From Vicinamibacterales bacterium (GTDB lineage: Bacteria > Acidobacteriota > Vicinamibacteria > Vicinamibacterales > 2-12-FULL-66-21), in assembly GCA_035495955.1 (NCBI GenBank), contig DATJFE010000067.1, positions 19,972 through 83,971 of the forward strand: a stretch of DNA of 64,000 nt. Reading direction: 5' to 3'. A program made the position numbers and the translations under genes. Below are positions 1 through 64,000 of this stretch, piece after piece (within the stretch, counting starts at the first letter, position 1; each line of letters opens with the position of its first letter). The notes beneath the pieces are model-generated. The model was not told the origin of the DNA. It worked only from the letters and a program-made list of their open reading frames with translations, and did not search any database.

Positions 1-1430
1 GGGGCCGTGCGGAGCTCGATGAGGTGCATCGCTTCGCGCGCGTTCATCTCCATGTAGAAGCGCACGCGATACGCCATCGCGACGGCATATGGGGCCGTTG
101 AATCGAGCGCCGCGCCGCGCAGCGCCTCGTACAGATCGGCCGAGTCGTCCATGACTCGCGTCCACGCGTCGAGGACACCGGCTTCGCCGAGCGCATCGGG
201 CTCCGAGTAGCCGTGGCGGGTGGACAACGGCTGCCATTCGATCGTCAGCAGCCGGTGCCGCTGCAGATCGCGGAACGCGCCGTAGTCCGTCAGCACATCG
301 AACCGGTACGCGGTGCGTTCGAAGGCGCGGCCGGGACGATGGCGGCGGTTCCCGCGATCCCCGACGTAGGCGTCGAGCACCGCAAGGCGGTCGGCGGGGG
401 TCATCGCTCGGGCGGCGGCGAGAAGCTGATCGTCGGGCAGGCCGGAGACGGCATACAGCGCCGACGCGACGATCTTGATCTCGCCGTCGGGATCGAAGCC
501 GGTCAGCGTGACCTCGTCGCGCGGCTCCGGGTCGAGATCGGCGAGCAGCGCGTCGGCAAGCCCGCGCGTCGCGTCGCGCGTCGCGGCGAAATACCGGCTC
601 CAGCGGCCCCCCCGCTCCGGCTGATCGACGCGGGTCAGAAACGCCGGGATGACCTTGCGCAGCTCGCCGAGCATCTGCGCCGCGCAGGCGCGGACTTCGT
701 CGAGCGGGTGCGCCTGCATCCGGAGCAGGAGCGCCTCGTATGCCTGGCCGGTCCCGTAGATCCCGACGTTCGACTGGGTGGCGGCGGGCAGCATCCCCCG
801 CAGCGTGTCGAGCGCTTTTGCGCGAATCGCCGCGCGATGGACGCTCTCGGAATCCTGCGGCCCTCGCGGGTAGCGCGCGGAGAAAAAACGCTGCATCGGA
901 TCGATCAGCGACGCGTAGGCCTCGAACGCACGATCCATGACGGCCACGTAGCGATCGCGCAGCGCGCCCTGCACCTCCGCGGGGACGTGATACCGCCATC
1001 GCCCGTGGAGCTTGTCGGTGTAGGGCACGTAGCGCGTGGACTGTTCCAGGTACGCCATCAGGCGGCCCCACTCCAGCACTTTCGTCAGGACGTTCGACAC
1101 GTACTCGCACGCGACGTGCGCGCCGCCGAGCTGCGCCACCGAGTCGTCGCCGTAGTCGTTGAAGACCCTGGAGTACAGCTTCTCGGCGCGCTCGACGCCG
1201 ACGTCCGATCCTCCCGCGGCCGCCCCCTCGAGATTGCCCGCGAACTCGTCGAGAAAAAGGCGCCGGAGCGACTTCGCCGACCGCGAGTAGCGCGCGAACA
1301 GCGCGCCCTTGACCGTCTCGGGAAGATTCGTCAGCGCGAAGACGTGGCCGTCAAGATTCGTGAAATACGGCTGGAGGATGCGGCGCTCGCGTTCCGTGAA
1401 CGTTTCCGCCGCCGCGGCCGAGATCGACAC
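1..1430 (-). CDS. ThyX-like (FAD-dependent thymidylate synthase family) protein, N-terminal ~476 aa; 3' end lies beyond the left window edge
   Basis: My translation of the minus strand from GTG 1430-1428 is stop-free to base 1: VSISAAAAETFTERERRILQPYFTNLDGHVFALTNLPETVKGALFARYSRSAKSLRRLFLDEF...YGAFRDLQRHRLLT. The ALFARYSRS and RHR motifs recall long ThyX-like proteins. An in-frame stop at 1442-1440 leaves GTG 1430 as the only start. It is absent from the ORF track because it has no stop in the window. The + ORF 213..1871 over this span is its shadow frame. Confidence 0.6.
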   Translation of the reverse strand, partial: MSISAAAAETFTERERRILQPYFTNLDGHVFALTNLPETVKGALFARYSRSAKSLRRLFLDEFAGNLEGAAAGGSDVGVERAEKLYSRVFNDYGDDSVAQLGGAHVACEYVSNVLTKVLEWGRLMAYLEQSTRYVPYTDKLHGRWRYHVPAEVQGALRDRYVAVMDRAFEAYASLIDPMQRFFSARYPRGPQDSESVHRAAIRAKALDTLRGMLPAATQSNVGIYGTGQAYEALLLRMQAHPLDEVRACAAQMLGELRKVIPAFLTRVDQPERGGRWSRYFAATRDATRGLADALLADLDPEPRDEVTLTGFDPDGEIKIVASALYAVSGLPDDQLLAAARAMTPADRLAVLDAYVGDRGNRRHRPGRAFERTAYRFDVLTDYGAFRDLQRHRLLTIEWQPLSTRHGYSEPDALGEAGVLDAWTRVMDDSADLYEALRGAALDSTAPYAVAMAYRVRFYMEMNAREAMHLIELRTA

Positions 1431-1457
1431 GCGCCAATGTTAGCATTTGTGGTTGCC

Positions 1458-1871
1458 ATGAATGCCTTCGTGCACCGAGTCGAAGTCCGATTCCGCGACT
1501 GCGATCCCATGGGCCACACCAACAATGCGGTCTATCTCACCTATCTGGAGCAGACGCGGTTCGCGCACTGGCGATCGCTGTGGGGATTCGGCTCCCCGCA
1601 GCTCCCGCCCGGCATGCCGGGCGTCATCCTCGCGCGCGTGGAGTGCGACTACAAACGCCCCACACGCTACGGGGACGTGCTGGATGTGCGGATGAAAGTC
1701 GCGGCGCTCGGACGATCGAGCTTCCGCTACGAGTACGAGATCGTGGACGAACAGGGCAGGACGGTCCTCGAGGCGAAGACGGTTCAGGTGATGTACGATT
1801 ACGCGGCGGAGAAACCGGTCGCGATTCCAGACGACATCCGCAAACGACTCTTGGAATTGCAGAATCTGTAA
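1458..1871 (+). CDS. acyl-CoA thioesterase, 4HBT/YbgC-like hotdog fold
   Basis: C-terminal 137 aa of ORF 213..1871: MNAFVHRVEVRFRDCDPMGHTNNAVYLTYLEQTRFAHW... The DxD-PMGH-V/N-N-xxY pattern is typical of the 4-hydroxybenzoyl-CoA thioesterase family. ATG at 1458; alternative ATG at 1437. Confidence 0.85.
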   Translation: MNAFVHRVEVRFRDCDPMGHTNNAVYLTYLEQTRFAHWRSLWGFGSPQLPPGMPGVILARVECDYKRPTRYGDVLDVRMKVAALGRSSFRYEYEIVDEQGRTVLEAKTVQVMYDYAAEKPVAIPDDIRKRLLELQNL

Positions 1872-1872
1872 A

Positions 1873-1902
1873 TCCCCCCGATTCCGCAATTCCCCGATTC
1901 CC
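1873..1902. repeat. short direct repeat tccccgattcc x2 immediately after the thioesterase stop
   Basis: Sequence aatccccccgattccgcaattccccgattccc begins 2 nt after TAA 1869-1871. Confidence 0.6.
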
Positions 1903-1932
1903 AGGGCGCCGTCCAGGCGCGCGCTAGACCCC

Positions 1933-2139
1933 TCAGGTGCCGCCGAAACCGATCGTCACCGTTTCCCTATCGACGATGACAGGTACTTCGCGCCGACCGC
2001 GGCTGTACTCGAGCATCCGCGCCAGATCGGCGGCGTTCTTCTTGACGTTCACGTATTCGAACGGGACGCCCTCGTCCCGATAGTGATCGCGCGCCGCGAG
2101 GGTGTACGGGCACGTATCCTTGCCGAAGATCAGGACCAT
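1933..2139 (-). CDS. glutaredoxin-like small redox protein (CPYT monothiol-type motif)
   Basis: Last 68 aa of ORF 1933..2397: MVLIFGKDTCPYTLAARDHYRDEGVPFEYVNVKKNAADLARMLEYSRGRREVPVIVDRETVTIGFGG. This is the thioredoxin-fold layout of Grx/NrdH. ATG confirmed at 2139-2137. The upstream part of the ORF looks non-coding. Confidence 0.75.
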   Translation of the reverse strand: MVLIFGKDTCPYTLAARDHYRDEGVPFEYVNVKKNAADLARMLEYSRGRREVPVIVDRETVTIGFGGT

Positions 2140-2188
2140 GCTCAAACTGTAGCACTGCAGGCGTATCATCGTGCGCGAGAGGCCACCC

Positions 2189-4177
2189 ATGAACCTTACC
2201 GTCCGTCGTGTGTTTCTCGCCTCAATCGTCGCCTTGACCAGCGCCGCGGCGCTCCCCTTCGCGCAGGGGCGCGGAGCGATGACGACCGAACAGCAGCAGC
2301 GCCGATGGGAGATGGAGCGGGAGCTCCAGTCGATTGCCGTGGTCGATCGCAAGGTGATGATGCCGATGCGGGACGGCGTTCGGCTGGCGACCGACATCTA
2401 TCGGCCCAGGAACGCAACCGGGAAGGTGCCGACGATCTTCGTGCGCACGCCCTACAACTTCAACTTCTGGGACGTGCGCAACGGCGTGCCGGCCGATATG
2501 ACCGCGCCGCTGACCGCAGTCAAGCGCGGCTACGCCTACGTCGTCCAGAACGAGCGCGGGCACTTCTTCTCCGAAGGCAACTACGACATCCTGGGGCCGC
2601 CGCGGACGGATGGGTACGATGCGATCCAGTGGATGACGAAGCAGACATGGTCCAACGGAAAAGTTGGCACGACCGGCTGCTCGTCGACCGCGGAGTACCA
2701 GATGGGCGTGGCGGCGACCGAGCCGCCCGGCTTCGCGGCCATGAACGTCCAGGGGTTCGGCGCGGGCGTGGGGCGCGTGAAACCATATTACGAACAGGGA
2801 AACTGGTATCGGGGCGGCGCGGTGCAGATGCTGTTCGTCACCTGGATCTACGGGGAGCAGAACCAGGTGCGGCCGATGTTCCCGCGCGATACGCCGCAGG
2901 AGGATCTGATCCGCGCCTCGAGGGCGTTCGATCTGGCGCAGCAGCTCCCACCGGTCGACTGGTCCAAGGCGCTCTGGCACCTGCCGGTGCAGGACATCCT
3001 CGAGTCGGTCGATGCCCCGCACGGTATCTTCGCGGATGCGATGCCCGTCGAGACCGGCGGCCGCATGATTCAGCGGGAGCCAAACGATCCGGCGTGGTAC
3101 AAAGGCGGCCTGTACCACGACGACATGCCGATCAATCTGCCAGGTCTCTGGTACATGTCGTGGTACGACGTCTCGGTCGGCCCGAACCTGGCGCTCTACA
3201 ACCACGTGCGCAAGACGGCGCCGAAGGCGATCGCCGACCAACAATGGGCGATCATCGCTCCTGTCGCGCACTGCTCGTACACGCGGGCCGCGGAAGACAC
3301 GATCGTCGGCGAGCGCCACATGGGCGACGCCCGGCTCGACTACCAGGAGATCATGTATGGCTTCTTCGACAGGTTCCTGAAGGGGGAGAGCAGCGACCGA
3401 CTTGCGAAGCTGCCCAGAGTGACGTACTACACGATGGGCCTGAACAAGTGGCAGACATCGGAGACATGGCCGCCCGCTGGCGCGCGCCCCGTGACGTTCT
3501 ATCTATCGAGCGCCGGGCACGCCAACACGTTGACCGGTGACGGGCAGCTGATCCTCTCGGCGCCCGACACCGACATGCCGGATTCGTTCACGTACGATCC
3601 GATGAATCCGGTCCCGTCGTACGGCGGCAACGTCTGCTGCACCGGAACAGCGATCCAGGCGGGGTCGTTCGATCAGCGCCAGATGGAAGCGCGGCCCGAC
3701 ATCCTCGTATTCACATCGGAGCCGTTCAAGGAGGGGACCGAAGTCAGCGGCCCGATCGAGCCCACGCTGTTCGTGTCGTCGGACGCGCGGGACACGGATT
3801 TCACGATCAAAGTGATCGACGTCTATCCCGACGGGCGCGCCTATAACCTGGACGAGTCCATTCAACGGATGCGGTACCGCGACGGGTACGAGAAGCCGCC
3901 CGTCTGGATGGAACGCGGTCGTACCTACAAAGTCACGCTGCAGCCGCTGACGACGAGCAACTATTTCGAGGCGGGGCACAAGCTGCGCATCGAGGTCTCG
4001 AGCAGCAACTTTCCGCGCTTCGACCGCAACCTGAACACCGGCGGCCGGAACTACGACGAGGCCACCGGCATCGCCGCGCACAACGTCGTGCACCATTCGA
4101 AGCAGTATCCGTCGCAGGTGACGGTGAGGGTCGTGAAGCGGTCGTCCTCCACGGCGCAGCACGCGGATCGAAACTAG
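2189..4177 (+). CDS. CocE/NonD family hydrolase (X-Pro dipeptidyl-peptidase S15-like), secreted
   Basis: 668-aa ORF with signal peptide [27 protein letters not shown], a GCSSTAEYQ nucleophile-elbow-like motif, and the C-terminal beta-sandwich typical of CocE/NonD. ATG 2189 is preceded by gagagg; GTG 2171 is an alternative start. Confidence 0.85.
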
Positions 4178-4193
4178 CGTCCGCCCGAGAGGA

Positions 4194-4276
4194 CAGTGGG
4201 GTCGGATCTTGATTTTCGACGACAGTCGGACTTCACGTCCTCCTGCGCCGTCGAAAATCAAGATCCGACCCCACTG
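4194..4276. repeat. perfect 28-bp inverted repeat (27-nt loop) between convergent genes
   Basis: 4194-4221 cagtggggtcggatcttgattttcgacg is the exact reverse complement of 4249-4276 cgtcgaaaatcaagatccgaccccactg. It lies 17 nt after the CocE stop. Confidence 0.9.
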
Positions 4277-4330
4277 TCACTGGAAGAGGACGGCCGAGGT
4301 CAACTCCCAGACTATCGAACCCGCGTTTTG

Positions 4331-4359
4331 AGAGTTGGAGGTGGGGAGTTGGCAGTTGG
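4331..4359. repeat. period-7 tandem repeat (agttgg core) abutting the stop of the wHTH regulator gene
   Basis: agagttggaggtggggagttggcagttggc; agttgg occurs at 4333, 4347 and 4354. The minus-strand stop is at 4360-4362. Confidence 0.7.
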
Positions 4360-4755
4360 CTACGCCGGCTGAAAGCCGGGCGGCAGATCCGGCGACCGTT
4401 CGGGGCGCTTGGCCGCCTTGGGCAGCGCGTCGCGCACGACCTGTTCGAGCTCTTCGAGATAGGCCACGAAACGGCCGCGTCCCTCGCTCGTCAGGCGATA
4501 GAGCGTCTGTGGACGGCCGCCGTCGGTGCCGCGCCACGCTTCGACCAGGCCCGCTTCGAGCAGGACGTCGATATGCCGGCTCAAATTCCCGTCGGTCAGC
4601 GCGCAGAGCCGCTTCAGCTCGTTGAATACCGCGCCTTCCGGGCGCGTGACGAGCGAGGTCATGATCCCGAGCCGCGCCTTCTCGTGGAGGACCCGATCGA
4701 GTCCCTCGTACGCGTATCGGCCGGGTTCTTCGCGATGAGGCTGTTTCTTGGGCAT
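4360..4755 (-). CDS. winged-helix transcriptional regulator (ArsR/MarR-like wHTH)
   Basis: C-terminal 131 aa of ORF 4360..5016: MPKKQPHREEPGRYAYEGLDRVLHEKARLGIMTSLVTRPEGAVFNELKRLCALTDGNLSRHIDVLLEAGLVEAWRGTDGGRPQTLYRLTSEGRGRFVAYLEELE. ATG at 4755. It lies 2 nt downstream of the preceding membrane-protein gene. Confidence 0.8.
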   Translation of the reverse strand: MPKKQPHREEPGRYAYEGLDRVLHEKARLGIMTSLVTRPEGAVFNELKRLCALTDGNLSRHIDVLLEAGLVEAWRGTDGGRPQTLYRLTSEGRGRFVAYLEELEQVVRDALPKAAKRPERSPDLPPGFQPA

Positions 4756-4757
4756 GG

Positions 4758-5393
4758 CTATGACCGCTCCAGGTTCCACCACAGCACGAGCGCGGCGAGC
4801 AGCTGCCCGGCGCCGAACGGGCCGCCGACCCACCAGGGACTGACCGTCGCGGTCCCGCGCGCCATCCACAACAGCGCGGTGCCCGCGGCGCAGTAAAACA
4901 GCGCGACCCATCCCGTCGCCCGCGGCAGGTACGGACGCGAGGCGAAAGTCCCGAGCCCGAAGCAGATCGCCCAGAGTCCCGGCAGCAGCCGGACGAGATC
5001 CGCGCCGAGCCGGCACAGGCAGATCGTGATCGCGGTCGCCGCCATCGCGCTCGGCAGGAATTGTCCGACGACCATGCGCGTGCGGCGCCGCCGCGATGCA
5101 TCCTCGTGGACGACGTAGTTGTAGATGATTTCGATCGACCCGACCAGCGCCGCCCCGCCCGCGACGGCGGCCCAGTAGATCACCCAGCCGATCGGATCCG
5201 CACCGAGCGCGGCCGGCTGCAGCGCCGCCGCCGCGAGGCCGATCGCGCCCGCCGCCGCAAACGGCACGGAGCGGTAGCCGCGATACACCTCGCCTTTGGC
5301 GATCTGTTCGTGAATCTCGGCGATCTGGTCGAGCGCGCGGGTCACGTCCACGATCATACTTTGCAGCGTAAAGACGCTGCGGTCAAGTGCCAC
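4758..5393 (-). CDS. hypothetical polytopic membrane protein, co-oriented and near-contiguous with the wHTH regulator
   Basis: 211-aa ORF with several hydrophobic stretches (WVIYWAAVAGGAALVGSIEII, LPGLWAICFGLGTFA, GWVALFYCAAGTALLWM, GAGQLLAALVLWW). I do not recognise a family. Confidence 0.55.
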   Translation of the reverse strand: MALDRSVFTLQSMIVDVTRALDQIAEIHEQIAKGEVYRGYRSVPFAAAGAIGLAAAALQPAALGADPIGWVIYWAAVAGGAALVGSIEIIYNYVVHEDASRRRRTRMVVGQFLPSAMAATAITICLCRLGADLVRLLPGLWAICFGLGTFASRPYLPRATGWVALFYCAAGTALLWMARGTATVSPWWVGGPFGAGQLLAALVLWWNLERS

Positions 5394-5637
5394 GGCGTGA
5401 CGGCTCGGGGGCCACTGACGGCACGGACGTCACCGATCATGTCGAGACCTTGAACAGGGGAAACAAGAGATGCAGGAGTTTCTTGCAAGAGCACAAGAAG
5501 AGCTACTCCTGAGCTCCTGTCCTCCTGCAACGATCCCCCTGATCGACTCGCGATGAAGACTTCAAGACGATCAGGAAATCAGGAGTATCTTAAGAAAAGG
5601 AATTGCTCTCGAACTCCCGATCTCCTCATGTGAAGAA

Positions 5638-6468
5638 ATGATGGCCTATCCGAATTCGCAGCTCTTGACGACACCGACCGAACTGGCCGACGCATTGAAG
5701 CGCGATCGGAAGCCGCTGCTGCTCGATCTACGTCCTTCCGAGGACTTCGCCGCCGGACACATCCCGAGCGCGGTCCATCTCGATCTCTGGGGCGTCTCGC
5801 TGATCGACACGGATCCTGCGCCGCTGAAGGCGTTCATGTGGATGATCGATCATCTCTTCAACCTGCGCGGCGTCGACGCCTCGACGCCCGTCGTCGTCTA
5901 CGACGATCAGTCGGGCATGCGGGCGGCGCGCGCGTTCTGGTTCCTCGAGTACTTCGGCCACCCGCGCGTGCAGATGCTCGACGGCGGGTTCGGCGCGTGG
6001 ATCCGCGCCGGCCTGCCGGTGACCCGGGACGTGTCCGCGCCGCCGAAGAGCGCCTGGACCGGGACGCCGCAGGAACGCACGATTGCGACATGGCGCGACG
6101 TGAAAGCCCGTTTGGGGAATCCCGACACGGTCATCCTGGACACGCGCAGCGACGGCGAATACCGCGGGACAACGGTGAGGGCGAAGCGCGGCGGGGCCAT
6201 TCCTGGTGCCATCCATATCGAATGGAGCCAGAATCTCGGTCCCGACGGCGCGTTCAAGCCCGCCGCGGAGCTCCGACAGATGTACGAGCGCGCCGGGATC
6301 ACACCGGACAGGGAGGTCATCACATACTGCCAGGGAGGATATCGCGCGGCCCACAGCTACGTCGCCCTGAGACTCCTGGGCTATCCGAAGGTCCGGAATT
6401 ACACGGGATCCTGGAAGGAGTGGGGGGACCGGGAGGAACTCCCGGTCGAAGTCCCGAAAGTCTCTTGA
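5638..6468 (+). CDS. sseA: thiosulfate/3-mercaptopyruvate sulfurtransferase (tandem rhodanese domains)
   Basis: 276 aa with two rhodanese domains. Active-site loop YCQGGYRAAHS (CxxGxR) lies in the C-terminal domain. The family symbol is given loosely. Confidence 0.85.
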   Translation: MMAYPNSQLLTTPTELADALKRDRKPLLLDLRPSEDFAAGHIPSAVHLDLWGVSLIDTDPAPLKAFMWMIDHLFNLRGVDASTPVVVYDDQSGMRAARAFWFLEYFGHPRVQMLDGGFGAWIRAGLPVTRDVSAPPKSAWTGTPQERTIATWRDVKARLGNPDTVILDTRSDGEYRGTTVRAKRGGAIPGAIHIEWSQNLGPDGAFKPAAELRQMYERAGITPDREVITYCQGGYRAAHSYVALRLLGYPKVRNYTGSWKEWGDREELPVEVPKVS

Positions 6469-6533
6469 CTCCGCTCCGCAGCGCATGTACATCTCACTTG
6501 CGAAAACGCTTTAATTAAGTTCGGGAGGGAAAC

Positions 6534-9500
6534 ATGATGAAGCGCCCAACGCGCGCGGCGGCTGCGGCAGCGTGTCTTACCGTTCTATTCGCCGCCAGCG
6601 CCTCGGCGCAGGCGGTCAAAGGCGGACTTCTCGGCAATGTTGTGGATCAGGCCGGACTGGCGCTGCCGGGCGTGACCGTCACCATCACCGAGCAGAATAC
6701 AAACATCCAATCCACCACGACGACGAACGAGTCGGGGTATTACATCTTCTCGAACCTGAAGGACGGCATCTACCGCGTCGAAGCGGAGCTCACGGGCTTC
6801 AAGAAGAGCCTCCGCAAAGATATCGAGGTGCAGGTCAATACGACGGTGCGGATCGACATGAAGCTGGAAGTCGGCGCCGTCCAGGAGACCGTCACGGTCA
6901 CGGGCGAGACGCCGATCCTGCAGACCGACCGCGCCGACACCGGACGCGTGATCCAGAGCGTGCAGCTGACCGAAGCGCCGCTCGGCTTCAACCGGAATTT
7001 TCAGGGAATGCTGCTGACCGTCCCGGGCGCCACCCGCCCGTTCCGTCCGCATTCCTCGTTTTTCAACGCGCAGGACAGTCTCTCCACGAACGTCAACGGC
7101 CAGTCGCGGCTCGCGAACAACGTCCAGATCGAAGGCATCGATGACAATCACCGGACGGGACTGCTGACCACGCTGATTCCGTCGATTGAAGCGATCGAGA
7201 CGGTCAACATTACGACGAGCGCGTACGACGCCGAGTTTGGCCGCGCGGGCGGCGCGATTACGAACGTGACGCTGCGGTCCGGGACGAACAACCTCAAAGG
7301 CGGCGTGTTCGTTTTCGGCAACACCGATAGCACGAATGCGCCCGGGTACTTTTCGCACACCGTTCCTCCCTCGTCTTACTTCCAGAGCGGTTTCACGCTG
7401 GGCGGTCCGATCCAGCACAACAAGCTCTTCTTCTTCGGCGACTACCAGCACACCGCCGACCACGGCGGCGCGACGCAGCGCGCCACCATTCCGCCGATTG
7501 CGTTCCGGACCGGCGACTTCAGCAGCGCGTCGACGATCATCTACGATCCCGCAACCGGAAACGCCGATGGGACCGGCCGCACGCCGTTTGTCGGCAACGT
7601 CATCCCCGCGAACCGAATCAGCCCGATTGCGGCGGCGCTCCTCGCCAAGGTCCCGGCGCCGAATCTGTCGGCGGCCAACGGTCAGACGAACTTCCAGCAG
7701 GACTTCACCCGAATCAAGAACACCGACTCGTTCGACACGAAGATCACCGCACAATTGAGCAAGTCCGATCAGCTGTCGGCGCGGCTCAGTTTTCTTCGGC
7801 CGAAACAGACCGATCCGCCGATCTTCGGCGTCTATGGCGGCGGCGGAAAGGATTTTTCGGGCACCGGCATCGATACCACCTACAGCACCGGCGCCAACTA
7901 CACTCGCGCCTGGAGCAGCACCTTCATCTCGGAGTTCCGCGGCGGTCTGAATTATTTCCACAACGAAGCACTGGCCCCCGACCACGGCCAGACGCTCGCC
8001 TCAGACCTGGGTATCCGGGGGGCGAACATCGATGAATGGACGAGCGGCATCACGACGATCGATATCGGGAACGGTACCGCCAGTCCGCTGATCGGGCATG
8101 CCAACAGTCTCCCGTGGGACCGCTCGGAGCGCACTGCCCAGTTCGCCGCCGTGGGCACCAAGCTGTGGGGCAACCACACGATCAAATTCGGCGAGGACTT
8201 CCGCAACACGCGCGATTTCCTGCTGCAGACGCAGGACAATGGCGGCCCGCGCGGACGATTCCAGTTCCGCGGCGGCCAGACGTCCATTCCGAGCGACGGC
8301 GCCGCGACCAGCGGCTATGCGAACGCGATCGCCTCGTTCCTTCTCGACGTGCCGTCGGTCGTCGAACGCGATCTGAAAATCGTCGATCCGGGCGTCCGGT
8401 TCTGGGCGTTCTTCACCTTCGTCCAGGACAAGTGGCAGGTGAACAAATCGCTCACACTCGACATCGGCCTGCGCCACGAGTACTACACGCCCTTCAAGGG
8501 GCTGAGCGACAAGGGCGGCCTGTCGAACTACGATCCCGTGACCAACGCGCTGCAGGTGGCGGGCTACGGCAGCGTGTCTCAGAGTGTAGGCGTGAAAAGC
8601 TACTGGAAGAACTTCGGGCCGCGGCTGGGCGCCTCGTACCGCTTGAATGACAAGACCGTCGCGCGCGCCGGCTACGGCGTGAGCACGCTGCCGTTCCCGG
8701 ACAACAGCTATGCGTACAACTTCCCCGTCAAACAGAACAACCAGTTTACGGCGCCGAACAGCTTCGTGGCGGCGGGATCGATGGCGGCGGGCTTCCCCGA
8801 TCCGATTGTCGCGAACATCCCGCCGAGCGGCCTCATCGACGCGAGCACGGCCGCACTGAGGGCGGCGTCGTTCTTCCACATCAAACCCGACCGCCACGAA
8901 GGCGCACTGCATTCGTTCAACGTCGCGGTGCAGCGCGAACTGCCGTGGCAACTGACCCTCGACGTCGCGTACGTCGGCAATCGCGGCCATGACGTCGAAA
9001 CCTCGTACGACGAGAATGCGGCGACGGTCCTAGGGCTCGATGACGCCGGCCGGCCGCTGTTCGGTCCGTTCAAAAAAACGGCGAGCGTCACCACGTGGAT
9101 CCCGCTGAAGACGTCGTACAACTCGCTTCAGATGAAAGTGGATCGCCGATTTTCGAACGGCCTTCTGTTGAACACGTCGTACACGTTGGGGCGGGGTTAC
9201 AGCTACAACACCGGAGACAGCAACGGCGGCATTCCCACGCCGGCCGATCTCGCGCTGAGCTGGGCGAGAACCGACCAGGATCGCCTCCACTCCTTCGTGG
9301 AGAGTTTCGTGTACCAGTTGCCGATCGGCCCGGCCAAGCGGTGGATCAACCGCGGCGTCGCGAGCCAGGTTCTAGGCGGCTGGCAGGTCAGCGGGTTCTT
9401 CACCGCGCAGTCTGGCACGCCGATCAACATCACGATGAGCAACGCGACCCTGCACGCGCCGGGCAATACGCAGCGTCCCAACGTCAGCGGCACGCCGAAT

Positions 9501-9818
9501 GTGCTGGGCGGAATCGGCACGGGCAATCTGTGGTTCGACACGTCCGTGTTCTCGACGCCGGCAACGAATACGTTTGGGAACGCGAAGCGTAACGGCGTCC
9601 TCGATGGTCCGGGCTATGCGAACCTGGACGCGACGATCGCGAAGCTGTTCACACTGCCGCGCGGTGCGCACGGCGAATTCCGCGTGGACGTCTTCAACCT
9701 GACGAATACGCCGCATTTCAACAATCCGGCGTCGACGTACCTCGGCAACAACTTCGGCGTCGTCACGAGCGCCTTCGGCGAGCGATCGATGCGTTTCGGA
9801 GGGCGCGTCACGTTTTAG
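6534..9818 (+). CDS. TonB-dependent outer-membrane receptor with N-terminal carboxypeptidase-regulatory-like domain
   Basis: 1094 aa. Signal peptide ...VLFAASASAQA. CarboxypepD_reg-like segment GVTVTITEQNTNIQSTTTTNESGYYIFSNLKDGIYRVEAELTGF. Plug-like segment QETVTVTGETPILQTDRADTG. Terminal ...RFGGRVTF aromatic residue typical of beta-barrels. Confidence 0.9.
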   Translation: MMKRPTRAAAAAACLTVLFAASASAQAVKGGLLGNVVDQAGLALPGVTVTITEQNTNIQSTTTTNESGYYIFSNLKDGIYRVEAELTGFKKSLRKDIEVQVNTTVRIDMKLEVGAVQETVTVTGETPILQTDRADTGRVIQSVQLTEAPLGFNRNFQGMLLTVPGATRPFRPHSSFFNAQDSLSTNVNGQSRLANNVQIEGIDDNHRTGLLTTLIPSIEAIETVNITTSAYDAEFGRAGGAITNVTLRSGTNNLKGGVFVFGNTDSTNAPGYFSHTVPPSSYFQSGFTLGGPIQHNKLFFFGDYQHTADHGGATQRATIPPIAFRTGDFSSASTIIYDPATGNADGTGRTPFVGNVIPANRISPIAAALLAKVPAPNLSAANGQTNFQQDFTRIKNTDSFDTKITAQLSKSDQLSARLSFLRPKQTDPPIFGVYGGGGKDFSGTGIDTTYSTGANYTRAWSSTFISEFRGGLNYFHNEALAPDHGQTLASDLGIRGANIDEWTSGITTIDIGNGTASPLIGHANSLPWDRSERTAQFAAVGTKLWGNHTIKFGEDFRNTRDFLLQTQDNGGPRGRFQFRGGQTSIPSDGAATSGYANAIASFLLDVPSVVERDLKIVDPGVRFWAFFTFVQDKWQVNKSLTLDIGLRHEYYTPFKGLSDKGGLSNYDPVTNALQVAGYGSVSQSVGVKSYWKNFGPRLGASYRLNDKTVARAGYGVSTLPFPDNSYAYNFPVKQNNQFTAPNSFVAAGSMAAGFPDPIVANIPPSGLIDASTAALRAASFFHIKPDRHEGALHSFNVAVQRELPWQLTLDVAYVGNRGHDVETSYDENAATVLGLDDAGRPLFGPFKKTASVTTWIPLKTSYNSLQMKVDRRFSNGLLLNTSYTLGRGYSYNTGDSNGGIPTPADLALSWARTDQDRLHSFVESFVYQLPIGPAKRWINRGVASQVLGGWQVSGFFTAQSGTPINITMSNATLHAPGNTQRPNVSGTPNVLGGIGTGNLWFDTSVFSTPATNTFGNAKRNGVLDGPGYANLDATIAKLFTLPRGAHGEFRVDVFNLTNTPHFNNPASTYLGNNFGVVTSAFGERSMRFGGRVTF

Positions 9819-9871
9819 GTGCTGCCGGGCCTGCGGGGCCTACTGGTGCTGCAGGTGCTCAGGGTCCTACG
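9818..9871. repeat. 9-nt tandem repeat x6 starting inside the TAG stop of the TonB receptor gene
   Basis: ggtgctgcc gggcctgcg gggcctact ggtgctgca ggtgctcag ggtcctacg, counted base by base from 9818. Confidence 0.85.
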
Positions 9872-9892
9872 GCAACCGACCCTGATCTTGAT

Positions 9893-9930
9893 CGCCGCGA
9901 TCCTGTTTGGGGTCGCGGCGTTTTTGTTTT
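9893..9930 (+). terminator. intrinsic terminator of the TonB receptor gene
   Basis: Stem cgccgcgatcc (9893-9903) pairs with gggtcgcggcg (9910-9920) over 11 bp including one G-U. Loop tgtttg, followed by tttttgtttt. Confidence 0.85.
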
Positions 9931-9999
9931 GATCGTCCGTGACAAGCGCCGTTTGCAGCGGGCGCCATCTGCGAGCGACAATGGCGCGGCAGCATTCAT

Positions 10000-11367
10000 A
10001 TGAACAATGTCATCGATTTCATCAACACCAACCGCGACAAGTACGTCGACGAGCTGAAGGCCTACCTCGCCATTCCGAGCATCAGCGCTCTGCCCGAGCA
10101 TGCGGGGGACGTGAAGCGCGCCGCCGAATGGAGCGCGGAGGAGATGCAGCGCATCGGGATGCAGAACGTCCGCCTGATCGATACGCCGGGCTTTCCGGTC
10201 GTCTACGGCGACTGGCTGGGCGCCGCCGGCGCGCCGACGATTCTCTTCTACGGCCATTACGACGTGCAGCCGGTCGATCCCGTGGATCTCTGGGAGTCCC
10301 CTCCGTTCGAGGCGACCGTGCGCGACGGCGAGCTGTACGCGCGCGGGGCGGCCGACGACAAGGGGCAGGTCTTCATGCACTTCAAGGCGATCGAAGCGCA
10401 CCTGAAGCAGAACGGCCGCCTGCCGGTGAACATCCGCATCATCCTCGAAGGCGAAGAGGAGGTCGGCTCGGCCAATCTCGACAACTTCGTGAAGGCGCAC
10501 AAGGACGAGCTGAAGGCCGACGTGGTCGTCATCTCCGATTCGCCGATGTTCGACCGCGGGATCCCCTCGATCTGCTACGGCCTGCGGGGCCTCGTGTACT
10601 TCCAGATCGATCTTCGCGGCACGAAGTCCGATCTCCACTCAGGCTCGTTCGGCGGCGCCGTGGCCAATCCCGCATTCGTGCTGGCGAACATCCTGGCGCA
10701 GATGAAGGATCGCGGCGGTCACGTCAAGATTCCCGGTTTCTATGACGATGTGAGGGAGTTGCGGGAAGAGGAGCGGGAGCAGTGGCGGCGTCTGCCCTTC
10801 AACGAGAAGCGGTACGCGAAGGAGCTCGGCGCGCCGCGGCTCTGGGGCGAGACGGGATACTCCACGCTCGAACGCGTTTGGGCGCGGCCGACCTTCGAGG
10901 TCAACGGCATTCTCTCGGGCTTTACCGGCGAAGGCGCGAAGACCGTCATTCCCGCCATCGCGATGGCGAAGGTCAGCATGCGCCTCGTGCCGAACCAGGA
11001 TCCGGACAAGATCGCGCAGCTCTTCGAGGATTACGTCAAGAAGGTCGCGCCGAAAACGGTCGACGTGAAAGTGACGCGCATGCACGGCGGAAAGCCCTGG
11101 ATGACCGACTTCGACAACAAGTACGTGCAGGCCGCGGGCCGGGCGATTCAGAAAGGCTTCGGCCAGGAGCCGGTGTTCAATCGCGAGGGCGGCTCGATTC
11201 CGGTCGTCGCGACGTTCCAGGAGATCCTCGGGCTGCCGTCGGTATTGTTCGGCGTGGGCCTTCCGGACGAGAACGCGCACGCGCCGAACGAGAAACTGGA
11301 TCTGGGCAACTTCCACGGCGGCATCATTGCGTCCGCGTTTCTGTACGACGAGATTGCGAAGAGCTGA
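10000..11367 (+). CDS. M20 family dipeptidase (ArgE/DapE/CPG2-like)
   Basis: 455 aa: ...ILFYGHYDVQPVDPVDLWESPPFEATVRDGELYARGAADDKGQ...RIILEGEEEVGS... These are the classic M20 metal-binding blocks. Confidence 0.9.
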   Translation: MNNVIDFINTNRDKYVDELKAYLAIPSISALPEHAGDVKRAAEWSAEEMQRIGMQNVRLIDTPGFPVVYGDWLGAAGAPTILFYGHYDVQPVDPVDLWESPPFEATVRDGELYARGAADDKGQVFMHFKAIEAHLKQNGRLPVNIRIILEGEEEVGSANLDNFVKAHKDELKADVVVISDSPMFDRGIPSICYGLRGLVYFQIDLRGTKSDLHSGSFGGAVANPAFVLANILAQMKDRGGHVKIPGFYDDVRELREEEREQWRRLPFNEKRYAKELGAPRLWGETGYSTLERVWARPTFEVNGILSGFTGEGAKTVIPAIAMAKVSMRLVPNQDPDKIAQLFEDYVKKVAPKTVDVKVTRMHGGKPWMTDFDNKYVQAAGRAIQKGFGQEPVFNREGGSIPVVATFQEILGLPSVLFGVGLPDENAHAPNEKLDLGNFHGGIIASAFLYDEIAKS

Positions 11368-11380
11368 CGGCCGGTGGGGC

Positions 11381-11415
11381 ATGAGCCATGAGCCCTGAGC
11401 CATGAGCCATAGAGC
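11381..11415. repeat. heptamer tandem repeat atgagcc x5 containing the start codon of the next gene
   Basis: atgagcc atgagcc ctgagcc atgagcc atagagc. The ATG of the fourth unit (11402) is the lipoprotein start. ATG 11381 is in frame but hits TGA at 11396. Confidence 0.85.
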
Positions 11416-12064
11416 GGCCCTCGTCTTCGCCATCGCCGCGTGCGCATCCCTCAGCGCCTGCCACGATGCGGAGAAAGAGCGCATCAAGGAGACGACCAGG
11501 CCGACCTACGACAAGAAGACCGGCAGGCTGACGCAGCTCACCTACGATCGCAACAAGAACGGCAAAATCGACACGTGGACCGACATGAACGGGGCGACGC
11601 CCGTCCAGTCGCGGATCGATCTCGACGAGGACGGAAAGATCGATCGCTGGGAGTACTACGGCCCAAACGGCAAGCTCCTCAAGGTCGGCTTCTCGCGGAA
11701 GAACGACGGCAAGGTCGACGCCTGGGCGTTTGCCGGGCCCGACGGCAAGGTGCTCAGGGTGGAAATCTCCTCGACCGGCGACGAGAGGAAGATCGACCGC
11801 TGGGAGCGCTACGATCCGGCGCGCATCGGCGCCGACGGCGATCTGTCGAAGGCGCTCGCCAGCGCGGAGGAAGATACGAACGGGGATGGAAAGCCGGACA
11901 AGTGGGAGACCTACGAGAACGGAGCCCTCAAGATCGTCGCGTTCGACGAGAACGCCGACGGCAAGCCCGATCGCCGGATGACGTACGAGAACGGACAGCT
12001 CGTTCTGATCGAAAGCGAGCCCGACACGACAGGCGCGTTCACGAGGCGCGTCCGGGTGAAATAA
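11402..12064 (+). CDS. lipoprotein with repeated Dx[DN]xDGKxD (EF-hand-like) motifs
   Basis: 220 aa. Lipobox ASLSAC. Repeats DRNKNGKIDTW, DLDEDGKIDRW, RKNDGKVDAW, DTNGDGKPDKW, DENADGKPDRR alternate with short beta-like segments. Confidence 0.7.
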   Translation: MSHRAALVFAIAACASLSACHDAEKERIKETTRPTYDKKTGRLTQLTYDRNKNGKIDTWTDMNGATPVQSRIDLDEDGKIDRWEYYGPNGKLLKVGFSRKNDGKVDAWAFAGPDGKVLRVEISSTGDERKIDRWERYDPARIGADGDLSKALASAEEDTNGDGKPDKWETYENGALKIVAFDENADGKPDRRMTYENGQLVLIESEPDTTGAFTRRVRVK

Positions 12065-12079
12065 TGTGAGGGAGAGACC

Positions 12080-13042
12080 ATGACCTCAGGGCCCAGGGTA
12101 TACGTCGCCGGGCACCGCGGCCTCGTCGGATCGGCCGTCGTGCGGCGGCTCCAGCGGAATCACAGCGTCCACGTCCTCACCGCGACGCGCGAACAGCTCG
12201 ATCTCCGCGACCAGGCCGCGGTGAACTACTGGTTCAAGGCCAATCGCCCGGAATATGTGTACCTCGTCGCCGGCACGGTCGGCGGGATCCTGGCCAATTC
12301 CACGCGCCCTGCGGAGTTCATCTACGACAACATGATGATTCACGCGACCGTCGTCGAGGCGGCTCACCGGTTCGGCGTGAAGAAGCTGCTGTACCTCGGG
12401 AGCTCGTGCATCTATCCGCGCAACTGCGACCAGCCGATGCGCGAGGAGGAGCTGCTCACCGGCGCGCTCGAGCCGACGAACGAGTCCTACGCGGTCGCCA
12501 AGATTGCCGGCATCAAGCTGTGCCAGGCATACCGGACCCAGTACGGCGACGATTTCATCTCGGCGATGCCGACGAATCTCTACGGGCCGAACGACAACTT
12601 CGATCTCGCCAGCTCGCACGTGCTGCCGGCGATGATCCGTAAGTTCCACGAGGCGAAGATCGCCGGCGCACGCGAAGTCGTCATTTGGGGCACCGGGTCG
12701 CCGCGGCGCGAGTTCCTGCACGTCGACGATCTCGCCGACGCGTGCATGTTCCTGATGGACCGCTACGACGAGGCGCCGCACATCAACGTCGGCACAGGCG
12801 AGGATTTGAGCATCCGTGAGCTCGCCGAGATGGTCCGATCCGTCGTCCATCCAGACGCGACGCTCGCCTTCGACACGTCCAAGCCCGACGGCATGCCGCG
12901 GAAGCTGCTCGATGTCTCGCGTCTACACGCGCTCGGCTGGCGCCATCGGATCGGCCTGCGCGACGGCATCGCTTCGACCTACCAGTGGTTCCTCACCCAC
13001 CAGGGAAGTCTGCGCGCCGGCCACGTCGCGCGCACGGCCTGA
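12080..13042 (+). CDS. fcl: GDP-L-fucose synthase (GDP-4-keto-6-deoxymannose 3,5-epimerase/4-reductase)
   Basis: 320 aa. [18 protein letters not shown] Rossmann motif, LGSSCIYPR and YAVAKIAG (YxxxK) motifs, length typical of Fcl/WcaG. Confidence 0.9.
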
Positions 13043-13047
13043 GAGAA

Positions 13048-13779
13048 ATGTCGCTGCGAATCGGATTCGACATGGATGGCGTGCTCGCCGACTTCGACTC
13101 GGCCTTTCGCGCCGTCGCGGAGCGCCTCTATGGGGCGCCGACGCCGCCGACGGGCGACGCCGATCCTGAAGCCGAACCGCGCGCGCAAGCCGAAGAAGAA
13201 GAAAAAAACGCGAGCGGCGACGAGGGGCAGGCGGGCGCGGAAGAGGCGAAGCAGCACGTTCATGCTCTTCGGCGCCGGCGCGATGCAGTCTGGCAGACGA
13301 TCGCCTCGACTCCCGACTTTTGGATGACGCTCAGGCCGGTGCAGGACGACGCCGTGCGGCGCATCCACGAGCTGGCGCTGCGCCATCGATGGGAGGTGTT
13401 CTTCCTCACGCAGCGGCCCGCAACCGAAGGCGATTCGGTCCAGCGCCAGACGCAGCAGTGGCTCATCGCGCAGGGATTCGATCTGCCGAGCGTGCTGCCG
13501 ATCGCCGGCTCGCGCGGCGCCGCCGCCGGCGCGCTTCGGCTTGATTATCACGTCGACGACAGCGCCAGAAACTGCATCGACATCAAGGCGGAATCCAGCG
13601 CAAAGCCGCTCCTGATCGTCGAATCCGGCGACACAGCCATGATCGCCCGCGCGCGGAGCCTCGGCATCGGCACCGCCGCCTCGATCTCGGAGTGCCTCAC
13701 GATTCTCGAAGAAGCGACGCTGAAGCAGGCCCAGCCGCGGCTGCTGCACAAGCTCGCGCAGCTCGTGGGGTGGGATTGA
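13048..13779 (+). CDS. HAD-superfamily hydrolase, 5'(3')-deoxyribonucleotidase (NT5C)-like, with an acidic low-complexity insert
   Basis: In-frame ATG 13048, 5 nt after the fcl stop, preceded by gagaga. MSLRIGFDMDGVLADFDSAF (DxDGV motif)...FFLTQRP...WL. Insert EAEPRAQAEEEEKNASGDEGQAGAEEAK. Confidence 0.6.
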   Translation: MSLRIGFDMDGVLADFDSAFRAVAERLYGAPTPPTGDADPEAEPRAQAEEEEKNASGDEGQAGAEEAKQHVHALRRRRDAVWQTIASTPDFWMTLRPVQDDAVRRIHELALRHRWEVFFLTQRPATEGDSVQRQTQQWLIAQGFDLPSVLPIAGSRGAAAGALRLDYHVDDSARNCIDIKAESSAKPLLIVESGDTAMIARARSLGIGTAASISECLTILEEATLKQAQPRLLHKLAQLVGWD

Positions 13780-13780
13780 T

Positions 13781-13850
13781 CGGAGGTCGGGTGACGGAGG
13801 TCGGGTGACGGGGGTCGGGTGAGGGGGGTCGCGTGCCGGGGGTTCGAGGT
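13781..13850. repeat. 14-nt tandem repeat cggaggtcgggtga x~5, G-rich on the + strand, starting 2 nt after the stop
   Basis: cggaggtcgggtga cggaggtcgggtga cgggggtcgggtga ggggggtcgcgtgc cgggggttcgaggt. It contains a canonical G4 motif at 13803-13828 (GGG-4-GGGGG-2-GGG-3-GGGGGG). Confidence 0.85.
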
Positions 13851-13863
13851 TCCGAGCGGTCGT

Positions 13864-13902
13864 TACGAAAAAAGAAAGGCCGGACCCCGCGGATCCGGCC
13901 TT
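13864..13902 (-). terminator. intrinsic terminator on the minus strand
   Basis: Minus-strand reading: aaggccgga-tccgcgggg-tccggcctt (9-bp stem, 13876-13884 pairs with 13894-13902), followed by tcttttttcg. Confidence 0.8.
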
Positions 13903-14119
13903 GCCTCCCTCCCGAGCGAATCGGAAATCCGATTAGCACGAGGAGTGCCAGCTTCAGCCGCTCGTCTGCACCTTTGGTCCGACGTCTGGACGCTGCAGGT
14001 AACCTGCACCGCGACCGTCAGTTATCAACGATGACTTTTGACAACGACCTTCGTTGGACCGATCGTCGGCGCGGCCCGGATTCAAGGGCTTGAATCCGGA
14101 GATCCAAACGGGAGTTGTG

Positions 14120-15073
14120 TCAGTTGAAACCGGCAACCCGGCGACGCAGCGTCTTCACGTGCTCCCAGATTTGCGCTGACTCCGAAGACGCGCGTTCCTC
14201 TTCATTGCTCTCGTCTTGCATCGCGTGCGGATCCGGATCCGCGCCGTCGCCGTGCGGCATCAGACGTAGGTACGCTTCGAGATCGCGCAGCGCCGACGCG
14301 AAATCTTCCATGTGATACGCGAGAAGGCCGCGGTCGCGAAGCTCCGAGAGCGCCGAAGGGTCGACCGCGAGCAGCAGGTTCGCGATTGCGCGCGCTTGCG
14401 GAAACGATCGCATCCGCACGTAGAGCCGCTTGAGATTGACCAGCATACGCACGACGATGTGCTGGCGGGTGGCGGTGGCGAGGAGCGCGCGATCGAACGC
14501 CGCCTCCTCGCCGAGATGCTGCCGCAGCAGTTGGCGGCAGTCGACTTCCGACAGCAGGGCGCCGGCATGGAATGGATCGATGATCGCATCCTCGGCACCC
14601 GTCTCGCGCTCGCCTGGCGCGCGCACGAGGAAGTGGCCGGGGAAGTTGACGCCTTCGAGCCTGAGTCCGGCGCGGCGGCCGATCTCCATGTAGATCGCCG
14701 CGAGGCTGATTGGAATCCCGAGCCGTCGATCGAGGACCTCGTTCAGGAAACTGTTTCGTGGATCGTCGTAGCGATCGCGGTTGCCGCTGAAGCCCAGCTC
14801 TTCGTAAAGGTAGGTATTGAGCGTCGCAATGCGCGCCGCGGTGCCCGCGGCATCCTGCCGCCGCAGCCGTCCCGATGCGGCTTCCCCCATTCGCTCCAGG
14901 CGCTGCAGGTACGGAGCGGGGTCGAGCGCCGGGTACTCCACGCGCGCGATCGCCAGGGCCGCCGGCGCCAGCGCCTCCCCGGGCTCGTTCAGCGCGCCAA
15001 GCAGATCTTCGGTGATCTGCGGAAGCCGCGACTGCAGGGACAGCGGCACGGAGCGATTGTAACGCGGACGCAC
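14120..15073 (-). CDS. SirB1/YchA-like protein (transglutaminase-like N-domain + TPR)
   Basis: 317 aa: ...LNTYLYEELGFSGNRDRYDDPRNSFLNEVLDRRLGIPISLAAIYMEIGRRAGLRLEGVNFPGHFLVR... then TPR-like ...ARAIANLLLAVDPSALSELRDRGLLAYHMEDFASALRDLEAYL. GTG start at 15073. Confidence 0.8.
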   Translation of the reverse strand: MRPRYNRSVPLSLQSRLPQITEDLLGALNEPGEALAPAALAIARVEYPALDPAPYLQRLERMGEAASGRLRRQDAAGTAARIATLNTYLYEELGFSGNRDRYDDPRNSFLNEVLDRRLGIPISLAAIYMEIGRRAGLRLEGVNFPGHFLVRAPGERETGAEDAIIDPFHAGALLSEVDCRQLLRQHLGEEAAFDRALLATATRQHIVVRMLVNLKRLYVRMRSFPQARAIANLLLAVDPSALSELRDRGLLAYHMEDFASALRDLEAYLRLMPHGDGADPDPHAMQDESNEEERASSESAQIWEHVKTLRRRVAGFN

Positions 15074-15111
15074 TCAGGGGATATCGACGGCGGCCGCCGT
15101 GGGCTGCAGGC

Positions 15112-15222
15112 TCCGCAGCTCCCAACTCTCAGCTCCCCCATCCCCACTCCCAATCCGCGAGATCCGACATCCCACATCCGACCCCCGCCCCCGACCCCCG
15201 CCCCCCGACCCCCGACTCCCGA
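15112..15222. repeat. composite C-rich (on +) short-repeat tract between two minus-strand genes
   Basis: cagctcccaactctcagctcccccatccccactcccaatcc...gacccccgcccccgacccccgccccccgacccccgactcccgac. The right part (15182-15220) is a multi-tract G4 motif on the minus strand, directly after the HAD stop (15223-15225). Confidence 0.8.
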
Positions 15223-15879
15223 CTACAGGCGGCGGACGAACTCGGCCGTGATGGCATCCAGCGAGTCGACCACCACGTCGGCTTCGGTCAGCTTCTCGCG
15301 GGAATACGTGTGGGTCACCGCGATAGTCCGCATGCCCGCGCCGCGCGCCGACTGCAGCCCCCAGTGCGAGTCCTCGATCGCCGCGCAGCGCGCCGGATCG
15401 ACGCCGTGCAGTTCCGCGGCTCTGAGGTAGGGGTCCGGCGCCGGCTTGGTGCGTTCCGTATCGCCGGACGCGACGATGAAGCGGAACGCGCCGTCGAGGC
15501 CCGCGCCGCGCAGCATCAGCTCGATGTCGCGCCGCAGAGCGCCCGAGGCGATCCCGATCGGCCAGTGCGCCGACAGCCGGCGCACGCATGCGGCCGCGCC
15601 GCCATACAGGACGTCGGTGCCCGCGACGAGCGCCTCGAACCGGCGGCCCTTCTCGGCGATCAGCATCTCGATCTCCTCGTCGCCGAGCAGCAGTCCGTAA
15701 TCCGACGCCACCTGCCTGAACACGCCCTCGTCGTCGAATCCGAGATAGCGCGCGCAGTATTGCTCCTTCGTCAGCGAGACTCCGGCGGGCGCGAACAGTT
15801 CCTGATAAGTCCGCAGGTGGAGCGGCTCGGAGTCGGCCAGGACGCCGTCGAAATCGAAGACGATGGCTTTGATTGGCAT
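15223..15879 (-). CDS. HAD family hydrolase (beta-phosphoglucomutase/phosphatase-like)
   Basis: MPIKAIVFDFDGVLADSEPLHLRTYQELF... is the classic HAD motif I. ...IASGALRRDIE... then ...IEDSHWGLQSARGAGMRTIAV. ATG 15879 preferred; GTG 15915 is an alternative. Confidence 0.85.
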   Translation of the reverse strand: MPIKAIVFDFDGVLADSEPLHLRTYQELFAPAGVSLTKEQYCARYLGFDDEGVFRQVASDYGLLLGDEEIEMLIAEKGRRFEALVAGTDVLYGGAAACVRRLSAHWPIGIASGALRRDIELMLRGAGLDGAFRFIVASGDTERTKPAPDPYLRAAELHGVDPARCAAIEDSHWGLQSARGAGMRTIAVTHTYSREKLTEADVVVDSLDAITAEFVRRL

Positions 15880-15893
15880 CTCTCTCAACAGGC

Positions 15894-15951
15894 GATCAGG
15901 AGACCAGAGACTCACTCTCCTTGTACTGAAGATTCTCCTGTTCTCCTGATC
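15894..15951. repeat. 10-bp inverted repeat gatcaggaga / tctcctgatc in a caggag-rich spacer
   Basis: 15894-15903 gatcaggaga and 15942-15951 tctcctgatc. The same caggag/ctcctg words fill spacer 5460-5637. Confidence 0.65.
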
Positions 15952-15967
15952 TCCTGTGTCGCCGTCC

Positions 15968-16579
15968 TCACCGGTGCGGGGCAGCGAGGCGCTCGCCTGC
16001 GCGAATCGGAACTTTCAGCCGGTTCTCCGCGGGAGGGTACGGGCAGTCATAGGCGGGATTGAACAGGCAGAACGGGTGAAACGCGCGATTGAGATCCAAA
16101 TCGTAAAACCCCGTCGCCGTGCGTTCGAGCTCGAGATAGCGGCCCCCCTGATAGGTTTCGACGCCGTTGGTCAGGTCGCCGAACGGCACGAACAGCCGCC
16201 GCATGTCCTTTTCGCCCGCCTCGATGAACGCTCCCAGCGTCATCGGTCGTCCCTGGAGCGTGAACGACAGCGTGCCGACGCGCTGCATCTTCCGTCGCTG
16301 CCCTGTCGACGTCGGCATCTCGACGACCGGTCCCGGAGGCGCGGGCTGCAGGACCGCGGGAACGCGATAGGCCGGATCGACGGGAAAATATGACAGCGGT
16401 GGGAAGGACGCGCGCTGGGCTTCGGGAACGGGCGAATCCGCCGATTCGCGCATGAAACGGTCCTTTTGGGCGTGCCACTCCGCGATCTGGTCTGGGTAAG
16501 GCAGAGGTTCACGGCTGCAGGCTCCGGCGGCAATCGCGATCGCGCCGACCATCAGCCGCCGCCGAATCGAAGGTCCCAT
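15968..16579 (-). CDS. DUF1684 domain-containing lipoprotein
   Basis: 203 aa. Lipobox AAGAC. ...WHAQKDRFMRESADSP...FPPLSYFPVDPAYRV...GRYLELERTATGFYDLDLNRAFHPFCLFNPAYDCPYPPAENRLKVPIRAGE matches my memory of DUF1684. Confidence 0.8.
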   Translation of the reverse strand: MGPSIRRRLMVGAIAIAAGACSREPLPYPDQIAEWHAQKDRFMRESADSPVPEAQRASFPPLSYFPVDPAYRVPAVLQPAPPGPVVEMPTSTGQRRKMQRVGTLSFTLQGRPMTLGAFIEAGEKDMRRLFVPFGDLTNGVETYQGGRYLELERTATGFYDLDLNRAFHPFCLFNPAYDCPYPPAENRLKVPIRAGERLAAPHR

Positions 16580-16608
16580 CTCGTGTCGTGATATTTATAT
16601 CCTTTCTC

Positions 16609-17817
16609 ATGAACCGCATAGCTGGGGGCCTGCTTCTCCTTCTTGGCGTCGCCGCGTGCGGCCGCGACCGGGGACTCCAGGCGGCCGAAGGGCAGAAGGC
16701 GCGCCGCGTCAAGATCGAAACGGCGCAGGTCCGCGACGTCCGCCGCCAGGTCGATCTCGTCGGCACGCTTGCCGCGCAGGAGGAAGCCGTCGTCAGCGCC
16801 GAGGTTGCCGGGCGGGTCTCGCGCGTCGTTCGGGACCTGGGCGATCGGGTCGCGGCGGGCACGCCGCTGCTGGAGCTGGACCCCGAAAAACTGCAATATC
16901 GCGCCGAGGCGCAGCGCGCCGCGCTCGATCAGGCGCGCGCCCGCTACGGCGCGTCTGCCGGAGGGGAGCTGCCGCCGCTCGAGAAGGTTCCTACCGTCGT
17001 CAGCACGGCCGCGCAGATGGCCGACGCGCGGCAGCAGCTCGATCGGGCGACGAACCTGTCGTCGCGCAGCCTGCTGTCGCGATCGGATTTCGAGGCGGCG
17101 CAGACGCGATACGACACGGCGAAAGCGGCGCACGATCAGGCGCTCGCATCGGCGCGTCAGCTCCGGGCGGACATCGAAGCCCAGGCCTCGTCGCTCCGCC
17201 TGGCGGAGCGAGAGCTGCGCGACTCGGTGATCCGCGCGCCTTTCGACGGGTACGTCGCCGAACGCCTCGTCTCGCAGGGCCAGTTCGTCCAGCCGCAGGC
17301 GCCGGTCGTCCGTCTCGTCCGGCTGCAGCCGCTGAAGCTCACGGCGGAAGTGCCCGAGAAGTTTGCGCCCTGGATCGAAACGGGCCGGGCGCTCGCCATC
17401 AAGGTCGACGCGTTTCCCGATCGGACGTTCGCGGGCAAGGTCGTGCGCATCTCTCCAGCCGTCAGTCTGAAGTCCCGCGCGTTCGCCATCGAGGGAGAAG
17501 TGCCGAACCCCGACGGCAGGCTGAAGCCCGGCACTTTCGCGCGCGTTCAGATCGCGACCGATCGCGTCGAGCGCGCGGTCACCATCCCCGCCGCCGCGGT
17601 GCAGAGCCGCTACGGCACCAACCGCGTCTTCCTGGTGCAGAACGGACAGCTCGTGGGGCGCGAGGTCGTTCTCGGCGATCGCGTGGGCGACCGCGTGGAA
17701 GTCTCACAGGGGCTCGAGGCCGGCACGCCGATCGTCGCGGACGATGTCGAACAACTCGCGGAGGGGATGAAAGTAACTCCCAACTCCACAACTCTCAACT
17801 CCCAAGGCGTTCGGTGA
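16609..17817 (+). CDS. efflux RND transporter periplasmic adaptor subunit (MFP/HlyD family)
   Basis: MNRIAGGLLLLLGVAACG lipobox, coiled-coil hairpin region, then beta-barrel ...VIRAPFDGYVAERLVSQGQFV... ATG 16609 (GTG 16588 alternative). The C-terminal tail TPNSTTLNSQGVR is encoded by a heptamer repeat. Confidence 0.9.
   Translation: MNRIAGGLLLLLGVAACGRDRGLQAAEGQKARRVKIETAQVRDVRRQVDLVGTLAAQEEAVVSAEVAGRVSRVVRDLGDRVAAGTPLLELDPEKLQYRAEAQRAALDQARARYGASAGGELPPLEKVPTVVSTAAQMADARQQLDRATNLSSRSLLSRSDFEAAQTRYDTAKAAHDQALASARQLRADIEAQASSLRLAERELRDSVIRAPFDGYVAERLVSQGQFVQPQAPVVRLVRLQPLKLTAEVPEKFAPWIETGRALAIKVDAFPDRTFAGKVVRISPAVSLKSRAFAIEGEVPNPDGRLKPGTFARVQIATDRVERAVTIPAAAVQSRYGTNRVFLVQNGQLVGREVVLGDRVGDRVEVSQGLEAGTPIVADDVEQLAEGMKVTPNSTTLNSQGVR
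17775..17805. repeat. heptamer repeat caactcc x4 inside the 3' end of the adaptor gene
   Basis: aactcc caactcc acaactc tcaactcc. This is the reverse complement of the gggagtt-type repeats at 4331 and 26868. Confidence 0.75.
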
Positions 17818-17830
17818 GGTCGTTGAGTTC

Positions 17831-20800
17831 ATGACCATCGCCGGTTTCTGCGTCAGGCGCCCCGTCTTCACGACGATGCTCGTCGTGCTGCTCGTCGTCA
17901 CGGGCATTTTCTCGTTCCGCGATCTCAGCGTCGATCTGCTGCCCAAGGCCGATCCCGCCGTCGTCAACGTCCAGCTCCTGCTTCCGGGCGCCAGTCCCGA
18001 CGAGCTCAACAGCGCCGTCGTCGAGCCGACCGAGCAGGCCCTCAGCAGCATCTCCGGCATCGACGAGATGACGACGCGCATCACGGAAGGATCGGCGCGC
18101 ATCTCGCTCAGATTCGTGCTCGAGCGCGAGATCAACGACGCCGCGCAGGATGTCCGCGAGAAGGTCGCGCAGGCGCGGCGGGACTTGCCGCCAGAGCTTC
18201 TCCCGCCCGTCATCACCAAGGTCGATCCGGACGCCGATCCCGTGATCAGCTTCTCGGTCTCCGGGCCGCTGCCGATCCGCGCGCTGACGGAAATCGCGCA
18301 GAAGCAAATCGCCCGCGCGATTCAGACGGTCGACGGCGTCGGCGAAGTGACGGTCGAGGGCGGACAGGCGCGCGAGATCCACATCATTCTCGACGTCGAG
18401 AAGCTCAACGCGCACGGCCTGACGGTCGACAAGGTGCGCGACGCGATTGTCGCCCAGAACGTCGAGATCCCCGGCGGCTACATCGAGCAGGGGGACGCCG
18501 AGCTCTCGCTTCGAACGCTCGGCCGGATCGAATCCGCCGGCCAGTTCGAGAACATCGTGGTCGCGTCGGCCGGATCGACGCCCATCCGCATCCGCGATAT
18601 CGCGTCGGTCGAGGATTCCAGCGAAGAGGCCCGCTCCGAAGCGATGTTCGACGGCGAGCGGACGGTGGTGATGGACGTGCGACGCCAGTCAGGCGAGAAC
18701 ACGGTGAAAGTCGTGGACGCCGTCAAGGCGAAGCTGGCGGCGGTCCGCCGGACGCTGCCGCCGGACGTGAAGCTCACGCCGACGCGCGACGACTCGGTCT
18801 TCATTCGCGCGTCGATTGCGTCGCTCAACGAGCACCTGCTGCTCGGCAGCCTGCTCGCCAGCCTCGTGATCATGCTGTTCATCCGGAACCTGCGGGTCGT
18901 CCTCATCTCGTCGCTCGCGATTCCGGCGTCGATCATCGCCAGCTTCGCGCTCATCCGCGCCGCCGGCTTCACGCTGAACAGCATGACGCTGCTCGCGCTC
19001 ACCCTTGCCGTCGGGATCGTCATCGACGATGCGATCGTCGTGCTGGAGAACATCTTCCGTCACATGGAAGAGGAGGGCGTTCCGCCGTTCACGGCGGCGA
19101 TTCAGGGAACGAACGAAGTGTCGCTGGCGGTCATCGCCACGTCGGTGTCGCTGATCGTCATCTTCCTGCCTCTCGCGTTCATGACGGGCTACACACAGCG
19201 CTTCATCTACCCGTTCGGCCTGACGATGGCGTTTGCCGTCATGGTGTCGCTGCTGGTGAGCCTCACGCTGACGCCGATGCTCAGCGCGCGCATGATACGG
19301 ACCGACGGCCGGGTGCATCGCCACGGCGAAGGCTTCTCCGGGAAGCTGGGCGCATGGTACCGACGGAGCCTCGAATGGTCGCTCGATCACCGCGGGGTGA
19401 TCGTCGCAATCAGCGCGCTCGTGTTCGCGACGAGTTTCGTGCTGACCGGGCGCGTGGGCCGATCGTTCCTGCCAAACGAGGACATGGGCGAGTTCCAGCT
19501 CATCGTCGACACGCCGGAAGGCACGTCGCTGCGGGGCACGGAAAAGACGCTCGATACCCTGACGAGGCAGCTCAGGAACATTCCGGGCGTGGCGCACGTG
19601 ATGCCCACGGTGTTCGAGCGCGTCAACCATTCGCACATCTTCGTGCTGCTCAAGCCGCTCGGCGAACGCCGCCAGTCACAGGAGGAGATTGCGGCGAACG
19701 TCCGGACGATGGCGGCCGCCCATCCGTCGCTGAAGCCGACGATTCTGATGCGCACGCCGATCGGCGGCGGCGAGGGCCAGGCCTACCCGATCATGGCCAA
19801 CCTGACGGGACCCGATCTGCGGACCCTGGCGGTGTACGCCTTGAAGCTGCTCGGCGACGTCGAGAAGCTGCCCTACATCAGCGACTCGAAGGCGGTCGTG
19901 AATCTGTCGAACCCCGAACTGCGCGTCGCGGTCGATCGGCAGCGCGCCGCGGACCTCGGCGTGCGCGTGGACGATCTCGCGAGCGCCCTCCGGCTGATGG
20001 TGAGCGGCGAGGACGAGATCTCGAGCTACCGTGAGGCCGGCGAGCGATATCCGGTGACCATTCGCGTGCGCGAGAACCAGCGATCCGACATGGCGGCGAT
20101 CGGCAGCCTGATGGTGCCCTCGGTGCGCGGCGAGCCCGTGCGCGTCGACAACGTGGCGACGCTCACGCGCGGGTTCGGCCCGACCACGATCCAGCGCCTC
20201 AACCGCCAGTTCTCCGTCGGCGTCTATGCCGACATCAAGCCCGGGCAGCCGCTCGATCAGGCGCTCCGCGCAATCAGCGCGCGGGCGAAATCCCTGAGCC
20301 TGCCGCCCGGGTACGGCGTGAAGTTCACGGGCCAGTCGAAGCTGCTCGACGAGACGACGAACAACATGGTGCTGGCGCTTGCCCTCGCCAGCGTCTTCAT
20401 CTACATCGTCCTCGCGATGCAGTTCGAGAGCTTCGTGCAGCCGCTCGTGATCATGACGGCGCTGCCGCTGTCGGTGCCCTTTGCGCTGTTGACGCTGTGG
20501 ATGACGGGGCGCGTCCTGAATCTGTGGAGCGCGCTGGGCGTCCTGCTGCTGCTCGGAATCGTGAAGAAGAACTCGATCCTGCAGGTCGATTACACGAACG
20601 TCCTCCGCCGGCAGGGGATGCCGCTGCGCGAGGCGCTGGTGCAGGCGTCGGAGACCCGGCTGCGGCCGATCCTCATGACGACCGCGGCCATCGTCGCCGG
20701 CCTGATCCCGACGGCGCTGGGCGTCGGCGCAGGCGCCGCGCAGCGGGCCGACATCGCCGTCACGATCGTCGGGGGCCAGTCGCTCTGCCTGTTCCTGACC

Positions 20801-20905
20801 CTGCTGCTCGTTCCCGTCAGCTACTCGCTGGCCGAAGAGGGCGTCGAGCGCGCGAAACTCCTGGGGCGGACGAAGCTGAAGAAAGACGCGCCCGCCGAGG
20901 CATAG
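17831..20905 (+). CDS. efflux RND transporter permease subunit (AcrB/HAE1-like)
   Basis: 1024 aa with a 12-TM RND layout. MTIAGFCVRRPVFTTMLVVLLVVTGIFSF..., ...VGIVIDDAIVVLENIFRH..., ...LGIVKKNSILQVDY... Confidence 0.95.
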   Translation: MTIAGFCVRRPVFTTMLVVLLVVTGIFSFRDLSVDLLPKADPAVVNVQLLLPGASPDELNSAVVEPTEQALSSISGIDEMTTRITEGSARISLRFVLEREINDAAQDVREKVAQARRDLPPELLPPVITKVDPDADPVISFSVSGPLPIRALTEIAQKQIARAIQTVDGVGEVTVEGGQAREIHIILDVEKLNAHGLTVDKVRDAIVAQNVEIPGGYIEQGDAELSLRTLGRIESAGQFENIVVASAGSTPIRIRDIASVEDSSEEARSEAMFDGERTVVMDVRRQSGENTVKVVDAVKAKLAAVRRTLPPDVKLTPTRDDSVFIRASIASLNEHLLLGSLLASLVIMLFIRNLRVVLISSLAIPASIIASFALIRAAGFTLNSMTLLALTLAVGIVIDDAIVVLENIFRHMEEEGVPPFTAAIQGTNEVSLAVIATSVSLIVIFLPLAFMTGYTQRFIYPFGLTMAFAVMVSLLVSLTLTPMLSARMIRTDGRVHRHGEGFSGKLGAWYRRSLEWSLDHRGVIVAISALVFATSFVLTGRVGRSFLPNEDMGEFQLIVDTPEGTSLRGTEKTLDTLTRQLRNIPGVAHVMPTVFERVNHSHIFVLLKPLGERRQSQEEIAANVRTMAAAHPSLKPTILMRTPIGGGEGQAYPIMANLTGPDLRTLAVYALKLLGDVEKLPYISDSKAVVNLSNPELRVAVDRQRAADLGVRVDDLASALRLMVSGEDEISSYREAGERYPVTIRVRENQRSDMAAIGSLMVPSVRGEPVRVDNVATLTRGFGPTTIQRLNRQFSVGVYADIKPGQPLDQALRAISARAKSLSLPPGYGVKFTGQSKLLDETTNNMVLALALASVFIYIVLAMQFESFVQPLVIMTALPLSVPFALLTLWMTGRVLNLWSALGVLLLLGIVKKNSILQVDYTNVLRRQGMPLREALVQASETRLRPILMTTAAIVAGLIPTALGVGAGAAQRADIAVTIVGGQSLCLFLTLLLVPVSYSLAEEGVERAKLLGRTKLKKDAPAEA

Positions 20906-20916
20906 CGACGGATCGC

Positions 20917-21501
20917 TTACGGCCCGCTGACGCTGACGACGCTGATGACGGGTGTCATCCGGTAGCGGCCATTGCCGGTGTCCTTGACCGATTGGTCCCC
21001 ATCGAAGTCCAGCAGCATCGTGGTTGCGGTCGTCGATGTGACATCGAACTCGCGATTGAGCCGTACCTCGCCAGACGGAACGTCGACGGCGGCGCTCCGG
21101 CCGCCCGGCGCGGCGATCGTAGGCGCGCACGGCGATCCCGCCGAGGCGTTGTCGAAGTAAATGGAGGCGCTCGCCACGACGAGCCGCAGCTCCGTGTAAT
21201 GACCGGTCGGCAGGGGTCCTGTGCCCAGCACGTCCTGCGCCGTCGTGAGCTTCTTCAGGTCGCAGGTGCGGCTGGTCGCGCCAGACGCGAACGCGAGCGG
21301 CATGAAATCGCCGCCCGAGAGATGCGCGCTGACGGAGGAGAACGTAACGAGGAGCGCTTTTGCGTCGCCGAACGGACTGTCCTTGAGCATCACGTTGAGC
21401 GTCGCTCCGGCGGTCGACGGCGCGGTCGGCGACGAGCTCGAGCCGCCGCACGCCCATGAAGCCAGAATGAAGACGGCGAGGATCGGTCGTGCGAGCCTCA
21501 T
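20917..21501 (-). CDS. DUF4382-like lipoprotein
   Basis: MRLARPILAVFILASWACGG lipobox. ...LNVMLKDSPFGDAKALLVTFSSVSAH..., ...GHYTELRLVV..., ...MLLDFDGDQSV... GGAGG lies 6 nt before ATG 21501. Confidence 0.65.
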   Translation of the reverse strand: MRLARPILAVFILASWACGGSSSSPTAPSTAGATLNVMLKDSPFGDAKALLVTFSSVSAHLSGGDFMPLAFASGATSRTCDLKKLTTAQDVLGTGPLPTGHYTELRLVVASASIYFDNASAGSPCAPTIAAPGGRSAAVDVPSGEVRLNREFDVTSTTATTMLLDFDGDQSVKDTGNGRYRMTPVISVVSVSGP

Positions 21502-21585
21502 AGGAACCTCCGGCGCCCTGCGGTGCAGAATCTGCGCCATCCAAAACCAGCCGAGCTGCCGAGCGCGGCCATTTCGGCGCGGGCT

Positions 21586-23331
21586 CTAGAAGAGGTATGT
21601 CCTGCGCTCGACGGTGGCGTCGGCGAGCCGGCGGCGCAGCGCGATCGTGTTGATCGGGCTCACCTTCAGGAGTCGCCGCAGCGCGGCGAGCAGCGTGCGC
21701 AGCGCGTCCCCTTCCGCCATCGCCGCGAGCGCGGTTTTCGCCGCTGCCTCGAGGCGCCCGGCGGCGTCGTTCACGTAGACGGCGGCGGCCGCTTCGTGCA
21801 GGAGTCCACCCGTCTGCCGCGCGCGCAGGACCGCACTCTCCGACGCGTAGGCGTCGATGATGATGTCGGCCGTGGCAAGCAGGATCTCCTGCTCGTCGGC
21901 GAGTTTGTCGCCGAAGGTCTGCATCGCCGTACCGAGGATCATCAGCGCGACCTTTTTGAACCCGACCACGGCGCGGCGTTCAGCTTCGAGCGGCGCGCCG
22001 GCGGAGGGCTCCATCGAAGGCGGCGACATGATCTCGTCCATCAGCCGTTTCGCGGCCGGAATCAGCGGAAGCCCGCCCTTCACCGCCCGGCGCGCCAGCA
22101 TGCCCGGAATCAGCAGCCGGTTGATCTCGTTCGTGCCTTCGAAGATGCGGTTGACTCGCGCATCCCGGTAGTGGCGCTCGGCGGGGTAGTCGCGCACGAA
22201 GCCGTTGCCGCCGTGGATCTGGACGTTCTCGTCCAGGATGAAATCGAGGGTCTCGCTGCTCGCGACCTTGAGGATGGACGATTCGATCGCGAACTCCTCG
22301 AGCGAGGCCAGCACTCGCTCCGGCTCATGACCGGCTTCCAGCATGTCCTCGATCAGCCCGGCCGTCCGGTACAGCATGGCTTCCACCGCGTACTGCCGCG
22401 ACGCCATGTCGCCCAGCTTCTGCCGGATCGCGCCGAACGAGGCGATCGGCTTGCCGAACTGCTTCCGCTGCGCTGCGTAGCGGGCGGCCTCCTCGATCGC
22501 GAGCCGCGCGCCGCCGCTGCACATCGCGCCGAGCTTCAGTCGACCGTAGTTGAGCGTGTTGAACGCGATCTTGTGGCCCTTGCCGATTTCGCCCAGCAGG
22601 TTCTCCGCCGGCACTCGGGCGTCCTGCAGGATCAGCGGGGTCGTCGACGATCCGAGCAGCCCGAGCTTGTGCTCCTCCTTTCCGCTGCTGACGCCGGGGA
22701 AGCCGCGTTCCACGATGAAGGCGCTGAACTGCTCGCCGTCGGCTTTCGCGAAGACGATGAACAGGTCCGCGAAGCCGCCGTTCGTGATCCACATCTTCTC
22801 GCCGTTCAGCGTGTAGCTGCCGTCGGCCTGGCGCGTCGCCTTCGCGCGCGCGCCGAGCGCATCCGATCCGGATCCGGATTCGCTGAGCGCGTACGCTCCG
22901 ACGATCTCGCCGGTGATCAGACGCGGCAGGTACGTCTGACGCTGCGCCTCGGTGCCGAAGCAGAGGATCGGCGTGATCGCGAGCCCCGTCTGCGCGCCGA
23001 ACGTCGTGGCCATCGACGCGCATCGGCCGACGGCTTCGCCGACGACAATCGTCGAGATCTTGTCGAGGTCGAGGCCGCCGTAGGCCTCCGGCACGTCGGT
23101 CGCGAGCAGGCCCAGCTCTCCGGCGCGCCGCACCAGCGTCCGCGCGAGCGCCCAGTCCTTCTGCTCGAGGCGATCGAGCGCGGGCGTCGCCTCGCCGTCG
23201 GTGAACTCCTGCGCCGTCCGTCCGATCATTTTCTGCTCGTCGTCGAGGCGCTCGCGAGTGAAGACGCCGTCAACCGGCGCGTCCTCGATCAGCCAGCTTC
23301 CACCCCGCGCCGCGACCTGTGTTGTGCCCAT
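21586..23331 (-). CDS. fadE: acyl-CoA dehydrogenase (long, FadE/ACADVL-like with extra C-terminal domain)
   Basis: MGTTQVAARGGSWLIEDAPVDGVFTRERLDDEQKMIGRTAQEF..., ...YALSESGSGSDALG..., ...KMWITNGGFADLFIVFAK..., ...IHGGNGFVRDYPAERHYRDARVNRIFEGTNEINRLLI. GGAG lies 8 nt before ATG 23331. Confidence 0.9.
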   Translation of the reverse strand: MGTTQVAARGGSWLIEDAPVDGVFTRERLDDEQKMIGRTAQEFTDGEATPALDRLEQKDWALARTLVRRAGELGLLATDVPEAYGGLDLDKISTIVVGEAVGRCASMATTFGAQTGLAITPILCFGTEAQRQTYLPRLITGEIVGAYALSESGSGSDALGARAKATRQADGSYTLNGEKMWITNGGFADLFIVFAKADGEQFSAFIVERGFPGVSSGKEEHKLGLLGSSTTPLILQDARVPAENLLGEIGKGHKIAFNTLNYGRLKLGAMCSGGARLAIEEAARYAAQRKQFGKPIASFGAIRQKLGDMASRQYAVEAMLYRTAGLIEDMLEAGHEPERVLASLEEFAIESSILKVASSETLDFILDENVQIHGGNGFVRDYPAERHYRDARVNRIFEGTNEINRLLIPGMLARRAVKGGLPLIPAAKRLMDEIMSPPSMEPSAGAPLEAERRAVVGFKKVALMILGTAMQTFGDKLADEQEILLATADIIIDAYASESAVLRARQTGGLLHEAAAAVYVNDAAGRLEAAAKTALAAMAEGDALRTLLAALRRLLKVSPINTIALRRRLADATVERRTYLF

Positions 23332-23345
23332 CTCATTGCTCCGTT

Positions 23346-24509
23346 TCAGCATTTCTCGAAAATACCAGCCGCGCCCATTCCACCGCCGACGCACATCGTC
23401 ACCAGGCCGTATCGGGCGTTCCGGCGCTTCATTTCATACAGCAGCGTCGTCGTCAGCTTCGATCCCGTGCAGCCGAGCGGGTGGCCGAGCGCGATCGCGC
23501 CGCCGTTGACGTTGAGTCGATCGGGATCGATCGGCAGATCGCGCAGGCACGCAATCACCTGCGCGGCGAAGGCCTCGTTCAGCTCGACCAGATCGATCCG
23601 GTCGAGCGCCAGCCCGGTCCGCTTCAGCAGTTTGCGGACGGCCGGCACCGGGCCGATGCCGAATCGCTCCGGTTCCACGCCTGCGGTGGCGAAGCCGACG
23701 AAGCGGCCGAGGGGAGCGAGTCCCAATTCCTTCACTCGGTCGGCGCTCGCAAGGAGGACCGCCGAGGCGCCGTCGCTCATCTGCGACGAGTTGCCCGCCG
23801 TCACGGTGCCCGTCGCGTGGAAGGCCGGCTTGAGCTTCGAGAGGGCCTCCATGGACGTATCGCGCCGCGGTCCTTCGTCGACCTGGAAAACGGTCGCCCC
23901 CGACTCAGGGCCGTCCCCACCACCGGCTCTGACCCCGACGACTTCGTCCAGAAAGCGTCCCGCGTCGATCGCCGCGGCCGCGCGCTGGTGGCTGCGAAGC
24001 GCGAAGGCGTCCTGTTCCTCGCGGGAAATGCCGAAGTCGCGGACGTGGTTTTCGGCGACGAGGCCGGTCGTCAGATAGACGTCCGGGTAACTGTCGACGA
24101 GCGCCGGGTTCGGCGCGATCTTGTTGCCGCCCATCGGCACCATGCTCATCGACTCGGTCCCGCCGGCGACGACGACCTGCGCGCCGCCGGTTCGGATCTG
24201 TTCCGCGGCGTACGCAATCGCCTGCAGGCCCGACGAGCAGAAGCGATTCACGGTGACGGCGGACGCGCCGATCGGAATGCCGGCGCGCAGGCTCGCGATG
24301 CGCGCGACGTTGAGGCCCTGCTCGGCCTCAGGCATCGCACAGCCCAGGATGACGTCTTCGATTTCCGCCGGATCGATAGCCGGCGCCCGGCGCAGCGCCT
24401 CCCCGATGACGAGCGCCGCCATCTCGTCGGGGCGCGTGTAGCGAAGCGCCCCGTGCGGCGCCTTCCCGACCGGCGTCCGTACTGCGGAAACGATGTAGGC
24501 GTCGGTCAC
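23346..24509 (-). CDS. fadA: acetyl-CoA C-acyltransferase (thiolase)
   Basis: GTG 24509 after ggagcaagg. [35 protein letters not shown]..., ...[12 protein letters not shown] (active Cys)..., ...[18 protein letters not shown]..., ...[18 protein letters not shown]. 387 aa. The upstream part of ORF 23346..24821 is non-coding. Confidence 0.9.
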
Positions 24510-25153
24510 GGCCTTGCTCCGGGTTCCGTGAAGTCGATCAGCAGATCCTCGAGCGCCTCGCCGACTTCGGACGAATGGCCGTCGAACAGATGGTCGGCGG
24601 CGTCGATGACGACCAGCTCCTTCGGCTCGGGAAGCGCTCCGTAGAACTTCCACATGTCCTGGATGGGGCAGATCTCGTCCGCTTCTCCCTGGACGAAGAA
24701 TTTCGGCTTCGTGCTGGTGCGCGTCCGCGAGAAGTCGTATCCCTCCCGCGTGACGGGCGGCGCGATGCCGATGAGGACCCTGACCCGGTCGTCGGCCGCG
24801 CCCGTCTCGAGCGCGATCCATGCGCCGAACGAGAAGCCCGCGCTCCAGAGCGGCAGCTTCGGATATCGTCCGGCCATGTAATCGAGCGCCGCCTTGAAGT
24901 CCTCCGTCTCGCCCGGCCCGCCCGTGAACGTGCCGCGGCTCTTGCCGACGCCGCGAAAATTGAATCGCAGCACGGCGCAGCCGGCGCGAACCAGTCCCTT
25001 GGTGCCCTGATACACCGCCTTCGTGTGCATCGTCCCGCCGTGCGTCGGGAGCGGATGCGCGAACACGACGGCCGCTGTCGGCGGCCCGTTCGGTTCGTCC
25101 AGCAGCGCTTCGAGGGCGCCCGACGGGCCGTTCAGATCATGGATGGCTGGCAT
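24506..25153 (-). CDS. alpha/beta hydrolase (small, single-domain)
   Basis: [21 protein letters not shown]...[17 protein letters not shown]..., nucleophile elbow AGFSFGAW, ...[12 protein letters not shown]..., ...[11 protein letters not shown]. Its stop overlaps the thiolase GTG (GTGA). Confidence 0.75.
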
Positions 25154-25886
25154 GGACGAATTCACCTGCAATGCGCGCGAAGCGCTCCGGCTGGGTCACG
25201 AGCCCGATGTGCCCGGTTCCGTTCATCATCTCGTACCGTGCGCCGGCGATCAGCCGCGCGTACTCCCGCGTCGATTGCACGGGGACGACCTGATCGAGCA
25301 TCTCGTCGCCGGTGACGACGAGCGTCGGCGCCGTCACGCGCGCGCAGTCGGCGAGAAAATCCTGACCGTTCAGCAGGCCGAGGCGCGCGGCCATCCCGGC
25401 CGGCACGATCGGCGCGGCGAGAATTCTCGCCACGTGCGCCGCCGCAAACCGCACCCGGCCGATCGGCGAATCGATCGCCATCCTGATCTCCGGCCACAGC
25501 CGGCCCGGCGACGTCGCCAGAAATGCCGGCGTCGACAGCCACGGGCGCGCGAGGTACTGCGCCTGCTGCGGTGTCGGTTTCCACGACGGTGACGGAGCGC
25601 TCACCATGATCAGCGCTGACGTGCGGTCGCGCCGCGACGCGGCGTAGCGAAGCGCGACCAGGCCCCCGAACGATACGCCGCATACCGCGGCGGACGGGAT
25701 TCCGCGATCGTCCAGCAGCCGATCCACCTGCGCGACGAGCTCGGCAATCGTTCCCGCCTTTCCGAGCGAATAGCTGATCGTCCTGCATCGGCGCGACAGC
25801 GCCCGCAGCGCGGGCAGCATCCACTCCCAGCGCCCCTGGAGACCCGGAATGACCACGATCGGCGGACCATCGCCTTCGTCGAACAT
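25137..25886 (-). CDS. alpha/beta hydrolase
   Basis: MFDEGDGPPIVVIPGLQGRWEWMLPALRAL..., nucleophile elbow CGVSFGGLVAL, ...LVVTGDEMLDQVVP..., ...MNGTGHIGLVTQPERF. ATG 25886. The rest of ORF 25137..26948 is shadow. Confidence 0.75.
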   Translation of the reverse strand: MFDEGDGPPIVVIPGLQGRWEWMLPALRALSRRCRTISYSLGKAGTIAELVAQVDRLLDDRGIPSAAVCGVSFGGLVALRYAASRRDRTSALIMVSAPSPSWKPTPQQAQYLARPWLSTPAFLATSPGRLWPEIRMAIDSPIGRVRFAAAHVARILAAPIVPAGMAARLGLLNGQDFLADCARVTAPTLVVTGDEMLDQVVPVQSTREYARLIAGARYEMMNGTGHIGLVTQPERFARIAGEFVHASHP

Positions 25887-25894
25887 GTGCCCGA

Positions 25895-28018
25895 TCAATT
25901 CCGCAGCGGCTTCCCGGTCTTCAGCGTGTACGCGATCCGCTCGAGCGTCTTGCGCTCGCCGCACAGGCTGAGAAACGCCTCGCGTTCCAGATCCAGCAAC
26001 TGCTGTTCGCTGAGCGTCGCCGGGTGCGCGAGGCTGCCGCCGGCGAGAATCCACGCGAGCTTGCGGCCGATGAGTGCGTCGTGATCGCTGATGCGGCCGG
26101 CGCGCCATGCGAGATGGACGCCGAGCTTGAGCGCCGCGAACACGCCTTCTCCGCCGACGCGGATCGCGTCGCGCGGCCGCCTCGCCGGGCGGTGGCCCGG
26201 CGCGAGCTGGAGCGCCAGAGCCTTCGCGTCCGCGAGGAGACGGTCGCGGTTCATGGTCACCTCGTCGGCGTCGCGCAGATAGCCGATGCGGCGCGCATCG
26301 GGCGCGCTCGTTCCGACCTTCGCGAATCCGATCGTCTCGAAGACGCGCTGCACGTAGGGAAGCGGATCCCCCGGTCCAGGCGCGTCCTCCATAGCGCGCG
26401 CCAGCATTTCCTTCGTCCCGCCACCCGCGGGAATCAGGCCGACGCCGACCTCGACGAGCCCGATATAGGCCTCGGCGGCGGCCTGCACGCGGCTCGCGTG
26501 CAGCACGATCTCGCAGCCGCCGCCGAGCGTCAGCCCGGCAGGCGCGACGACGACGGGGACGTCCGCGTGCTTCAGCGCCATCGTGGCGGCCTGAAATGCG
26601 CGGACCATGAGATCCACTTCGTCCCAGTTGCCTTCCTGGGCTTCCAGCAGCAGGAGCATCAGGTTGGCCCCGGCGGAAAAATTCGGCGCGTCGTTGGCGA
26701 CGACCAGCGCGGCGAAATTGCGCGACGCTTCCGCAACGCCCGCGCGGAGCATCTCGATCGTGTCGCCGCCGATGGCGTTCATCTTCGAATGGAAGACCAC
26801 CTGCAGCACGCCGTCGCCGATATCGACAAGCGATGCGCCGGGGTTCTTGCGGACGACGCGTGACGCCTTGGGAGTCGGAGGTTGGGAGTTGGGAGTTGTC
26901 AAGACCGCCCGCGTTTCGAGCGGCCCCAGTTCCCAGCCAAAGCCCCAACGCATCGCCTTGTCGATGTCGGCGGGGGAGTACGCGATCTCGTCCGCGATCT
27001 TCTCCGTGTAGTCGAGCGTCGGTCCGAGCGTGGCCCGAAGAAACGCGCCGACCTTGTCCTTCCCTTCGTACAGCGTCCGGATACGCGCGCCGGTGGACTC
27101 GATTGAGCGCGCGGCCTCCAGCGACGGCAGCTTCGGGGTGTGCTTCGCGCGGTACTCGAGCGTGTGCGGATCGAGCACCAGGATCGCGTCGCCATTCTTC
27201 TCGTAGAACCCGCGGCCGGCTTTCGCCCCGATCATCCCCCGCGCGAGCATTCCGGCGACGAACTCAGGCAGCTCGAATGACAGCGTGCGCGCGACGTGCG
27301 CGAGAACGTCGACGCCCGCGATATCGACGGTCCTGAACGTGGCGCTCTTCGGCCGGCCGATCACGGGTCCCGTGATCGCGTCGACCTCCTCGATCGTGTA
27401 CTCGCCGGACTCGACGGCCCGCAGCACCTGCACGAGACCGAAGATGCCGATCCGATTGGCGATGAAGCCGGGAACGTCTTTCGCGAGCACGACGCCCTTG
27501 CCGAGCCGCCGATCCGCGAACTCCCCGATCGCCTCCACCACGCGTGGATCGGTCTCGGCCGTCGGGATCAGCTCCAGCAGGTGGAGATACCGGGGCGGAT
27601 TGAAGAAGTGCGTGCCGAGCCAATGACGGCGGAAACCGTCCGTTCGTCCCACGGCGATCGACGCGATCGGAATTCCTGACGTATTGGAGCTGACGACGGC
27701 GTCGGCGCGGCGGACGCCATCGACGCGCGCCATCAGCGCCTGCTTCGCGTCGAGCTTCTCGACGATCGCCTCGACGATCCAGTCTGCGTCGCCGATCGAC
27801 GGCAGGTCCTCGTCGAAGCCGCCGGTCGCGATCAACGACGCGGCGTCCGCGGTGAAGAAGGGCTCGGGCTTGAGCCGCTTCGCGCGCTCCAGCCCTTCGC
27901 GCGCGGCGTCGCGCGTCACGTCGAGCAGCCGGACGCGCAGGCCCGCATTCGCCGCGTGCGCCGCAATCTGCGCCCCCATCACGCCGGCTCCCAGCACGGC
28001 CGCGGACCGGACTCTCAT
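25895..28018 (-). CDS. fadN: bifunctional 3-hydroxyacyl-CoA dehydrogenase / enoyl-CoA hydratase (FadN-type domain order)
   Basis: MRVRSAAVLGAGVMGAQIAAHAANAG (NAD fold) ... then crotonase part ...VVFHSKMNAIGGDTIEML...ALVVANDAPNFSAGANL... 707 aa from ATG 28018, which overlaps the tetR stop (ATGA). Confidence 0.9.
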   Translation of the reverse strand: MRVRSAAVLGAGVMGAQIAAHAANAGLRVRLLDVTRDAAREGLERAKRLKPEPFFTADAASLIATGGFDEDLPSIGDADWIVEAIVEKLDAKQALMARVDGVRRADAVVSSNTSGIPIASIAVGRTDGFRRHWLGTHFFNPPRYLHLLELIPTAETDPRVVEAIGEFADRRLGKGVVLAKDVPGFIANRIGIFGLVQVLRAVESGEYTIEEVDAITGPVIGRPKSATFRTVDIAGVDVLAHVARTLSFELPEFVAGMLARGMIGAKAGRGFYEKNGDAILVLDPHTLEYRAKHTPKLPSLEAARSIESTGARIRTLYEGKDKVGAFLRATLGPTLDYTEKIADEIAYSPADIDKAMRWGFGWELGPLETRAVLTTPNSQPPTPKASRVVRKNPGASLVDIGDGVLQVVFHSKMNAIGGDTIEMLRAGVAEASRNFAALVVANDAPNFSAGANLMLLLLEAQEGNWDEVDLMVRAFQAATMALKHADVPVVVAPAGLTLGGGCEIVLHASRVQAAAEAYIGLVEVGVGLIPAGGGTKEMLARAMEDAPGPGDPLPYVQRVFETIGFAKVGTSAPDARRIGYLRDADEVTMNRDRLLADAKALALQLAPGHRPARRPRDAIRVGGEGVFAALKLGVHLAWRAGRISDHDALIGRKLAWILAGGSLAHPATLSEQQLLDLEREAFLSLCGERKTLERIAYTLKTGKPLRN
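26868..26898. repeat. gggagtt-type heptamer repeat inside fadN, encoding the interdomain linker
   Basis: ttgggagtcggaggttgggagttgggagttg on +. Read on the minus strand it encodes LTTPNSQPPTPKAS, between the dehydrogenase and hydratase parts. Confidence 0.75.
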
Positions 28019-28638
28019 CGGCCCAGGCCGCCGACGAAAACGTCCACGATCGCGTCGGCTTCGGATCGCAGTGAATACGTCCGCCGGCTGAGGATCCAGT
28101 TGGTCGCCATTTCGTCGAGGCCGCCGAAGAACAGCTTTGCCGCCAGCGTGGCATTGAGATCGCGCCGGAACGCGCCCGATTGCTGGCCCGAGACGATGAT
28201 GCCGCGGATGATGCCGAGGTACTCGCGCAGCAGCGTCGCCGAGAACCGCTCCATGAATTTCGTCGACTGCCGCAGCTCGACCTGAAAGACGATCGCCAGG
28301 CTGCGATCGCGGCCCATGCGGCCGAGATGCACCCGCGCGACCGCGCGAAGCTGCTCGATCGGATCGGACAGCGGCGCCACGCACGCGCGTCCTTCCTGGA
28401 TCGCCTCCCTCATGGTCCGCTCGAAGATCGAGACGAGAAGATCGTCCTTGCTCCGAAAGTACAGATAGACCGTGCCGGCGGCGACGCCCGCCGAACGGGC
28501 GACGTCAGCCACCTGGGCGTTGAAGAAGCCGCGCGCGGCGAACACGTCGATCGCGGCGCGCAGAATCGCCTCGCGCTTGTCTCCACGCTCGAGGGAGCGG
28601 GCGGAACGCGCCATGGTAGCCACTGAATGAATGGTCAT
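28015..28638 (-). CDS. TetR/AcrR family transcriptional regulator (FadR-like, first gene of the beta-oxidation operon)
   Basis: ...RGDKREAILRAAIDVFAARGFFNAQVADVARSAGVAAGTVYLYFRSKDDLLVSIFE is the typical TetR N-terminal HTH. Starts are possible at 28638 or 28614. Confidence 0.9.
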   Translation of the reverse strand: MTIHSVATMARSARSLERGDKREAILRAAIDVFAARGFFNAQVADVARSAGVAAGTVYLYFRSKDDLLVSIFERTMREAIQEGRACVAPLSDPIEQLRAVARVHLGRMGRDRSLAIVFQVELRQSTKFMERFSATLLREYLGIIRGIIVSGQQSGAFRRDLNATLAAKLFFGGLDEMATNWILSRRTYSLRSEADAIVDVFVGGLGR

Positions 28639-28643
28639 TCATT
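28624..28643. promoter_or_regulatory. palindromic operator TGAATGA-atgg-TCATTCA at the 5' end of the tetR/fad operon
   Basis: tgaatgaatggtcattcatt reads as a perfect 7-4-7 (28624-28641) or 8-2-8 (28626-28643) inverted repeat. It overlaps candidate start codon 28638. Confidence 0.7.
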
Positions 28644-28671
28644 AAGGCGCGCCTGTCAAGCGGACACGGCG

Positions 28672-29484
28672 CTACCGCCACCGGGTAAGGATCGTTTCCC
28701 GCTCGAAAAGCGCCACGCTCAGCAGGACCAGCACGACCCAGACGGCGGTCATCGCCCCCGAGGCGGCGACGAGCATCCAGGTCGAGATGTAGAACAGCCC
28801 CGACAGTTGGCCGACGAGCATCCCGGCGAGCGGCAGCACCAGCAGGACCGCGATCTGCTGCGCGCTGCGCGCGTCGTTCACGCGCGACGACACCGCGATC
28901 GCCGCCTGCAGCGCCGCCAGCGACGCGAAGGGCCCCAGAATGCCGAGCAGGAGCACAGTACGCATTGTCAATAGCGTCGCAAGGACGCCCGGGGACCCGA
29001 GCGCGGCGATCAGCGCCAGGTAGACAACGGTCCCGGCCGCCTCGATCGCCACTGCGGGCAGAAAAGCGGCCACCGCCTTCGCGACCAGCAGTTCCACCGT
29101 CGAGACCGGCGTCGTCAGCAGCGGTTCGAGCGTGCGTCCCTGTTTCTCGCCGACCACGGCGTACGCCGCGAGCGAGACGGCGCCGACGATCGGCGCCATG
29201 AGGAACAGCATCAGGAACTGCTGGAACATGAACGCCTCCGCCGCGGTCTGCGCGTCGAGCGCCGCAAGCGCCGGAAGATGCCCCGTGGCGGCTGCGACCA
29301 CCTGCTGCATGCTCCGGTCGTCCGCGATCGACTGGCCTGTGGCACGGGGCACCACGACGACGACGACGAACGGGAGGATCGTGCAGAGGACCACGACGAT
29401 CAGCACGGGAATGATGACCGATGGATTCGCGCGGAATTCGCGGATCTCCTTGCCGACGAGGACGGCAATCCGACGCACGTTCAT
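28672..29484 (-). CDS. ABC-2 type transporter permease
   Basis: MNVRRIAVLVGKEIREFRANPSVIIPVLIVVVLCTILPFVVVVV... 270 aa, about 6 TM segments. Its ATG overlaps the ATPase stop (ATGA). Confidence 0.8.
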   Translation of the reverse strand: MNVRRIAVLVGKEIREFRANPSVIIPVLIVVVLCTILPFVVVVVVPRATGQSIADDRSMQQVVAAATGHLPALAALDAQTAAEAFMFQQFLMLFLMAPIVGAVSLAAYAVVGEKQGRTLEPLLTTPVSTVELLVAKAVAAFLPAVAIEAAGTVVYLALIAALGSPGVLATLLTMRTVLLLGILGPFASLAALQAAIAVSSRVNDARSAQQIAVLLVLPLAGMLVGQLSGLFYISTWMLVAASGAMTAVWVVLVLLSVALFERETILTRWR

Positions 29485-30401
29485 GACGCGCTGCCCGCCA
29501 GGAGCTTGAGATACACGGCCTCCAGGGCGGGCTCCTCGTCGAATACCTCGCGGATCTCGCCGCCCGCTGTCACGAGCGCCCGAATCACCGCGGGCGCCCC
29601 CGTGTCGGGCGCATCGACAATCATCGACAGGCCGTCGGCCTCGACGCGCACGTCGCGCGCTCCGGCGCGCAGGGCGGCCTCGATGAGGCCGCCGGCCGCC
29701 GGCTTTCCACTCAATCTGACGCGCAGCCGGCAACCGAACATTTCGCGCCTCAGGGCGGACGGCTCGCCGATCGCGATCAGCCTGCGGCTGACGAGCCCCA
29801 CCCGGTCAGCCATGCGCTCGGCTTCGTCGAGATTGTGTGTCGAGACGACGATGGCGCGGCCCAGGCTGCGAAGGTGCTGAAGCAGATCGCGCACCGTGCG
29901 CGACGTCTGCGGATCCAGGTTGGCGGTGGGCTCGTCGAGCAGCACCACTTCGGGATCGTGGACGAGCGCCCGCGCCAGCGCGAGCTTCTGCTTCATGCCC
30001 TTTGAGAGGAGGACGACGCGGTCGGCTCGGCGGTCCAGGAGTTCGAACAGGCGCAGGACGCGCTCAACGGCCGCGGCCGGCTGTGCGAGCCCGAACAGCC
30101 GCGCATAGACGATCAGGTTGTCCTCGACCGTAAGGTGGTCCCAGAGTCCGGGCGTTTCGGTGAGGAACCCGATGCGGGCGCGCAGCGCGGATCCGGTTGC
30201 GCGAGTAAACGGCCGCCCGTTGACCACCACCCGGCCGGATGACGGTGGGATCAATCCCCCGAGCATCCTCAGCGTCGTCGTCTTTCCGGCTCCGTTCGGC
30301 CCGAGCAGCCCAAAGACCTCACCGCGTTTGACCTCGAAAGAAAGGTCCTCGACGGCGATCCGCTCGCCAAACCGCCGCGTCACCGATTCAACGATCAGCA
30401 T
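29481..30401 (-). CDS. ABC transporter ATP-binding protein
   Basis: Walker A GLLGPNGAGKTTTLRML, signature LSKGMKQKLALARAL, Walker B VVLLDEPTANLD. Confidence 0.92.
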   Translation of the reverse strand: MLIVESVTRRFGERIAVEDLSFEVKRGEVFGLLGPNGAGKTTTLRMLGGLIPPSSGRVVVNGRPFTRATGSALRARIGFLTETPGLWDHLTVEDNLIVYARLFGLAQPAAAVERVLRLFELLDRRADRVVLLSKGMKQKLALARALVHDPEVVLLDEPTANLDPQTSRTVRDLLQHLRSLGRAIVVSTHNLDEAERMADRVGLVSRRLIAIGEPSALRREMFGCRLRVRLSGKPAAGGLIEAALRAGARDVRVEADGLSMIVDAPDTGAPAVIRALVTAGGEIREVFDEEPALEAVYLKLLAGSAS

Positions 30402-30412
30402 GTGAGCTCAGT

Positions 30413-30445
30413 CCCGATATCCGACACCCGACACCCGACACCCGG
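30413..30445. repeat. heptamer repeat ccgacac x3 in the divergent promoter region
   Basis: cccgatat ccgacac ccgacac ccgacac ccgg. It is G-rich on the minus strand, which is the sense strand of the ABC operon 5' leader. Confidence 0.8.
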
Positions 30446-30457
30446 CGCCCCATGTCC

Positions 30458-30483
30458 GACCCCAGGTGTATAGTGACCCCAGG
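30458..30483 (+). promoter_or_regulatory. direct repeat gaccccagg x2 flanking a tatagt -10-like box upstream of csoR-like gene
   Basis: gaccccagg (30458-30466) tgtatagt gaccccagg (30475-30483). ATG at 30508 is preceded by aaagaagga. Confidence 0.3.
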
Positions 30484-30507
30484 CTCCCCGCGAGAAAAGA
30501 AGGACCC

Positions 30508-30783
30508 ATGCTGGACGAGGCGCAGCAGCAGGCTATCGTCACACGATTGAATCGAATCGAGGGCCAGGTGCGGGGCATCCGGCGGATGGTCCAGGAGCCG
30601 CGGCTCTGCATCGAGATTCTTCAGCAGCTCGCGGCCGCGGAAGCTGCCCTCAATCGGATCAGCCTCGCGGTGTTCCGGTTTCATGTCGAGAAGTGCGTCC
30701 CGGAAGGAGTCGTCAAGGGCGATCCGGAGCGCAGCCAGCGGCTCAGCGAGCTGGTCGACATCTTCGATCGCTTCGCAAAGTAG
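30508..30783 (+). CDS. CsoR/RcnR/FrmR family metal-sensing transcriptional repressor (C-H-C fingerprint)
   Basis: MLDEAQQQAIVTRLNRIEGQVRGIRRMVQEPRLCIEILQQLAAAEAALNRISLAVFRFHVEKCV... Cys, then His 25 residues later, then Cys 4 residues later, as I recall for Cu(I)-sensing CsoR. Confidence 0.85.
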   Translation: MLDEAQQQAIVTRLNRIEGQVRGIRRMVQEPRLCIEILQQLAAAEAALNRISLAVFRFHVEKCVPEGVVKGDPERSQRLSELVDIFDRFAK

Positions 30784-30994
30784 CGCGTCCCTTCATCCAG
30801 CCGATTGAATCTCCGGATTCGTCCGTTCGGATCCGGACAACTGACTCATCCGTAGTATCCCGTCTAAGTCATTGAAATATCATGGCAAGTTCCCCTTGCT
30901 TTTTTCGCGCGTGCGTTTGCATAGTGAAGTGTCCGGGTCCGTACACCGTCCGGTCGTGCTATTCGATTCGGTCTTCTTTCTGTGGAGGATGGAG

Positions 30995-33886
30995 ATGGGA
31001 GTTCGATTGGCAAGAACGGTGGTGTTGTCCGCGGCCGTCGGGATACTGACGGCGTTTGCAGCACCATCAGCAGCGCAGGTTGCCTCGGGGCGTATCGACG
31101 CCACCGTGAGCGACACAACCGGCGCCGTGCTTCCAGGAGTCACGGTCGACATCAGCGGTCCTCAAAGCCGGACCGCCGTCACCGACACGCTCGGCGAGGT
31201 TCACTTCCTGAATCTCTCGCCCGGCACCTACAGCGTCAGCGCGAAGTTGACGGGCTTCAGCGACTATCTGAACAAGAACCTCCCGGTGGCGACCGGCACG
31301 AGCGTCCCGCTCAAGATCTCGATGTCGATCGCCGGCGTCTCGACACAGGTGCAGGTCACGAAAGAAGCGCCCGTGATCGACACCAAGAAGATGACGACGT
31401 CGACCAACGTCAGCGTCGAGGAGCTCCAGAACATTCCGTCTGCGCGCGACCCGTGGGTCGTGATGCAGACGATCCCCGGCATCGTCCTCGATCGCGTGAA
31501 CGTGGGCGGCGGCGAGTCGGGGCAGCAGCCCGGCTACCAGGCGAAGGGAGCGAACGGCGGCGACAACACGTGGAACATGGACGGCATCGCGATCACCGAC
31601 ATGGCCGCCACCGGTTCCAGCTCGACGTACTACGACTTCGACATGTTCCAGGAGATGCAGGTCACGACGGGCGGCGCCGACGTATCGAACCCGACGCCGG
31701 GCATCCAGTTGAACATGGTGCTGAAGAGCGGCAGCAACACGCCGCACGGCTCGACGCGGTTCTATTTCGAGAACGAGAGCCTCGAATCGAACAACATGCC
31801 GTCGGATCTCGCCGCGACGATCGGCGGCACGAGCGGCAAGGGCAACCGGATCCATCAGTACAAGGACTACGGATTCGAGCTCGGCGGGCCGATTCTCAAG
31901 GACCGCCTCTGGGGTTGGGGCGCAGCCGGCAAGACCGACATCCAGCTCCTGACGCTCACGGGGTATCCGGATCACACAATCCTTCAGGACACCTCGTTCA
32001 AGGGCACCGGACAACTGTCGACGTCAACGCGCGCGAACTTCACGTTCTTCCGCGGCAACAAGCAGAAGTTCGGCCGTAGCGCGAGCTCGACCCGGCCGCC
32101 GGAGACGACTTACGATCAGAGCGGCCCGACCGACATGTACAAGGGCGAGGTGAACTTCGTGCTCGGGAACAACATCTTCCTCGTCGCGAAGGGCGCCCAC
32201 ATCCACGGCGGATTCCAACTGGCGCCTGAAGGCGGCATCAACGCGCAGGAGTGGATTGACGATGCCGGCGTCCAGCACGGGACTGCGGACCTCTATAAAT
32301 CGAACCGCCCGCAGGACTCGATTGGCCTGGACGGGAGCGTGTTCCGCGGGCACCACGAGCTGAAATTCGGCTACGGCTGGCGCCGGGCGCCGGTGCAGTC
32401 GTCCGACGTCTATCCGGGCAATGGCGTCATCACGGCGCACAACGGATATCCCGAGATGATTGCGTATATCCGGCGCAATTGGGCCAGCTCGGAAACCGGC
32501 GTCTATAACAGCGCCTATGCCTCCGATACCTGGACGTTGAATCGACTGACCGCCAATCTCGGCCTTCGCTGGGATCGCCAGGTCAGCTCGCTCGAGGCGG
32601 CGTCGGTTCCCGGCAGCACGGTCCTGCCGAGTCTCCTGCCCGCGATCTCGACCACGGCCGTGAAGAACGCCGTCGTGTGGAATACGGTGGTGCCGCGGCT
32701 CGGGGTCACCTACGCGATTGACGAGAATCGCAAGACGATCCTTCGCGGCAGCTACGCGATGTTCGCGTCTCAGCTGGGCGACGCCGTGGCGAGCCAGATC
32801 TCGACGATTCAATACACCGGGATCTACTACTACGCGATCGATCTCAACGGAAACAAGCTCGCGGATCCGAACGAGATACTGTTCAATCTGGGACCGATCA
32901 ATTACTACGGCTTCGATCCGAGCAATCCGACCAGCGCGACGACCAACAACAAGATCGGCAAGTATACGACGCCGCGCACGCAGGAGGTTCTGCTTGGCAT
33001 CGATCACGAGCTGATGGCCAACTTCGGCGTCAGCGCGACGTTCACGTATCGCTATTACAACCACTTCGACTGGTATCCGCTCATCGGCGTCACGCGCGCG
33101 GACTACAGCCAGGCGGGTGTGTGTACGTCGAGTGCTGCCCCCTGCGCGCCGGCGAACGGGGACACGGGTCCCGTCGGTTCGTTCAGCACGCCGTATTTCG
33201 GGATAAATCCTGCGAAGATCCCTCCCGGCCAGGGCACCAGCTATGAGGCGCGGAATGGTTACCACCAGCGCTTCCTCGGAGCCGAGCTGAGCGCCACCAA
33301 GCGCATGTCCGATCGCTGGATGGCCAGGTTCGGTTTCTCGACAAACGATCACCGCGAGTACTTCGATAATTCGAACACGTCGCAGCTCGATCCGACATCG
33401 ACGCGCGACAACCCGAACATCAACGGCGGGCACGTCATCACCCGATCGGGCGGGAGCGGCAAGAGCAACATCTTCCTCGTGCTGCCGCAGTATCAGTTCA
33501 CGGCCAACGGGATGTACCAGGCTCGCTGGGGCATCAACCTCGGCGCGAACTGGGTCTTGCGGCAGGGATATGCTGAGCCCTTCTATCGAAGCCGCGTGAA
33601 TCCCGGGGACGGACTGGGGTTTAGAAATGTACTGGCCGTCACAGACGTCACCAAATTCCGGCTGCCGGCCGTCAGCTCGCTCGACGTACGTGTGGAGAAA
33701 GCATTCCAGATTCGTCGTGCAAAAGCTGCCGTCGACCTGGACATCTTCAACATCGGCAACGCCGCGACCGTGCTCGGCCGCCAGTACGACTTGCGTCTGA
33801 GCACCAGCAGTCCCACGGGGTTCAACCATGTCCTGGAGATCATGGATCCGAGGGTCGCTCGCATAGGAGTCCGGTTCAACTTCTAG
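30995..33886 (+). CDS. TonB-dependent receptor-like outer-membrane protein with carboxypeptidase-regulatory-like N-domain
   Basis: MGVRLARTVVLSAAVGILTAFAAPSAAQ signal. GVTVDISGPQSRTAVTDTLGEVHFLNLSPGTYSVSAKLTGF. Plug-like QVQVTKEAPVIDTKKMTTSTNVSVEELQNIP. C-terminal ...RIGVRFNF. ggagg lies 6 nt before ATG 30995; ATG 30989 is an alternative. Confidence 0.85.
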   Translation: MGVRLARTVVLSAAVGILTAFAAPSAAQVASGRIDATVSDTTGAVLPGVTVDISGPQSRTAVTDTLGEVHFLNLSPGTYSVSAKLTGFSDYLNKNLPVATGTSVPLKISMSIAGVSTQVQVTKEAPVIDTKKMTTSTNVSVEELQNIPSARDPWVVMQTIPGIVLDRVNVGGGESGQQPGYQAKGANGGDNTWNMDGIAITDMAATGSSSTYYDFDMFQEMQVTTGGADVSNPTPGIQLNMVLKSGSNTPHGSTRFYFENESLESNNMPSDLAATIGGTSGKGNRIHQYKDYGFELGGPILKDRLWGWGAAGKTDIQLLTLTGYPDHTILQDTSFKGTGQLSTSTRANFTFFRGNKQKFGRSASSTRPPETTYDQSGPTDMYKGEVNFVLGNNIFLVAKGAHIHGGFQLAPEGGINAQEWIDDAGVQHGTADLYKSNRPQDSIGLDGSVFRGHHELKFGYGWRRAPVQSSDVYPGNGVITAHNGYPEMIAYIRRNWASSETGVYNSAYASDTWTLNRLTANLGLRWDRQVSSLEAASVPGSTVLPSLLPAISTTAVKNAVVWNTVVPRLGVTYAIDENRKTILRGSYAMFASQLGDAVASQISTIQYTGIYYYAIDLNGNKLADPNEILFNLGPINYYGFDPSNPTSATTNNKIGKYTTPRTQEVLLGIDHELMANFGVSATFTYRYYNHFDWYPLIGVTRADYSQAGVCTSSAAPCAPANGDTGPVGSFSTPYFGINPAKIPPGQGTSYEARNGYHQRFLGAELSATKRMSDRWMARFGFSTNDHREYFDNSNTSQLDPTSTRDNPNINGGHVITRSGGSGKSNIFLVLPQYQFTANGMYQARWGINLGANWVLRQGYAEPFYRSRVNPGDGLGFRNVLAVTDVTKFRLPAVSSLDVRVEKAFQIRRAKAAVDLDIFNIGNAATVLGRQYDLRLSTSSPTGFNHVLEIMDPRVARIGVRFNF

Positions 33887-34012
33887 CCGCGGACTACGGC
33901 CGCGGACTACGGCCGCGGAATACGGCCGCGGAATACGCGGAATACGCGGACTACGGCCGCGGAACATGCGGACTACGGCCGCGGAATACGCGGAATACGC
34001 GGAGTACGGAAC
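33887..34012. repeat. tandem array of ~12 units cggaMtacg with optional gccg insert (period 9/13), starting at the base after the stop codon
   Basis: ccgcggactacgg ccgcggactacgg ccgcggaatacgg ccgcggaatacg cggaatacg cggactacgg ccgcggaacatg cggactacgg ccgcggaatacg cggaatacg cggagtacgg. Confidence 0.9.
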
Positions 34013-34031
34013 GTAAACGCGGTACACTAAA

Positions 34032-34068
34032 CCCCCGGAGCGGCTGCGGCGGCTCCGGGGTTTTTTTT
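34032..34068 (+). terminator. strong intrinsic terminator
   Basis: ccccggagc (34033-34041) pairs with gctccgggg (34052-34060), a 9-bp GC stem followed by eight T (34061-34068). Confidence 0.9.
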
Positions 34069-34120
34069 GCGAACCTGTTTCGCCGAAGCGAAGCGGAGGC
34101 GTGCCAGCGCCATTTTCCAA

Positions 34121-34231
34121 GGCGCGAGGTGCGCGAGGTGCGTGGGGTGCGCGAGGTGCGTGGCGTGCGTGACGTGCGCACTCCCCGCACCCCTCGCACG
34201 CCTCGCACTTCGCGCACATCCTCGCACCTCA
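34121..34231. repeat. 9-nt tandem repeat (gcgcgaggt x6) followed by its inverted counterpart (cctcgcac-type x5): a ~110-nt imperfect hairpin ending 9 nt before the next start codon
   Basis: gcgcgaggt gcgcgaggt gcgtggggt gcgcgaggt gcgtggcgt gcgtgacgt gcgcact | ccccgcac ccctcgcac gcctcgcac ttcgcgcac atcctcgcac ctc. Confidence 0.85.
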
Positions 34232-34239
34232 AGGTCTCA

Positions 34240-36072
34240 ATGTCCCGGATGCAGAAGTCGGGCGCGGCGCTCGCGCTCGCGGTACTGATCGCGGCCTGCG
34301 GTGGCGGCGGCGGAAACAGCGGCAGCAACTCGGGCTCCAATCCTGGCGGCGGCACGACGCCCGCGGCCAATCCGTGCACCGCGGCCGGCGCGGCGGACGT
34401 GCAGGCCGTCGGAAGCGTCGCGGCCGGCGCCGGCGTGCCGGACAAGAAAACGCTCATCGACGGCAACCCGCGCGGCCGGCTCGCCGAGGCGCTCTGGATC
34501 CACCAGGAGGCGCAGCAGCGGCGCGCGGCACGCCCCGCGGGAGCGGGCGCCCAGCCGTCCCTCACCACGCCGTCTCCCGTCGCGGACGACGTCGGAGAGA
34601 TCGCCGTTCTCCAGGATCAGGGCGACCTCATACTGGCGGCGAATCCGTACGATCTCCGCAGTACGGGCATACGTTTCACCCGCAACGGCTCGAGCTACAC
34701 GCTGTCGAAGATCGACGGAACCTTCCGGACGTCGCTCGGCAACCAGGTCACGCTGGGCGACGACGACAGCACCGGCGTCGCGATTCCATTCTCATTTCCG
34801 TTCTACGGAATCGCGCAGACCTCCGCGTTCGTCAATTCCGATGGCAACATCACGTTCGGCGAGGAAGACAAGGAGAGCACCGAGCGCAACGTCTCGCGCC
34901 TGCTCGCCGGCGCCCCACGCGTCGCGCCGTTCCTCGCGGATCTCGATCCCACGTCCGGCGGAAAGATCTTCGTCAATGCCGCGGCGGATCAGTACACCGT
35001 GACGTGGTGCAGCGTACGCGGATTCGATTCGACGCGCACGACGACGGCTCAGGCGACGCTGCTGCCCGACGGAAGCGTCGAGATGAAGTACGGCGACACC
35101 ATCACGCTGACCGACGCGGTGGTCGGGATCTCGCCGGGCCACACGGGCACCTTCACGACCGCCGATTTGAGCGTCGCCGCTGCCGTTTCCTCGAGCGGCG
35201 CCATCGGCGAGCGCTTCGCGCAATCCGGCACGCTCGATACGCAGGCGGTCGCGAAGAAGTTCTACGCGTCGCATCCGGACAACTACGACCAGATCCTGCT
35301 GTGGAGCGATCAGCCGCTCATACACGACGCGTTCGCGTACGAGGTCACGGTGGCGAACGAGATCCGCGGCATCGGACAGGACATCTTCGACCTGTCGACG
35401 GCTTTCGGCAGCGCCGGACGGCTTCGCTCGCTGGTCGTGATGGACTATCTCGGAAAATACCCTGACGATCCGACGGCGAAATTCCTGGGCGAGAACAACA
35501 CGCTCAGCGTCATGGGCCAGGAGGTCGGCCACCGGTGGCTGGCGTACCTCGAGTTCCGGGATCGGACCGGCGCGCGCTCCGACGTGCTGCTCGGACGCGA
35601 TCTGGCGCACTGGAGCTTCTTCTTCAATTCCGACGCGTCGGTGATGGAAGGCAACCAGATCGAGGATCAAGGCGGCGGCCAGTTTAGGACGGTCGATGCG
35701 GTCAAGCGCTACAACCGCCTCGATCAGTACGCGATGGGGCTCGTGCCGCCGAGCGCCGTGCCGCCGTTCTTCTACGTCGAGAGCCCGACCACCACGCATT
35801 CGCGGGAGGACGCGCCGCAGATCGGCGTCTCGTTCACGGGCACGCGCCGCGACGTGCTCGTAGACGACGTGATCGCGATCGAGGGAGCGCGCGCGCCCGC
35901 GTCCGCCGATTCATCGAAGACCCATCGTCAGGCCTTCATCTACATCGTCGGCGCCGGACGCGGCACGGATTCGGGCCAGGTGGCCAAGCTCGATCGCGTT
36001 CGCTCGGCGTGGGAGCCGTTTTTCGCGCAGGCGACAGAAGGCCGCATGACGGCCGTCACGCGACTTCATTAG
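34240..36072 (+). CDS. lipoprotein with NIDO-like N-terminal region and metzincin/leishmanolysin-like C-terminal region carrying QEVGH in place of HExxH
   Basis: MSRMQKSGAALALAVLIAACGGGGG lipobox. ...VAIPFSFPFYGIAQTSAFVNSDGNITFGEEDKES...RVAPFLADLDPTSGGKIFV... then ...LSVMGQEVGHRWLAYLEF...LAHWSFFFNSDASVMEGNQ. The codons gtc atg ggc cag gag gtc ggc cac were checked directly. The upstream 37 codons of ORF 34129 are repeat-derived (RTPRTPRT). Confidence 0.6.
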   Translation: MSRMQKSGAALALAVLIAACGGGGGNSGSNSGSNPGGGTTPAANPCTAAGAADVQAVGSVAAGAGVPDKKTLIDGNPRGRLAEALWIHQEAQQRRAARPAGAGAQPSLTTPSPVADDVGEIAVLQDQGDLILAANPYDLRSTGIRFTRNGSSYTLSKIDGTFRTSLGNQVTLGDDDSTGVAIPFSFPFYGIAQTSAFVNSDGNITFGEEDKESTERNVSRLLAGAPRVAPFLADLDPTSGGKIFVNAAADQYTVTWCSVRGFDSTRTTTAQATLLPDGSVEMKYGDTITLTDAVVGISPGHTGTFTTADLSVAAAVSSSGAIGERFAQSGTLDTQAVAKKFYASHPDNYDQILLWSDQPLIHDAFAYEVTVANEIRGIGQDIFDLSTAFGSAGRLRSLVVMDYLGKYPDDPTAKFLGENNTLSVMGQEVGHRWLAYLEFRDRTGARSDVLLGRDLAHWSFFFNSDASVMEGNQIEDQGGGQFRTVDAVKRYNRLDQYAMGLVPPSAVPPFFYVESPTTTHSREDAPQIGVSFTGTRRDVLVDDVIAIEGARAPASADSSKTHRQAFIYIVGAGRGTDSGQVAKLDRVRSAWEPFFAQATEGRMTAVTRLH

Positions 36073-36177
36073 CGGGTGACGGGGGACAGGGGAGGGGTGT
36101 CGGAGGACGACCTCCCCGACGCCCGACCACCCCCAACGCCCGACCTCCGACCCCCGACGCCCGACGCCGACGCCCGT
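36073..36177. repeat. G-rich arm / C-rich arm low-complexity tract filling the whole spacer between two convergent stops
   Basis: gggtgacgggggacaggggaggggtgtcggagg acga cctccccgacgcccgaccacccccaacgcccgacctccgacccccgacgcccgacgccgacgcccg. Canonical G4 motif on + at 36074-36097. Multiple GGG tracts on the minus strand at 36110-36176. Confidence 0.85.
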
Positions 36178-38250
36178 CTATTTCCAGGACAGCGCGGCGA
36201 GCGCTTCCTTCGCCTGTCGCTCGTAGGGGCCGCCGAGTTCCACGTATCTCTCGAAATTCGCGATCGCGCGGCGGCGATCCTCATCGCCGCCGATCCATTT
36301 CTGCGTGAACTGGTCGTAGCGCTGCGATTTGGCGAGGCGCATCTGGTGGGCGCGCGCCAGGTTGAAGTATCCGAGCGCGTCCGCAGGGCCTACCGTCGTC
36401 GCGCGCTCGAAGGATTCGATGGCCGCGTCCAGCGCGCCGCGCCGGACCTGAATCACGCCGATCGCGTCCGACACTTCCGGATCCTGAGGCCAGCGCTGCT
36501 CGGCGTCGCGCAGCGTCTTGATGGCCGTCCCCTCGTCGTGCTGCTGGCCGTACGCGTCCGCGAGCGAAAAGTACACGGGCTCGAACTCCGGGACCGCCCG
36601 GCGAACGCGCTCCCATGCCTCGGCGGCGTCGTGATAGCGCTGGAGAGCGTACCGCGACAGCCCCAGCGCGTAGTGGACCCACGGCCGCGCGTCGGGCGCG
36701 GCCGCCGCGGTTGCCAGCGTGCGCGCCGCCGACTCCACGTCGCCGCGTTGATACGCGCCCCAGCCCGCCACGGCCGCGGGCGAGTCGGTGGCGGAGGGCC
36801 CGGTGGGCGCTAAACGCGCCAACGAGGCGGACGCGGACGCCGGAGAGGGCGCCACCGTGGGTGTTACGCCGCCCACTGGTTCCGTGGGATGCGGTGCTTC
36901 GGGTGCTGCAGGTGCCGGCGGAGCTGGCGCGACGGGTACTGGCGCGACGGATCGTGGTGGAGCATCCGTAGCAGCCGTCGCCCCTTTAGGCCCAGCAGGT
37001 CCCATGGTATCCGTCGTGATTCGCGCTGGCGGCAGCGCTACGTATCCGCGCCGCGCGCGCACTTTGACGCCGGGTCTGGCCACATTGACCGCGATCGTCC
37101 GGTACTTCCCGTCGAAGGCCGCTTTGGCCGGACTGTAGGCAATCAGGTAGTACGTGCCGGCGTCCTGCTGGATTTCGTCGAGCGCCCGCCCGAAATTGTT
37201 TTCGTTGCGAATCGCGAATCCGCCGGTGTCGACGGCGAGGCTGTTGGGGGCGTCCGTCTGCAGGTCGAAGTGCGGCCCGCCGCCGCTTATCGTGCTCTCC
37301 GCGGCCAACTGGTCAATCATGGTCGCCTGGGCGCCCTTGTTGAGCCCGCGCGCGTCGAGTGCGTAAAAGCGCGCTCCCGCGCGGGCGGCCAGGCCGACGG
37401 CCTGACGGACCTGCGATTCGAGCTTCTCGGCCACGAAGCCTTCCGACAGGAAAACGACCGTCTTTTGTCCCGGCAATCGCGCCAGTCCGTTGGCCAGCGC
37501 CCCGACGGTCGTCAGCGTGCTCATCGTATCTCGCTGAATATCGCCGATCAGGCGGTTTGCCTTCTCGCGGACTTCAACGTCAGGGCTCCCCCGTTTGCAG
37601 TAGTCCGGGTCGTCCACGCACGCGCGCGTGACGACGATCTCCATCGTTTCGCGGTCGTTGTCCGCGAGTCGGAATAACTCGCCCTCGTCCTGAATCCGAG
37701 GCCAGTCGCGCGTCAACTCGATCTGCCTGCTGCGCGTGTCGCCCGGCATCTTGACAGCCTGCGCCGCGGCGCGAAGCTCCTCGCGATCCGTGGTCAGACG
37801 GTTGTTGGCCATCTTCCCGTCGACGACGACCCCGCCGATGTCGCCCTGCCGCCAGCGCTCGGCGACGAACTTCACGACGGCTTCGCGCGTCCGCTGGAGG
37901 CCGCCGGCCGAGAGGTGGTTGGAATCGAAGAGGAACAGCCAGACTGCCGGTGCCGCGGAGGCTGCAGGTGCGAGCGGTGCTGCGGGGTGCGCGGCCAAGG
38001 GTGTTTCCGGAGCTGACGGATGCGCGGAAGCCGCCTGCGCGCCGACGAGGACCACGGACTGGATCTTCTGCGGCGCTCCATCTTCGGTCAGCACGAAGTC
38101 GTCCGGCCCGAGATCCATCACGAAGCGGCCGTCCTTGAACACGCGCACGTCGACTTCGACGACATCCGTTCCGGAGCGGAACGTTTGCGGCGGCTGCGGC
38201 GGCGAGGGGGCCTGCGACGCGAGCAGCGCCGCGAACACCAGCGGGATCAC
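36178..38250 (-). CDS. VWFA-related acidobacterial-type (TIGR03436-like) domain protein with C-terminal TPR repeats
   Basis: GTG 38250 overlaps the upstream stop (GTGA). VIPLVFAALLASQ signal. ...TFRSGTDVVEVDVRVFKDGRFVMDLGPDDFVLTEDGAPQKIQSVVLV..., ...WLFLFDSNHLS..., C-terminal TPR ...YALGLSRYALQRYHDAAEAWERV... Confidence 0.8.
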   Translation of the reverse strand: MIPLVFAALLASQAPSPPQPPQTFRSGTDVVEVDVRVFKDGRFVMDLGPDDFVLTEDGAPQKIQSVVLVGAQAASAHPSAPETPLAAHPAAPLAPAASAAPAVWLFLFDSNHLSAGGLQRTREAVVKFVAERWRQGDIGGVVVDGKMANNRLTTDREELRAAAQAVKMPGDTRSRQIELTRDWPRIQDEGELFRLADNDRETMEIVVTRACVDDPDYCKRGSPDVEVREKANRLIGDIQRDTMSTLTTVGALANGLARLPGQKTVVFLSEGFVAEKLESQVRQAVGLAARAGARFYALDARGLNKGAQATMIDQLAAESTISGGGPHFDLQTDAPNSLAVDTGGFAIRNENNFGRALDEIQQDAGTYYLIAYSPAKAAFDGKYRTIAVNVARPGVKVRARRGYVALPPARITTDTMGPAGPKGATAATDAPPRSVAPVPVAPAPPAPAAPEAPHPTEPVGGVTPTVAPSPASASASLARLAPTGPSATDSPAAVAGWGAYQRGDVESAARTLATAAAAPDARPWVHYALGLSRYALQRYHDAAEAWERVRRAVPEFEPVYFSLADAYGQQHDEGTAIKTLRDAEQRWPQDPEVSDAIGVIQVRRGALDAAIESFERATTVGPADALGYFNLARAHQMRLAKSQRYDQFTQKWIGGDEDRRRAIANFERYVELGGPYERQAKEALAALSWK

Positions 38251-39008
38251 TGACGCACGTTGGCGATGAAGAGGTCGTATTTGTTCTTGCCGGCGCGCTG
38301 CAGGAAGGCGATCTTCGTGCCGTCGGCCGACCACGCGGGCAGGAGCACGCTCTTCGTCGCGTCGATCTGCTGCCTCTGGCCCTGCTGATCCATCAGCGCG
38401 AGGTGGCCCGACTGGTTGGTGTAGGCGATCATCCCGAGCCGCTCCGGCGACCAGCCGAACGTGTAGCCGGGCAGGAACTGCTGGTTGATGAATTCGCCGA
38501 CAGTCTCACCCTTCAGCGTGAGCGTGAAGACGTGCAGGTGCTGCGTCTGGCTCGCTTGCGTCGTCGCCTCTTCGACCGTCGAACCGGTCGCACTGGCGGA
38601 CGTGCCTCCCTTCGCGAGAGAGCCGCCCATCGGCGACGCGGTGGCGGTGGCCATCCGCTGGTCCTCCTTGATGTCGATCCCCCACGTCTTCGATCCTGGC
38701 GCGTACTTGTTCGACTTCCACGTCCAGTATCCGCTCTCCCACTCAGGCTTCGCGGAGACCGGCTCGGGCTTGCCATCCGCGGCCGACATCACGAAGTAGC
38801 GCGGATTGGTCACCATGCCGCGCCCGTCGCGATCGGACGTCTGCAGGAAGAGCTTCGTGCCGTCGTCCGACCATGCCAGCTCCGTCGGCTCGCCTTTGAG
38901 CCTGCCGGTATCGATCTCGGCCACCCTGGCCGGCACCTCGACGGTCAGCGTCTTTGCGGACGGCGTCTGCAGGAGACCCGACGCGACGATGAGCAGCGTG
39001 AGCACCAT
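38247..39008 (-). CDS. exported PD40/TolB-like beta-propeller repeat protein
   Basis: 253 aa with signal-like MVLTLLIVASGLLQTPSA and PD40-like segments LAWSDDGTKLFLQTS and PAWSADGTKIAFLQ. GGAGG lies before ATG 39008. Confidence 0.6.
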   Translation of the reverse strand: MVLTLLIVASGLLQTPSAKTLTVEVPARVAEIDTGRLKGEPTELAWSDDGTKLFLQTSDRDGRGMVTNPRYFVMSAADGKPEPVSAKPEWESGYWTWKSNKYAPGSKTWGIDIKEDQRMATATASPMGGSLAKGGTSASATGSTVEEATTQASQTQHLHVFTLTLKGETVGEFINQQFLPGYTFGWSPERLGMIAYTNQSGHLALMDQQGQRQQIDATKSVLLPAWSADGTKIAFLQRAGKNKYDLFIANVRQ

Positions 39009-39017
39009 GGAATCCTC

Positions 39018-41522
39018 CTAGCGGGCTCGCTCGATTTGCGCGAGCTTTGCGTGAAGCTCGGTTGAGTCCGGCAGCGCCTGCAGTCCGGCGCGCACGGCCT
39101 GCACGGCAAGCGCCGGCTGCGCGATCCGCAAGTACGCGTCGGCCAGCGCCAGATGCGCGGGCACCATCTTCGGATCGATCGACGCCGCGGCGCGCCACGC
39201 GCCGATCGCCCGCCGATGATCGCCCTGGCCTTCCCATGCCCAGCCGAGAACGAACGCCACCGAGGCGTTCGTCTGATCGAGGTGCATCGCGGCATCGAGC
39301 TCCGCCGCAGCCCCGGCGTAATCGCTCTGCGCGAATGCCTCGAATCCTTTCGTCGCCCGAACGGCGGCGGGCGCCGTTGAAAGCCTCAGCGATGCCCGCG
39401 CGCCGCGGACGAAATCCCCGTTCAGGATGTCCGACGGCCGGAACGCCGACGGAAGATCGATCGGGGCAGGCGGCGCGGTTCCGGCCGACACGTCCAACTC
39501 GCGCGACACGTCCGCGATTGTCTCGGAGCCGTCCGTGACCTTGACGCGCGCCACATACGCGCCGGGCGGAACCTTTGCGAGTGGAAACGAGAACCTTGCG
39601 CGGCGCATCACGCCCGCGCGCGCATCGACGGTGTCTCCCATCTCCGCACGGACGGTCTCGGTGGGGCCGCCGGCCTCGGCCGGCACGAGCGACGCCGTGG
39701 CGACGAGTCCCTTCAGTTGTTCCGCCGTCCGGCCATAGGCTTCGATCATGCCCGCCAGACCATCGTCTGCGTACGCCCGCGCGCGCACGGGAAGCGCGCC
39801 GTTCATTGAACCAAGAATCAGATCGCTGACCGCCACATCGGGTCCCGACAGCGGGCGCACGTCGAGCTTGCGATCCGCGCTGCCCACGAGGCCACCCGGT
39901 TCGCGCACGACGACGCGCATCAGATACGCGCCGGGCGGCACTTCGAACTGGACCCGAAACGCCGACCGCCCGGTCGCCGCGCCGGCCGCGGCCGCCGCCG
40001 GCAGCGGCATCGTGTCGGTCCCGCTCGACGCGACGCGCCCGTCTCTGGTGTTGCGGACGACGAAGACGACGTCCGCGGATTCGTGCGTCGCGTCCCGCAC
40101 GGGCAGGTCGGCGTCCAGGGAGAGGACGATGCGGGCGAGCGTGGGATTGTCGGAGCGAAGCGCGTACGTCGTGTAATCGACGCGCAGCGCCTGCTGCGCG
40201 AACGGCGCGGCCAGCGCCGCGTCGATTGTTGCGCGGCGATCGAATCCCGCGGCGGCTTTCGGCACGGCATACCCCGTGCGCGCGCTGACGTGCGCGCCCG
40301 CGCGCGTGACCCTGACGGAGACGTGCCGGTACTGGCCCGGAGAGGCGAGCGCCGTACTGCCGGGCGTGAAGCCGACGAGGTAATAGTCCTGCGCCTGATC
40401 GGCGATGCGATCGAGCGCCGCGTCGAGATGGCTGACGGCGTCTGGAATCAGCGCGCCGTCGGTTTCGGCCGCAAGGCTCCCCAGCGGCTCGAGGCGCGCC
40501 TGAATCTCGCTCGAGGTGCTGGTCGAGGACACTTCCGGCTGACTCGCATCGCCCTCGGCCCGGCGATTCAGATCGAAAGCATAGAACACGGCGTAGGTGT
40601 CGGCGGCGGCCGCCTCGACCTGTTCGAGCTCGCGCGTGACGCTCTCCTGGTGGAAGCCTTCCGAAAACAGGACAACGATCTTTCGTCCCTCGATCGCGCG
40701 ATACTGCTCGATCACGTCCGACAGCCGCTGCGTGAAGTCGCGCGATGCGGCGTCGGCCTGCGCGACGATCGTCCGCGCGTTCTCGAGAATCGCGTGCCGC
40801 ACGGCCGCGGGGTCCTCGGCCTGCCGTTCGGCCGCGCGGCTCGTGACGCGCGTCCCCGTCGGATCGGCGGCGCCGCCCACGTCCGCTCCCGCAGCCAGCG
40901 GCTGGCGTGTCATGACGTCGGTTGTGATGCGATCGTTGCCGCCGGCGATCTCGTACGCCTCCTGCAGCGTAAGGTTGCCCACGGCCGTGGTGACGTTGCG
41001 CTCGAGTCCTCCGCGGACTTTGGCGAGCTCCGCGATCGCACGGTTGCGATCCGCCGTGAAGCCGACCGATGGACCGGGTCCGGGGATGCCGACGAGGGCG
41101 ACGCGATCCGACGGCCGCACGCGCGTCCTGATGAAGGTCTCGGCGGCGCGACGCGCGGTCTGTTCGTTGCCGGGGGCGATGTGCGATTGATCGAACACGA
41201 GGAGATAGAGATGGCCCCGCGGCGCGCCGCGATTGCTCGAGACTTCGGCAGACACCGAACGCAGCGCGGCGTCGGCGTAGAGGCCGGCGGGCTCCTCGAT
41301 GTGCTGGAACAGCAGCAGCGGCAGGACGTGTCCGTCCTCGATGACTTGCACCTCGCCAGGGCGCACGTCGGCGATGGGCCGTCCGGAACTGTCGGTCACG
41401 CGGATGTCGAAGCGGACGAGATCCACGCCCGAGTGAAAGACGGGCTGGCCGGTCTGCGCCGCCATCGATACGGACGCGGCGGCTGCCACGATCGTCGCGA
41501 GCGGAAGTGCGCGCACCTTCAA
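39018..41522 (-). CDS. VWFA-related acidobacterial-type (TIGR03436-like) domain protein with C-terminal TPR repeats
   Basis: 834 aa. MKVRALPLATIVAAAASVSMAAQ signal. ...VFHSGVDLVRFDIRVTDSSGRPIADVRPGEVQVIEDGHVLPLLLF..., ...YLLVFDQSHI..., TPR tail. The TTG start at 41522 overlaps the upstream stop (TTGA), so the start is uncertain. Confidence 0.82.
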   Translation of the reverse strand: MKVRALPLATIVAAAASVSMAAQTGQPVFHSGVDLVRFDIRVTDSSGRPIADVRPGEVQVIEDGHVLPLLLFQHIEEPAGLYADAALRSVSAEVSSNRGAPRGHLYLLVFDQSHIAPGNEQTARRAAETFIRTRVRPSDRVALVGIPGPGPSVGFTADRNRAIAELAKVRGGLERNVTTAVGNLTLQEAYEIAGGNDRITTDVMTRQPLAAGADVGGAADPTGTRVTSRAAERQAEDPAAVRHAILENARTIVAQADAASRDFTQRLSDVIEQYRAIEGRKIVVLFSEGFHQESVTRELEQVEAAAADTYAVFYAFDLNRRAEGDASQPEVSSTSTSSEIQARLEPLGSLAAETDGALIPDAVSHLDAALDRIADQAQDYYLVGFTPGSTALASPGQYRHVSVRVTRAGAHVSARTGYAVPKAAAGFDRRATIDAALAAPFAQQALRVDYTTYALRSDNPTLARIVLSLDADLPVRDATHESADVVFVVRNTRDGRVASSGTDTMPLPAAAAAGAATGRSAFRVQFEVPPGAYLMRVVVREPGGLVGSADRKLDVRPLSGPDVAVSDLILGSMNGALPVRARAYADDGLAGMIEAYGRTAEQLKGLVATASLVPAEAGGPTETVRAEMGDTVDARAGVMRRARFSFPLAKVPPGAYVARVKVTDGSETIADVSRELDVSAGTAPPAPIDLPSAFRPSDILNGDFVRGARASLRLSTAPAAVRATKGFEAFAQSDYAGAAAELDAAMHLDQTNASVAFVLGWAWEGQGDHRRAIGAWRAAASIDPKMVPAHLALADAYLRIAQPALAVQAVRAGLQALPDSTELHAKLAQIERAR

Positions 41523-43690
41523 CGAATTTTAACCTGCCGCGCTTTCTCGGGTTCTCCGAACATCGTCCACAGTTGAGCCGCCAGCGCGCGTCCTTCGGGC
41601 GTCGGCGAGGCCCGCAGCAAATCGTCGATCGCCCGCTCGGAATCGGCGTCGCGCCCCATCGCGCGATACAGCATGGCGAGGCCGGCGCGGGCCCGGGTGT
41701 TGTGCGGAAAGAGGCGAATCTCTTCCTGGAAGCAGGGCTCGGCCTCCGGGTAGCGCTCGAGGTGAGCGAGGGAATCGCCGAGGTAATAGTTGAGCTCGTT
41801 GATCTGGATGGTGCGTCCGCGAAGCGCGTCGCGGGCCCGCATGAACGGCCCGAGCGCCTCGGCGTACCTGCCCTGGTTGTAGGCGATCAGCCCCTCGACG
41901 AACAGCGGCATCGGCAGCGTCGGATCCGCCTGCTGGGCGAGGCGGGCTTCGCGCAACGCGGCGTCGGGGTCGTGCCGCGCCAGCGCGATCTTGGCGAGCA
42001 GCTCGTGCGCCGCCGCGGGCGCGACGCTCACGGCGAGCTCCGCATGCTTCTGCGCTTCGTCGAGGCGGCCCAGTCGGAGCAGTCCGCCGCCCGCGCCGAG
42101 CAGGCTGCCCGCGTCCTTCGGATTGCGCTTGATCACTTCCCGGTACGCGCGCACGCCGTCTTCAGTGAGTCCCTGGCGCAGGCAGACTTCCGCGAGCTGG
42201 AGCCACGCGTCCGTCATTTCGGGATCGGCGGCGAGCAACTCGCGATAAAGAACCATCGCATCCGCGAACTTCAGCGCGCCCGCCAGGTCCGACGCGCGAC
42301 GATACTTTTCGAGGACCTGAATTTTGTCCTTCGGATCCGGCAGCGAATCGCCCGGCAGCGACAGCGACGCGCTGCTGCCGGTGCCGACGTAGCCCAGCGC
42401 CGCGAGGCGCTGGCGATCCTGCTCGTCGACGGCCGCCGGCGCCGCGATCGACGTCTTCGCAATCATCGATTCGAGCGCGCCGCGCATCGCCTGGCGGACC
42501 TGGGGCCGATCGGCGCCGATCGACTGCGATTCGGATCGATCGCGCTCCAGGTCGTACAGCTCGTCGCGCGGAGCGCGGATGAAGTGATACCGCGAATCGA
42601 CGAGCCCGTAAAGCTCGCTCCATCCGAAGTGGTACCGCGAATAGAGCGCTTCGGAATAGATGGGCGCATCCTGCAGGGCGCCGGTACCTTCGAGCAGTGG
42701 TCGCAGCGACCGGCCCCGGAGCTCCGTCCGCGCGGGCGCGCCGGCCAGATCGAGGATCGTCGGCGCCAGATCGATGTGCTGCACCGGCGCCGCCACGCGG
42801 CGTCCTCGATGGCGTCCGGGCAGCTTGACGATCAGCGGGACGCGGGTGGTTTCCTGATACAGAAACAAGCCGTGCTCCTGCTCGCCGTGATCGCCGAGAC
42901 CTTCGCCGTGATCCGCGAGCAATACGATCGTCGCGCGATCGTAGAGACCCGCGGATCGCAGGCGATCGAGGAAACGGCCGACCAGCTCGTCGCTGTAGGC
43001 GATCTCGCCGTCGTAGGGGCTGTAGGCGGCGAAGCGGGCCGGCGGCGCGTACGGCTTGTGCGGCTCGTAGAAGTGCAGGAACAGGAAGAACGGCTTCGCG
43101 CGATCGCGCGCGTCGATCCAGGAGATCGCCGCCGCCAGCGTCTTGTCGCCGCCGCGCTGAACCTGGCCGATCGATCGCTCGCCGGACGAAGCCGGCATGT
43201 CGCTGTCGTACGTATCGAATCCCTGATTGATCCCGGTTGCCGCGCGCAGCACGTACGCGGAGACGAACCCGCCGGTCGGCCACCCGCGCTCCTGCAGCGC
43301 GCGCTGGATGAACCATTGGCCCTTCTTGACCGTGAAGCCGACGTTGTCACGGACCCCGTGCTCGAAGGGGAGCTGGCCCGAAAGGAGACTGGTGTGGGCC
43401 GGAAGCGTCTGCGGCGCGTGCGACCAGGCGTGCTCGAACACGACGCCTTCGGCCGCCAGGGTATCGATGTTCGGTGTCCGGACTTTCGTATATCCGTACG
43501 CCGGAAGATGATCGGCGCGGAGCGTATCGATCGAGATCAGGACGATCGGTCCCGGCGCCGGCGGCCGCGTTGCCCGCCAGAGCGCCCAGGCCACGCCCAG
43601 AACGATGACCAGCGTGATGGCGATCCATGCAGCGCGCCTCGCCCCTCGCGCCTCGCGTCTCGGACCTCGCGGCTCGCGCCTCGCGCTCAT
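41519..43690 (-). CDS. sulfatase-like (alkaline phosphatase superfamily) hydrolase/transferase with N-terminal membrane anchor and C-terminal TPR domain
   Basis: ...IVLISIDTLRADHLPAYGY...NIDTLAAEGVVFEHAWSHAPQTLPAHTSLLSG... (Thr where Cys-type sulfatases have Cys), ...LLADHGEGLGDHGE..., then about 300 aa of TPR. ATG 43690 overlaps the upstream stop (ATGA). Confidence 0.85.
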   Translation of the reverse strand: MSARREPRGPRREARGARRAAWIAITLVIVLGVAWALWRATRPPAPGPIVLISIDTLRADHLPAYGYTKVRTPNIDTLAAEGVVFEHAWSHAPQTLPAHTSLLSGQLPFEHGVRDNVGFTVKKGQWFIQRALQERGWPTGGFVSAYVLRAATGINQGFDTYDSDMPASSGERSIGQVQRGGDKTLAAAISWIDARDRAKPFFLFLHFYEPHKPYAPPARFAAYSPYDGEIAYSDELVGRFLDRLRSAGLYDRATIVLLADHGEGLGDHGEQEHGLFLYQETTRVPLIVKLPGRHRGRRVAAPVQHIDLAPTILDLAGAPARTELRGRSLRPLLEGTGALQDAPIYSEALYSRYHFGWSELYGLVDSRYHFIRAPRDELYDLERDRSESQSIGADRPQVRQAMRGALESMIAKTSIAAPAAVDEQDRQRLAALGYVGTGSSASLSLPGDSLPDPKDKIQVLEKYRRASDLAGALKFADAMVLYRELLAADPEMTDAWLQLAEVCLRQGLTEDGVRAYREVIKRNPKDAGSLLGAGGGLLRLGRLDEAQKHAELAVSVAPAAAHELLAKIALARHDPDAALREARLAQQADPTLPMPLFVEGLIAYNQGRYAEALGPFMRARDALRGRTIQINELNYYLGDSLAHLERYPEAEPCFQEEIRLFPHNTRARAGLAMLYRAMGRDADSERAIDDLLRASPTPEGRALAAQLWTMFGEPEKARQVKIR
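43632..43687. repeat. cctcgcg-type short tandem repeat forming the first ~19 codons of the sulfatase-like gene
   Basis: gcgcgcctcgcccctcgcgcctcgcgtctcggacctcgcggctcgcgcctcgcgctc. On the minus strand it encodes MSARREPRGPRREARGARRA. Confidence 0.75.
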
Positions 43691-45792
43691 CGACCGAGCA
43701 TCCGCTTCACCCTGGCGACGTCGGCCGCGTATTGTGCGGGCGGAGCCTCCCGCACGAAGCGCTCGAGGTACGGCCGCGCCTCGTCATGCCGGCCCGCGGC
43801 GTCGAGCTCCACCGCAAGATTGTAGAGCGCGTCGAAATCGCTCGGCGACAGTTCCACGGCGCGCTTCCAGTGCGCGAACGCCTCGTCGCGCTTGCCGGCC
43901 TTCATCGCGACGACGCCGAGGCCGTTGTGCGCCCTGGCGGATCGGGCGTCGACGGCGAGGGCCTGTTCGAGCGCGCGCTGCGCTCCGGCGAGATTGCCGC
44001 GCTGCATCTCCAGCGTCCCGATATTCTCCAGCGCCTGAACGTTGGCGGGGCTTTCGTCGAGCGCGCGGTGGAACATGGCGTCCGCGCGGTCCGTTCGTCC
44101 GTCGCGCGCGTAGGCGATCCCGAGCGCGTTCAGCGCATCCGGATCCGCGTGCGTCTGCGACGCGAGCGGCTCGAGCAGCGCAATCGCGTCCGCGGGACGT
44201 CCCGCTTCGGCCAAATACGATCCGAGTTGCGTCGTCATGTCCGGTTCGATTGCGTCCGCGTGAAAGGCGCGCTCGAGCGTCTGGATCGCCGCGCGGGCCT
44301 GGCCGTTCTGCCACTGCAGGAACGCGAGATTCCGATAGCCGATCGCCATCGACGGCCGCTGCTCGATGATCCGTTCGTAGGTGCGCAGCGCCTCGTCCCG
44401 CCGCCCGTGCTGCCAGGCGTCGATGCCCTCCTGGATCCAGCGATCGAGCTGCGTGAGCTCCTTCGGATCGTCGTTCCGCGTGTAGTTCGCCCGCCGCGAC
44501 GCGCGGCCGGACGTGTAGCCGAGCGACTGCAGCTTTGCGGCAACCTCGGGCGCTTCGGCAACGCGTTCGCCCGGTGGCGCCGCATGGAAGTCTTGCAGCC
44601 TCGCTTCCAGAACACGCCGCCGGTCGGCGCGCTGATCCGCGAGGTTCGCCTTCTCGGAGGGATCGCGGTCCAGGTCGTACAGCTCCGGAATCGGCAGGTC
44701 GATGTACTTCTGGCGTCCCGCCACCACGCCCGACAGAGGCGCCCACCCTCGATTGAGCATGGCCGACATCGCTTCGAAGTACGACGCCACGTCGCCCTCA
44801 TTCGGCAGAGACGCGCCTGTCAACAGCGAGCGGCCCTGGAGGCCGGATGGCCGCGCGATCCCGACCGCATCGAGGAGCGTCGGCACGAGATCGATGTGAC
44901 GCGCGGGAAATCGGGAGACCGTCCCCGCCGTCGTCCGCGCGCCGAGCTGCGCGAGAATCAGCGGCACGCGCAGCGTCGTTTCGTACGCGAAGAGGCCGTG
45001 CGTCAGCTCGCCGTGATCGCCGAGCCCTTCGCCGTGATCCGACGTGATGACGAGGAACGTCGGACGGGACGATCGGCCGACCGCATCGAAGAGCGGCCCC
45101 AGCGCCTGGTCGACATAGGCGATCTCGCCGTAATACGGGCGGCCCGCGTATTCGGCGTCGAACGGCGCGGGCGGCGTGTACGGCGCGTGCGGATCGAAGA
45201 AGTGCACCCAGGCGAACCAGCGTCCCGGCTGGCGGCCGATCCACGCGAGCGCCGCGGCGACCACGTCACCGGCCGGCCGCTCCGCCAGCGTGAAGTCCGA
45301 CGAGCTGCCGCTCCGGCCGAAACGGTCGTCGTAGACGTCGAATCCGGCGTCGAGCCCGAAGGTTTTCGCGAGCGGAACGCCGCCGACGAACGCGCCCGTC
45401 GCAAAGCCGTCCTGTTTCAGCCGCGTCGCGATCGTCGCCGTCCCCGGCTTCATGCGATAGCCGCTGTGATCCCGAACGCCGTGCTCGTATGGATACAGCC
45501 CGGTGAGGATGCTCGCGTGCGACGGCCGGGTCAGGACTGCATGGGCGTGCGCGAAGTCGAAGCGGACGCCGCGGGCGGCGATCGCGTCGATGTTCGGCGT
45601 GTGGGCCTGGCCGCCGTAGACCGACAGCGCGTCGCCGCGGAGCGTATCGATCGTGACGAGGAGAACGTTCTGATCGGATCTGCGGGTGAGACTCGAGGAC
45701 TCGCGGCCGTGACAGCCCCAGGCCATCACGCCGAGCGCGATCGCGCCAAGCGCGCGCAGGGCCGCGCCCGTGCGGCCGAACGGCATCCTCAT
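43687..45792 (-). CDS. sulfatase-like (alkaline phosphatase superfamily) hydrolase/transferase with C-terminal TPR domain (paralog of the next gene)
   Basis: ...VLLVTIDTLRGDALSVYGG...NIDAIAARGVRFDFAHAHAVLTRPSHASILTG..., ...ITSDHGEGLGDHGE..., TPR tail. ATG 45792 or 45786 chosen (MRMPFGRTGAAL signal). The ORF extends to 45834. Confidence 0.85.
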   Translation of the reverse strand: MRMPFGRTGAALRALGAIALGVMAWGCHGRESSSLTRRSDQNVLLVTIDTLRGDALSVYGGQAHTPNIDAIAARGVRFDFAHAHAVLTRPSHASILTGLYPYEHGVRDHSGYRMKPGTATIATRLKQDGFATGAFVGGVPLAKTFGLDAGFDVYDDRFGRSGSSSDFTLAERPAGDVVAAALAWIGRQPGRWFAWVHFFDPHAPYTPPAPFDAEYAGRPYYGEIAYVDQALGPLFDAVGRSSRPTFLVITSDHGEGLGDHGELTHGLFAYETTLRVPLILAQLGARTTAGTVSRFPARHIDLVPTLLDAVGIARPSGLQGRSLLTGASLPNEGDVASYFEAMSAMLNRGWAPLSGVVAGRQKYIDLPIPELYDLDRDPSEKANLADQRADRRRVLEARLQDFHAAPPGERVAEAPEVAAKLQSLGYTSGRASRRANYTRNDDPKELTQLDRWIQEGIDAWQHGRRDEALRTYERIIEQRPSMAIGYRNLAFLQWQNGQARAAIQTLERAFHADAIEPDMTTQLGSYLAEAGRPADAIALLEPLASQTHADPDALNALGIAYARDGRTDRADAMFHRALDESPANVQALENIGTLEMQRGNLAGAQRALEQALAVDARSARAHNGLGVVAMKAGKRDEAFAHWKRAVELSPSDFDALYNLAVELDAAGRHDEARPYLERFVREAPPAQYAADVARVKRMLGR

Positions 45793-46110
45793 GCTGGGCG
45801 GCGACGACGCACAACGCAGAGTCACAGAGGTCACTGAGACGCACGGAGGACGATCTTTGTGCGTCGGCAGGCTGTCGCGTTGCTCGGGCCGGCGGCAAGC
45901 CTCACGATCGGTCCCACCGTGGGGAAGCGCCTTCGCCTAGACGACACGGGGATCAGACGCAGTCGCCGCACGCGTGACCAGTCGTGAGGCCATTGACCGG
46001 CCGCGGCGGGCTCACCCTCTGATCTCTGTGCGTCTCTGTGCACTCCGCGCCTCTGTGTTGATCTGTTCCGTTGACTTCACAACCACGCGCGTCGGTCGGA
46101 ATTCAAAAAG

Positions 46111-46116
46111 TATAAT
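46111..46116 (+). promoter_or_regulatory. TATAAT box 9 nt upstream of the ATG of the next gene (possible leaderless or very short leader)
   Basis: aaaaagtataatccagcggtgATG. There is no Shine-Dalgarno sequence between the box and the start. Confidence 0.35.
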
Positions 46117-46125
46117 CCAGCGGTG

Positions 46126-48546
46126 ATGTCGAGCCTTCACTCCGGGACCGTTCTCGCGAGCGCCGCTGCGCTGGCGATCTTGGCCACGCCGGCGTTCCAC
46201 GGCGTGGCGCGAGCCGCTTCGAGCGGGCAGCCGGCGCAGCGCGCCTCGGCGGCGACGCGGACCGGCATCGATCTCGCCAGGCTCGACGCCATTCCGGCGA
46301 TCGTCGAGCAGGCAATCGCCGACAAGAAGCTGCCCGGCGCGGTCATACTCATCGGCCGCGGCGATCGTGTCGTCTATCGGAAAGCGATTGGCCGCCGCGC
46401 CGTCGAACCGTCGTCCGAGCCGATGACGCTCGACACCATGTTCGACCTCGCGTCGCTGACGAAAGTCGTGGCGACGACGACGAGCGTGATGAAGCTCGTG
46501 GAGGAGGGCAAGATTCGTCTGAGCGATCGCGTGTCGACGTTCGTTCCCGGTTTCGAGCGCCACAACAAGACGGACATCACGATCCGCCACTTGATGACGC
46601 ACACCTCCGGTCTGCGTCCCGATCTGGATCTCGCCGATGCATGGAGCGGATATGACAAGGCGATCGAACTGGCGATCGACGAAGCGCCGACCGCGCCGCC
46701 CGGCGAGCGATTCGTCTACAGCGACATCAATTACCTTCTGCTCGGCGATATCGTGAAGCGCGTCGGCGGTATGCCGCTCGAGCGGTTTGCCGCGAAACAC
46801 GTGTTCGCGCCGCTCGGGATGAGCGACACGATGTTCCGGCCGCCGGCGGCCCTCGCGGCGCGCATCGCCCCGACCGAGCGGGTCGACGGCCGGATGCTCC
46901 GGGGCGTCGTGCACGATCCGACCTCGCGCCGGATGGGCGGGGTCGCCGGACACGCCGGGCTCTTCAGCACGGCGGCGGATCTCTCGATCTTCTGCCGCAT
47001 GCTGCTGAACGGCGGACGCTACAACGGCGTCCGGGTGCTGGCCCCGTTGACCGTCGCGAAGATGACGGCGCCCGCGAGCGCGCCCGGCGATCCGAACGTC
47101 CGCGGGCTCGGCTGGGACATCGACTCGTCGTTCTCCGCGAACCGCGGCGAGCTGCTGCCGATTGGATCGTACGGCCACACGGGCTTCACCGGGACGTCGA
47201 TCTGGATCGATCCGGCGACGCGCGAGTTCGTCGTGTTCCTTTCCAACCGCGTGCATCCCGACGGCAAGGGCGACGTGACGCCGCTGCGAGCCCGGATCGG
47301 AACGATTGCCGCGGCCGCCATCACCGACGTGGCGCCCGACATCGCGCGCACGCGGCCGATGACCGGCCGCGACTTCGGCGCGTCGGGCCCCGCGCCCGCT
47401 CGGCCGAAGACGGGCCCCGTGCTGACCGGACTCGACGTGCTCCGGGCCGGCGGCTTCGCGCCGCTGCGCGGGAAGCGCGTCGGCCTCGTTACCAATCAGA
47501 CCGGCCTCGCGCGGGATCGCGAGACGACGATCGACCTGCTGTTCAACGCGAAGGACGTCAGGCTGGCGGCGCTCTTCAGTCCGGAGCACGGCATCCGCGG
47601 CGTGCTCGACGCGAATGTGCCCGCCGAAGTGGACGAGAAGACGAAGCTGACGATCAACTCGCTCTACGGCGAGACCGAGAGGCCGACCGCCGCCATGCTC
47701 GAAGGGCTCGACGCGATCGTCGTCGATCTGCAGGACATCGGCGTGCGCTTCTGGACGTACGCGACCACGACGGCCTACGTGCTCGAAGAAGCCGCGAAGC
47801 GCAGGCTCCCGGTGTTCGTCCTGGATCGGCCGAACCCGATAGACGGCTGGCAGATCGAGGGGCCGGCGCTCGACAGGGAGTCGAGCGGCTTCACCGGCTA
47901 TTTTCTCGCGATGCCGATCCGGCACGGGATGACGCTCGGCGAGCTGGCACGCCTCTACAACGCGGAAAACAAGATCGGCGCGGATCTCACCGTCATCGGC
48001 ATGAAGAACTGGCGGCGCGACGACTGGTTCGACGAGACCGCGCTGCCCTGGATCAACCCCTCGCCGAACATGCGCAACATGAACGCGGCGGCGCTCTATC
48101 CGGGCATTGGCGCGATCGAAGGGACCAACATCTCGGTCGGCCGCGGCACCGACACCCCGTTCGAGCACGTCGGCGCGCCCTGGATCGACGGCGCCCGGCT
48201 GTCCGACACGCTCAACGGGCGGGCGCTGCCGGGCGTCCGCTTCTATCCCGTCCGCTTCACGCCGGCGTCGAGCAAGTACGCCGGCGAGTCGTGCGGCGGC
48301 GTCTTCATCATCGTGACCGATCGAACGGCGCTGCATCCCGTGCGCGTCGGGCTCGAGATCGCCGCCGCGCTCAACCGGATGTATCCGGCGCAGTATCAGC
48401 TCGAGACCGCGGCGCGCCTTCTCGGCTCGCGCGAAACACTCGCACGGATCAGGAACGGCGACGATCCGGCCGCGATCGCGGCGTCGTGGGCGCTCGCGGA
48501 ATCGAAGTGGCGATCGTTGCGTTCCAGATATCTCCTCTATCCGTAG
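46126..48546 (+). CDS. fusion protein: N-terminal beta-lactamase-fold serine hydrolase (AmiE/AmpH-like) + C-terminal DUF1343/NamZ-like exo-beta-N-acetylmuramidase domain
   Basis: Signal-like N-terminus. SxxK motif DLASLTKVV, YSDIN, HTG in GSYGHTGFTGTSIWIDP. Then ...TGLDVLRAGGFAPLRGKRVGLVTNQTGLARDRETTIDLLFNAKDVRLAALFSPEHGIRG... is typical of DUF1343. Confidence 0.85.
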   Translation: MSSLHSGTVLASAAALAILATPAFHGVARAASSGQPAQRASAATRTGIDLARLDAIPAIVEQAIADKKLPGAVILIGRGDRVVYRKAIGRRAVEPSSEPMTLDTMFDLASLTKVVATTTSVMKLVEEGKIRLSDRVSTFVPGFERHNKTDITIRHLMTHTSGLRPDLDLADAWSGYDKAIELAIDEAPTAPPGERFVYSDINYLLLGDIVKRVGGMPLERFAAKHVFAPLGMSDTMFRPPAALAARIAPTERVDGRMLRGVVHDPTSRRMGGVAGHAGLFSTAADLSIFCRMLLNGGRYNGVRVLAPLTVAKMTAPASAPGDPNVRGLGWDIDSSFSANRGELLPIGSYGHTGFTGTSIWIDPATREFVVFLSNRVHPDGKGDVTPLRARIGTIAAAAITDVAPDIARTRPMTGRDFGASGPAPARPKTGPVLTGLDVLRAGGFAPLRGKRVGLVTNQTGLARDRETTIDLLFNAKDVRLAALFSPEHGIRGVLDANVPAEVDEKTKLTINSLYGETERPTAAMLEGLDAIVVDLQDIGVRFWTYATTTAYVLEEAAKRRLPVFVLDRPNPIDGWQIEGPALDRESSGFTGYFLAMPIRHGMTLGELARLYNAENKIGADLTVIGMKNWRRDDWFDETALPWINPSPNMRNMNAAALYPGIGAIEGTNISVGRGTDTPFEHVGAPWIDGARLSDTLNGRALPGVRFYPVRFTPASSKYAGESCGGVFIIVTDRTALHPVRVGLEIAAALNRMYPAQYQLETAARLLGSRETLARIRNGDDPAAIAASWALAESKWRSLRSRYLLYP

Positions 48547-48548
48547 CG

Positions 48549-48597
48549 TCGGTCATCGGTCATCGGTCATCGGTCATCGGTCATCGGTTGTCGGCCA
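48549..48597. repeat. heptamer tandem repeat tcggtca x5 perfect + 2 variant, between convergent stops
   Basis: Counted unit by unit: 48549, 48556, 48563, 48570, 48577 (perfect), 48584 tcggttg, 48591 tcggcca. It starts 3 nt after TAG 48544-48546. Confidence 0.95.
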
Positions 48598-48605
48598 TCG
48601 TCCCG

Positions 48606-49031
48606 CTACACGGCCGGGTACAGCCGATACAGCATGAAGTACACGACCACGCCGGTCACCGAGACGTACATCCACAGCGGAAGCGTCCAGCGCGCGATTG
48701 CCCGGTGCCGGTCGTAGCGCGCCGAGAGGCCTCTCGAGAGAGTGATCAGCACGAGCGGGACGATCGCCGCCGCGAGGAACGTGTGAGTGATCAGGATGCC
48801 GAAGTAGACGACGCGGACGACGCCCTGGCCGGCGAAATGCTTCGAGCCGATGTGCGCGTGATAGACGAGGTACGAGATCAGGAACAGGATCGACGTGCAG
48901 AACGCCGCAATCATCACCGCGCGATGCGCGCGGTAGCGGCCGCGGCGAATCAGGATCCAGCCGATGGCGAGCAGGACGGCCGCGGTCGCATTGAGCGTCG
49001 CGTTCACCGCCGGCAGGTCAGAGAGAGTCAC
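48606..49031 (-). CDS. DUF420 domain-containing membrane protein
   Basis: MTLSDLPAVNATLNATAAVLLAIGWILIRRGRYRAHRAVMIAAFCTSILFLISYLVYH... 141 aa, 4 TM segments. This family is commonly found next to heme-copper oxidase assembly genes. Confidence 0.8.
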   Translation of the reverse strand: MTLSDLPAVNATLNATAAVLLAIGWILIRRGRYRAHRAVMIAAFCTSILFLISYLVYHAHIGSKHFAGQGVVRVVYFGILITHTFLAAAIVPLVLITLSRGLSARYDRHRAIARWTLPLWMYVSVTGVVVYFMLYRLYPAV

Positions 49032-49052
49032 GATATCGGGCGATGACCCGAT

Positions 49053-49901
49053 TCATGTGAGCCTGTCGGCGATCATCAGGATCCAGAGCAGCGGCAGGTA
49101 CGTGATGGATCCGAAGAACACGCGGCGGGCGTCGCGGATCGAGCGGGTGCGCGCGAATCTCAGGGTCAGCGCGAGGAAGGCGAGGCCGAGCACCAGCGCG
49201 CCGGCGAAATACGCGTCCGCCGTCATGTGCAGGAGCGTCGGCGCGAGGCTGACCGGCACGAGGGCGGCCGCGTACACGACCGCCTGGCGCCCCGTGCTCC
49301 GGCCGTCCGGCTCGATCACCGGCAGCATCTGAAAACCGGCGCGCGCGTAGTCGTCGCGGTACATCCAGGCGATCGAGAGGAAGTGGGGGAGCTGCCACAG
49401 GAACATGATGCCGAAGAGCACCCACGCCTTTGCCGGGAGCTCGCCCGACGCCGCGGCCCAGCCGATGATCGGCGGGAGGGCGCCCGGAATGGCGCCGATG
49501 ACGGTGCCGAAGGAGCTGCGCCGCTTCAGCGGCGTGTAGATCGCCACATACGTCGTCAGCGTTGTCAGCGCGACCGCCGCGGCGAGGACGTTCGAGGACG
49601 CGGCGATCATCAGCGCGCCGGCGATCGTAATGGCGCTGGCGAACAGGACGGCTTCGATCGGCTGCAGCCGCTGATCCGGCAGCGGCCGCGTGCGGGTCCG
49701 CCGCATGAGCGCATCGAGATCGCGCTCGAGCACCTGATTGAACGCCGAGGCGCCCCCGGCGACCAGACCCGTGCCGAGGAGGAGGCCGAGAATCCGCAGC
49801 GCCCCGAGCGGCTCGCCATCCGCCATGCCGTAGCCCACCAGCGTCGACGCCACGACGAGCATGTTCAGCCGCGGCTTTGCCAGCGCGACGAAATCGAGCA
49901 T
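49053..49901 (-). CDS. ctaB: protoheme IX farnesyltransferase (heme O synthase)
   Basis: MLDFVALAKPRLNMLVVASTLVGY...ASAFNQVLERDLDALMRRTRTRPLP... is UbiA-family. ATG 49901 is chosen so that it does not overlap ctaA; ORF start 49979 is an alternative. Confidence 0.85.
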   Translation of the reverse strand: MLDFVALAKPRLNMLVVASTLVGYGMADGEPLGALRILGLLLGTGLVAGGASAFNQVLERDLDALMRRTRTRPLPDQRLQPIEAVLFASAITIAGALMIAASSNVLAAAVALTTLTTYVAIYTPLKRRSSFGTVIGAIPGALPPIIGWAAASGELPAKAWVLFGIMFLWQLPHFLSIAWMYRDDYARAGFQMLPVIEPDGRSTGRQAVVYAAALVPVSLAPTLLHMTADAYFAGALVLGLAFLALTLRFARTRSIRDARRVFFGSITYLPLLWILMIADRLT

Positions 49902-49939
49902 GCGGGCGCGCGAAGCCGGAATCGCGACGGCGTCCGTTC

Positions 49940-50959
49940 TCACGATCGCGCCTCCGCCGCCGCGGAAGCCGCAGAACACGCGGAACCCGCGGAACCCCGG
50001 ACCCCCGGAACTGTGGCACCATGAAACGCGGAAAGCCCCCGGAACACGCGCAGCGACAAGACCAGCGACGTCCCCAGAACCAGCGCTCCGTTGACCACGT
50101 GCGCGGTGTTGATCAGCACATCCCTGCCGCTCCAGATCACGAACGCGCCGAGCGCGATCTGCACAACCACGAATGCCACGAGCGCGGTCACGGTACGTTT
50201 CAGACCCGGACGGCAGCTATGGCGACGCCAGATCCGCGCGGCCGTGGCCAGAACGAGCAGCGTCACGACCCCGGCACCCACACGGTGCGCGAAATGGATG
50301 GCGATGTGCGGGTTCCAGGACGGCGGCAGCAGGTGTCCGAACGACAACGGAAAGTCAGGAATCGCCAGACCCGATCCCGTGTGCCGCATCGTCGCGCCGA
50401 GCAGGATCTGCACGTAAATCGCGGCGGTGGTCGCGGCTGTCAACCGCCGCAGCGACGGATCGTCGACTGGCGACTCGGCGTCCCGCCACGTCTGCGACGT
50501 CACAACGGCCAGCGTCAGCGTCAGGCAGAAGAACAACTGGGCGAGCGCGGCATGTCCGGTGGAAACCGCGGGCGGCAGGAAGAACAGCACCGTGATTCCG
50601 CCGAGCACTCCCTGCAGGACTACCGCGCCCAGGCACGCGACGCCGAGCCAGCGGACCCAGCGGCGGGTTTCGATGCGCCAGGTCCAGATCGCGAGAATGA
50701 TGGTCAGGAAGCCGACGCTGCTCGCGATGAGTCGATGCGAGTGCTCGTACCGCACGCCGCCTACCATCTTGCTCAGGGGGAAGGCGAACATGTTCAGGCC
50801 GTAGGTCGTGGGCCAGTCGGGAACCGACAGGCCCGAATCGGTGCTCGTGACCAGGCCGCCCGCCGCGATCAGCACCACCGTGCACGCCGCCACGAACTTT
50901 GCGTAGCGGTGGTGCCACACGATCGAGGCTCGAGGCTCGAGGTTCGAGGTCATCGACAC
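49940..50959 (-). CDS. ctaA: heme A synthase (COX15/CtaA family)
   Basis: ...VLIAAGGLVTSTDSGLSVPDWPTTYGLNMF...YEHSHRLIAS...FAHRVGAGV... with 8 TM segments. GTG 50959 (aagg 7 nt upstream) or ATG 50953. Both termini are encoded by short tandem repeats. Confidence 0.85.
   Translation of the reverse strand: MSMTSNLEPRASIVWHHRYAKFVAACTVVLIAAGGLVTSTDSGLSVPDWPTTYGLNMFAFPLSKMVGGVRYEHSHRLIASSVGFLTIILAIWTWRIETRRWVRWLGVACLGAVVLQGVLGGITVLFFLPPAVSTGHAALAQLFFCLTLTLAVVTSQTWRDAESPVDDPSLRRLTAATTAAIYVQILLGATMRHTGSGLAIPDFPLSFGHLLPPSWNPHIAIHFAHRVGAGVVTLLVLATAARIWRRHSCRPGLKRTVTALVAFVVVQIALGAFVIWSGRDVLINTAHVVNGALVLGTSLVLSLRVFRGLSAFHGATVPGVRGSAGSACSAASAAAEARS
49962..50011. repeat. gcggaac-type short repeat inside the 3' tail of ctaA
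   Basis: gcggaagccgcagaacacgcggaacccgcggaaccccggacccccggaac encodes VPGVRGSAGSACSAAS on the minus strand. Confidence 0.7.
50924..50951. repeat. heptamer repeat cgaggct x4 inside the first codons of ctaA
   Basis: cgaggct cgaggct cgaggtt cgaggtc encodes (M)TSNLEPRAS on the minus strand. Confidence 0.85.
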
Positions 50960-50963
50960 ACCG

Positions 50964-51743
50964 TCAGCCTTGCGCCTTGAACGTGAAGGTGATCTCTTTC
51001 TTGTCCTTCTCGCCGAGCGTGATCGCCTGCGTCTGGCGGCCGAGCTTTTCGTGCACGGCTTCGATGGTATACGTCCCCGGCGGCACCGTGCGCAGCTCGA
51101 ACTTCCCGCCGTTGGCCGACACGGCGAAGTACGGATGATCGACGACGCCGATGTAGGCGTTCATCCACGCATGCACGTCGCACTTGAACGGAATCAGCAC
51201 TTCAGGCGTGGTGAACGTGACCGTGTTCTTGAGTCCCGCCACCATCTGCCCGAAGTTGAATTCGCGGTTTGATTCCGGCATGCCGTGGATGTTGTGCATC
51301 GTATTGTCGTTGTTCACGATCTCCAGCGGCTGCGTCGTCCGGACGCCGAGCACGTGCGGGACGTAGTGGCAGCCGGTCTGTTCCAGCTTCACGGGCTCGG
51401 TTGGCGTGTCGAAAATATACTTGTTTCCGAGCCCGTCCTTTATGTAAACGAAGACGTTCTCGAGGCCGCCATCGTCGACGACGATCCTTTCAGATTTCAG
51501 GTCGCCCTTGTTCGCCTGCGTGCACGCTGGATCCGACGCCGTGCTGATGACCGGCGCCTGCGGCGGCGTGCCTTCGAACACCACTTTGCCGGTGATGGTC
51601 GACGCCGTTTTCTCGTCCACCTTTTTCGCGTCGGGCGCCGCGGCCGGCGAGGATGGCTTCCCGGACTTGCTGCTGTCGGATCCGCAGGCGGCGACGGCTG
51701 CGCAGACGACAACCGCCGCTAACACTCGATAGAGACGAGACAT
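50964..51743 (-). CDS. cupredoxin-like (type-1 copper site) lipoprotein with C-terminal carboxypeptidase-regulatory-like beta-sandwich
   Basis: Lipobox AAVAAC. Candidate ligands H in NTMHNIHGMP and C-x2-H-x2-M in FKCDVHAWM. The tail ...GKFELRTVPPGTYTIEAVHEKLG resembles a CarboxypepD_reg fold. Confidence 0.7.
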   Translation of the reverse strand: MSRLYRVLAAVVVCAAVAACGSDSSKSGKPSSPAAAPDAKKVDEKTASTITGKVVFEGTPPQAPVISTASDPACTQANKGDLKSERIVVDDGGLENVFVYIKDGLGNKYIFDTPTEPVKLEQTGCHYVPHVLGVRTTQPLEIVNNDNTMHNIHGMPESNREFNFGQMVAGLKNTVTFTTPEVLIPFKCDVHAWMNAYIGVVDHPYFAVSANGGKFELRTVPPGTYTIEAVHEKLGRQTQAITLGEKDKKEITFTFKAQG

Positions 51744-51765
51744 AACCTTCTACGAATATCACAGA

Positions 51766-53139
51766 TTAGCTGGCGCCGGCCTCGCGCAGCTTCCTGAGGA
51801 TCCGGTCCTGAATCCAATGCTGGTCCCACCACTCGACTGGATTCACCATCTGGCCGTTGACGAGCATCGTGAAGTGCAGGTGATCGCCGCCGGCGAGCCC
51901 GGTCATGCCGCTCTTGCCCAGCTCCTGTTCCTTCTCGACCATGTCGCCGACCTTGACCGTGATCGTCGAGAGGTGCCCGTAGAGCGACTGGACGCCCATT
52001 CCGTGGTCGATGATCACGCAGTTGCCGTAGATGCCCAGCGGCGCCGCGTGGAGGATTTTGCCTCGATTCGCCGCGACCACGGGAGAATTGACGACGCGAG
52101 CGAGATCGAAGCCCAGGTGCGTCTGCCGATCGACCTCCTTGCCCTGATAGATGTAGGTGCGCTGATCGGCGAACGCCGCTTCGACGGCGGTGTTCGTGAA
52201 GGGATGAAAGACCGCTCCGCCCCAGAGGATCTCCGGCGCCGTCTGCTTCGCGTAGCCGGCGATCGTCTCGGCGTTCTTCCGCCGCAGCTCGCCGTTGAGG
52301 ACCAGGAACTTCTCGAGATTGCTGCCCTGCGGATTCACTTCCGTGGTGGTCTCGAGGATGGACGGGACGACGCGATCGAGGAACTTGTCGTCGAGCTGGA
52401 TGCGGCTCTTCTTGAACGGCTTCGGGAAGCTGAGGCGATCGAAATCGGCGCGCCCGCTGTTGCCCGCTTCGTCCCGCGCGAACGCGAACATCGGCGTATT
52501 CACGTCCTGGTCGTAGCGCAGCGCGAAGAACGCGATCTTCACGGCGGGATCGGTAATGTGGACGCCCTCGATCTTCGCGCCGCTGCCGGGATACCCCGGG
52601 TATTTCAGATCGCCGACCTGGACGCCGGACTCGACGTCGGCCGGCGTCACGCGATACACGACCATCTCGGATCCGCCGAGGTTGACGTAGTGCTTCGTCG
52701 AGAGGACGGCGATCTGCGGCCGCTCGAGCCGCACCTGGACGTCGCGCGCGGCGGTCGACTGCGCTTTGCGCAGGCCAAACAGCACGGGGCGCTCTGCGGT
52801 CACGAGAATCCGGGCCGCCCCGCTCTTCAGATCCGGAATGACCTGGCGGCCGATGCTGCGCGTGATCCGGACGCGATCGGCGCCGTCCTGCTTGACGTCG
52901 GCGGCCGGCTGGTCGAGCGAGAAAATCGGCGTCTGCTTGCCGTTCTGTTCGAACGCAATCTGAATCCGCGTGAACCGCGCCCGCGGCGCAGTCACCTCCA
53001 CCTCGACCGGCGTCGACTGGCCGACGTATTTGACGGGCTTGTCGATTTGAATGGCCGGGCCGGCCATCCGCCCGGCGTACACGAACATTCCACAGGCGAG
53101 GAGCACGATGACGAGCAGCAAGCCGAGCAGATAGCGCAT
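51766..53139 (-). CDS. M23 family metallopeptidase (LytM-like), membrane anchored
   Basis: N-terminal TM MRYLLGLLLVIVLLACGMFVY. C-terminal HLGFDLA...IIDHGMGVQSLYGHLS...GKSGMTGLAGGDHLHFTMLVNGQMVNPVEWW. Confidence 0.88.
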   Translation of the reverse strand: MRYLLGLLLVIVLLACGMFVYAGRMAGPAIQIDKPVKYVGQSTPVEVEVTAPRARFTRIQIAFEQNGKQTPIFSLDQPAADVKQDGADRVRITRSIGRQVIPDLKSGAARILVTAERPVLFGLRKAQSTAARDVQVRLERPQIAVLSTKHYVNLGGSEMVVYRVTPADVESGVQVGDLKYPGYPGSGAKIEGVHITDPAVKIAFFALRYDQDVNTPMFAFARDEAGNSGRADFDRLSFPKPFKKSRIQLDDKFLDRVVPSILETTTEVNPQGSNLEKFLVLNGELRRKNAETIAGYAKQTAPEILWGGAVFHPFTNTAVEAAFADQRTYIYQGKEVDRQTHLGFDLARVVNSPVVAANRGKILHAAPLGIYGNCVIIDHGMGVQSLYGHLSTITVKVGDMVEKEQELGKSGMTGLAGGDHLHFTMLVNGQMVNPVEWWDQHWIQDRILRKLREAGAS

Positions 53140-53228
53140 CTGTCGATGATAACCGCTCCTCCACGGCGCGACGGCATATGGGCTAGACTTCCTCGCGACG
53201 TCGACTGGAATCCCTCAAGGAGCGTTGA

Positions 53229-53663
53229 ATGGCGACTGTGGATGCACCGCGCGATGATCGGACGACGGATTCCTCGTCTCCGGCGAAACCGGCCGTCGAG
53301 GAGCGCCGCGTCAGCGCCTGGATCGGGCAGGGCGTCGTCGTCGAGGGGAAAATCACGAGCACGCAGGATCTCCGGATCGACGGCGCGGTCCAGGGCACGA
53401 TTGAGGTCGGCCGCCATGGACTGGTGATCGGAGCCAGCGCCGCCATTCGGGCCAACCTCTCCGCCAGGTCCATCCTCATCAGCGGCGCCGTGACCGGGAA
53501 CGTCGCGGCAACCGAGAGAATCGATCTTCAGCCCACGGCGTCGGTGGAAGGCGACGTCAGCGCGCCGCGCGTGGCCATGGCCGACGGCGCCGTCGTCAAG
53601 GGCAAAGTCGAGGCAGGCGGCAATCGCGTGGCGAAGCCGCGGACGGGCGAGCCGGAAGCTTGA
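53229..53663 (+). CDS. bactofilin family cytoskeletal protein
   Basis: ...WIGQGVVVEGKITSTQDLRIDGAVQGTIEVGRHGLVIGASAAIRANLSARSILISGAVTGNVAATERIDLQPTASVEGDVSAPRVAMADGAVVKGKVE shows DUF583 beta-helix periodicity. aaggag lies before the ATG. Confidence 0.88.
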   Translation: MATVDAPRDDRTTDSSSPAKPAVEERRVSAWIGQGVVVEGKITSTQDLRIDGAVQGTIEVGRHGLVIGASAAIRANLSARSILISGAVTGNVAATERIDLQPTASVEGDVSAPRVAMADGAVVKGKVEAGGNRVAKPRTGEPEA

Positions 53664-53709
53664 CCGGCTCGAAGAGCGCCGGTACAATCGAAAGTTCCGA
53701 CGGCCCTGT

Positions 53710-53784
53710 GCCGCTATCGTCTAGGGGTCAGGACACGTGGTTCTCAGCCACGGGACCGGGGTTCGAATCCCCGTAGCGGTACCA
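53710..53784 (+). tRNA. tRNA-Glu (anticodon CUC), CCA encoded
   Basis: Folded by hand. Acceptor gccgcta/tagcggt (G1-U71 wobble at the top), D stem gtct/ggac, anticodon stem cgtgg/ccacg, loop ttCTCag, 4-nt variable loop, T arm cgggg-ttcgaat-ccccg, discriminator A, CCA. Confidence 0.92.
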
Positions 53785-53804
53785 ACCTTCCAAGCCGAAG
53801 GCTT

Positions 53805-54082
53805 TCAGTTACTTCTAGAAATTTCCTTCGAGCCGTCAGAGTCTTCGGCGGGGTTCTGTTCGGTCGGAACTTGAAAGATTATTGAAAGTCTGTCCATAGC
53901 GTCAGTGACGGCGTCGAATGCCTTGCCGGTTTCGAGCCGTGCGACCGCGGCCTGCAGCGCTTCGAGCCGCTGGTTGTCGTAGCGCTCGGGTGCAGCTCGC
54001 GCCACTCGCACGCTGTGTAGATGGTGTCGCGGCTGACGCCGGCGTACTCGGCGCCCTCACTCACGGTGAACCAGATCTTCAT
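53805..54082 (-). pseudogene. excisionase/AlpA-type HTH gene, apparently frameshifted
   Basis: ATG 54082 after ggaggg. MKIWFTVSEGAEYAGVSRDTIYTACEWRELH then turns to compositional nonsense. The natural-looking continuation (P)ERYDNQRLEALQAAVARLETGKAFDAVTDAMDRL... is in another frame (ORF 53805..54011). The frame switch is near 53979-53998. Confidence 0.55.
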
Positions 54083-54802
54083 ACGGCCCTCCGCCCCGGT
54101 CCGCGTTCGCGGACCTCGAAACGAGTTGTGATGGGGAGTCACGGGCCAAGGCGCGCCGGGCGGCGCGGTGCCAGTGACAGGCGCGGGATGCTGGTGCGGC
54201 ACCAGCATCAAGTCGTGGGCATGTGGTGCGCACGGAACTTGGTGATGCGTCCCGGCTGAGGGCTTGGGCCGTCGGTCGGAACGCGCTCCGCAGGTGGTGC
54301 CGCGGAGGGGGTGCTCTCAGAGCACCGATGCCAGCAGGATAGGACCGAGCGAAACCGGCGTCAACCTCAACGGCCGTGAGGGCAGACGTCTGCCGGCGTG
54401 GCACTGTCTCAGCCCCGATGCGCTTCGACGTGGCGCGACGCACGGGCTCATCGTGATACCGCGCGCGCAGGCCGTGCCGACATCAACGAGCAGTTTCGTG
54501 ACGGTGTCGATCAACGATCATCTTCGCGAGCTGGTTCATACGCGCAGGCGATTCGGTCTGGTCATGGCGTTCGGCGCAAAACAACGATCAACTTCCACGC
54601 ACCGAGGAGGATGGCGAGGGTGATGGTGGCGCCGACGAGCCAGGCGCGCCAATCGTCGGAAACCGCAAACACGATCCGCGTGGGTAGCCAGCTCGCAAAC
54701 GTCATCGGCCCTCGCCAGCTTGTACTTTTCGGCAGACAGCGTCAAACCTGAGACAGTGCCGCGGGCGTTGACATCATATCGAGGAAGCTCTACCTTCGAG
54801 CC

Positions 54803-55048
54803 ATGGGGACGCTGCCGATCAAGTCAGAGAGGCTCGCTGAACTCGAGGAGTTTGCACGCCGACGCGGAAAGACGCCCGCGGATGCCCTCGACGAAGCGTT
54901 GGCCGAATACCTGGAGTGGGAGCGTCAGGACTACCAGCAGGCCGTCCAGGCGGTTCAGCAGGGCATCGAGGACGTGAAAGCTGGCCGCACGAAGCCCGCC
55001 GAGGAGTGCCTCGACGAATTCGCGCGGAAGCATGGCCTTTCGCGTTGA
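54803..55048 (+). CDS. type II antitoxin (ParD/RelB-like)
   Basis: 81 aa: MGTLPIKSERLAELEEFARRRGKTPADALDEALAEYLEWERQDYQQAVQAVQQGIEDVKAGRTKPAEECLDEFARKHGL. It overlaps the toxin gene by 17 nt. Confidence 0.75.
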   Translation: MGTLPIKSERLAELEEFARRRGKTPADALDEALAEYLEWERQDYQQAVQAVQQGIEDVKAGRTKPAEECLDEFARKHGLSR

Positions 55049-55352
55049 ACTCTCCGGCCAAGCGCAGCGCGACATCTCCGCAATCTACGATTGGCTTTGT
55101 TCGCAGCAGGCTGGAGATGCCGGCGAACGCTGGTTCCGCGCTCTACGCACGGCGATTGGATCGTTGGCAGACATTCCAGCCCGGTGCCCGCTTGCAGCGG
55201 AAGATCGAGACGCACCCGTAGAAGTTCGCCAACTGCTCTACGGTCGTCGACCGCATACCTACCGCATCCTATTCACGATCGAAGGCGACGTCGTTCAGGT
55301 GCTGCACGTCCGCCATGCGCGGCGGCGGCCGGCCGCGATCCAGCCTCGGTGA
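55032..55352 (+). CDS. type II toxin, RelE/ParE family
   Basis: 106 aa: MAFRVELSGQAQRDISAIYDWL...ERWFRALRTAIGSLADIPARCPLA...VRQLLYGRRPHTYRILFTIEGDVVQVLHVRHARR. Confidence 0.8.
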   Translation: MAFRVELSGQAQRDISAIYDWLCSQQAGDAGERWFRALRTAIGSLADIPARCPLAAEDRDAPVEVRQLLYGRRPHTYRILFTIEGDVVQVLHVRHARRRPAAIQPR

Positions 55353-55370
55353 GCGCGTAGGGAAATTGTT

Positions 55371-55505
55371 ATGAAGCGCACGGGATCGGCAAGAAGGGAT
55401 TTAAGCGCAAGCGGTACCTCGACGAGAGGTAAGGCCGGGGCGACTCCGACGTTTGCGGTCTGTGTCCGCAACGAGGGATACGAGGCATCGCTCGAGCGCA
55501 ATAAG
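55371..55505 (+). pseudogene. 5' fragment of a small conserved-looking gene (…TPTFAVCVRNEGYEASLERNKI…), truncated
   Basis: The reading frame loses protein-like character at about 55505, the same point where the opposing permease fragment ends. Confidence 0.3.
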
Positions 55506-55507
55506 AT

Positions 55508-56046
55508 CAGCCGAATCGTGCGACCGATCACGTTCGAGTCGGCCCCGAACGCTCTGCGCCACAACCCATCACTGATTACAGCCTCCTGGGATTGAAAGGA
55601 ATCGCTCTCCGTGAACACACGGCCGAGCGACGCCTGTACGCCGACGAGCGTGAAGAAGTTCGGCGTCGCGAACGCGCCACGCAATCGGTCTGCGCGGTCC
55701 GTGGCAATCAGATCGAATTCAGGTGAAAGTTCATGTTTCCAGATGACAACGGTGGCGAGGCTCTCGAAGGACCGGCTGTACGCGCGCCAGTCCAGGAACG
55801 CGCCAGCGCTTTGGGGACCGTCGGATGGATCGTAGGTGCTACTGGCGCCGCCGCCGGTGTTCGCCTTCCACACAACCACGACACGATCCGGATCTCGGAA
55901 TGTTAGCGGCCGAAGGAGCACGCTCCGACGAGCGCAAGGACGGCGCCGTTCAGCCCGATACCGAGGCCAAGAGTGAGGACCGTCGCCGTCGCGAAGCTAC
56001 GATTGCGGACGAGCAGTCGGCCGGCGAACCGCAGATCCTTGCTCAT
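55508..56046 (-). pseudogene. N-terminal fragment of an ADOP/MacB-like permease gene, with a 1-nt frameshift and 3' truncation
   Basis: MSKDLRFAGRLLVRNRSFATATVLTLGLGIGLNGAVLALVGA (frame of ORF 55903..56244) continues as VLLRPLTFRDPDRVVVVWKAN...FLDWRAYSRSFESLA...NFFTLVGVQASLGRVF...AVISDGLWRRAFGADSNVIGRTIRL in the frame of ORF 55295..55921. Family resemblance stops near 55508. Confidence 0.7.
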
Positions 56047-56146
56047 TGCCGTGGGATTCCTCGGAATCGTGATCCTGGTCGCCGCGTATGTCCCGGCACG
56101 TCGCGCCCTCATGATCGAACCTCTCGCCGCGCTCCGCGACGAATAG
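56045..56146 (+). pseudogene. isolated 3'-terminal fragment (33 codons) of an FtsX/ADOP permease gene
   Basis: IAVGFLGIVILVAAYVPARRALMIEPLAALRDE* is the typical C-terminus of this family. The upstream in-frame sequence is not permease-like. The fragment begins exactly at the start codon of the opposing pseudogene. Confidence 0.55.
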
Positions 56147-56568
56147 ATAGGAATCGCCGAGCTGTCCGACTGACGTTGGGGAGAACGTTTGGCGAGAAGG
56201 GATGCTGTCACCGAATCGGGACCACGATGAGGTGCTTCCCGCAAATGATAGGTCGCCGGAAGTCGGCAAGGGTAGAGGAATCAACGGGTCAGGGCCGGTA
56301 AACCCGTCGGCGTTGTTCTCGACCTATCTGGAAAGGAATCGCGTTGGCCAGGCGTGCTACTTGGCGCCTCCGCCGATGTAGATGCACGCGTCAGCGACTT
56401 TGGCCGAGGTGAGCGTACTACCCTTCAATCTGCGCTGGGCCAATGCGTGCAAGGAGCGTGGTCGCCCGAGCTCCCGCTCCCACAACGCCAAAGACAGGCG
56501 CCGGCGGCCCGCCCTGCGCCTTCAGCAGAGTCGTAGTCGCGCCACCGTGCCGAGGAATTCGCGTCTGT

Positions 56569-57861
56569 TCATGGACGTGGTGTCAACCTGCCACAACATC
56601 TCTTGTACTTCTTGCCGCTGCCGCACACACAGGAATCATTTCGTCCGCGCACCCGATCCATGACATTGGCAGGAGGTCGTTGCTGACGAAACTCTTCGGC
56701 CATGAATCGCATGTAGGGATCGATGTGCTTGAAGAAGATCTTGTAGCCGGCGCACAAGTAATTCAGCCCCTCTTCCCCGTCTGGCGTTCGAACGAACCGG
56801 TGCTTTGGACACTCACCATTGCAGGCAAAGCGGACCTCACACGCACGACAATATTCGGGCAGCGTGTCTCTCTTATCAAGGCCGAATCTGCGCTGCTGTG
56901 CTGAGTTGACGAGGACTCCCAGCGGGTTTTCCCTGATGTTGCCGAGTCTGTTCTCCGGATATACGTAGTGGTCGCACGAGTAGAGGTCGCCGTTGTGTTC
57001 GATCGCCATGGCCGAACCGCACGTCTCGCGGAAGACGCACAGACTCGGCTGCATCCCGAGCCAACTTTGCAGCGCAACGTCGAAGATCTGAACGTAATGT
57101 CGCCCCACGTCGTGTCGAACCCACTCGTCGAAGATGCTGTTTAGGAATCTCCCGTACTGTACGGGCTCCACGGACCACGCCGACACTTGCGCCCGCGTCG
57201 GGTAACCAGGACCGATGAGCGTCAGACCATCGGCGGGGGATTCAGCAATCCTTTCGACGATCGGGATGAACTGCATGAATCCGCTGCCTACCTCTTTCAG
57301 GAAGCGATAGACCTCGAGCGGGTGGTACGAATTATCGCGCTGCACGACCGTTAGCGTGTTGAACTCGACGCCGTGCTTTTTCAGGCAGCCGAGTCCGCGC
57401 ATGACTTTGTCGAACGTAGGCTGGCCGCCTTTGTCGACGCGGTACTTGTCGTGCAGCTCCCGGGGACCGTCGATCGAGAGCCCCACCAGAAATCCGTTCT
57501 CGGCCAGAAACTCGCCCCACTCATCGTCGACAAGAACGCCGTTGGTCTGGAACGCATTCTCGATGCGCTTCCCTCCGGCGTACTTCTTTTCAAGCAACAC
57601 AGCCTTGCGGAAATAGTCCACACCGAGCAGCGTTGGCTCACCCCCTTGCCAGGCGAAGGTTATGACTGGGACGGACTGCGCTTCGATGTACTGGCGTATA
57701 TACGCTTCCAGGACCTCCTCCGGCATCGACCAGGTCGTGTTCCTCGGATAGAGGTTTTCTTTTTCAAGGTAGAAGCAGTACTTGCAATCCAAGTTGCAGA
57801 TCGGGCCGATCGGCTTCGCCATGACGTGAAAGGCCCGAAGCCGATCGGAGGCCGGCGCCAT
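56569..57861 (-). CDS. anaerobic sulfatase-maturating enzyme (radical SAM/SPASM) with C-terminal SEC-C-like zinc motif
   Basis: ...FHVMAKPIGPICNLDCKYCFY (CxxxCxxC)..., ...FAWQGGEPTL..., SPASM cysteines ...CVFRETCGSAMAIEHNGDLYSCDHY...CRACEVRFACNGECPKHR..., tail CVCGSGKKYKRCCG. ATG 57861; GTG 57891 is an alternative. Confidence 0.9.
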   Translation of the reverse strand: MAPASDRLRAFHVMAKPIGPICNLDCKYCFYLEKENLYPRNTTWSMPEEVLEAYIRQYIEAQSVPVITFAWQGGEPTLLGVDYFRKAVLLEKKYAGGKRIENAFQTNGVLVDDEWGEFLAENGFLVGLSIDGPRELHDKYRVDKGGQPTFDKVMRGLGCLKKHGVEFNTLTVVQRDNSYHPLEVYRFLKEVGSGFMQFIPIVERIAESPADGLTLIGPGYPTRAQVSAWSVEPVQYGRFLNSIFDEWVRHDVGRHYVQIFDVALQSWLGMQPSLCVFRETCGSAMAIEHNGDLYSCDHYVYPENRLGNIRENPLGVLVNSAQQRRFGLDKRDTLPEYCRACEVRFACNGECPKHRFVRTPDGEEGLNYLCAGYKIFFKHIDPYMRFMAEEFRQQRPPANVMDRVRGRNDSCVCGSGKKYKRCCGRLTPRP

Positions 57862-57904
57862 CACGCGCGATCCTTCACGTCCTCGCCCCACTCATCGTGC
57901 AATT

Positions 57905-59413
57905 TCAAGCGATGGGGTTCCACGCCAGAAGCCGCGAGCGCAGGTCGGCGGCCTTGGCGGCGTATTGCGGCTCCGCGGCCACGTTGTGCAATTCGTCAGG
58001 GTCGGATTCCAGGTTGTACAACTCCGGTATATCGTGCGCCCAGCAGGTGTATTTCCAGGCGCCGTCGCGGATCATGGTCTTCGCGTTGCGGCTGGGCAGC
58101 GCATATTCGGCAAATACGGGACCAGGATCCTTTCGCGTCTTCGGATCTTCGATCCACGGCACCAGGCTCGTCCCGTCGTTCGGAGCGACCTGTGCCACTC
58201 CTGCCAGCGCTGTCAGTGTGGCGGAGAGCGAGACCAGGCTGACCGGCGCTGCGCACACCCCGGCCGCGCGTCCCGGCACGCGGATGAGAAGCGGCACGCC
58301 GCATGACCCTTCGTAAAACTGGAACTTCTGCCAAAGACCGAGCTCGCCCAGCATTTCACCGTGATCGGACGTATAGCAGACAATCGTATCGTTTTCCAGG
58401 TTCAGTTCCTTGATCGCGGCCAGCACTTGGCCGAGGCAATCGTCCATCTGGGCCAGGTTGGCGTAATAGTAGGCGATGTGCTCGCGAGCCCGGTCGGGGT
58501 CGGCGACTTCGGGTGTAGGGCCGTTGTTCTCGATGGATCGAATCACTTCTTTGGGAAGGCGGCTCTTGTCGGCCTTCCCGAAGCTGCGCGGGAGCTGCAT
58601 CTGTTCGGCGCGGAACATGTCGGCGAAGCGCTGTGCCGGCATGAACGGATCGTGGGGCTTGAGAAAAGAGGAGACCAGAAAGAACGGTTGACTGGATTTA
58701 CCGAAGCGTCGTAGGAAACGGATGGATTCACGGGCCACGAAGCTTTCGAAATGGTCCTTCTCTTCCAACAGGGAAACGCGTCCGATCCCGACCGAACCCT
58801 TCCGCACGTCCAGATTGCGATGCCCCTTCCAGGGATCGTCCTCGTCGCGCCACAGGTCGTCGATTTCCGGAAGTCCCGAGCCCGAGTTGGGCTGCCCCAG
58901 TTCGTCGGCAAAAAGCTGCGTCTTCGGTCCCAGGTATTGGAACCAGTCGTTGAAGTCCAGCTTGTAGTCGAACCCGTGCGTCTGCGCGTCCACGAAATGC
59001 ATTTTTCCGATCAGCGCCGTCACGTACCCGGCCGCGCCGAAATGGTGCGCCATCGTGCGCCGCAGCGGCGAGAACGGCGTGCCGTTGTTCTGCGCTTCGA
59101 AGTGGTGATTGTAGAGGCCGGTCAGCATAGAAGCCCGCGACGGCATGCAAACCGGGTTGGTGCAATAGGCGTTGGTAAAGCGGACCGCGCTGCGCGCCAA
59201 TTGGTCCAGGTTCGGCGTCTTCGCCACTGGATCGCCGTACGCGCCCATACAGGTGCGTTTGTGCTGATCGGCCATCAGCAGCAGAACATTCGGACGCTTG
59301 CCGCCCGGCTCCTGTGTACTGCGCCCCCCTTGCGGCGCCGCGAATAGCGCGGGCACCCGCACGCCCGCCAAACTTGCGGCGGCTACATTCGCTAGGAATC
59401 TCCTGCGGTGCAT
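57905..59413 (-). CDS. Cys-type (formylglycine) sulfatase with twin-arginine signal
   Basis: MHRRRFLANVAAASLAG... (Tat-like), ...NVLLLMADQH..., signature CTNPVCMPSRASMLTG (C-x-P-S-R), ...YTSDHGEMLGE... Confidence 0.9.
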   Translation of the reverse strand: MHRRRFLANVAAASLAGVRVPALFAAPQGGRSTQEPGGKRPNVLLLMADQHKRTCMGAYGDPVAKTPNLDQLARSAVRFTNAYCTNPVCMPSRASMLTGLYNHHFEAQNNGTPFSPLRRTMAHHFGAAGYVTALIGKMHFVDAQTHGFDYKLDFNDWFQYLGPKTQLFADELGQPNSGSGLPEIDDLWRDEDDPWKGHRNLDVRKGSVGIGRVSLLEEKDHFESFVARESIRFLRRFGKSSQPFFLVSSFLKPHDPFMPAQRFADMFRAEQMQLPRSFGKADKSRLPKEVIRSIENNGPTPEVADPDRAREHIAYYYANLAQMDDCLGQVLAAIKELNLENDTIVCYTSDHGEMLGELGLWQKFQFYEGSCGVPLLIRVPGRAAGVCAAPVSLVSLSATLTALAGVAQVAPNDGTSLVPWIEDPKTRKDPGPVFAEYALPSRNAKTMIRDGAWKYTCWAHDIPELYNLESDPDELHNVAAEPQYAAKAADLRSRLLAWNPIA

Positions 59414-59871
59414 CGCTTCTTTCTTCGCTCCAATGGAATCGAAGAGTATCGCCGCCCTGGTCCCGTGTAAAGCGGCTAATCTTCGTTACCCTGCCGCTCG
59501 TCCCGAAGATCCGTACCGGTGTAGGTCGGACATCTTTTCCGTCTTTTCGGCTGCGAGCTGCTTGCGTCGTCGCCTACCTTCGCGGATTGCCTGCGTTTGC
59601 GCGAATGAAGCCGCGCCAGCTCGCGTCGTTGGATGGATCGCAATTCACGATCGGATTGGTTTGTTGGGTGTCGGTCACAGTCGGGTGGAGTGGCCGGCCA
59701 TCGCGCGGTTCAGGGTGGAGCTGTGCTCGTCGCCGTCAACGCTCTCCGCTGCGCTCCGACCGCGCGTGCGCGCGGCCTCCGGGCGTTGACGGCGGCTCCG
59801 CGCAGCTCATCGATCACATCTGCGCGATGACCCGTATGCGCACTCCGAGCCGCCATGGATCAGCGCGACGG

Positions 59872-62316
59872 CTATGCGTGCCGCAACACCTGTGCCGGGT
59901 CGGCCTGTGATGCACTCCGTGCTGGCAGCCAGCCGGCGACGACGCTGCTCGCCACGAGTAAGAATGCACCGGCTCCGAGGGTGAAGAAATCCTGCGGCTG
60001 AACACCGTAGAGCAACGTGGAAACGAGTGGCGAAACCCAGAGACTCGCAATGGCGCCGAGCGCCACGCCCATCGCGACCTGCAACCCGACGCGTCGAAGG
60101 ACCATTACAACGATGACGCCCGGCGCCGCCCCGAGCGCCAGCCGAACTCCGATTTCAGCACGTCGGCGACTGACACCGTAAGCCGTCACGCCATACAGCC
60201 CAAGCGCGGCAAGCAGCAGCGCCAGTCCACCGAAGAGTCCCGAGAGAATCGCGATTACACGCTCTTGAGCAACCGAGCTGTCGATCTGTTCTGATAGCAG
60301 TCGCGGCGAGAGCCGCGCTTCAGGATCGACCGCGCTGATGGCATGAACGACGCCGGGTCCCAGGAGTGCCGGCGCGCCTCCAGCTGCACGCACGCTGATA
60401 TTGATATACGGCGGCGGCTGTGAACGTTGCGCGATCGGAAGATACACGGTCGGCTCATGCACATCTCGAAGGGTGCGATAGACGGAATCCTCCGCGCAGC
60501 CGACAATCTCACGTTCGGTTGTCGGCCGGCCCGCGTAACCGGCCTGGCGGATGTGCTGACCGACAACACATCGCCCTCCGAGGTACTTCTTGACGAACGA
60601 TTCGTTCACGATCACGACCGGCGGCGCGAGCCGTCCATCAGATCGGCCGAATTCGCGTCCTGTCAGCAGGCGTGTGCCCAGCGTCGAAAAATAGTTCGGC
60701 CCGACGAGATTCGCGACCATGCTCCGTTCGCTTTCCGGCATCGACGGCGCATCGCGTACGTCGAGCAGAAATTGCCAGAGCATCCCGTTCACCGGGGTCA
60801 TCGCCGATATGGTCGCGCTCGCGACACCAGGCACCTCGGCAGCTGCGGTCCGCAGGCGCTCAAATTCAGCAAGCGCAGCCTCTGGCGACGCGCTGCGAAA
60901 GTCGCTGTCGACGCGCACCGTGAACACGCGATCGCGATTCACGCCGACGTGTTGCTTCGTAAGGGCCAGGAACGTTCGGATGAACAATCCGGCGGAGAAC
61001 ACGAGCACCATCGCGAGCGCGACTTGAGCCACCATGATCAGCTGGCTCGACGAGACGCTGCGACCTCCCATGACGTTTCGCGCGTGCTCCTTGAGCACGT
61101 CGCTCGCCTGTGTCCGCGCTGCACCCAGGGCCGGTGCCGTGCCGAACAGCACTGCGGTCCCCAGCGTCACTGCAACCGTGAACGCGAGGACTCGCCAGTC
61201 GACCGAGAGGTCAAGAGAAATGAGGCGGTTGAAGGTTGACAGCTGTTGCACGAGCAGACGGCTGCCCCACACAGCACCACATAGTCCGATGGCGGCGCCG
61301 ATGCCCGCTAGCAACAGACTTTCGGACGCCAACTGCGCTGCTAACTGTCGACCCGACGCGCCGAGTGCCCGACGCACGCTCAGCTCATGTCGTCGCGATA
61401 GCGTACGTGCCAGAAGCAGGTTGGCGACGTTGGCGCACGCGATCAAGAGTACCAGAAAGGTGATCGCCAGTAACATTATCAACGGTCGCTGATACTGGGC
61501 GCCAAGCTGCGAAGGGCCCTGAGAGACAGGCACGAGCTCGAATGGGGCAGCCAGGTACTCCGCCGCCTCCTGCCCACTATACGTGCTGGGCACCGTGGCC
61601 ATGCGAATGCCCGACTGGATCCCGCGAAGGGATGCCGTGCTCGCCGCGAGGGACTGGCCGGGCCGACCTCTCACGATGACCTTCACCCACCAGGCTGTCG
61701 GAGCAGACACGAGGGAAGGACTCCCGTGAAGTAACGGCTCGGCACTGTACGGCACGGCCACATCAAACCCCGTTCCGACATCGAGCCCTAAGAACCGTGA
61801 CGGTACAACGCCGACGATCGTGAATGGATGCCGGCCGACCACGAGGGTCGTCCCGATCACATCTGTCCTGCCCGCAAATTTGCGCTGCCACAACCTGTGG
61901 CTGATCATGGCCACGGGGTTGTTGCGACCCTCGGCGCGGTCGTCGGCCATCGAGATAGCCCGGCCCATTTCAGCGGTCACACCCAGTATCTCGAAAAAGC
62001 CGCCACTGACGAACACGCCATCGACAAACTCGGACTCGCCGCGTGGCGACAGATCGAACCGCTCCTCCGACCAGGCGCCAACTCCGTCAAAAAGCTCCTG
62101 ATGCTGCTGAATCTGTTGCCAGATCGGGAACGTCAGGAGGCCCTGTGGACTCTGGGGGGACGAAACGAACGCCAACCGATCGCGGTCGTGCACGGGCAGC
62201 GGGCGGAGCAGAAGGCTGTCGATAATCGAGAAGATCGTCGCGTTGGCGCCGATCCCGAGCGCACAGGACACGATCGCCACGAATGACAACAGCGGAGACG
62301 ATCTAAGGAAATGCAT
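59872..62316 (-). CDS. ADOP family duplicated permease (MacB-like, two FtsX domains)
   Basis: 814 aa. ...SFVAIVSCALGIGANATIFSIIDSLLLRPLPVHDRDRLAFV..., two FtsX modules (...LLIACANVANLLLARTLSRRHELSVRRALGA... and ...YGVTAYGVSRRRAEIGVRLALGA...). Confidence 0.9.
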   Translation of the reverse strand: MHFLRSSPLLSFVAIVSCALGIGANATIFSIIDSLLLRPLPVHDRDRLAFVSSPQSPQGLLTFPIWQQIQQHQELFDGVGAWSEERFDLSPRGESEFVDGVFVSGGFFEILGVTAEMGRAISMADDRAEGRNNPVAMISHRLWQRKFAGRTDVIGTTLVVGRHPFTIVGVVPSRFLGLDVGTGFDVAVPYSAEPLLHGSPSLVSAPTAWWVKVIVRGRPGQSLAASTASLRGIQSGIRMATVPSTYSGQEAAEYLAAPFELVPVSQGPSQLGAQYQRPLIMLLAITFLVLLIACANVANLLLARTLSRRHELSVRRALGASGRQLAAQLASESLLLAGIGAAIGLCGAVWGSRLLVQQLSTFNRLISLDLSVDWRVLAFTVAVTLGTAVLFGTAPALGAARTQASDVLKEHARNVMGGRSVSSSQLIMVAQVALAMVLVFSAGLFIRTFLALTKQHVGVNRDRVFTVRVDSDFRSASPEAALAEFERLRTAAAEVPGVASATISAMTPVNGMLWQFLLDVRDAPSMPESERSMVANLVGPNYFSTLGTRLLTGREFGRSDGRLAPPVVIVNESFVKKYLGGRCVVGQHIRQAGYAGRPTTEREIVGCAEDSVYRTLRDVHEPTVYLPIAQRSQPPPYINISVRAAGGAPALLGPGVVHAISAVDPEARLSPRLLSEQIDSSVAQERVIAILSGLFGGLALLLAALGLYGVTAYGVSRRRAEIGVRLALGAAPGVIVVMVLRRVGLQVAMGVALGAIASLWVSPLVSTLLYGVQPQDFFTLGAGAFLLVASSVVAGWLPARSASQADPAQVLRHA

Positions 62317-62328
62317 CTGAGACGGATT

Positions 62329-62505
62329 TTAGCCCGGCAGGGTGGGAACGCCGGCCTGAGTCTGCGCTGCCGCGTCGGCGAGCGAGGCTTCGTATCGGTC
62401 CTTGATCGTCTTCAGTTCGCGGCTCGTCGCGTGCGCAGTAAAGCGGAGATCTTCGAGTTCTTTCTCCTCAGCGTCCGCCCGTTCTGATCGACGAGATCTG
62501 TCCAC
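62329..62505 (-). CDS. hypothetical small coiled-coil protein, 12 nt upstream of the ADOP permease; start uncertain (GTG 62505 or ATG 62643)
   Basis: Only the C-terminal part looks protein-like: DRSRRSERADAEEKELEDLRFTAHATSRELKTIKDRYEASLADAAAQTQAG. No family recognised. Confidence 0.3.
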   Translation of the reverse strand: MDRSRRSERADAEEKELEDLRFTAHATSRELKTIKDRYEASLADAAAQTQAGVPTLPG

Positions 62506-62664
62506 TGCGCTCGATGGGTGAGTACGGCAGGTCACCTTCACTTGAAAGAAACTTGAAACTCTGCGCACGAAAAGGGCCGTTTCGACCGGAGACGGCCGAA
62601 GCGACTGTGCGAATTTCCTAAGAAAACCGACGCAGCCGGACACCGCCGACGTGTCCGGTTGCGT

Positions 62665-62711
62665 TTCTCAGCCACGGGACCGGGGTTCGAATCCCCGTAG
62701 GGGTATACCAA
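62665..62711 (+). repeat. direct repeat of the 3' half of tRNA-Glu (att-like site)
   Basis: ttctcagccacgggaccggggttcgaatccccgtag is identical to 53741-53776. It continues gggtatacca versus cggtacca in the tRNA. There is no matching 5' half or anticodon stem upstream, so this is not a second tRNA. Confidence 0.85.
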
Positions 62712-62934
62712 TATTCTTCGAGGGGCTTCGCTCCTCGAACTCCCCGACACGCGCTCTCGCTCGCGCTGGGCCGTTCGCGTGGCCCACCGGAATGAGGGTC
62801 ACTACGGTCACCCCTTCTCCCTCGCCATTAAGGAACCGCAGGATCTAGTCTTAGTGACGAAGACTTACAGTACTGATTCGCTCGAACTTCTCGACTATTT
62901 GCGTGGTGAAGCGGATGGGGCTATAACCCACCCC

Positions 62935-64000
62935 ATGTGGTTACTCTCGCACGACCTCCGGCTCGCGTGTCGCCGCTTGCGTCTTGCGCCGGGTTTCACC
63001 CTGTTTGCTGTGGCGTCGCTCGCCCTTGGCATCGGCATCACGACGGTCGTCTATTCGGGCGTGCGTACGTTGCTGTGGAGGCCGCTCGGCGTCCCGAATG
63101 CGGAGCAGTTGATGGCCGTTCGGAACGGACGCAACTGGCAGTCGGCGTCGTGGCCGGATTTCACCGATCTTCGCCAGCAGCAGACGACGTTCCGCTCGCT
63201 TGCCGCTGTCTATCCGATCACGACGGCGATCGGTGCCGGAGATGGATCGCAGACGATTCTGGCTGAGGCTGTGTCCGGGGATTACTTCGCCGTTGCCGGC
63301 GTGCGAGCGCGGCTCGGACGTTTGCTCGACGCCGTCGACGAGTCGGAAGGTGCGCGTGTCGTGGTCGTGTCCGAATCGTTCTGGGAGGTGAATCTGCACG
63401 CCGAGCCTTCCGCGATCGGGCGGACGATCAAGATCGGCGGCGAAGCATTCGAGCTCGTAGGAGTCGTTGCTGGACCTTTTCACGGACTGCAGCCGATCTT
63501 CCCGCACTCGGCGTGGCTACCCGTGACCGCCATCCCTCGCAATTCAGTGGGGTTCCGAGTGCCACGAGGGTTCTTGGAACAACGGGCGGCACCTGCCTTT
63601 GAAGTCTGGGGACGACTCCGATCTCCGCGTGATTTCGGAAACGCGAGCGCGGAAGTTGCGTTGATTGGCCGCCGGCTCGAAGCCGCGTATCCCAAGGATG
63701 AGCAGCGCGGTACTCGGCGCCAATGGCGGGTGCAGGCGGACGCCGCAACGCCGCCGGATAACGAGAGCCGGTACACGATCGTCTTTATGATCCTGACGGG
63801 GATCGCGACCGTCCTGCTGATCGCGTGCACGAATCTGGCGAATCTGGCGCTCGCCAAGGGGACCGCGCGCGCGCAGGAGACCGCCATCCGAACCGCACTG
63901 GGCGCGAGCCGGTGGCGTTTGATCCGCGAGCAACTCATCGAGGCGCTCCTCATCGTCGGAACGGGTGGTTTGCTCGGCGTGCTCGTCATGCTCCAGGCAG
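62935..64000 (+). CDS. ADOP/MacB-like permease, N-terminal 355 aa; continues beyond right window edge
   Basis: My translation from ATG 62935 is stop-free to 64000: MWLLSHDLRLACRRLRLAPGFTLFAVASLALGIGITTVVYSGVRTLLWRPLGVPNAEQLMAV...GDYFAVAGVRARLGRLL...VVVSESFWEVNLHAEPSAIGRTIKIGGEAFELVGVV...LIACTNLANLALAKGTARAQETAIRTALGASRWRLIREQL... It is not in the ORF track because it has no stop in the window. Confidence 0.85.
   Translation, partial: MWLLSHDLRLACRRLRLAPGFTLFAVASLALGIGITTVVYSGVRTLLWRPLGVPNAEQLMAVRNGRNWQSASWPDFTDLRQQQTTFRSLAAVYPITTAIGAGDGSQTILAEAVSGDYFAVAGVRARLGRLLDAVDESEGARVVVVSESFWEVNLHAEPSAIGRTIKIGGEAFELVGVVAGPFHGLQPIFPHSAWLPVTAIPRNSVGFRVPRGFLEQRAAPAFEVWGRLRSPRDFGNASAEVALIGRRLEAAYPKDEQRGTRRQWRVQADAATPPDNESRYTIVFMILTGIATVLLIACTNLANLALAKGTARAQETAIRTALGASRWRLIREQLIEALLIVGTGGLLGVLVMLQA

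Follow-up and report, generated by a model that had tools for sequence, protein, structure and literature searches.

Small int-xis elements with addiction cargo are found among the P4-like or AlpA-type islets and the actinomycete pSAM2-like elements. Cis-mobilizable elements (CIMEs) were first described for the ICESt1-related elements of Streptococcus thermophilus, and the anticodon-loop sublocation for integration into tRNA genes was reportedly described by Williams in 2002. Genomic islands residing in tRNA and tmRNA genes have been catalogued by Islander (PMC4383910), and the mobilisation of CIMEs by related elements is known (PMC5704250).

The stretch of DNA analysed here (the 'window', 64,000 nucleotides from a Vicinamibacterales bacterium, a soil acidobacterium) contains an 8.9-kb segment at a tRNA-Glu gene (Table 1) that is, with high probability, the decayed remnant of an integrative element that lost most of its integrase through a deletion of ~1.29 kb. 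The original prediction of such an islet is thereby supported and essentially right, with two details (the integrase remnant and the HTH gene) corrected. Like a CIME, the islet has intact flanking att sites from site-specific integration in the 3' part of a tRNA, and its recombination genes have been destroyed by deletion while adaptive or addiction cargo is kept; it is thus a CIME-like remnant by definition, a likeness drawn from sequence in which cis mobilisation is putative. Unlike the described CIMEs, it resides in an uncultured Acidobacteriota lineage, and its parent does not count among the recognised ICEs or IMEs, because its relatives showed neither relaxase nor type IV secretion genes. 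With the islands of the Islander catalogue it shares a regenerated tRNA and a displaced 3' fragment at its two ends, an identity block that begins at the anticodon loop and extends as far as the 3' end, and a tRNA-proximal tyrosine integrase gene whose 3' end overlaps an attachment arm; in contrast to theirs, its integrase is cut to the last ~61 codons, and automated integrase-anchored finders would therefore miss it. As in the P4, AlpA and pSAM2 types, an HTH_17/AlpA-type excisionase gene lies directly upstream of int, the elements are small (5.6 kb to more than 10 kb among the relatives) and toxin-antitoxin modules are carried. Unlike those types, however, the family has two conserved backbone proteins (~300 aa and ~345-385 aa) without significant matches in Pfam, NCBIfam, PHROG or PDB sequences (a sub-threshold winged-helix match for backbone protein A is the only one for either), as well as a 147-nt structured element of its own, S, for which Rfam gave no match at E <= 1.

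Table 1. Features of the islet and its borders, in window coordinates.
Feature	Position	Strand	Evidence or remarks
tRNA-Glu(CTC)	53710-53784	+	ARAGORN; Rfam tRNA 58.2 bits
attL repeat copy	53741-53781	+	36 nt exact; 41 nt with one mismatch
int (tyrosine recombinase) 3' remnant	53805-53989	-	last ~61 codons, ERYDNQRLEALQAAVARLE...SRSN*; stop codon 53805-53807
P' arm repeat CTTGAAAgattATTGAAA	53868-53890	+	11-nt period; inside int tail
Deletion junction, ~1.29 kb	53989/53990		alignment A1; L110; L132
Truncated HTH_17 excisionase-type (xis) gene	53990-54082	-	first 31 codons left (MKIWFTVSEGAEYAGVSRDTIYTACEWRELH)
Non-coding backbone, xis to toxin-antitoxin pair	54083-54802		no domain (six-frame Pfam)
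ParD/RelB-like antitoxin gene, 81 aa	54803-55048	+	weak Pfam PSK_trans_fac and NCBIfam RelB-like
ParE toxin gene, 106 aa	55032-55352	+	PF05016, 47.9 bits (cut-off 23)
Last backbone segment ahead of cargo	55365-55508		89% identical to L110, L052
ADOP permease pseudogene	55509-56244	-	N-terminal profile positions 2-169 of 803; one frameshift
Anaerobic sulfatase-maturating enzyme, radical SAM/SPASM	56569-57891	-	NF010308; C-terminal SEC-C motif
Cys-type sulfatase	57905-59413	-	PF00884, 188 bits
S, 147-nt conserved structured element	59691-59837	+	covariance model; strand opposite int remnant
ADOP-family duplicated permease, 814 aa, nearly full length	59872-62316	-	TIGR03434
Conserved right end (P arm), ~130 bp	62536-62664	+	contains CTTGAAAgaaaCTTGAAA at 62541-62558
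attR, displaced tRNA-Glu 3' fragment	62665-62711	+	36 nt exact, then substitution and 2-nt insertion, CCA
Native tRNA-downstream sequence	62712-62778	+	contains hairpin GAGGGGCTTCGCTCCTC

The tRNA-Glu(CTC) gene, which is identical in 40+ Vicinamibacterales genomes, is the only tRNA that ARAGORN finds in the window, and Rfam concurs. The 36-mer TTCTCAGCCACGGGACCGGGGTTCGAATCCCCGTAG, whose first letter is tRNA position 32, where the anticodon loop starts, occurs in exactly two copies on the same strand, at 53741-53776 and 62665-62700, as had been claimed; a chance match, allowing up to 3 mismatches, arose in none of 100 dinucleotide-preserving shuffles. The similarity said to continue beyond it also exists, in that identity stretches to 41 nt with one substitution and, once a 2-nt insertion is admitted, runs to the CCA (GTAGCGGTACCA in the tRNA versus GTAGGGGTATACCA in the fragment). 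The tRNA gene is the regenerated target that forms attL, its 5' half coming from the host and its 3' half, from 53741 onward, from the element; the crossover probably fell inside the 7-nt anticodon loop. The two changes within the last 11 nt of the attR fragment, against none in its first 36, are uneven for neutral decay and count against the reading as a decayed integrative element.

The search for an empty tRNA-Glu site among relatives succeeded in the syntenic genome L028 (upstream M23 peptidase gene 80% identical), where the homologue of window 62712-62778 comes straight after the tRNA; in L049, too, this homologue directly follows an intact tRNA, with 85-89% identity over 114 nt including the tRNA 3' half in these two. 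Among 14 informative syntenic genomes the element is present in 4 and missing from 10. The lower GC that had been judged by eye is upheld by calculation (0.620 for 53785-62664 versus 0.665 elsewhere in the window), with none of 449 upstream intervals of 8.9 kb equally low (minimum 0.637), and GC3 is 0.64-0.77 in the enclosed genes versus 0.82-0.92 in the flanking core genes. Tandem Repeats Finder reports ~20 short arrays within 1-51 kb, whereas the interval 50950-63829 is free of them, in agreement with the remark that core-type short tandem repeats are lacking inside.

Related Vicinamibacterales genomes have intact elements, in which an excisionase and a 449-aa integrase (PF00589, E = 5e-24; phrog_1), the latter a tyrosine recombinase, are encoded directly after the same tRNA on its 3' side; L071 contains an element that is complete at 5.6 kb and shares the arm and the fragment. 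A tRNA scan of metagenome loci placed the integrases with 75-100% identity to that of L011 at 20-170 nt from tRNA-Glu(CTC), in convergent orientation, wherever the contig extends past int; those 64-73% identical were mostly paired with tRNA-Gln(CTG), a few still with tRNA-Glu, and those 53-57% identical sat at tRNA-His. The empty site, these intact relatives, the right arm and the composition all uphold the claim that the repeat is the footprint of a tyrosine recombinase acting at the anticodon loop.

The original prediction also stated that no integrase-like reading frame is present, which holds for the full gene and fails for its tail: residues 376-449 of the L011 integrase match window 53987-53808 (tblastn, E = 9e-20), where the catalytic-tyrosine motif ERY is kept. 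The same search finds nothing else in the 64 kb, and six-frame Pfam searches find no other recombinase remnant in 53785-56600. The frame whose stop lies 20 nt from the tRNA, taken earlier for an excisionase-like HTH gene, is this C-terminal int remnant; the HTH_17 assignment stands for a frame that begins at 54082, runs on into int-tail sequence in a phase other than that of int and ends at 53879, and whose match covers no more than profile positions 1-31 of 51 with a score below cut-off (the intact 69-aa homologue of L011 and L051 is above cut-off in both PF12728 and TIGR01764, 'excise'). In alignment A1, ~1290 columns of L011, L049 and L025, covering int and the xis 3' end, are missing from the window, and comparison with L110 gives an identical breakpoint, at which microhomology is ~1 nt. 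The deletion took int codons 1 to ~388 and the 3' half of xis, fusing xis to the int tail, and both recombination genes are therefore destroyed, which bears out the view of the islet as immobilised. The junction is real, because an independent metagenome contig from another sample (L132) is 100% identical over 52777-54024, spanning it, and a third-sample contig likewise has a 68-aa gene at equal offset without a long int gene.

Both arm regions survive. The P' block is invariant in the window, L011, L049 and L025 (alignment A1; pattern scan), its motif also follows int in the Gln-specific relatives, and its CTTGAAA repeats are candidate arm-type integrase binding sites. The right arm carries a 12-bp hairpin (62632-62662) abutting the crossover region, and 62536-62705 is 80-92% identical to the segment adjoining the tRNA-Glu fragment in L005, L013, L042, L071 and L123. 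S, which is specific to the element family, scores 144.7 bits forward versus 37.6 in reverse, is the sole copy in the window and covaries strongly (92% of cells paired, with compensatory changes at 29 of 44 pairs, values reached by none of 500 shuffles). Its orientation relative to int is the reverse of that in nearly all relatives, a point against the preferred explanation, and the interior has therefore been rearranged.

These retained parts raise the unlikely prospect that the islet is still mobile as a functional CIME or satellite, excising and transferring through its intact attL, attR, arms and S while a sibling element, elsewhere in the genome or integrating beside it, supplies Int and Xis. 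The att cores identical over 36 nt, the conserved CTTGAAA repeats of both arms, an S among the best-scoring of all copies, the tandem or fragment-adjacent arrangements within the family (L078, L090/L091), the abundance of the integrase family in soil metagenomes (266 relatives) and the precedent of mobilised CIMEs (PMC5704250) are consistent with it. However, the 64-kb window holds no second family integrase, the second P' repeat is mismatched (ATTGAAA), the attR 3' end is decayed, the 36-mer has no IMG/VR match and an attP junction of the islet was not seen; moreover, recurrence of the deleted form across several samples suggests a fixed chromosomal state.

Quite unlikely, too, is a larger tandem composite island that continues past 62711 and the window end, of which the segment would be only the tRNA-proximal unit, with a functional integrase possibly further downstream. 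The window does stop 1.3 kb past attR (which counts against the remnant explanation), attR is followed by a further ADOP permease gene, whose GC3 is low (0.75), homology to the empty-site genomes ends ~70-110 nt past the tRNA or fragment, and tandem accretion occurs in the family (L078); but the sequence after attR matches what natively follows the tRNA in the empty-site genomes, which marks the unit's true end, the family's int always adjoins the tRNA end of its own unit, where the remnant sits, and what lies downstream of the tRNA varies across all the relatives examined. It is scarcely credible that the repeat stems from a tandem duplication of the tRNA or from an ancestral arrangement and is no integration scar: all that speaks for it is that a part of a tRNA recurs in direct orientation, but the fragment begins exactly at the anticodon loop, and the duplication (named earlier as a refuting option) is contradicted by the ~130-bp arm common to elements in five other genomes or contigs, the integrase tail abutting the tRNA, the existing empty site and the deviating composition.

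Domain searches bear out the gene content given for the remnant (a ParDE-type pair, gene fragments and a sulfatase/maturase/permease cargo). Backbone sequence at 53989-54376 is 82-92% identical to L011, L049, L051 and L110. The ParD-like gene overlaps parE by 17 nt and has 81-89% nucleotide identity to its counterpart in L011, L039, L049, L051 and L110; both of its profile matches fall under curated cut-offs, which counts against the preferred explanation. An identical ParE protein is found on two further metagenome contigs, and contig L131 ends exactly at 55507. The ADOP pseudogene (TIGR03434 matches on ORFs 55903-56244 and 55295-55921) is truncated at the point where the backbone resumes and shares only 28-29% identity with the window's two other ADOP genes, of which the one inside the islet reaches 738.8 bits (cut-off 622; profile positions 12-802). 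The maturase scores 527.7 bits against a cut-off of 484, with Pfam Radical_SAM, SPASM and SEC-C, and the sulfatase, whose translation shows a CMPSR motif and an RRRF twin-arginine-like leader, is identical to a protein on two JGI contigs. No counterpart of the cargo was found among the ~130 related loci examined, a further point against the explanation preferred here.

On that explanation, an element of a family encoding the 449-aa recombinase and the HTH_17 excisionase entered the tRNA-Glu(CTC) anticodon loop of a Vicinamibacterales (Acidobacteriota) chromosome by site-specific recombination, its own copy of the tRNA 3' half regenerating the gene (attL, 53741-53784) and the host's 3' half being pushed 8.9 kb downstream. 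A later, illegitimate deletion joined xis codon 31, out of frame, to the int tail, and the interior also shed the family's pair of conserved backbone genes, leaving a lower-GC cargo of the truncated ADOP permease, the sulfatase with its radical-SAM maturase and the full ADOP permease, all of putative function. The islet is fixed and unable to excise or move by itself, with both att sites and both arms kept, and the ParDE pair, if it acts to stabilise the islet, would disfavour its loss: an ordinary kind of genomic fossil, now precisely mapped.

The 36-nucleotide sequence TTCTCAGCCACGGGACCGGGGTTCGAATCCCCGTAG occurs in two exact copies on the same strand, the first within the tRNA-Glu(CTC) gene (53741-53776) and the second at the far end of the 8.9 kb segment that follows it (62665-62700): the arrangement of an intact target tRNA and a displaced, directly oriented 3' fragment that marks the ends of an Islander-type island. 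No third copy exists in the window, even when up to three mismatches are permitted, and shuffled versions of the window contain no match. The repeat can be stretched to 41 nucleotides with one substitution, and to the CCA when a 2-nucleotide insertion is added, so that the 36-nucleotide direct repeat and its continued similarity are borne out as originally described. Its first base is tRNA position 32, where the anticodon loop begins, and a block of identity with this starting point agrees with the ‘anticodon-loop sublocation’ reportedly described by Williams in 2002.

Related genomes provide the corresponding unoccupied site. In GTDB genomes the 36-mer is found at 48 loci, nearly all of them in Vicinamibacterales or Acidobacteriota MAGs and most representing intact tRNA-Glu genes; no GTDB contig carries two copies. 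Sixteen loci are syntenic with the window on the upstream side, where they have the M23 peptidase gene at 72-80% nucleotide identity, and in the closest of these, L028, the tRNA is directly followed by ...TTCGAGGGGCTTCGCCCCTCGAACTCC..., a sequence whose counterpart in the window (62712-62778) is located after the tRNA fragment and not after the tRNA. The sequence downstream of the tRNA in a further relative, L049, matches that of L028. Because this shared sequence sits after the fragment in the window, the 8.9 kb must be an insertion relative to both relatives, from which the island is absent at the same site (in L028, beside the same upstream gene); the empty tRNA-Glu site for which the original prediction had proposed a search is therefore found in L028. 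An integrase lies directly downstream of the tRNA in 4 of the 14 syntenic loci that continue past it, and in the other 10 there is none.

Each of the relatives examined has a different region downstream of tRNA-Glu, suggesting a general hot spot of variation. In L049 (809-2330), tRNA-Glu precedes its native downstream sequence and a gene of 1 kb, and 1.4 kb beyond lies a family element's left end, which starts with GTAGCGGTACCA; this 1.4-kb stretch is flanked on both sides by the 9-mer GTAGCGGTA, and the arrangement may represent a secondary-site integration or an insertion into attL. The upstream neighbours of the tRNA are an M23 peptidase gene and a bactofilin gene, the latter (53229-53663, forward strand) lying between the peptidase gene and the tRNA. 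Several relatives lack any DNA-level match to the bactofilin gene at the corresponding position, and in L018 and L028 the flanks are just 40-60 nucleotides apart, suggesting a second variable spot on the upstream side of tRNA-Glu.

Sequence related to window positions 53785-53989 directly follows the tRNA in five relatives (L011, L023, L025, L041 and L039), where a long reading frame, encoded on the other strand, has its 3' end in this sequence. The integrase of L011 is a protein of 449 amino acids (PF00589, E = 5e-24; also phrog_1), and a 69-residue protein encoded upstream of it matches both HTH_17 and the TIGR01764 ‘excise’ model, each above its cut-off. When the L011 integrase was compared with the whole window by tblastn, only residues 376-449 were recovered, at 53987-53808 (E = 9e-20), the rest of the gene having been deleted from the island; a six-frame Pfam search of 53785-56600 recovered no further recombinase fragments. 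In an alignment of the window with L011, L049 and L025, approximately 1,290 columns of these relatives are missing from the window, corresponding to a stretch that extends from just past the integrase (int) ERY codons to codon 31 of the excisionase gene (xis), and the same breakpoint (53989/53990) is obtained in a comparison with L110. On the minus strand, MKIWFTVSEGAEYAGVSRDTIYTACEWRELH is read from xis, after which this frame continues, no longer in register, across the int tail and terminates at 53879; in its own frame the int tail (ERYDNQRLEALQAAVARLE...SRSN) extends to a stop codon at 53805-53807, 20 nucleotides from the tRNA. The original prediction had placed an excisionase-like HTH gene at that distance from the tRNA and had seen no integrase-like frame. 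HTH sequence of xis is indeed present, as one of two gene remnants fused by the deletion, of which the int tail is the tRNA-proximal one; and the absence of an integrase frame holds for the remainder of the scanned interval, the last ~61 int codons having survived.

The decayed form is encountered in independent samples and hence represents a genuine, recurring genotype, not an assembly artefact. Contig L132, from another JGI metagenome, is 100% identical to window positions 52777-54024, reaching 35 nucleotides past the junction; a 3.3-kb contig from a third sample contains the M23 peptidase gene, the bactofilin gene and a 68-residue gene at the exact offset of the remnant (its remaining 756 nucleotides hold no long gene); and the junction of ParE, ADOP fragment and maturase is also present in another sample. 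A sequence look-up of the two small ORFs at the deletion junction returned no record.

Both attachment site arms have been retained. Positions 62536-62705, which include ~130 bp (62536-62664) to the left of the tRNA fragment, are 80-92% identical to sequences of L005, L013, L042, L071 and L123 that likewise lie to the left of tRNA-Glu fragments (those of L005, L013 and L042 yielded no tRNA call). This right arm holds CTTGAAAgaaaCTTGAAA and a 12-bp hairpin adjoining the crossover region, and the left arm, within the int tail, holds CTTGAAAgattATTGAAA with the same 11-nucleotide period, in a block that is invariant in four elements; the left-arm motif is also found after int in Gln-specific relatives. 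We infer from these sequences that the arm repeats are candidate arm-type Int binding sites, a case that rests on conservation across elements because the enrichment of CTTGAAA in the window (6 found, 2.4 expected) is marginal.

The composition of the enclosed DNA is distinct from that of its surroundings. The GC content of the 8,880 bp is 0.620, versus 0.665 in the remaining window, and none of 449 same-size upstream windows has a value that low; GC3 is 0.64-0.77 in the enclosed genes versus 0.82-0.92 in adjacent core genes. Tandem Repeats Finder reports ~20 short arrays in 1-51 kb, mostly heptamers, and none in 50950-63829; those of the core part (11380-50949) are mostly heptamers in 4-9 copies and are absent from the island. 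The lower GC content that had been judged by eye, and the noted lack of short tandem repeats, are thus both confirmed by calculation, and the predicted toxin-antitoxin pair, gene fragments and sulfatase, maturase and permease cargo were likewise found (see the table below). The ParE-family toxin gene is preceded by a small antitoxin gene that overlaps it by 17 nucleotides, the antitoxin scoring 25.1 bits with PSK_trans_fac (cut-off 28.3) and 26.8 bits with a RelB-like model (cut-off 50). A maturase that matches the anaerobic sulfatase maturase (anSME) equivalog and a sulfatase with the C/S-x-P-x-R motif form a recognizable pair; residues 417-435 of the maturase, past the end of the equivalog model, form a C-terminal SEC-C zinc-binding motif (PF02810, E = 2e-8). 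The frameshifted fragment of an ADOP-family permease is not a recent duplicate of a neighbouring ADOP gene, the identity being just 28-29%. An exact-sequence look-up of the 814-residue permease returned no record, and a proposed PadR remnant upstream of it (ORF 62329-62643) was dropped as being without Pfam or NCBIfam support. Directly outside attR, a third ADOP-family permease gene starts at 62935 on the forward strand and runs past the window end (64000), with a GC3 of 0.75, below that of the core genes. A prophage reading is not supported, as no ORF scanned contains a phage structural, packaging or lysis domain and a search of IMG/VR with the att 36-mer gave no match.

Features of the window and of related loci (positions without a locus handle are those of the window; L-numbers denote related genome loci and metagenome contigs)
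Feature	Location	Strand	Remarks
Example tandem arrays	48549-48600; 43633-43686; 36115-36176; 15178-15223		first array TCGGTCA x7.4
tRNA-Glu(CTC)	53710-53784	+	sole tRNA gene in window; Rfam tRNA agrees
ParD/RelB-like antitoxin, 81 aa	54803-55048	+	scores under curated cut-offs
ParE toxin	55032-55352	+	PF05016, 47.9 bits, cut-off 23
ADOP permease N-terminal fragment, frameshifted	55509-56244	-	TIGR03434 positions 2-169 of 803
anSME (anaerobic sulfatase maturase)	56569-57891	-	NF010308, 527.7 bits, cut-off 484
Cys-type sulfatase, 502 aa	57905-59413	-	CMPSR motif; PF00884, 188 bits
Structured element S, ~147 nt	59691-59837	+	between sulfatase and permease
ADOP permease, nearly full-length, 814 aa	59872-62316	-	TIGR03434, 738.8 bits
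Genes A/B in relatives	L051 1-1847; L057 212-2184; L106 3391-5552; L061 6778-7932; L025 5301-7591	- in L025
S copies elsewhere	L051 2352-2494; L061 8360-8516; L073 268-417; L025 4588-4735	- in L025	about 20 others

A metagenome scan with the L011 integrase identified 266 relatives. Among the loci scanned for tRNAs, integrases 75-100% identical to that of L011 are located 20-170 nucleotides from tRNA-Glu(CTC), in convergent orientation, wherever the contig extends past int; those 64-73% identical are mostly found at tRNA-Gln(CTG), with a few (L068, L071 and L083) still at tRNA-Glu; and those 53-57% identical are found at tRNA-His. L071 represents a complete element of 5.6 kb with the tRNA and a fragment of it as its ends. 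In L078 (1339-5069), and downstream of int in L090 and L091, family integrases adjoin only a 3' fragment of tRNA-Gln and no full gene (in L078 the full tRNA-Gln follows after another 2.4 kb); such loci are either arrays formed in tandem or by accretion, or junctions resembling attP.

In larger members of the family, the region upstream of xis contains toxin-antitoxin modules together with two conserved backbone genes, A (about 300 codons) and B (about 345-385 codons), the product of the latter displaying the motif FGFTERQARFL..VL.H.GVF..RQY. Searches of both proteins against Pfam, NCBIfam, PHROG and PDB sequences gave nothing significant (a sub-threshold winged-helix match was seen in A only), and B has no meaningful match in PLSDB plasmids. 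The order typical of L011 and of L051, another relative with intact genes (int convergent with tRNA-Glu(CTC), xis directly upstream), persists in the window as remnants only, with the 5' part of xis at the homologous position; the ~130-bp right arm adjoins the tRNA fragment as it does in the family. The family order of A and B followed by a structured element, S, on the int strand is not preserved: A and B have no blastn match between the window and the family loci and no such ORF is present among those listed and scanned, and S is found on the opposite strand amid cargo genes. Backbone homology stops at 55508, exactly at the start of the cut-off ADOP gene, and no counterpart of the cargo was found among ~130 related loci. 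The remnant represents, in decayed form, a family of integrative elements specific for tRNA-Glu that is typical but had not been described before.

Many family members possess a counterpart of S, located 0.6-2.4 kb upstream of int, for which RNAalifold predicts a long interrupted hairpin. A covariance model built on nine copies detects a single copy in the window, with 144.7 bits on the forward strand and 37.6 on the reverse, and strong copies occur only in element-bearing loci, the exception being one marginal match in L027 (21 bits, E = 0.008). Across 24 copies, in an alignment whose fitting to the model favours structure, 92% of cells are paired and compensatory changes are seen at 29 of 44 pairs, values that no shuffle attains; slid controls collapse. 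The conserved U-G pairs and the asymmetry in score point to one functional strand, and variation in loop length that is not a multiple of three argues against a coding sequence. A known RNA family is not indicated, as Rfam contains no match at E <= 1, and S has no meaningful match in PLSDB plasmids. Two copies, in direct or inverted orientation, are present in some elements. Relatives have S downstream of gene B and on the same strand as int; its inversion relative to the int remnant in the window indicates that the interior has been rearranged. A tentative reading, which we consider somewhat less probable than its negation, is that the remnant comes from an undescribed family of small integrative elements, abundant in soil Acidobacteriota (as the 266 metagenome relatives of the integrase would imply), with a backbone of two proteins without recognizable domains and a strand-specific S, and that S is a new functional nucleic-acid structure: either a single-strand origin or oriT for movement of single-stranded DNA, or a new non-coding RNA. 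If so, a near-consensus S within an otherwise gutted element would mean that S remains in use or under selection.

A probable history of the island follows from the way in which tyrosine integrases that target tRNA genes normally operate (Islander, PMC4383910). The attP of the element would have borne the 3' half of the tRNA, and recombination inside the anticodon loop would have restored a complete gene at attL and moved the 3' half of the host gene to attR; a later deletion then removed both recombination genes. With int and xis both deleted, the segment is unable to excise by itself. The original reading of a tyrosine-recombinase element that integrated at the anticodon loop of tRNA-Glu and then decayed is supported by the int and xis remnants, the deletion and the empty site. 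The genes for integration, excision and transfer are lost (int and xis to one deletion, with A and B absent), and attL and attR are kept, with identical 36-nucleotide cores and with P' and P arms that are conserved in comparison with relatives; having both att cores and both arms, the remnant would by definition be classed as a CIME (PMC5704250). As such, the island is an ordinary, textbook case, and the backbone of A, B and S is the part deserving further work. ParDE, if it acts as type II toxin-antitoxin systems are known to, would make loss of the segment costly.

The remnant offers a base-level view of a tRNA-integrated element becoming fixed, in which one 1.29-kb deletion has eliminated int and xis and left the att sites intact, and it illustrates why integrase-anchored island finders overlook such cases. 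It also documents a source of variation in sulfatase and ADOP-permease genes in the Vicinamibacterales, which are dominant yet uncultured soil bacteria. The wider value of the finding lies in the family: a clade of tRNA-Glu(CTC)-specific integrases, two backbone proteins without a recognized fold and a covarying motif absent from Rfam, all of which can be tested experimentally.
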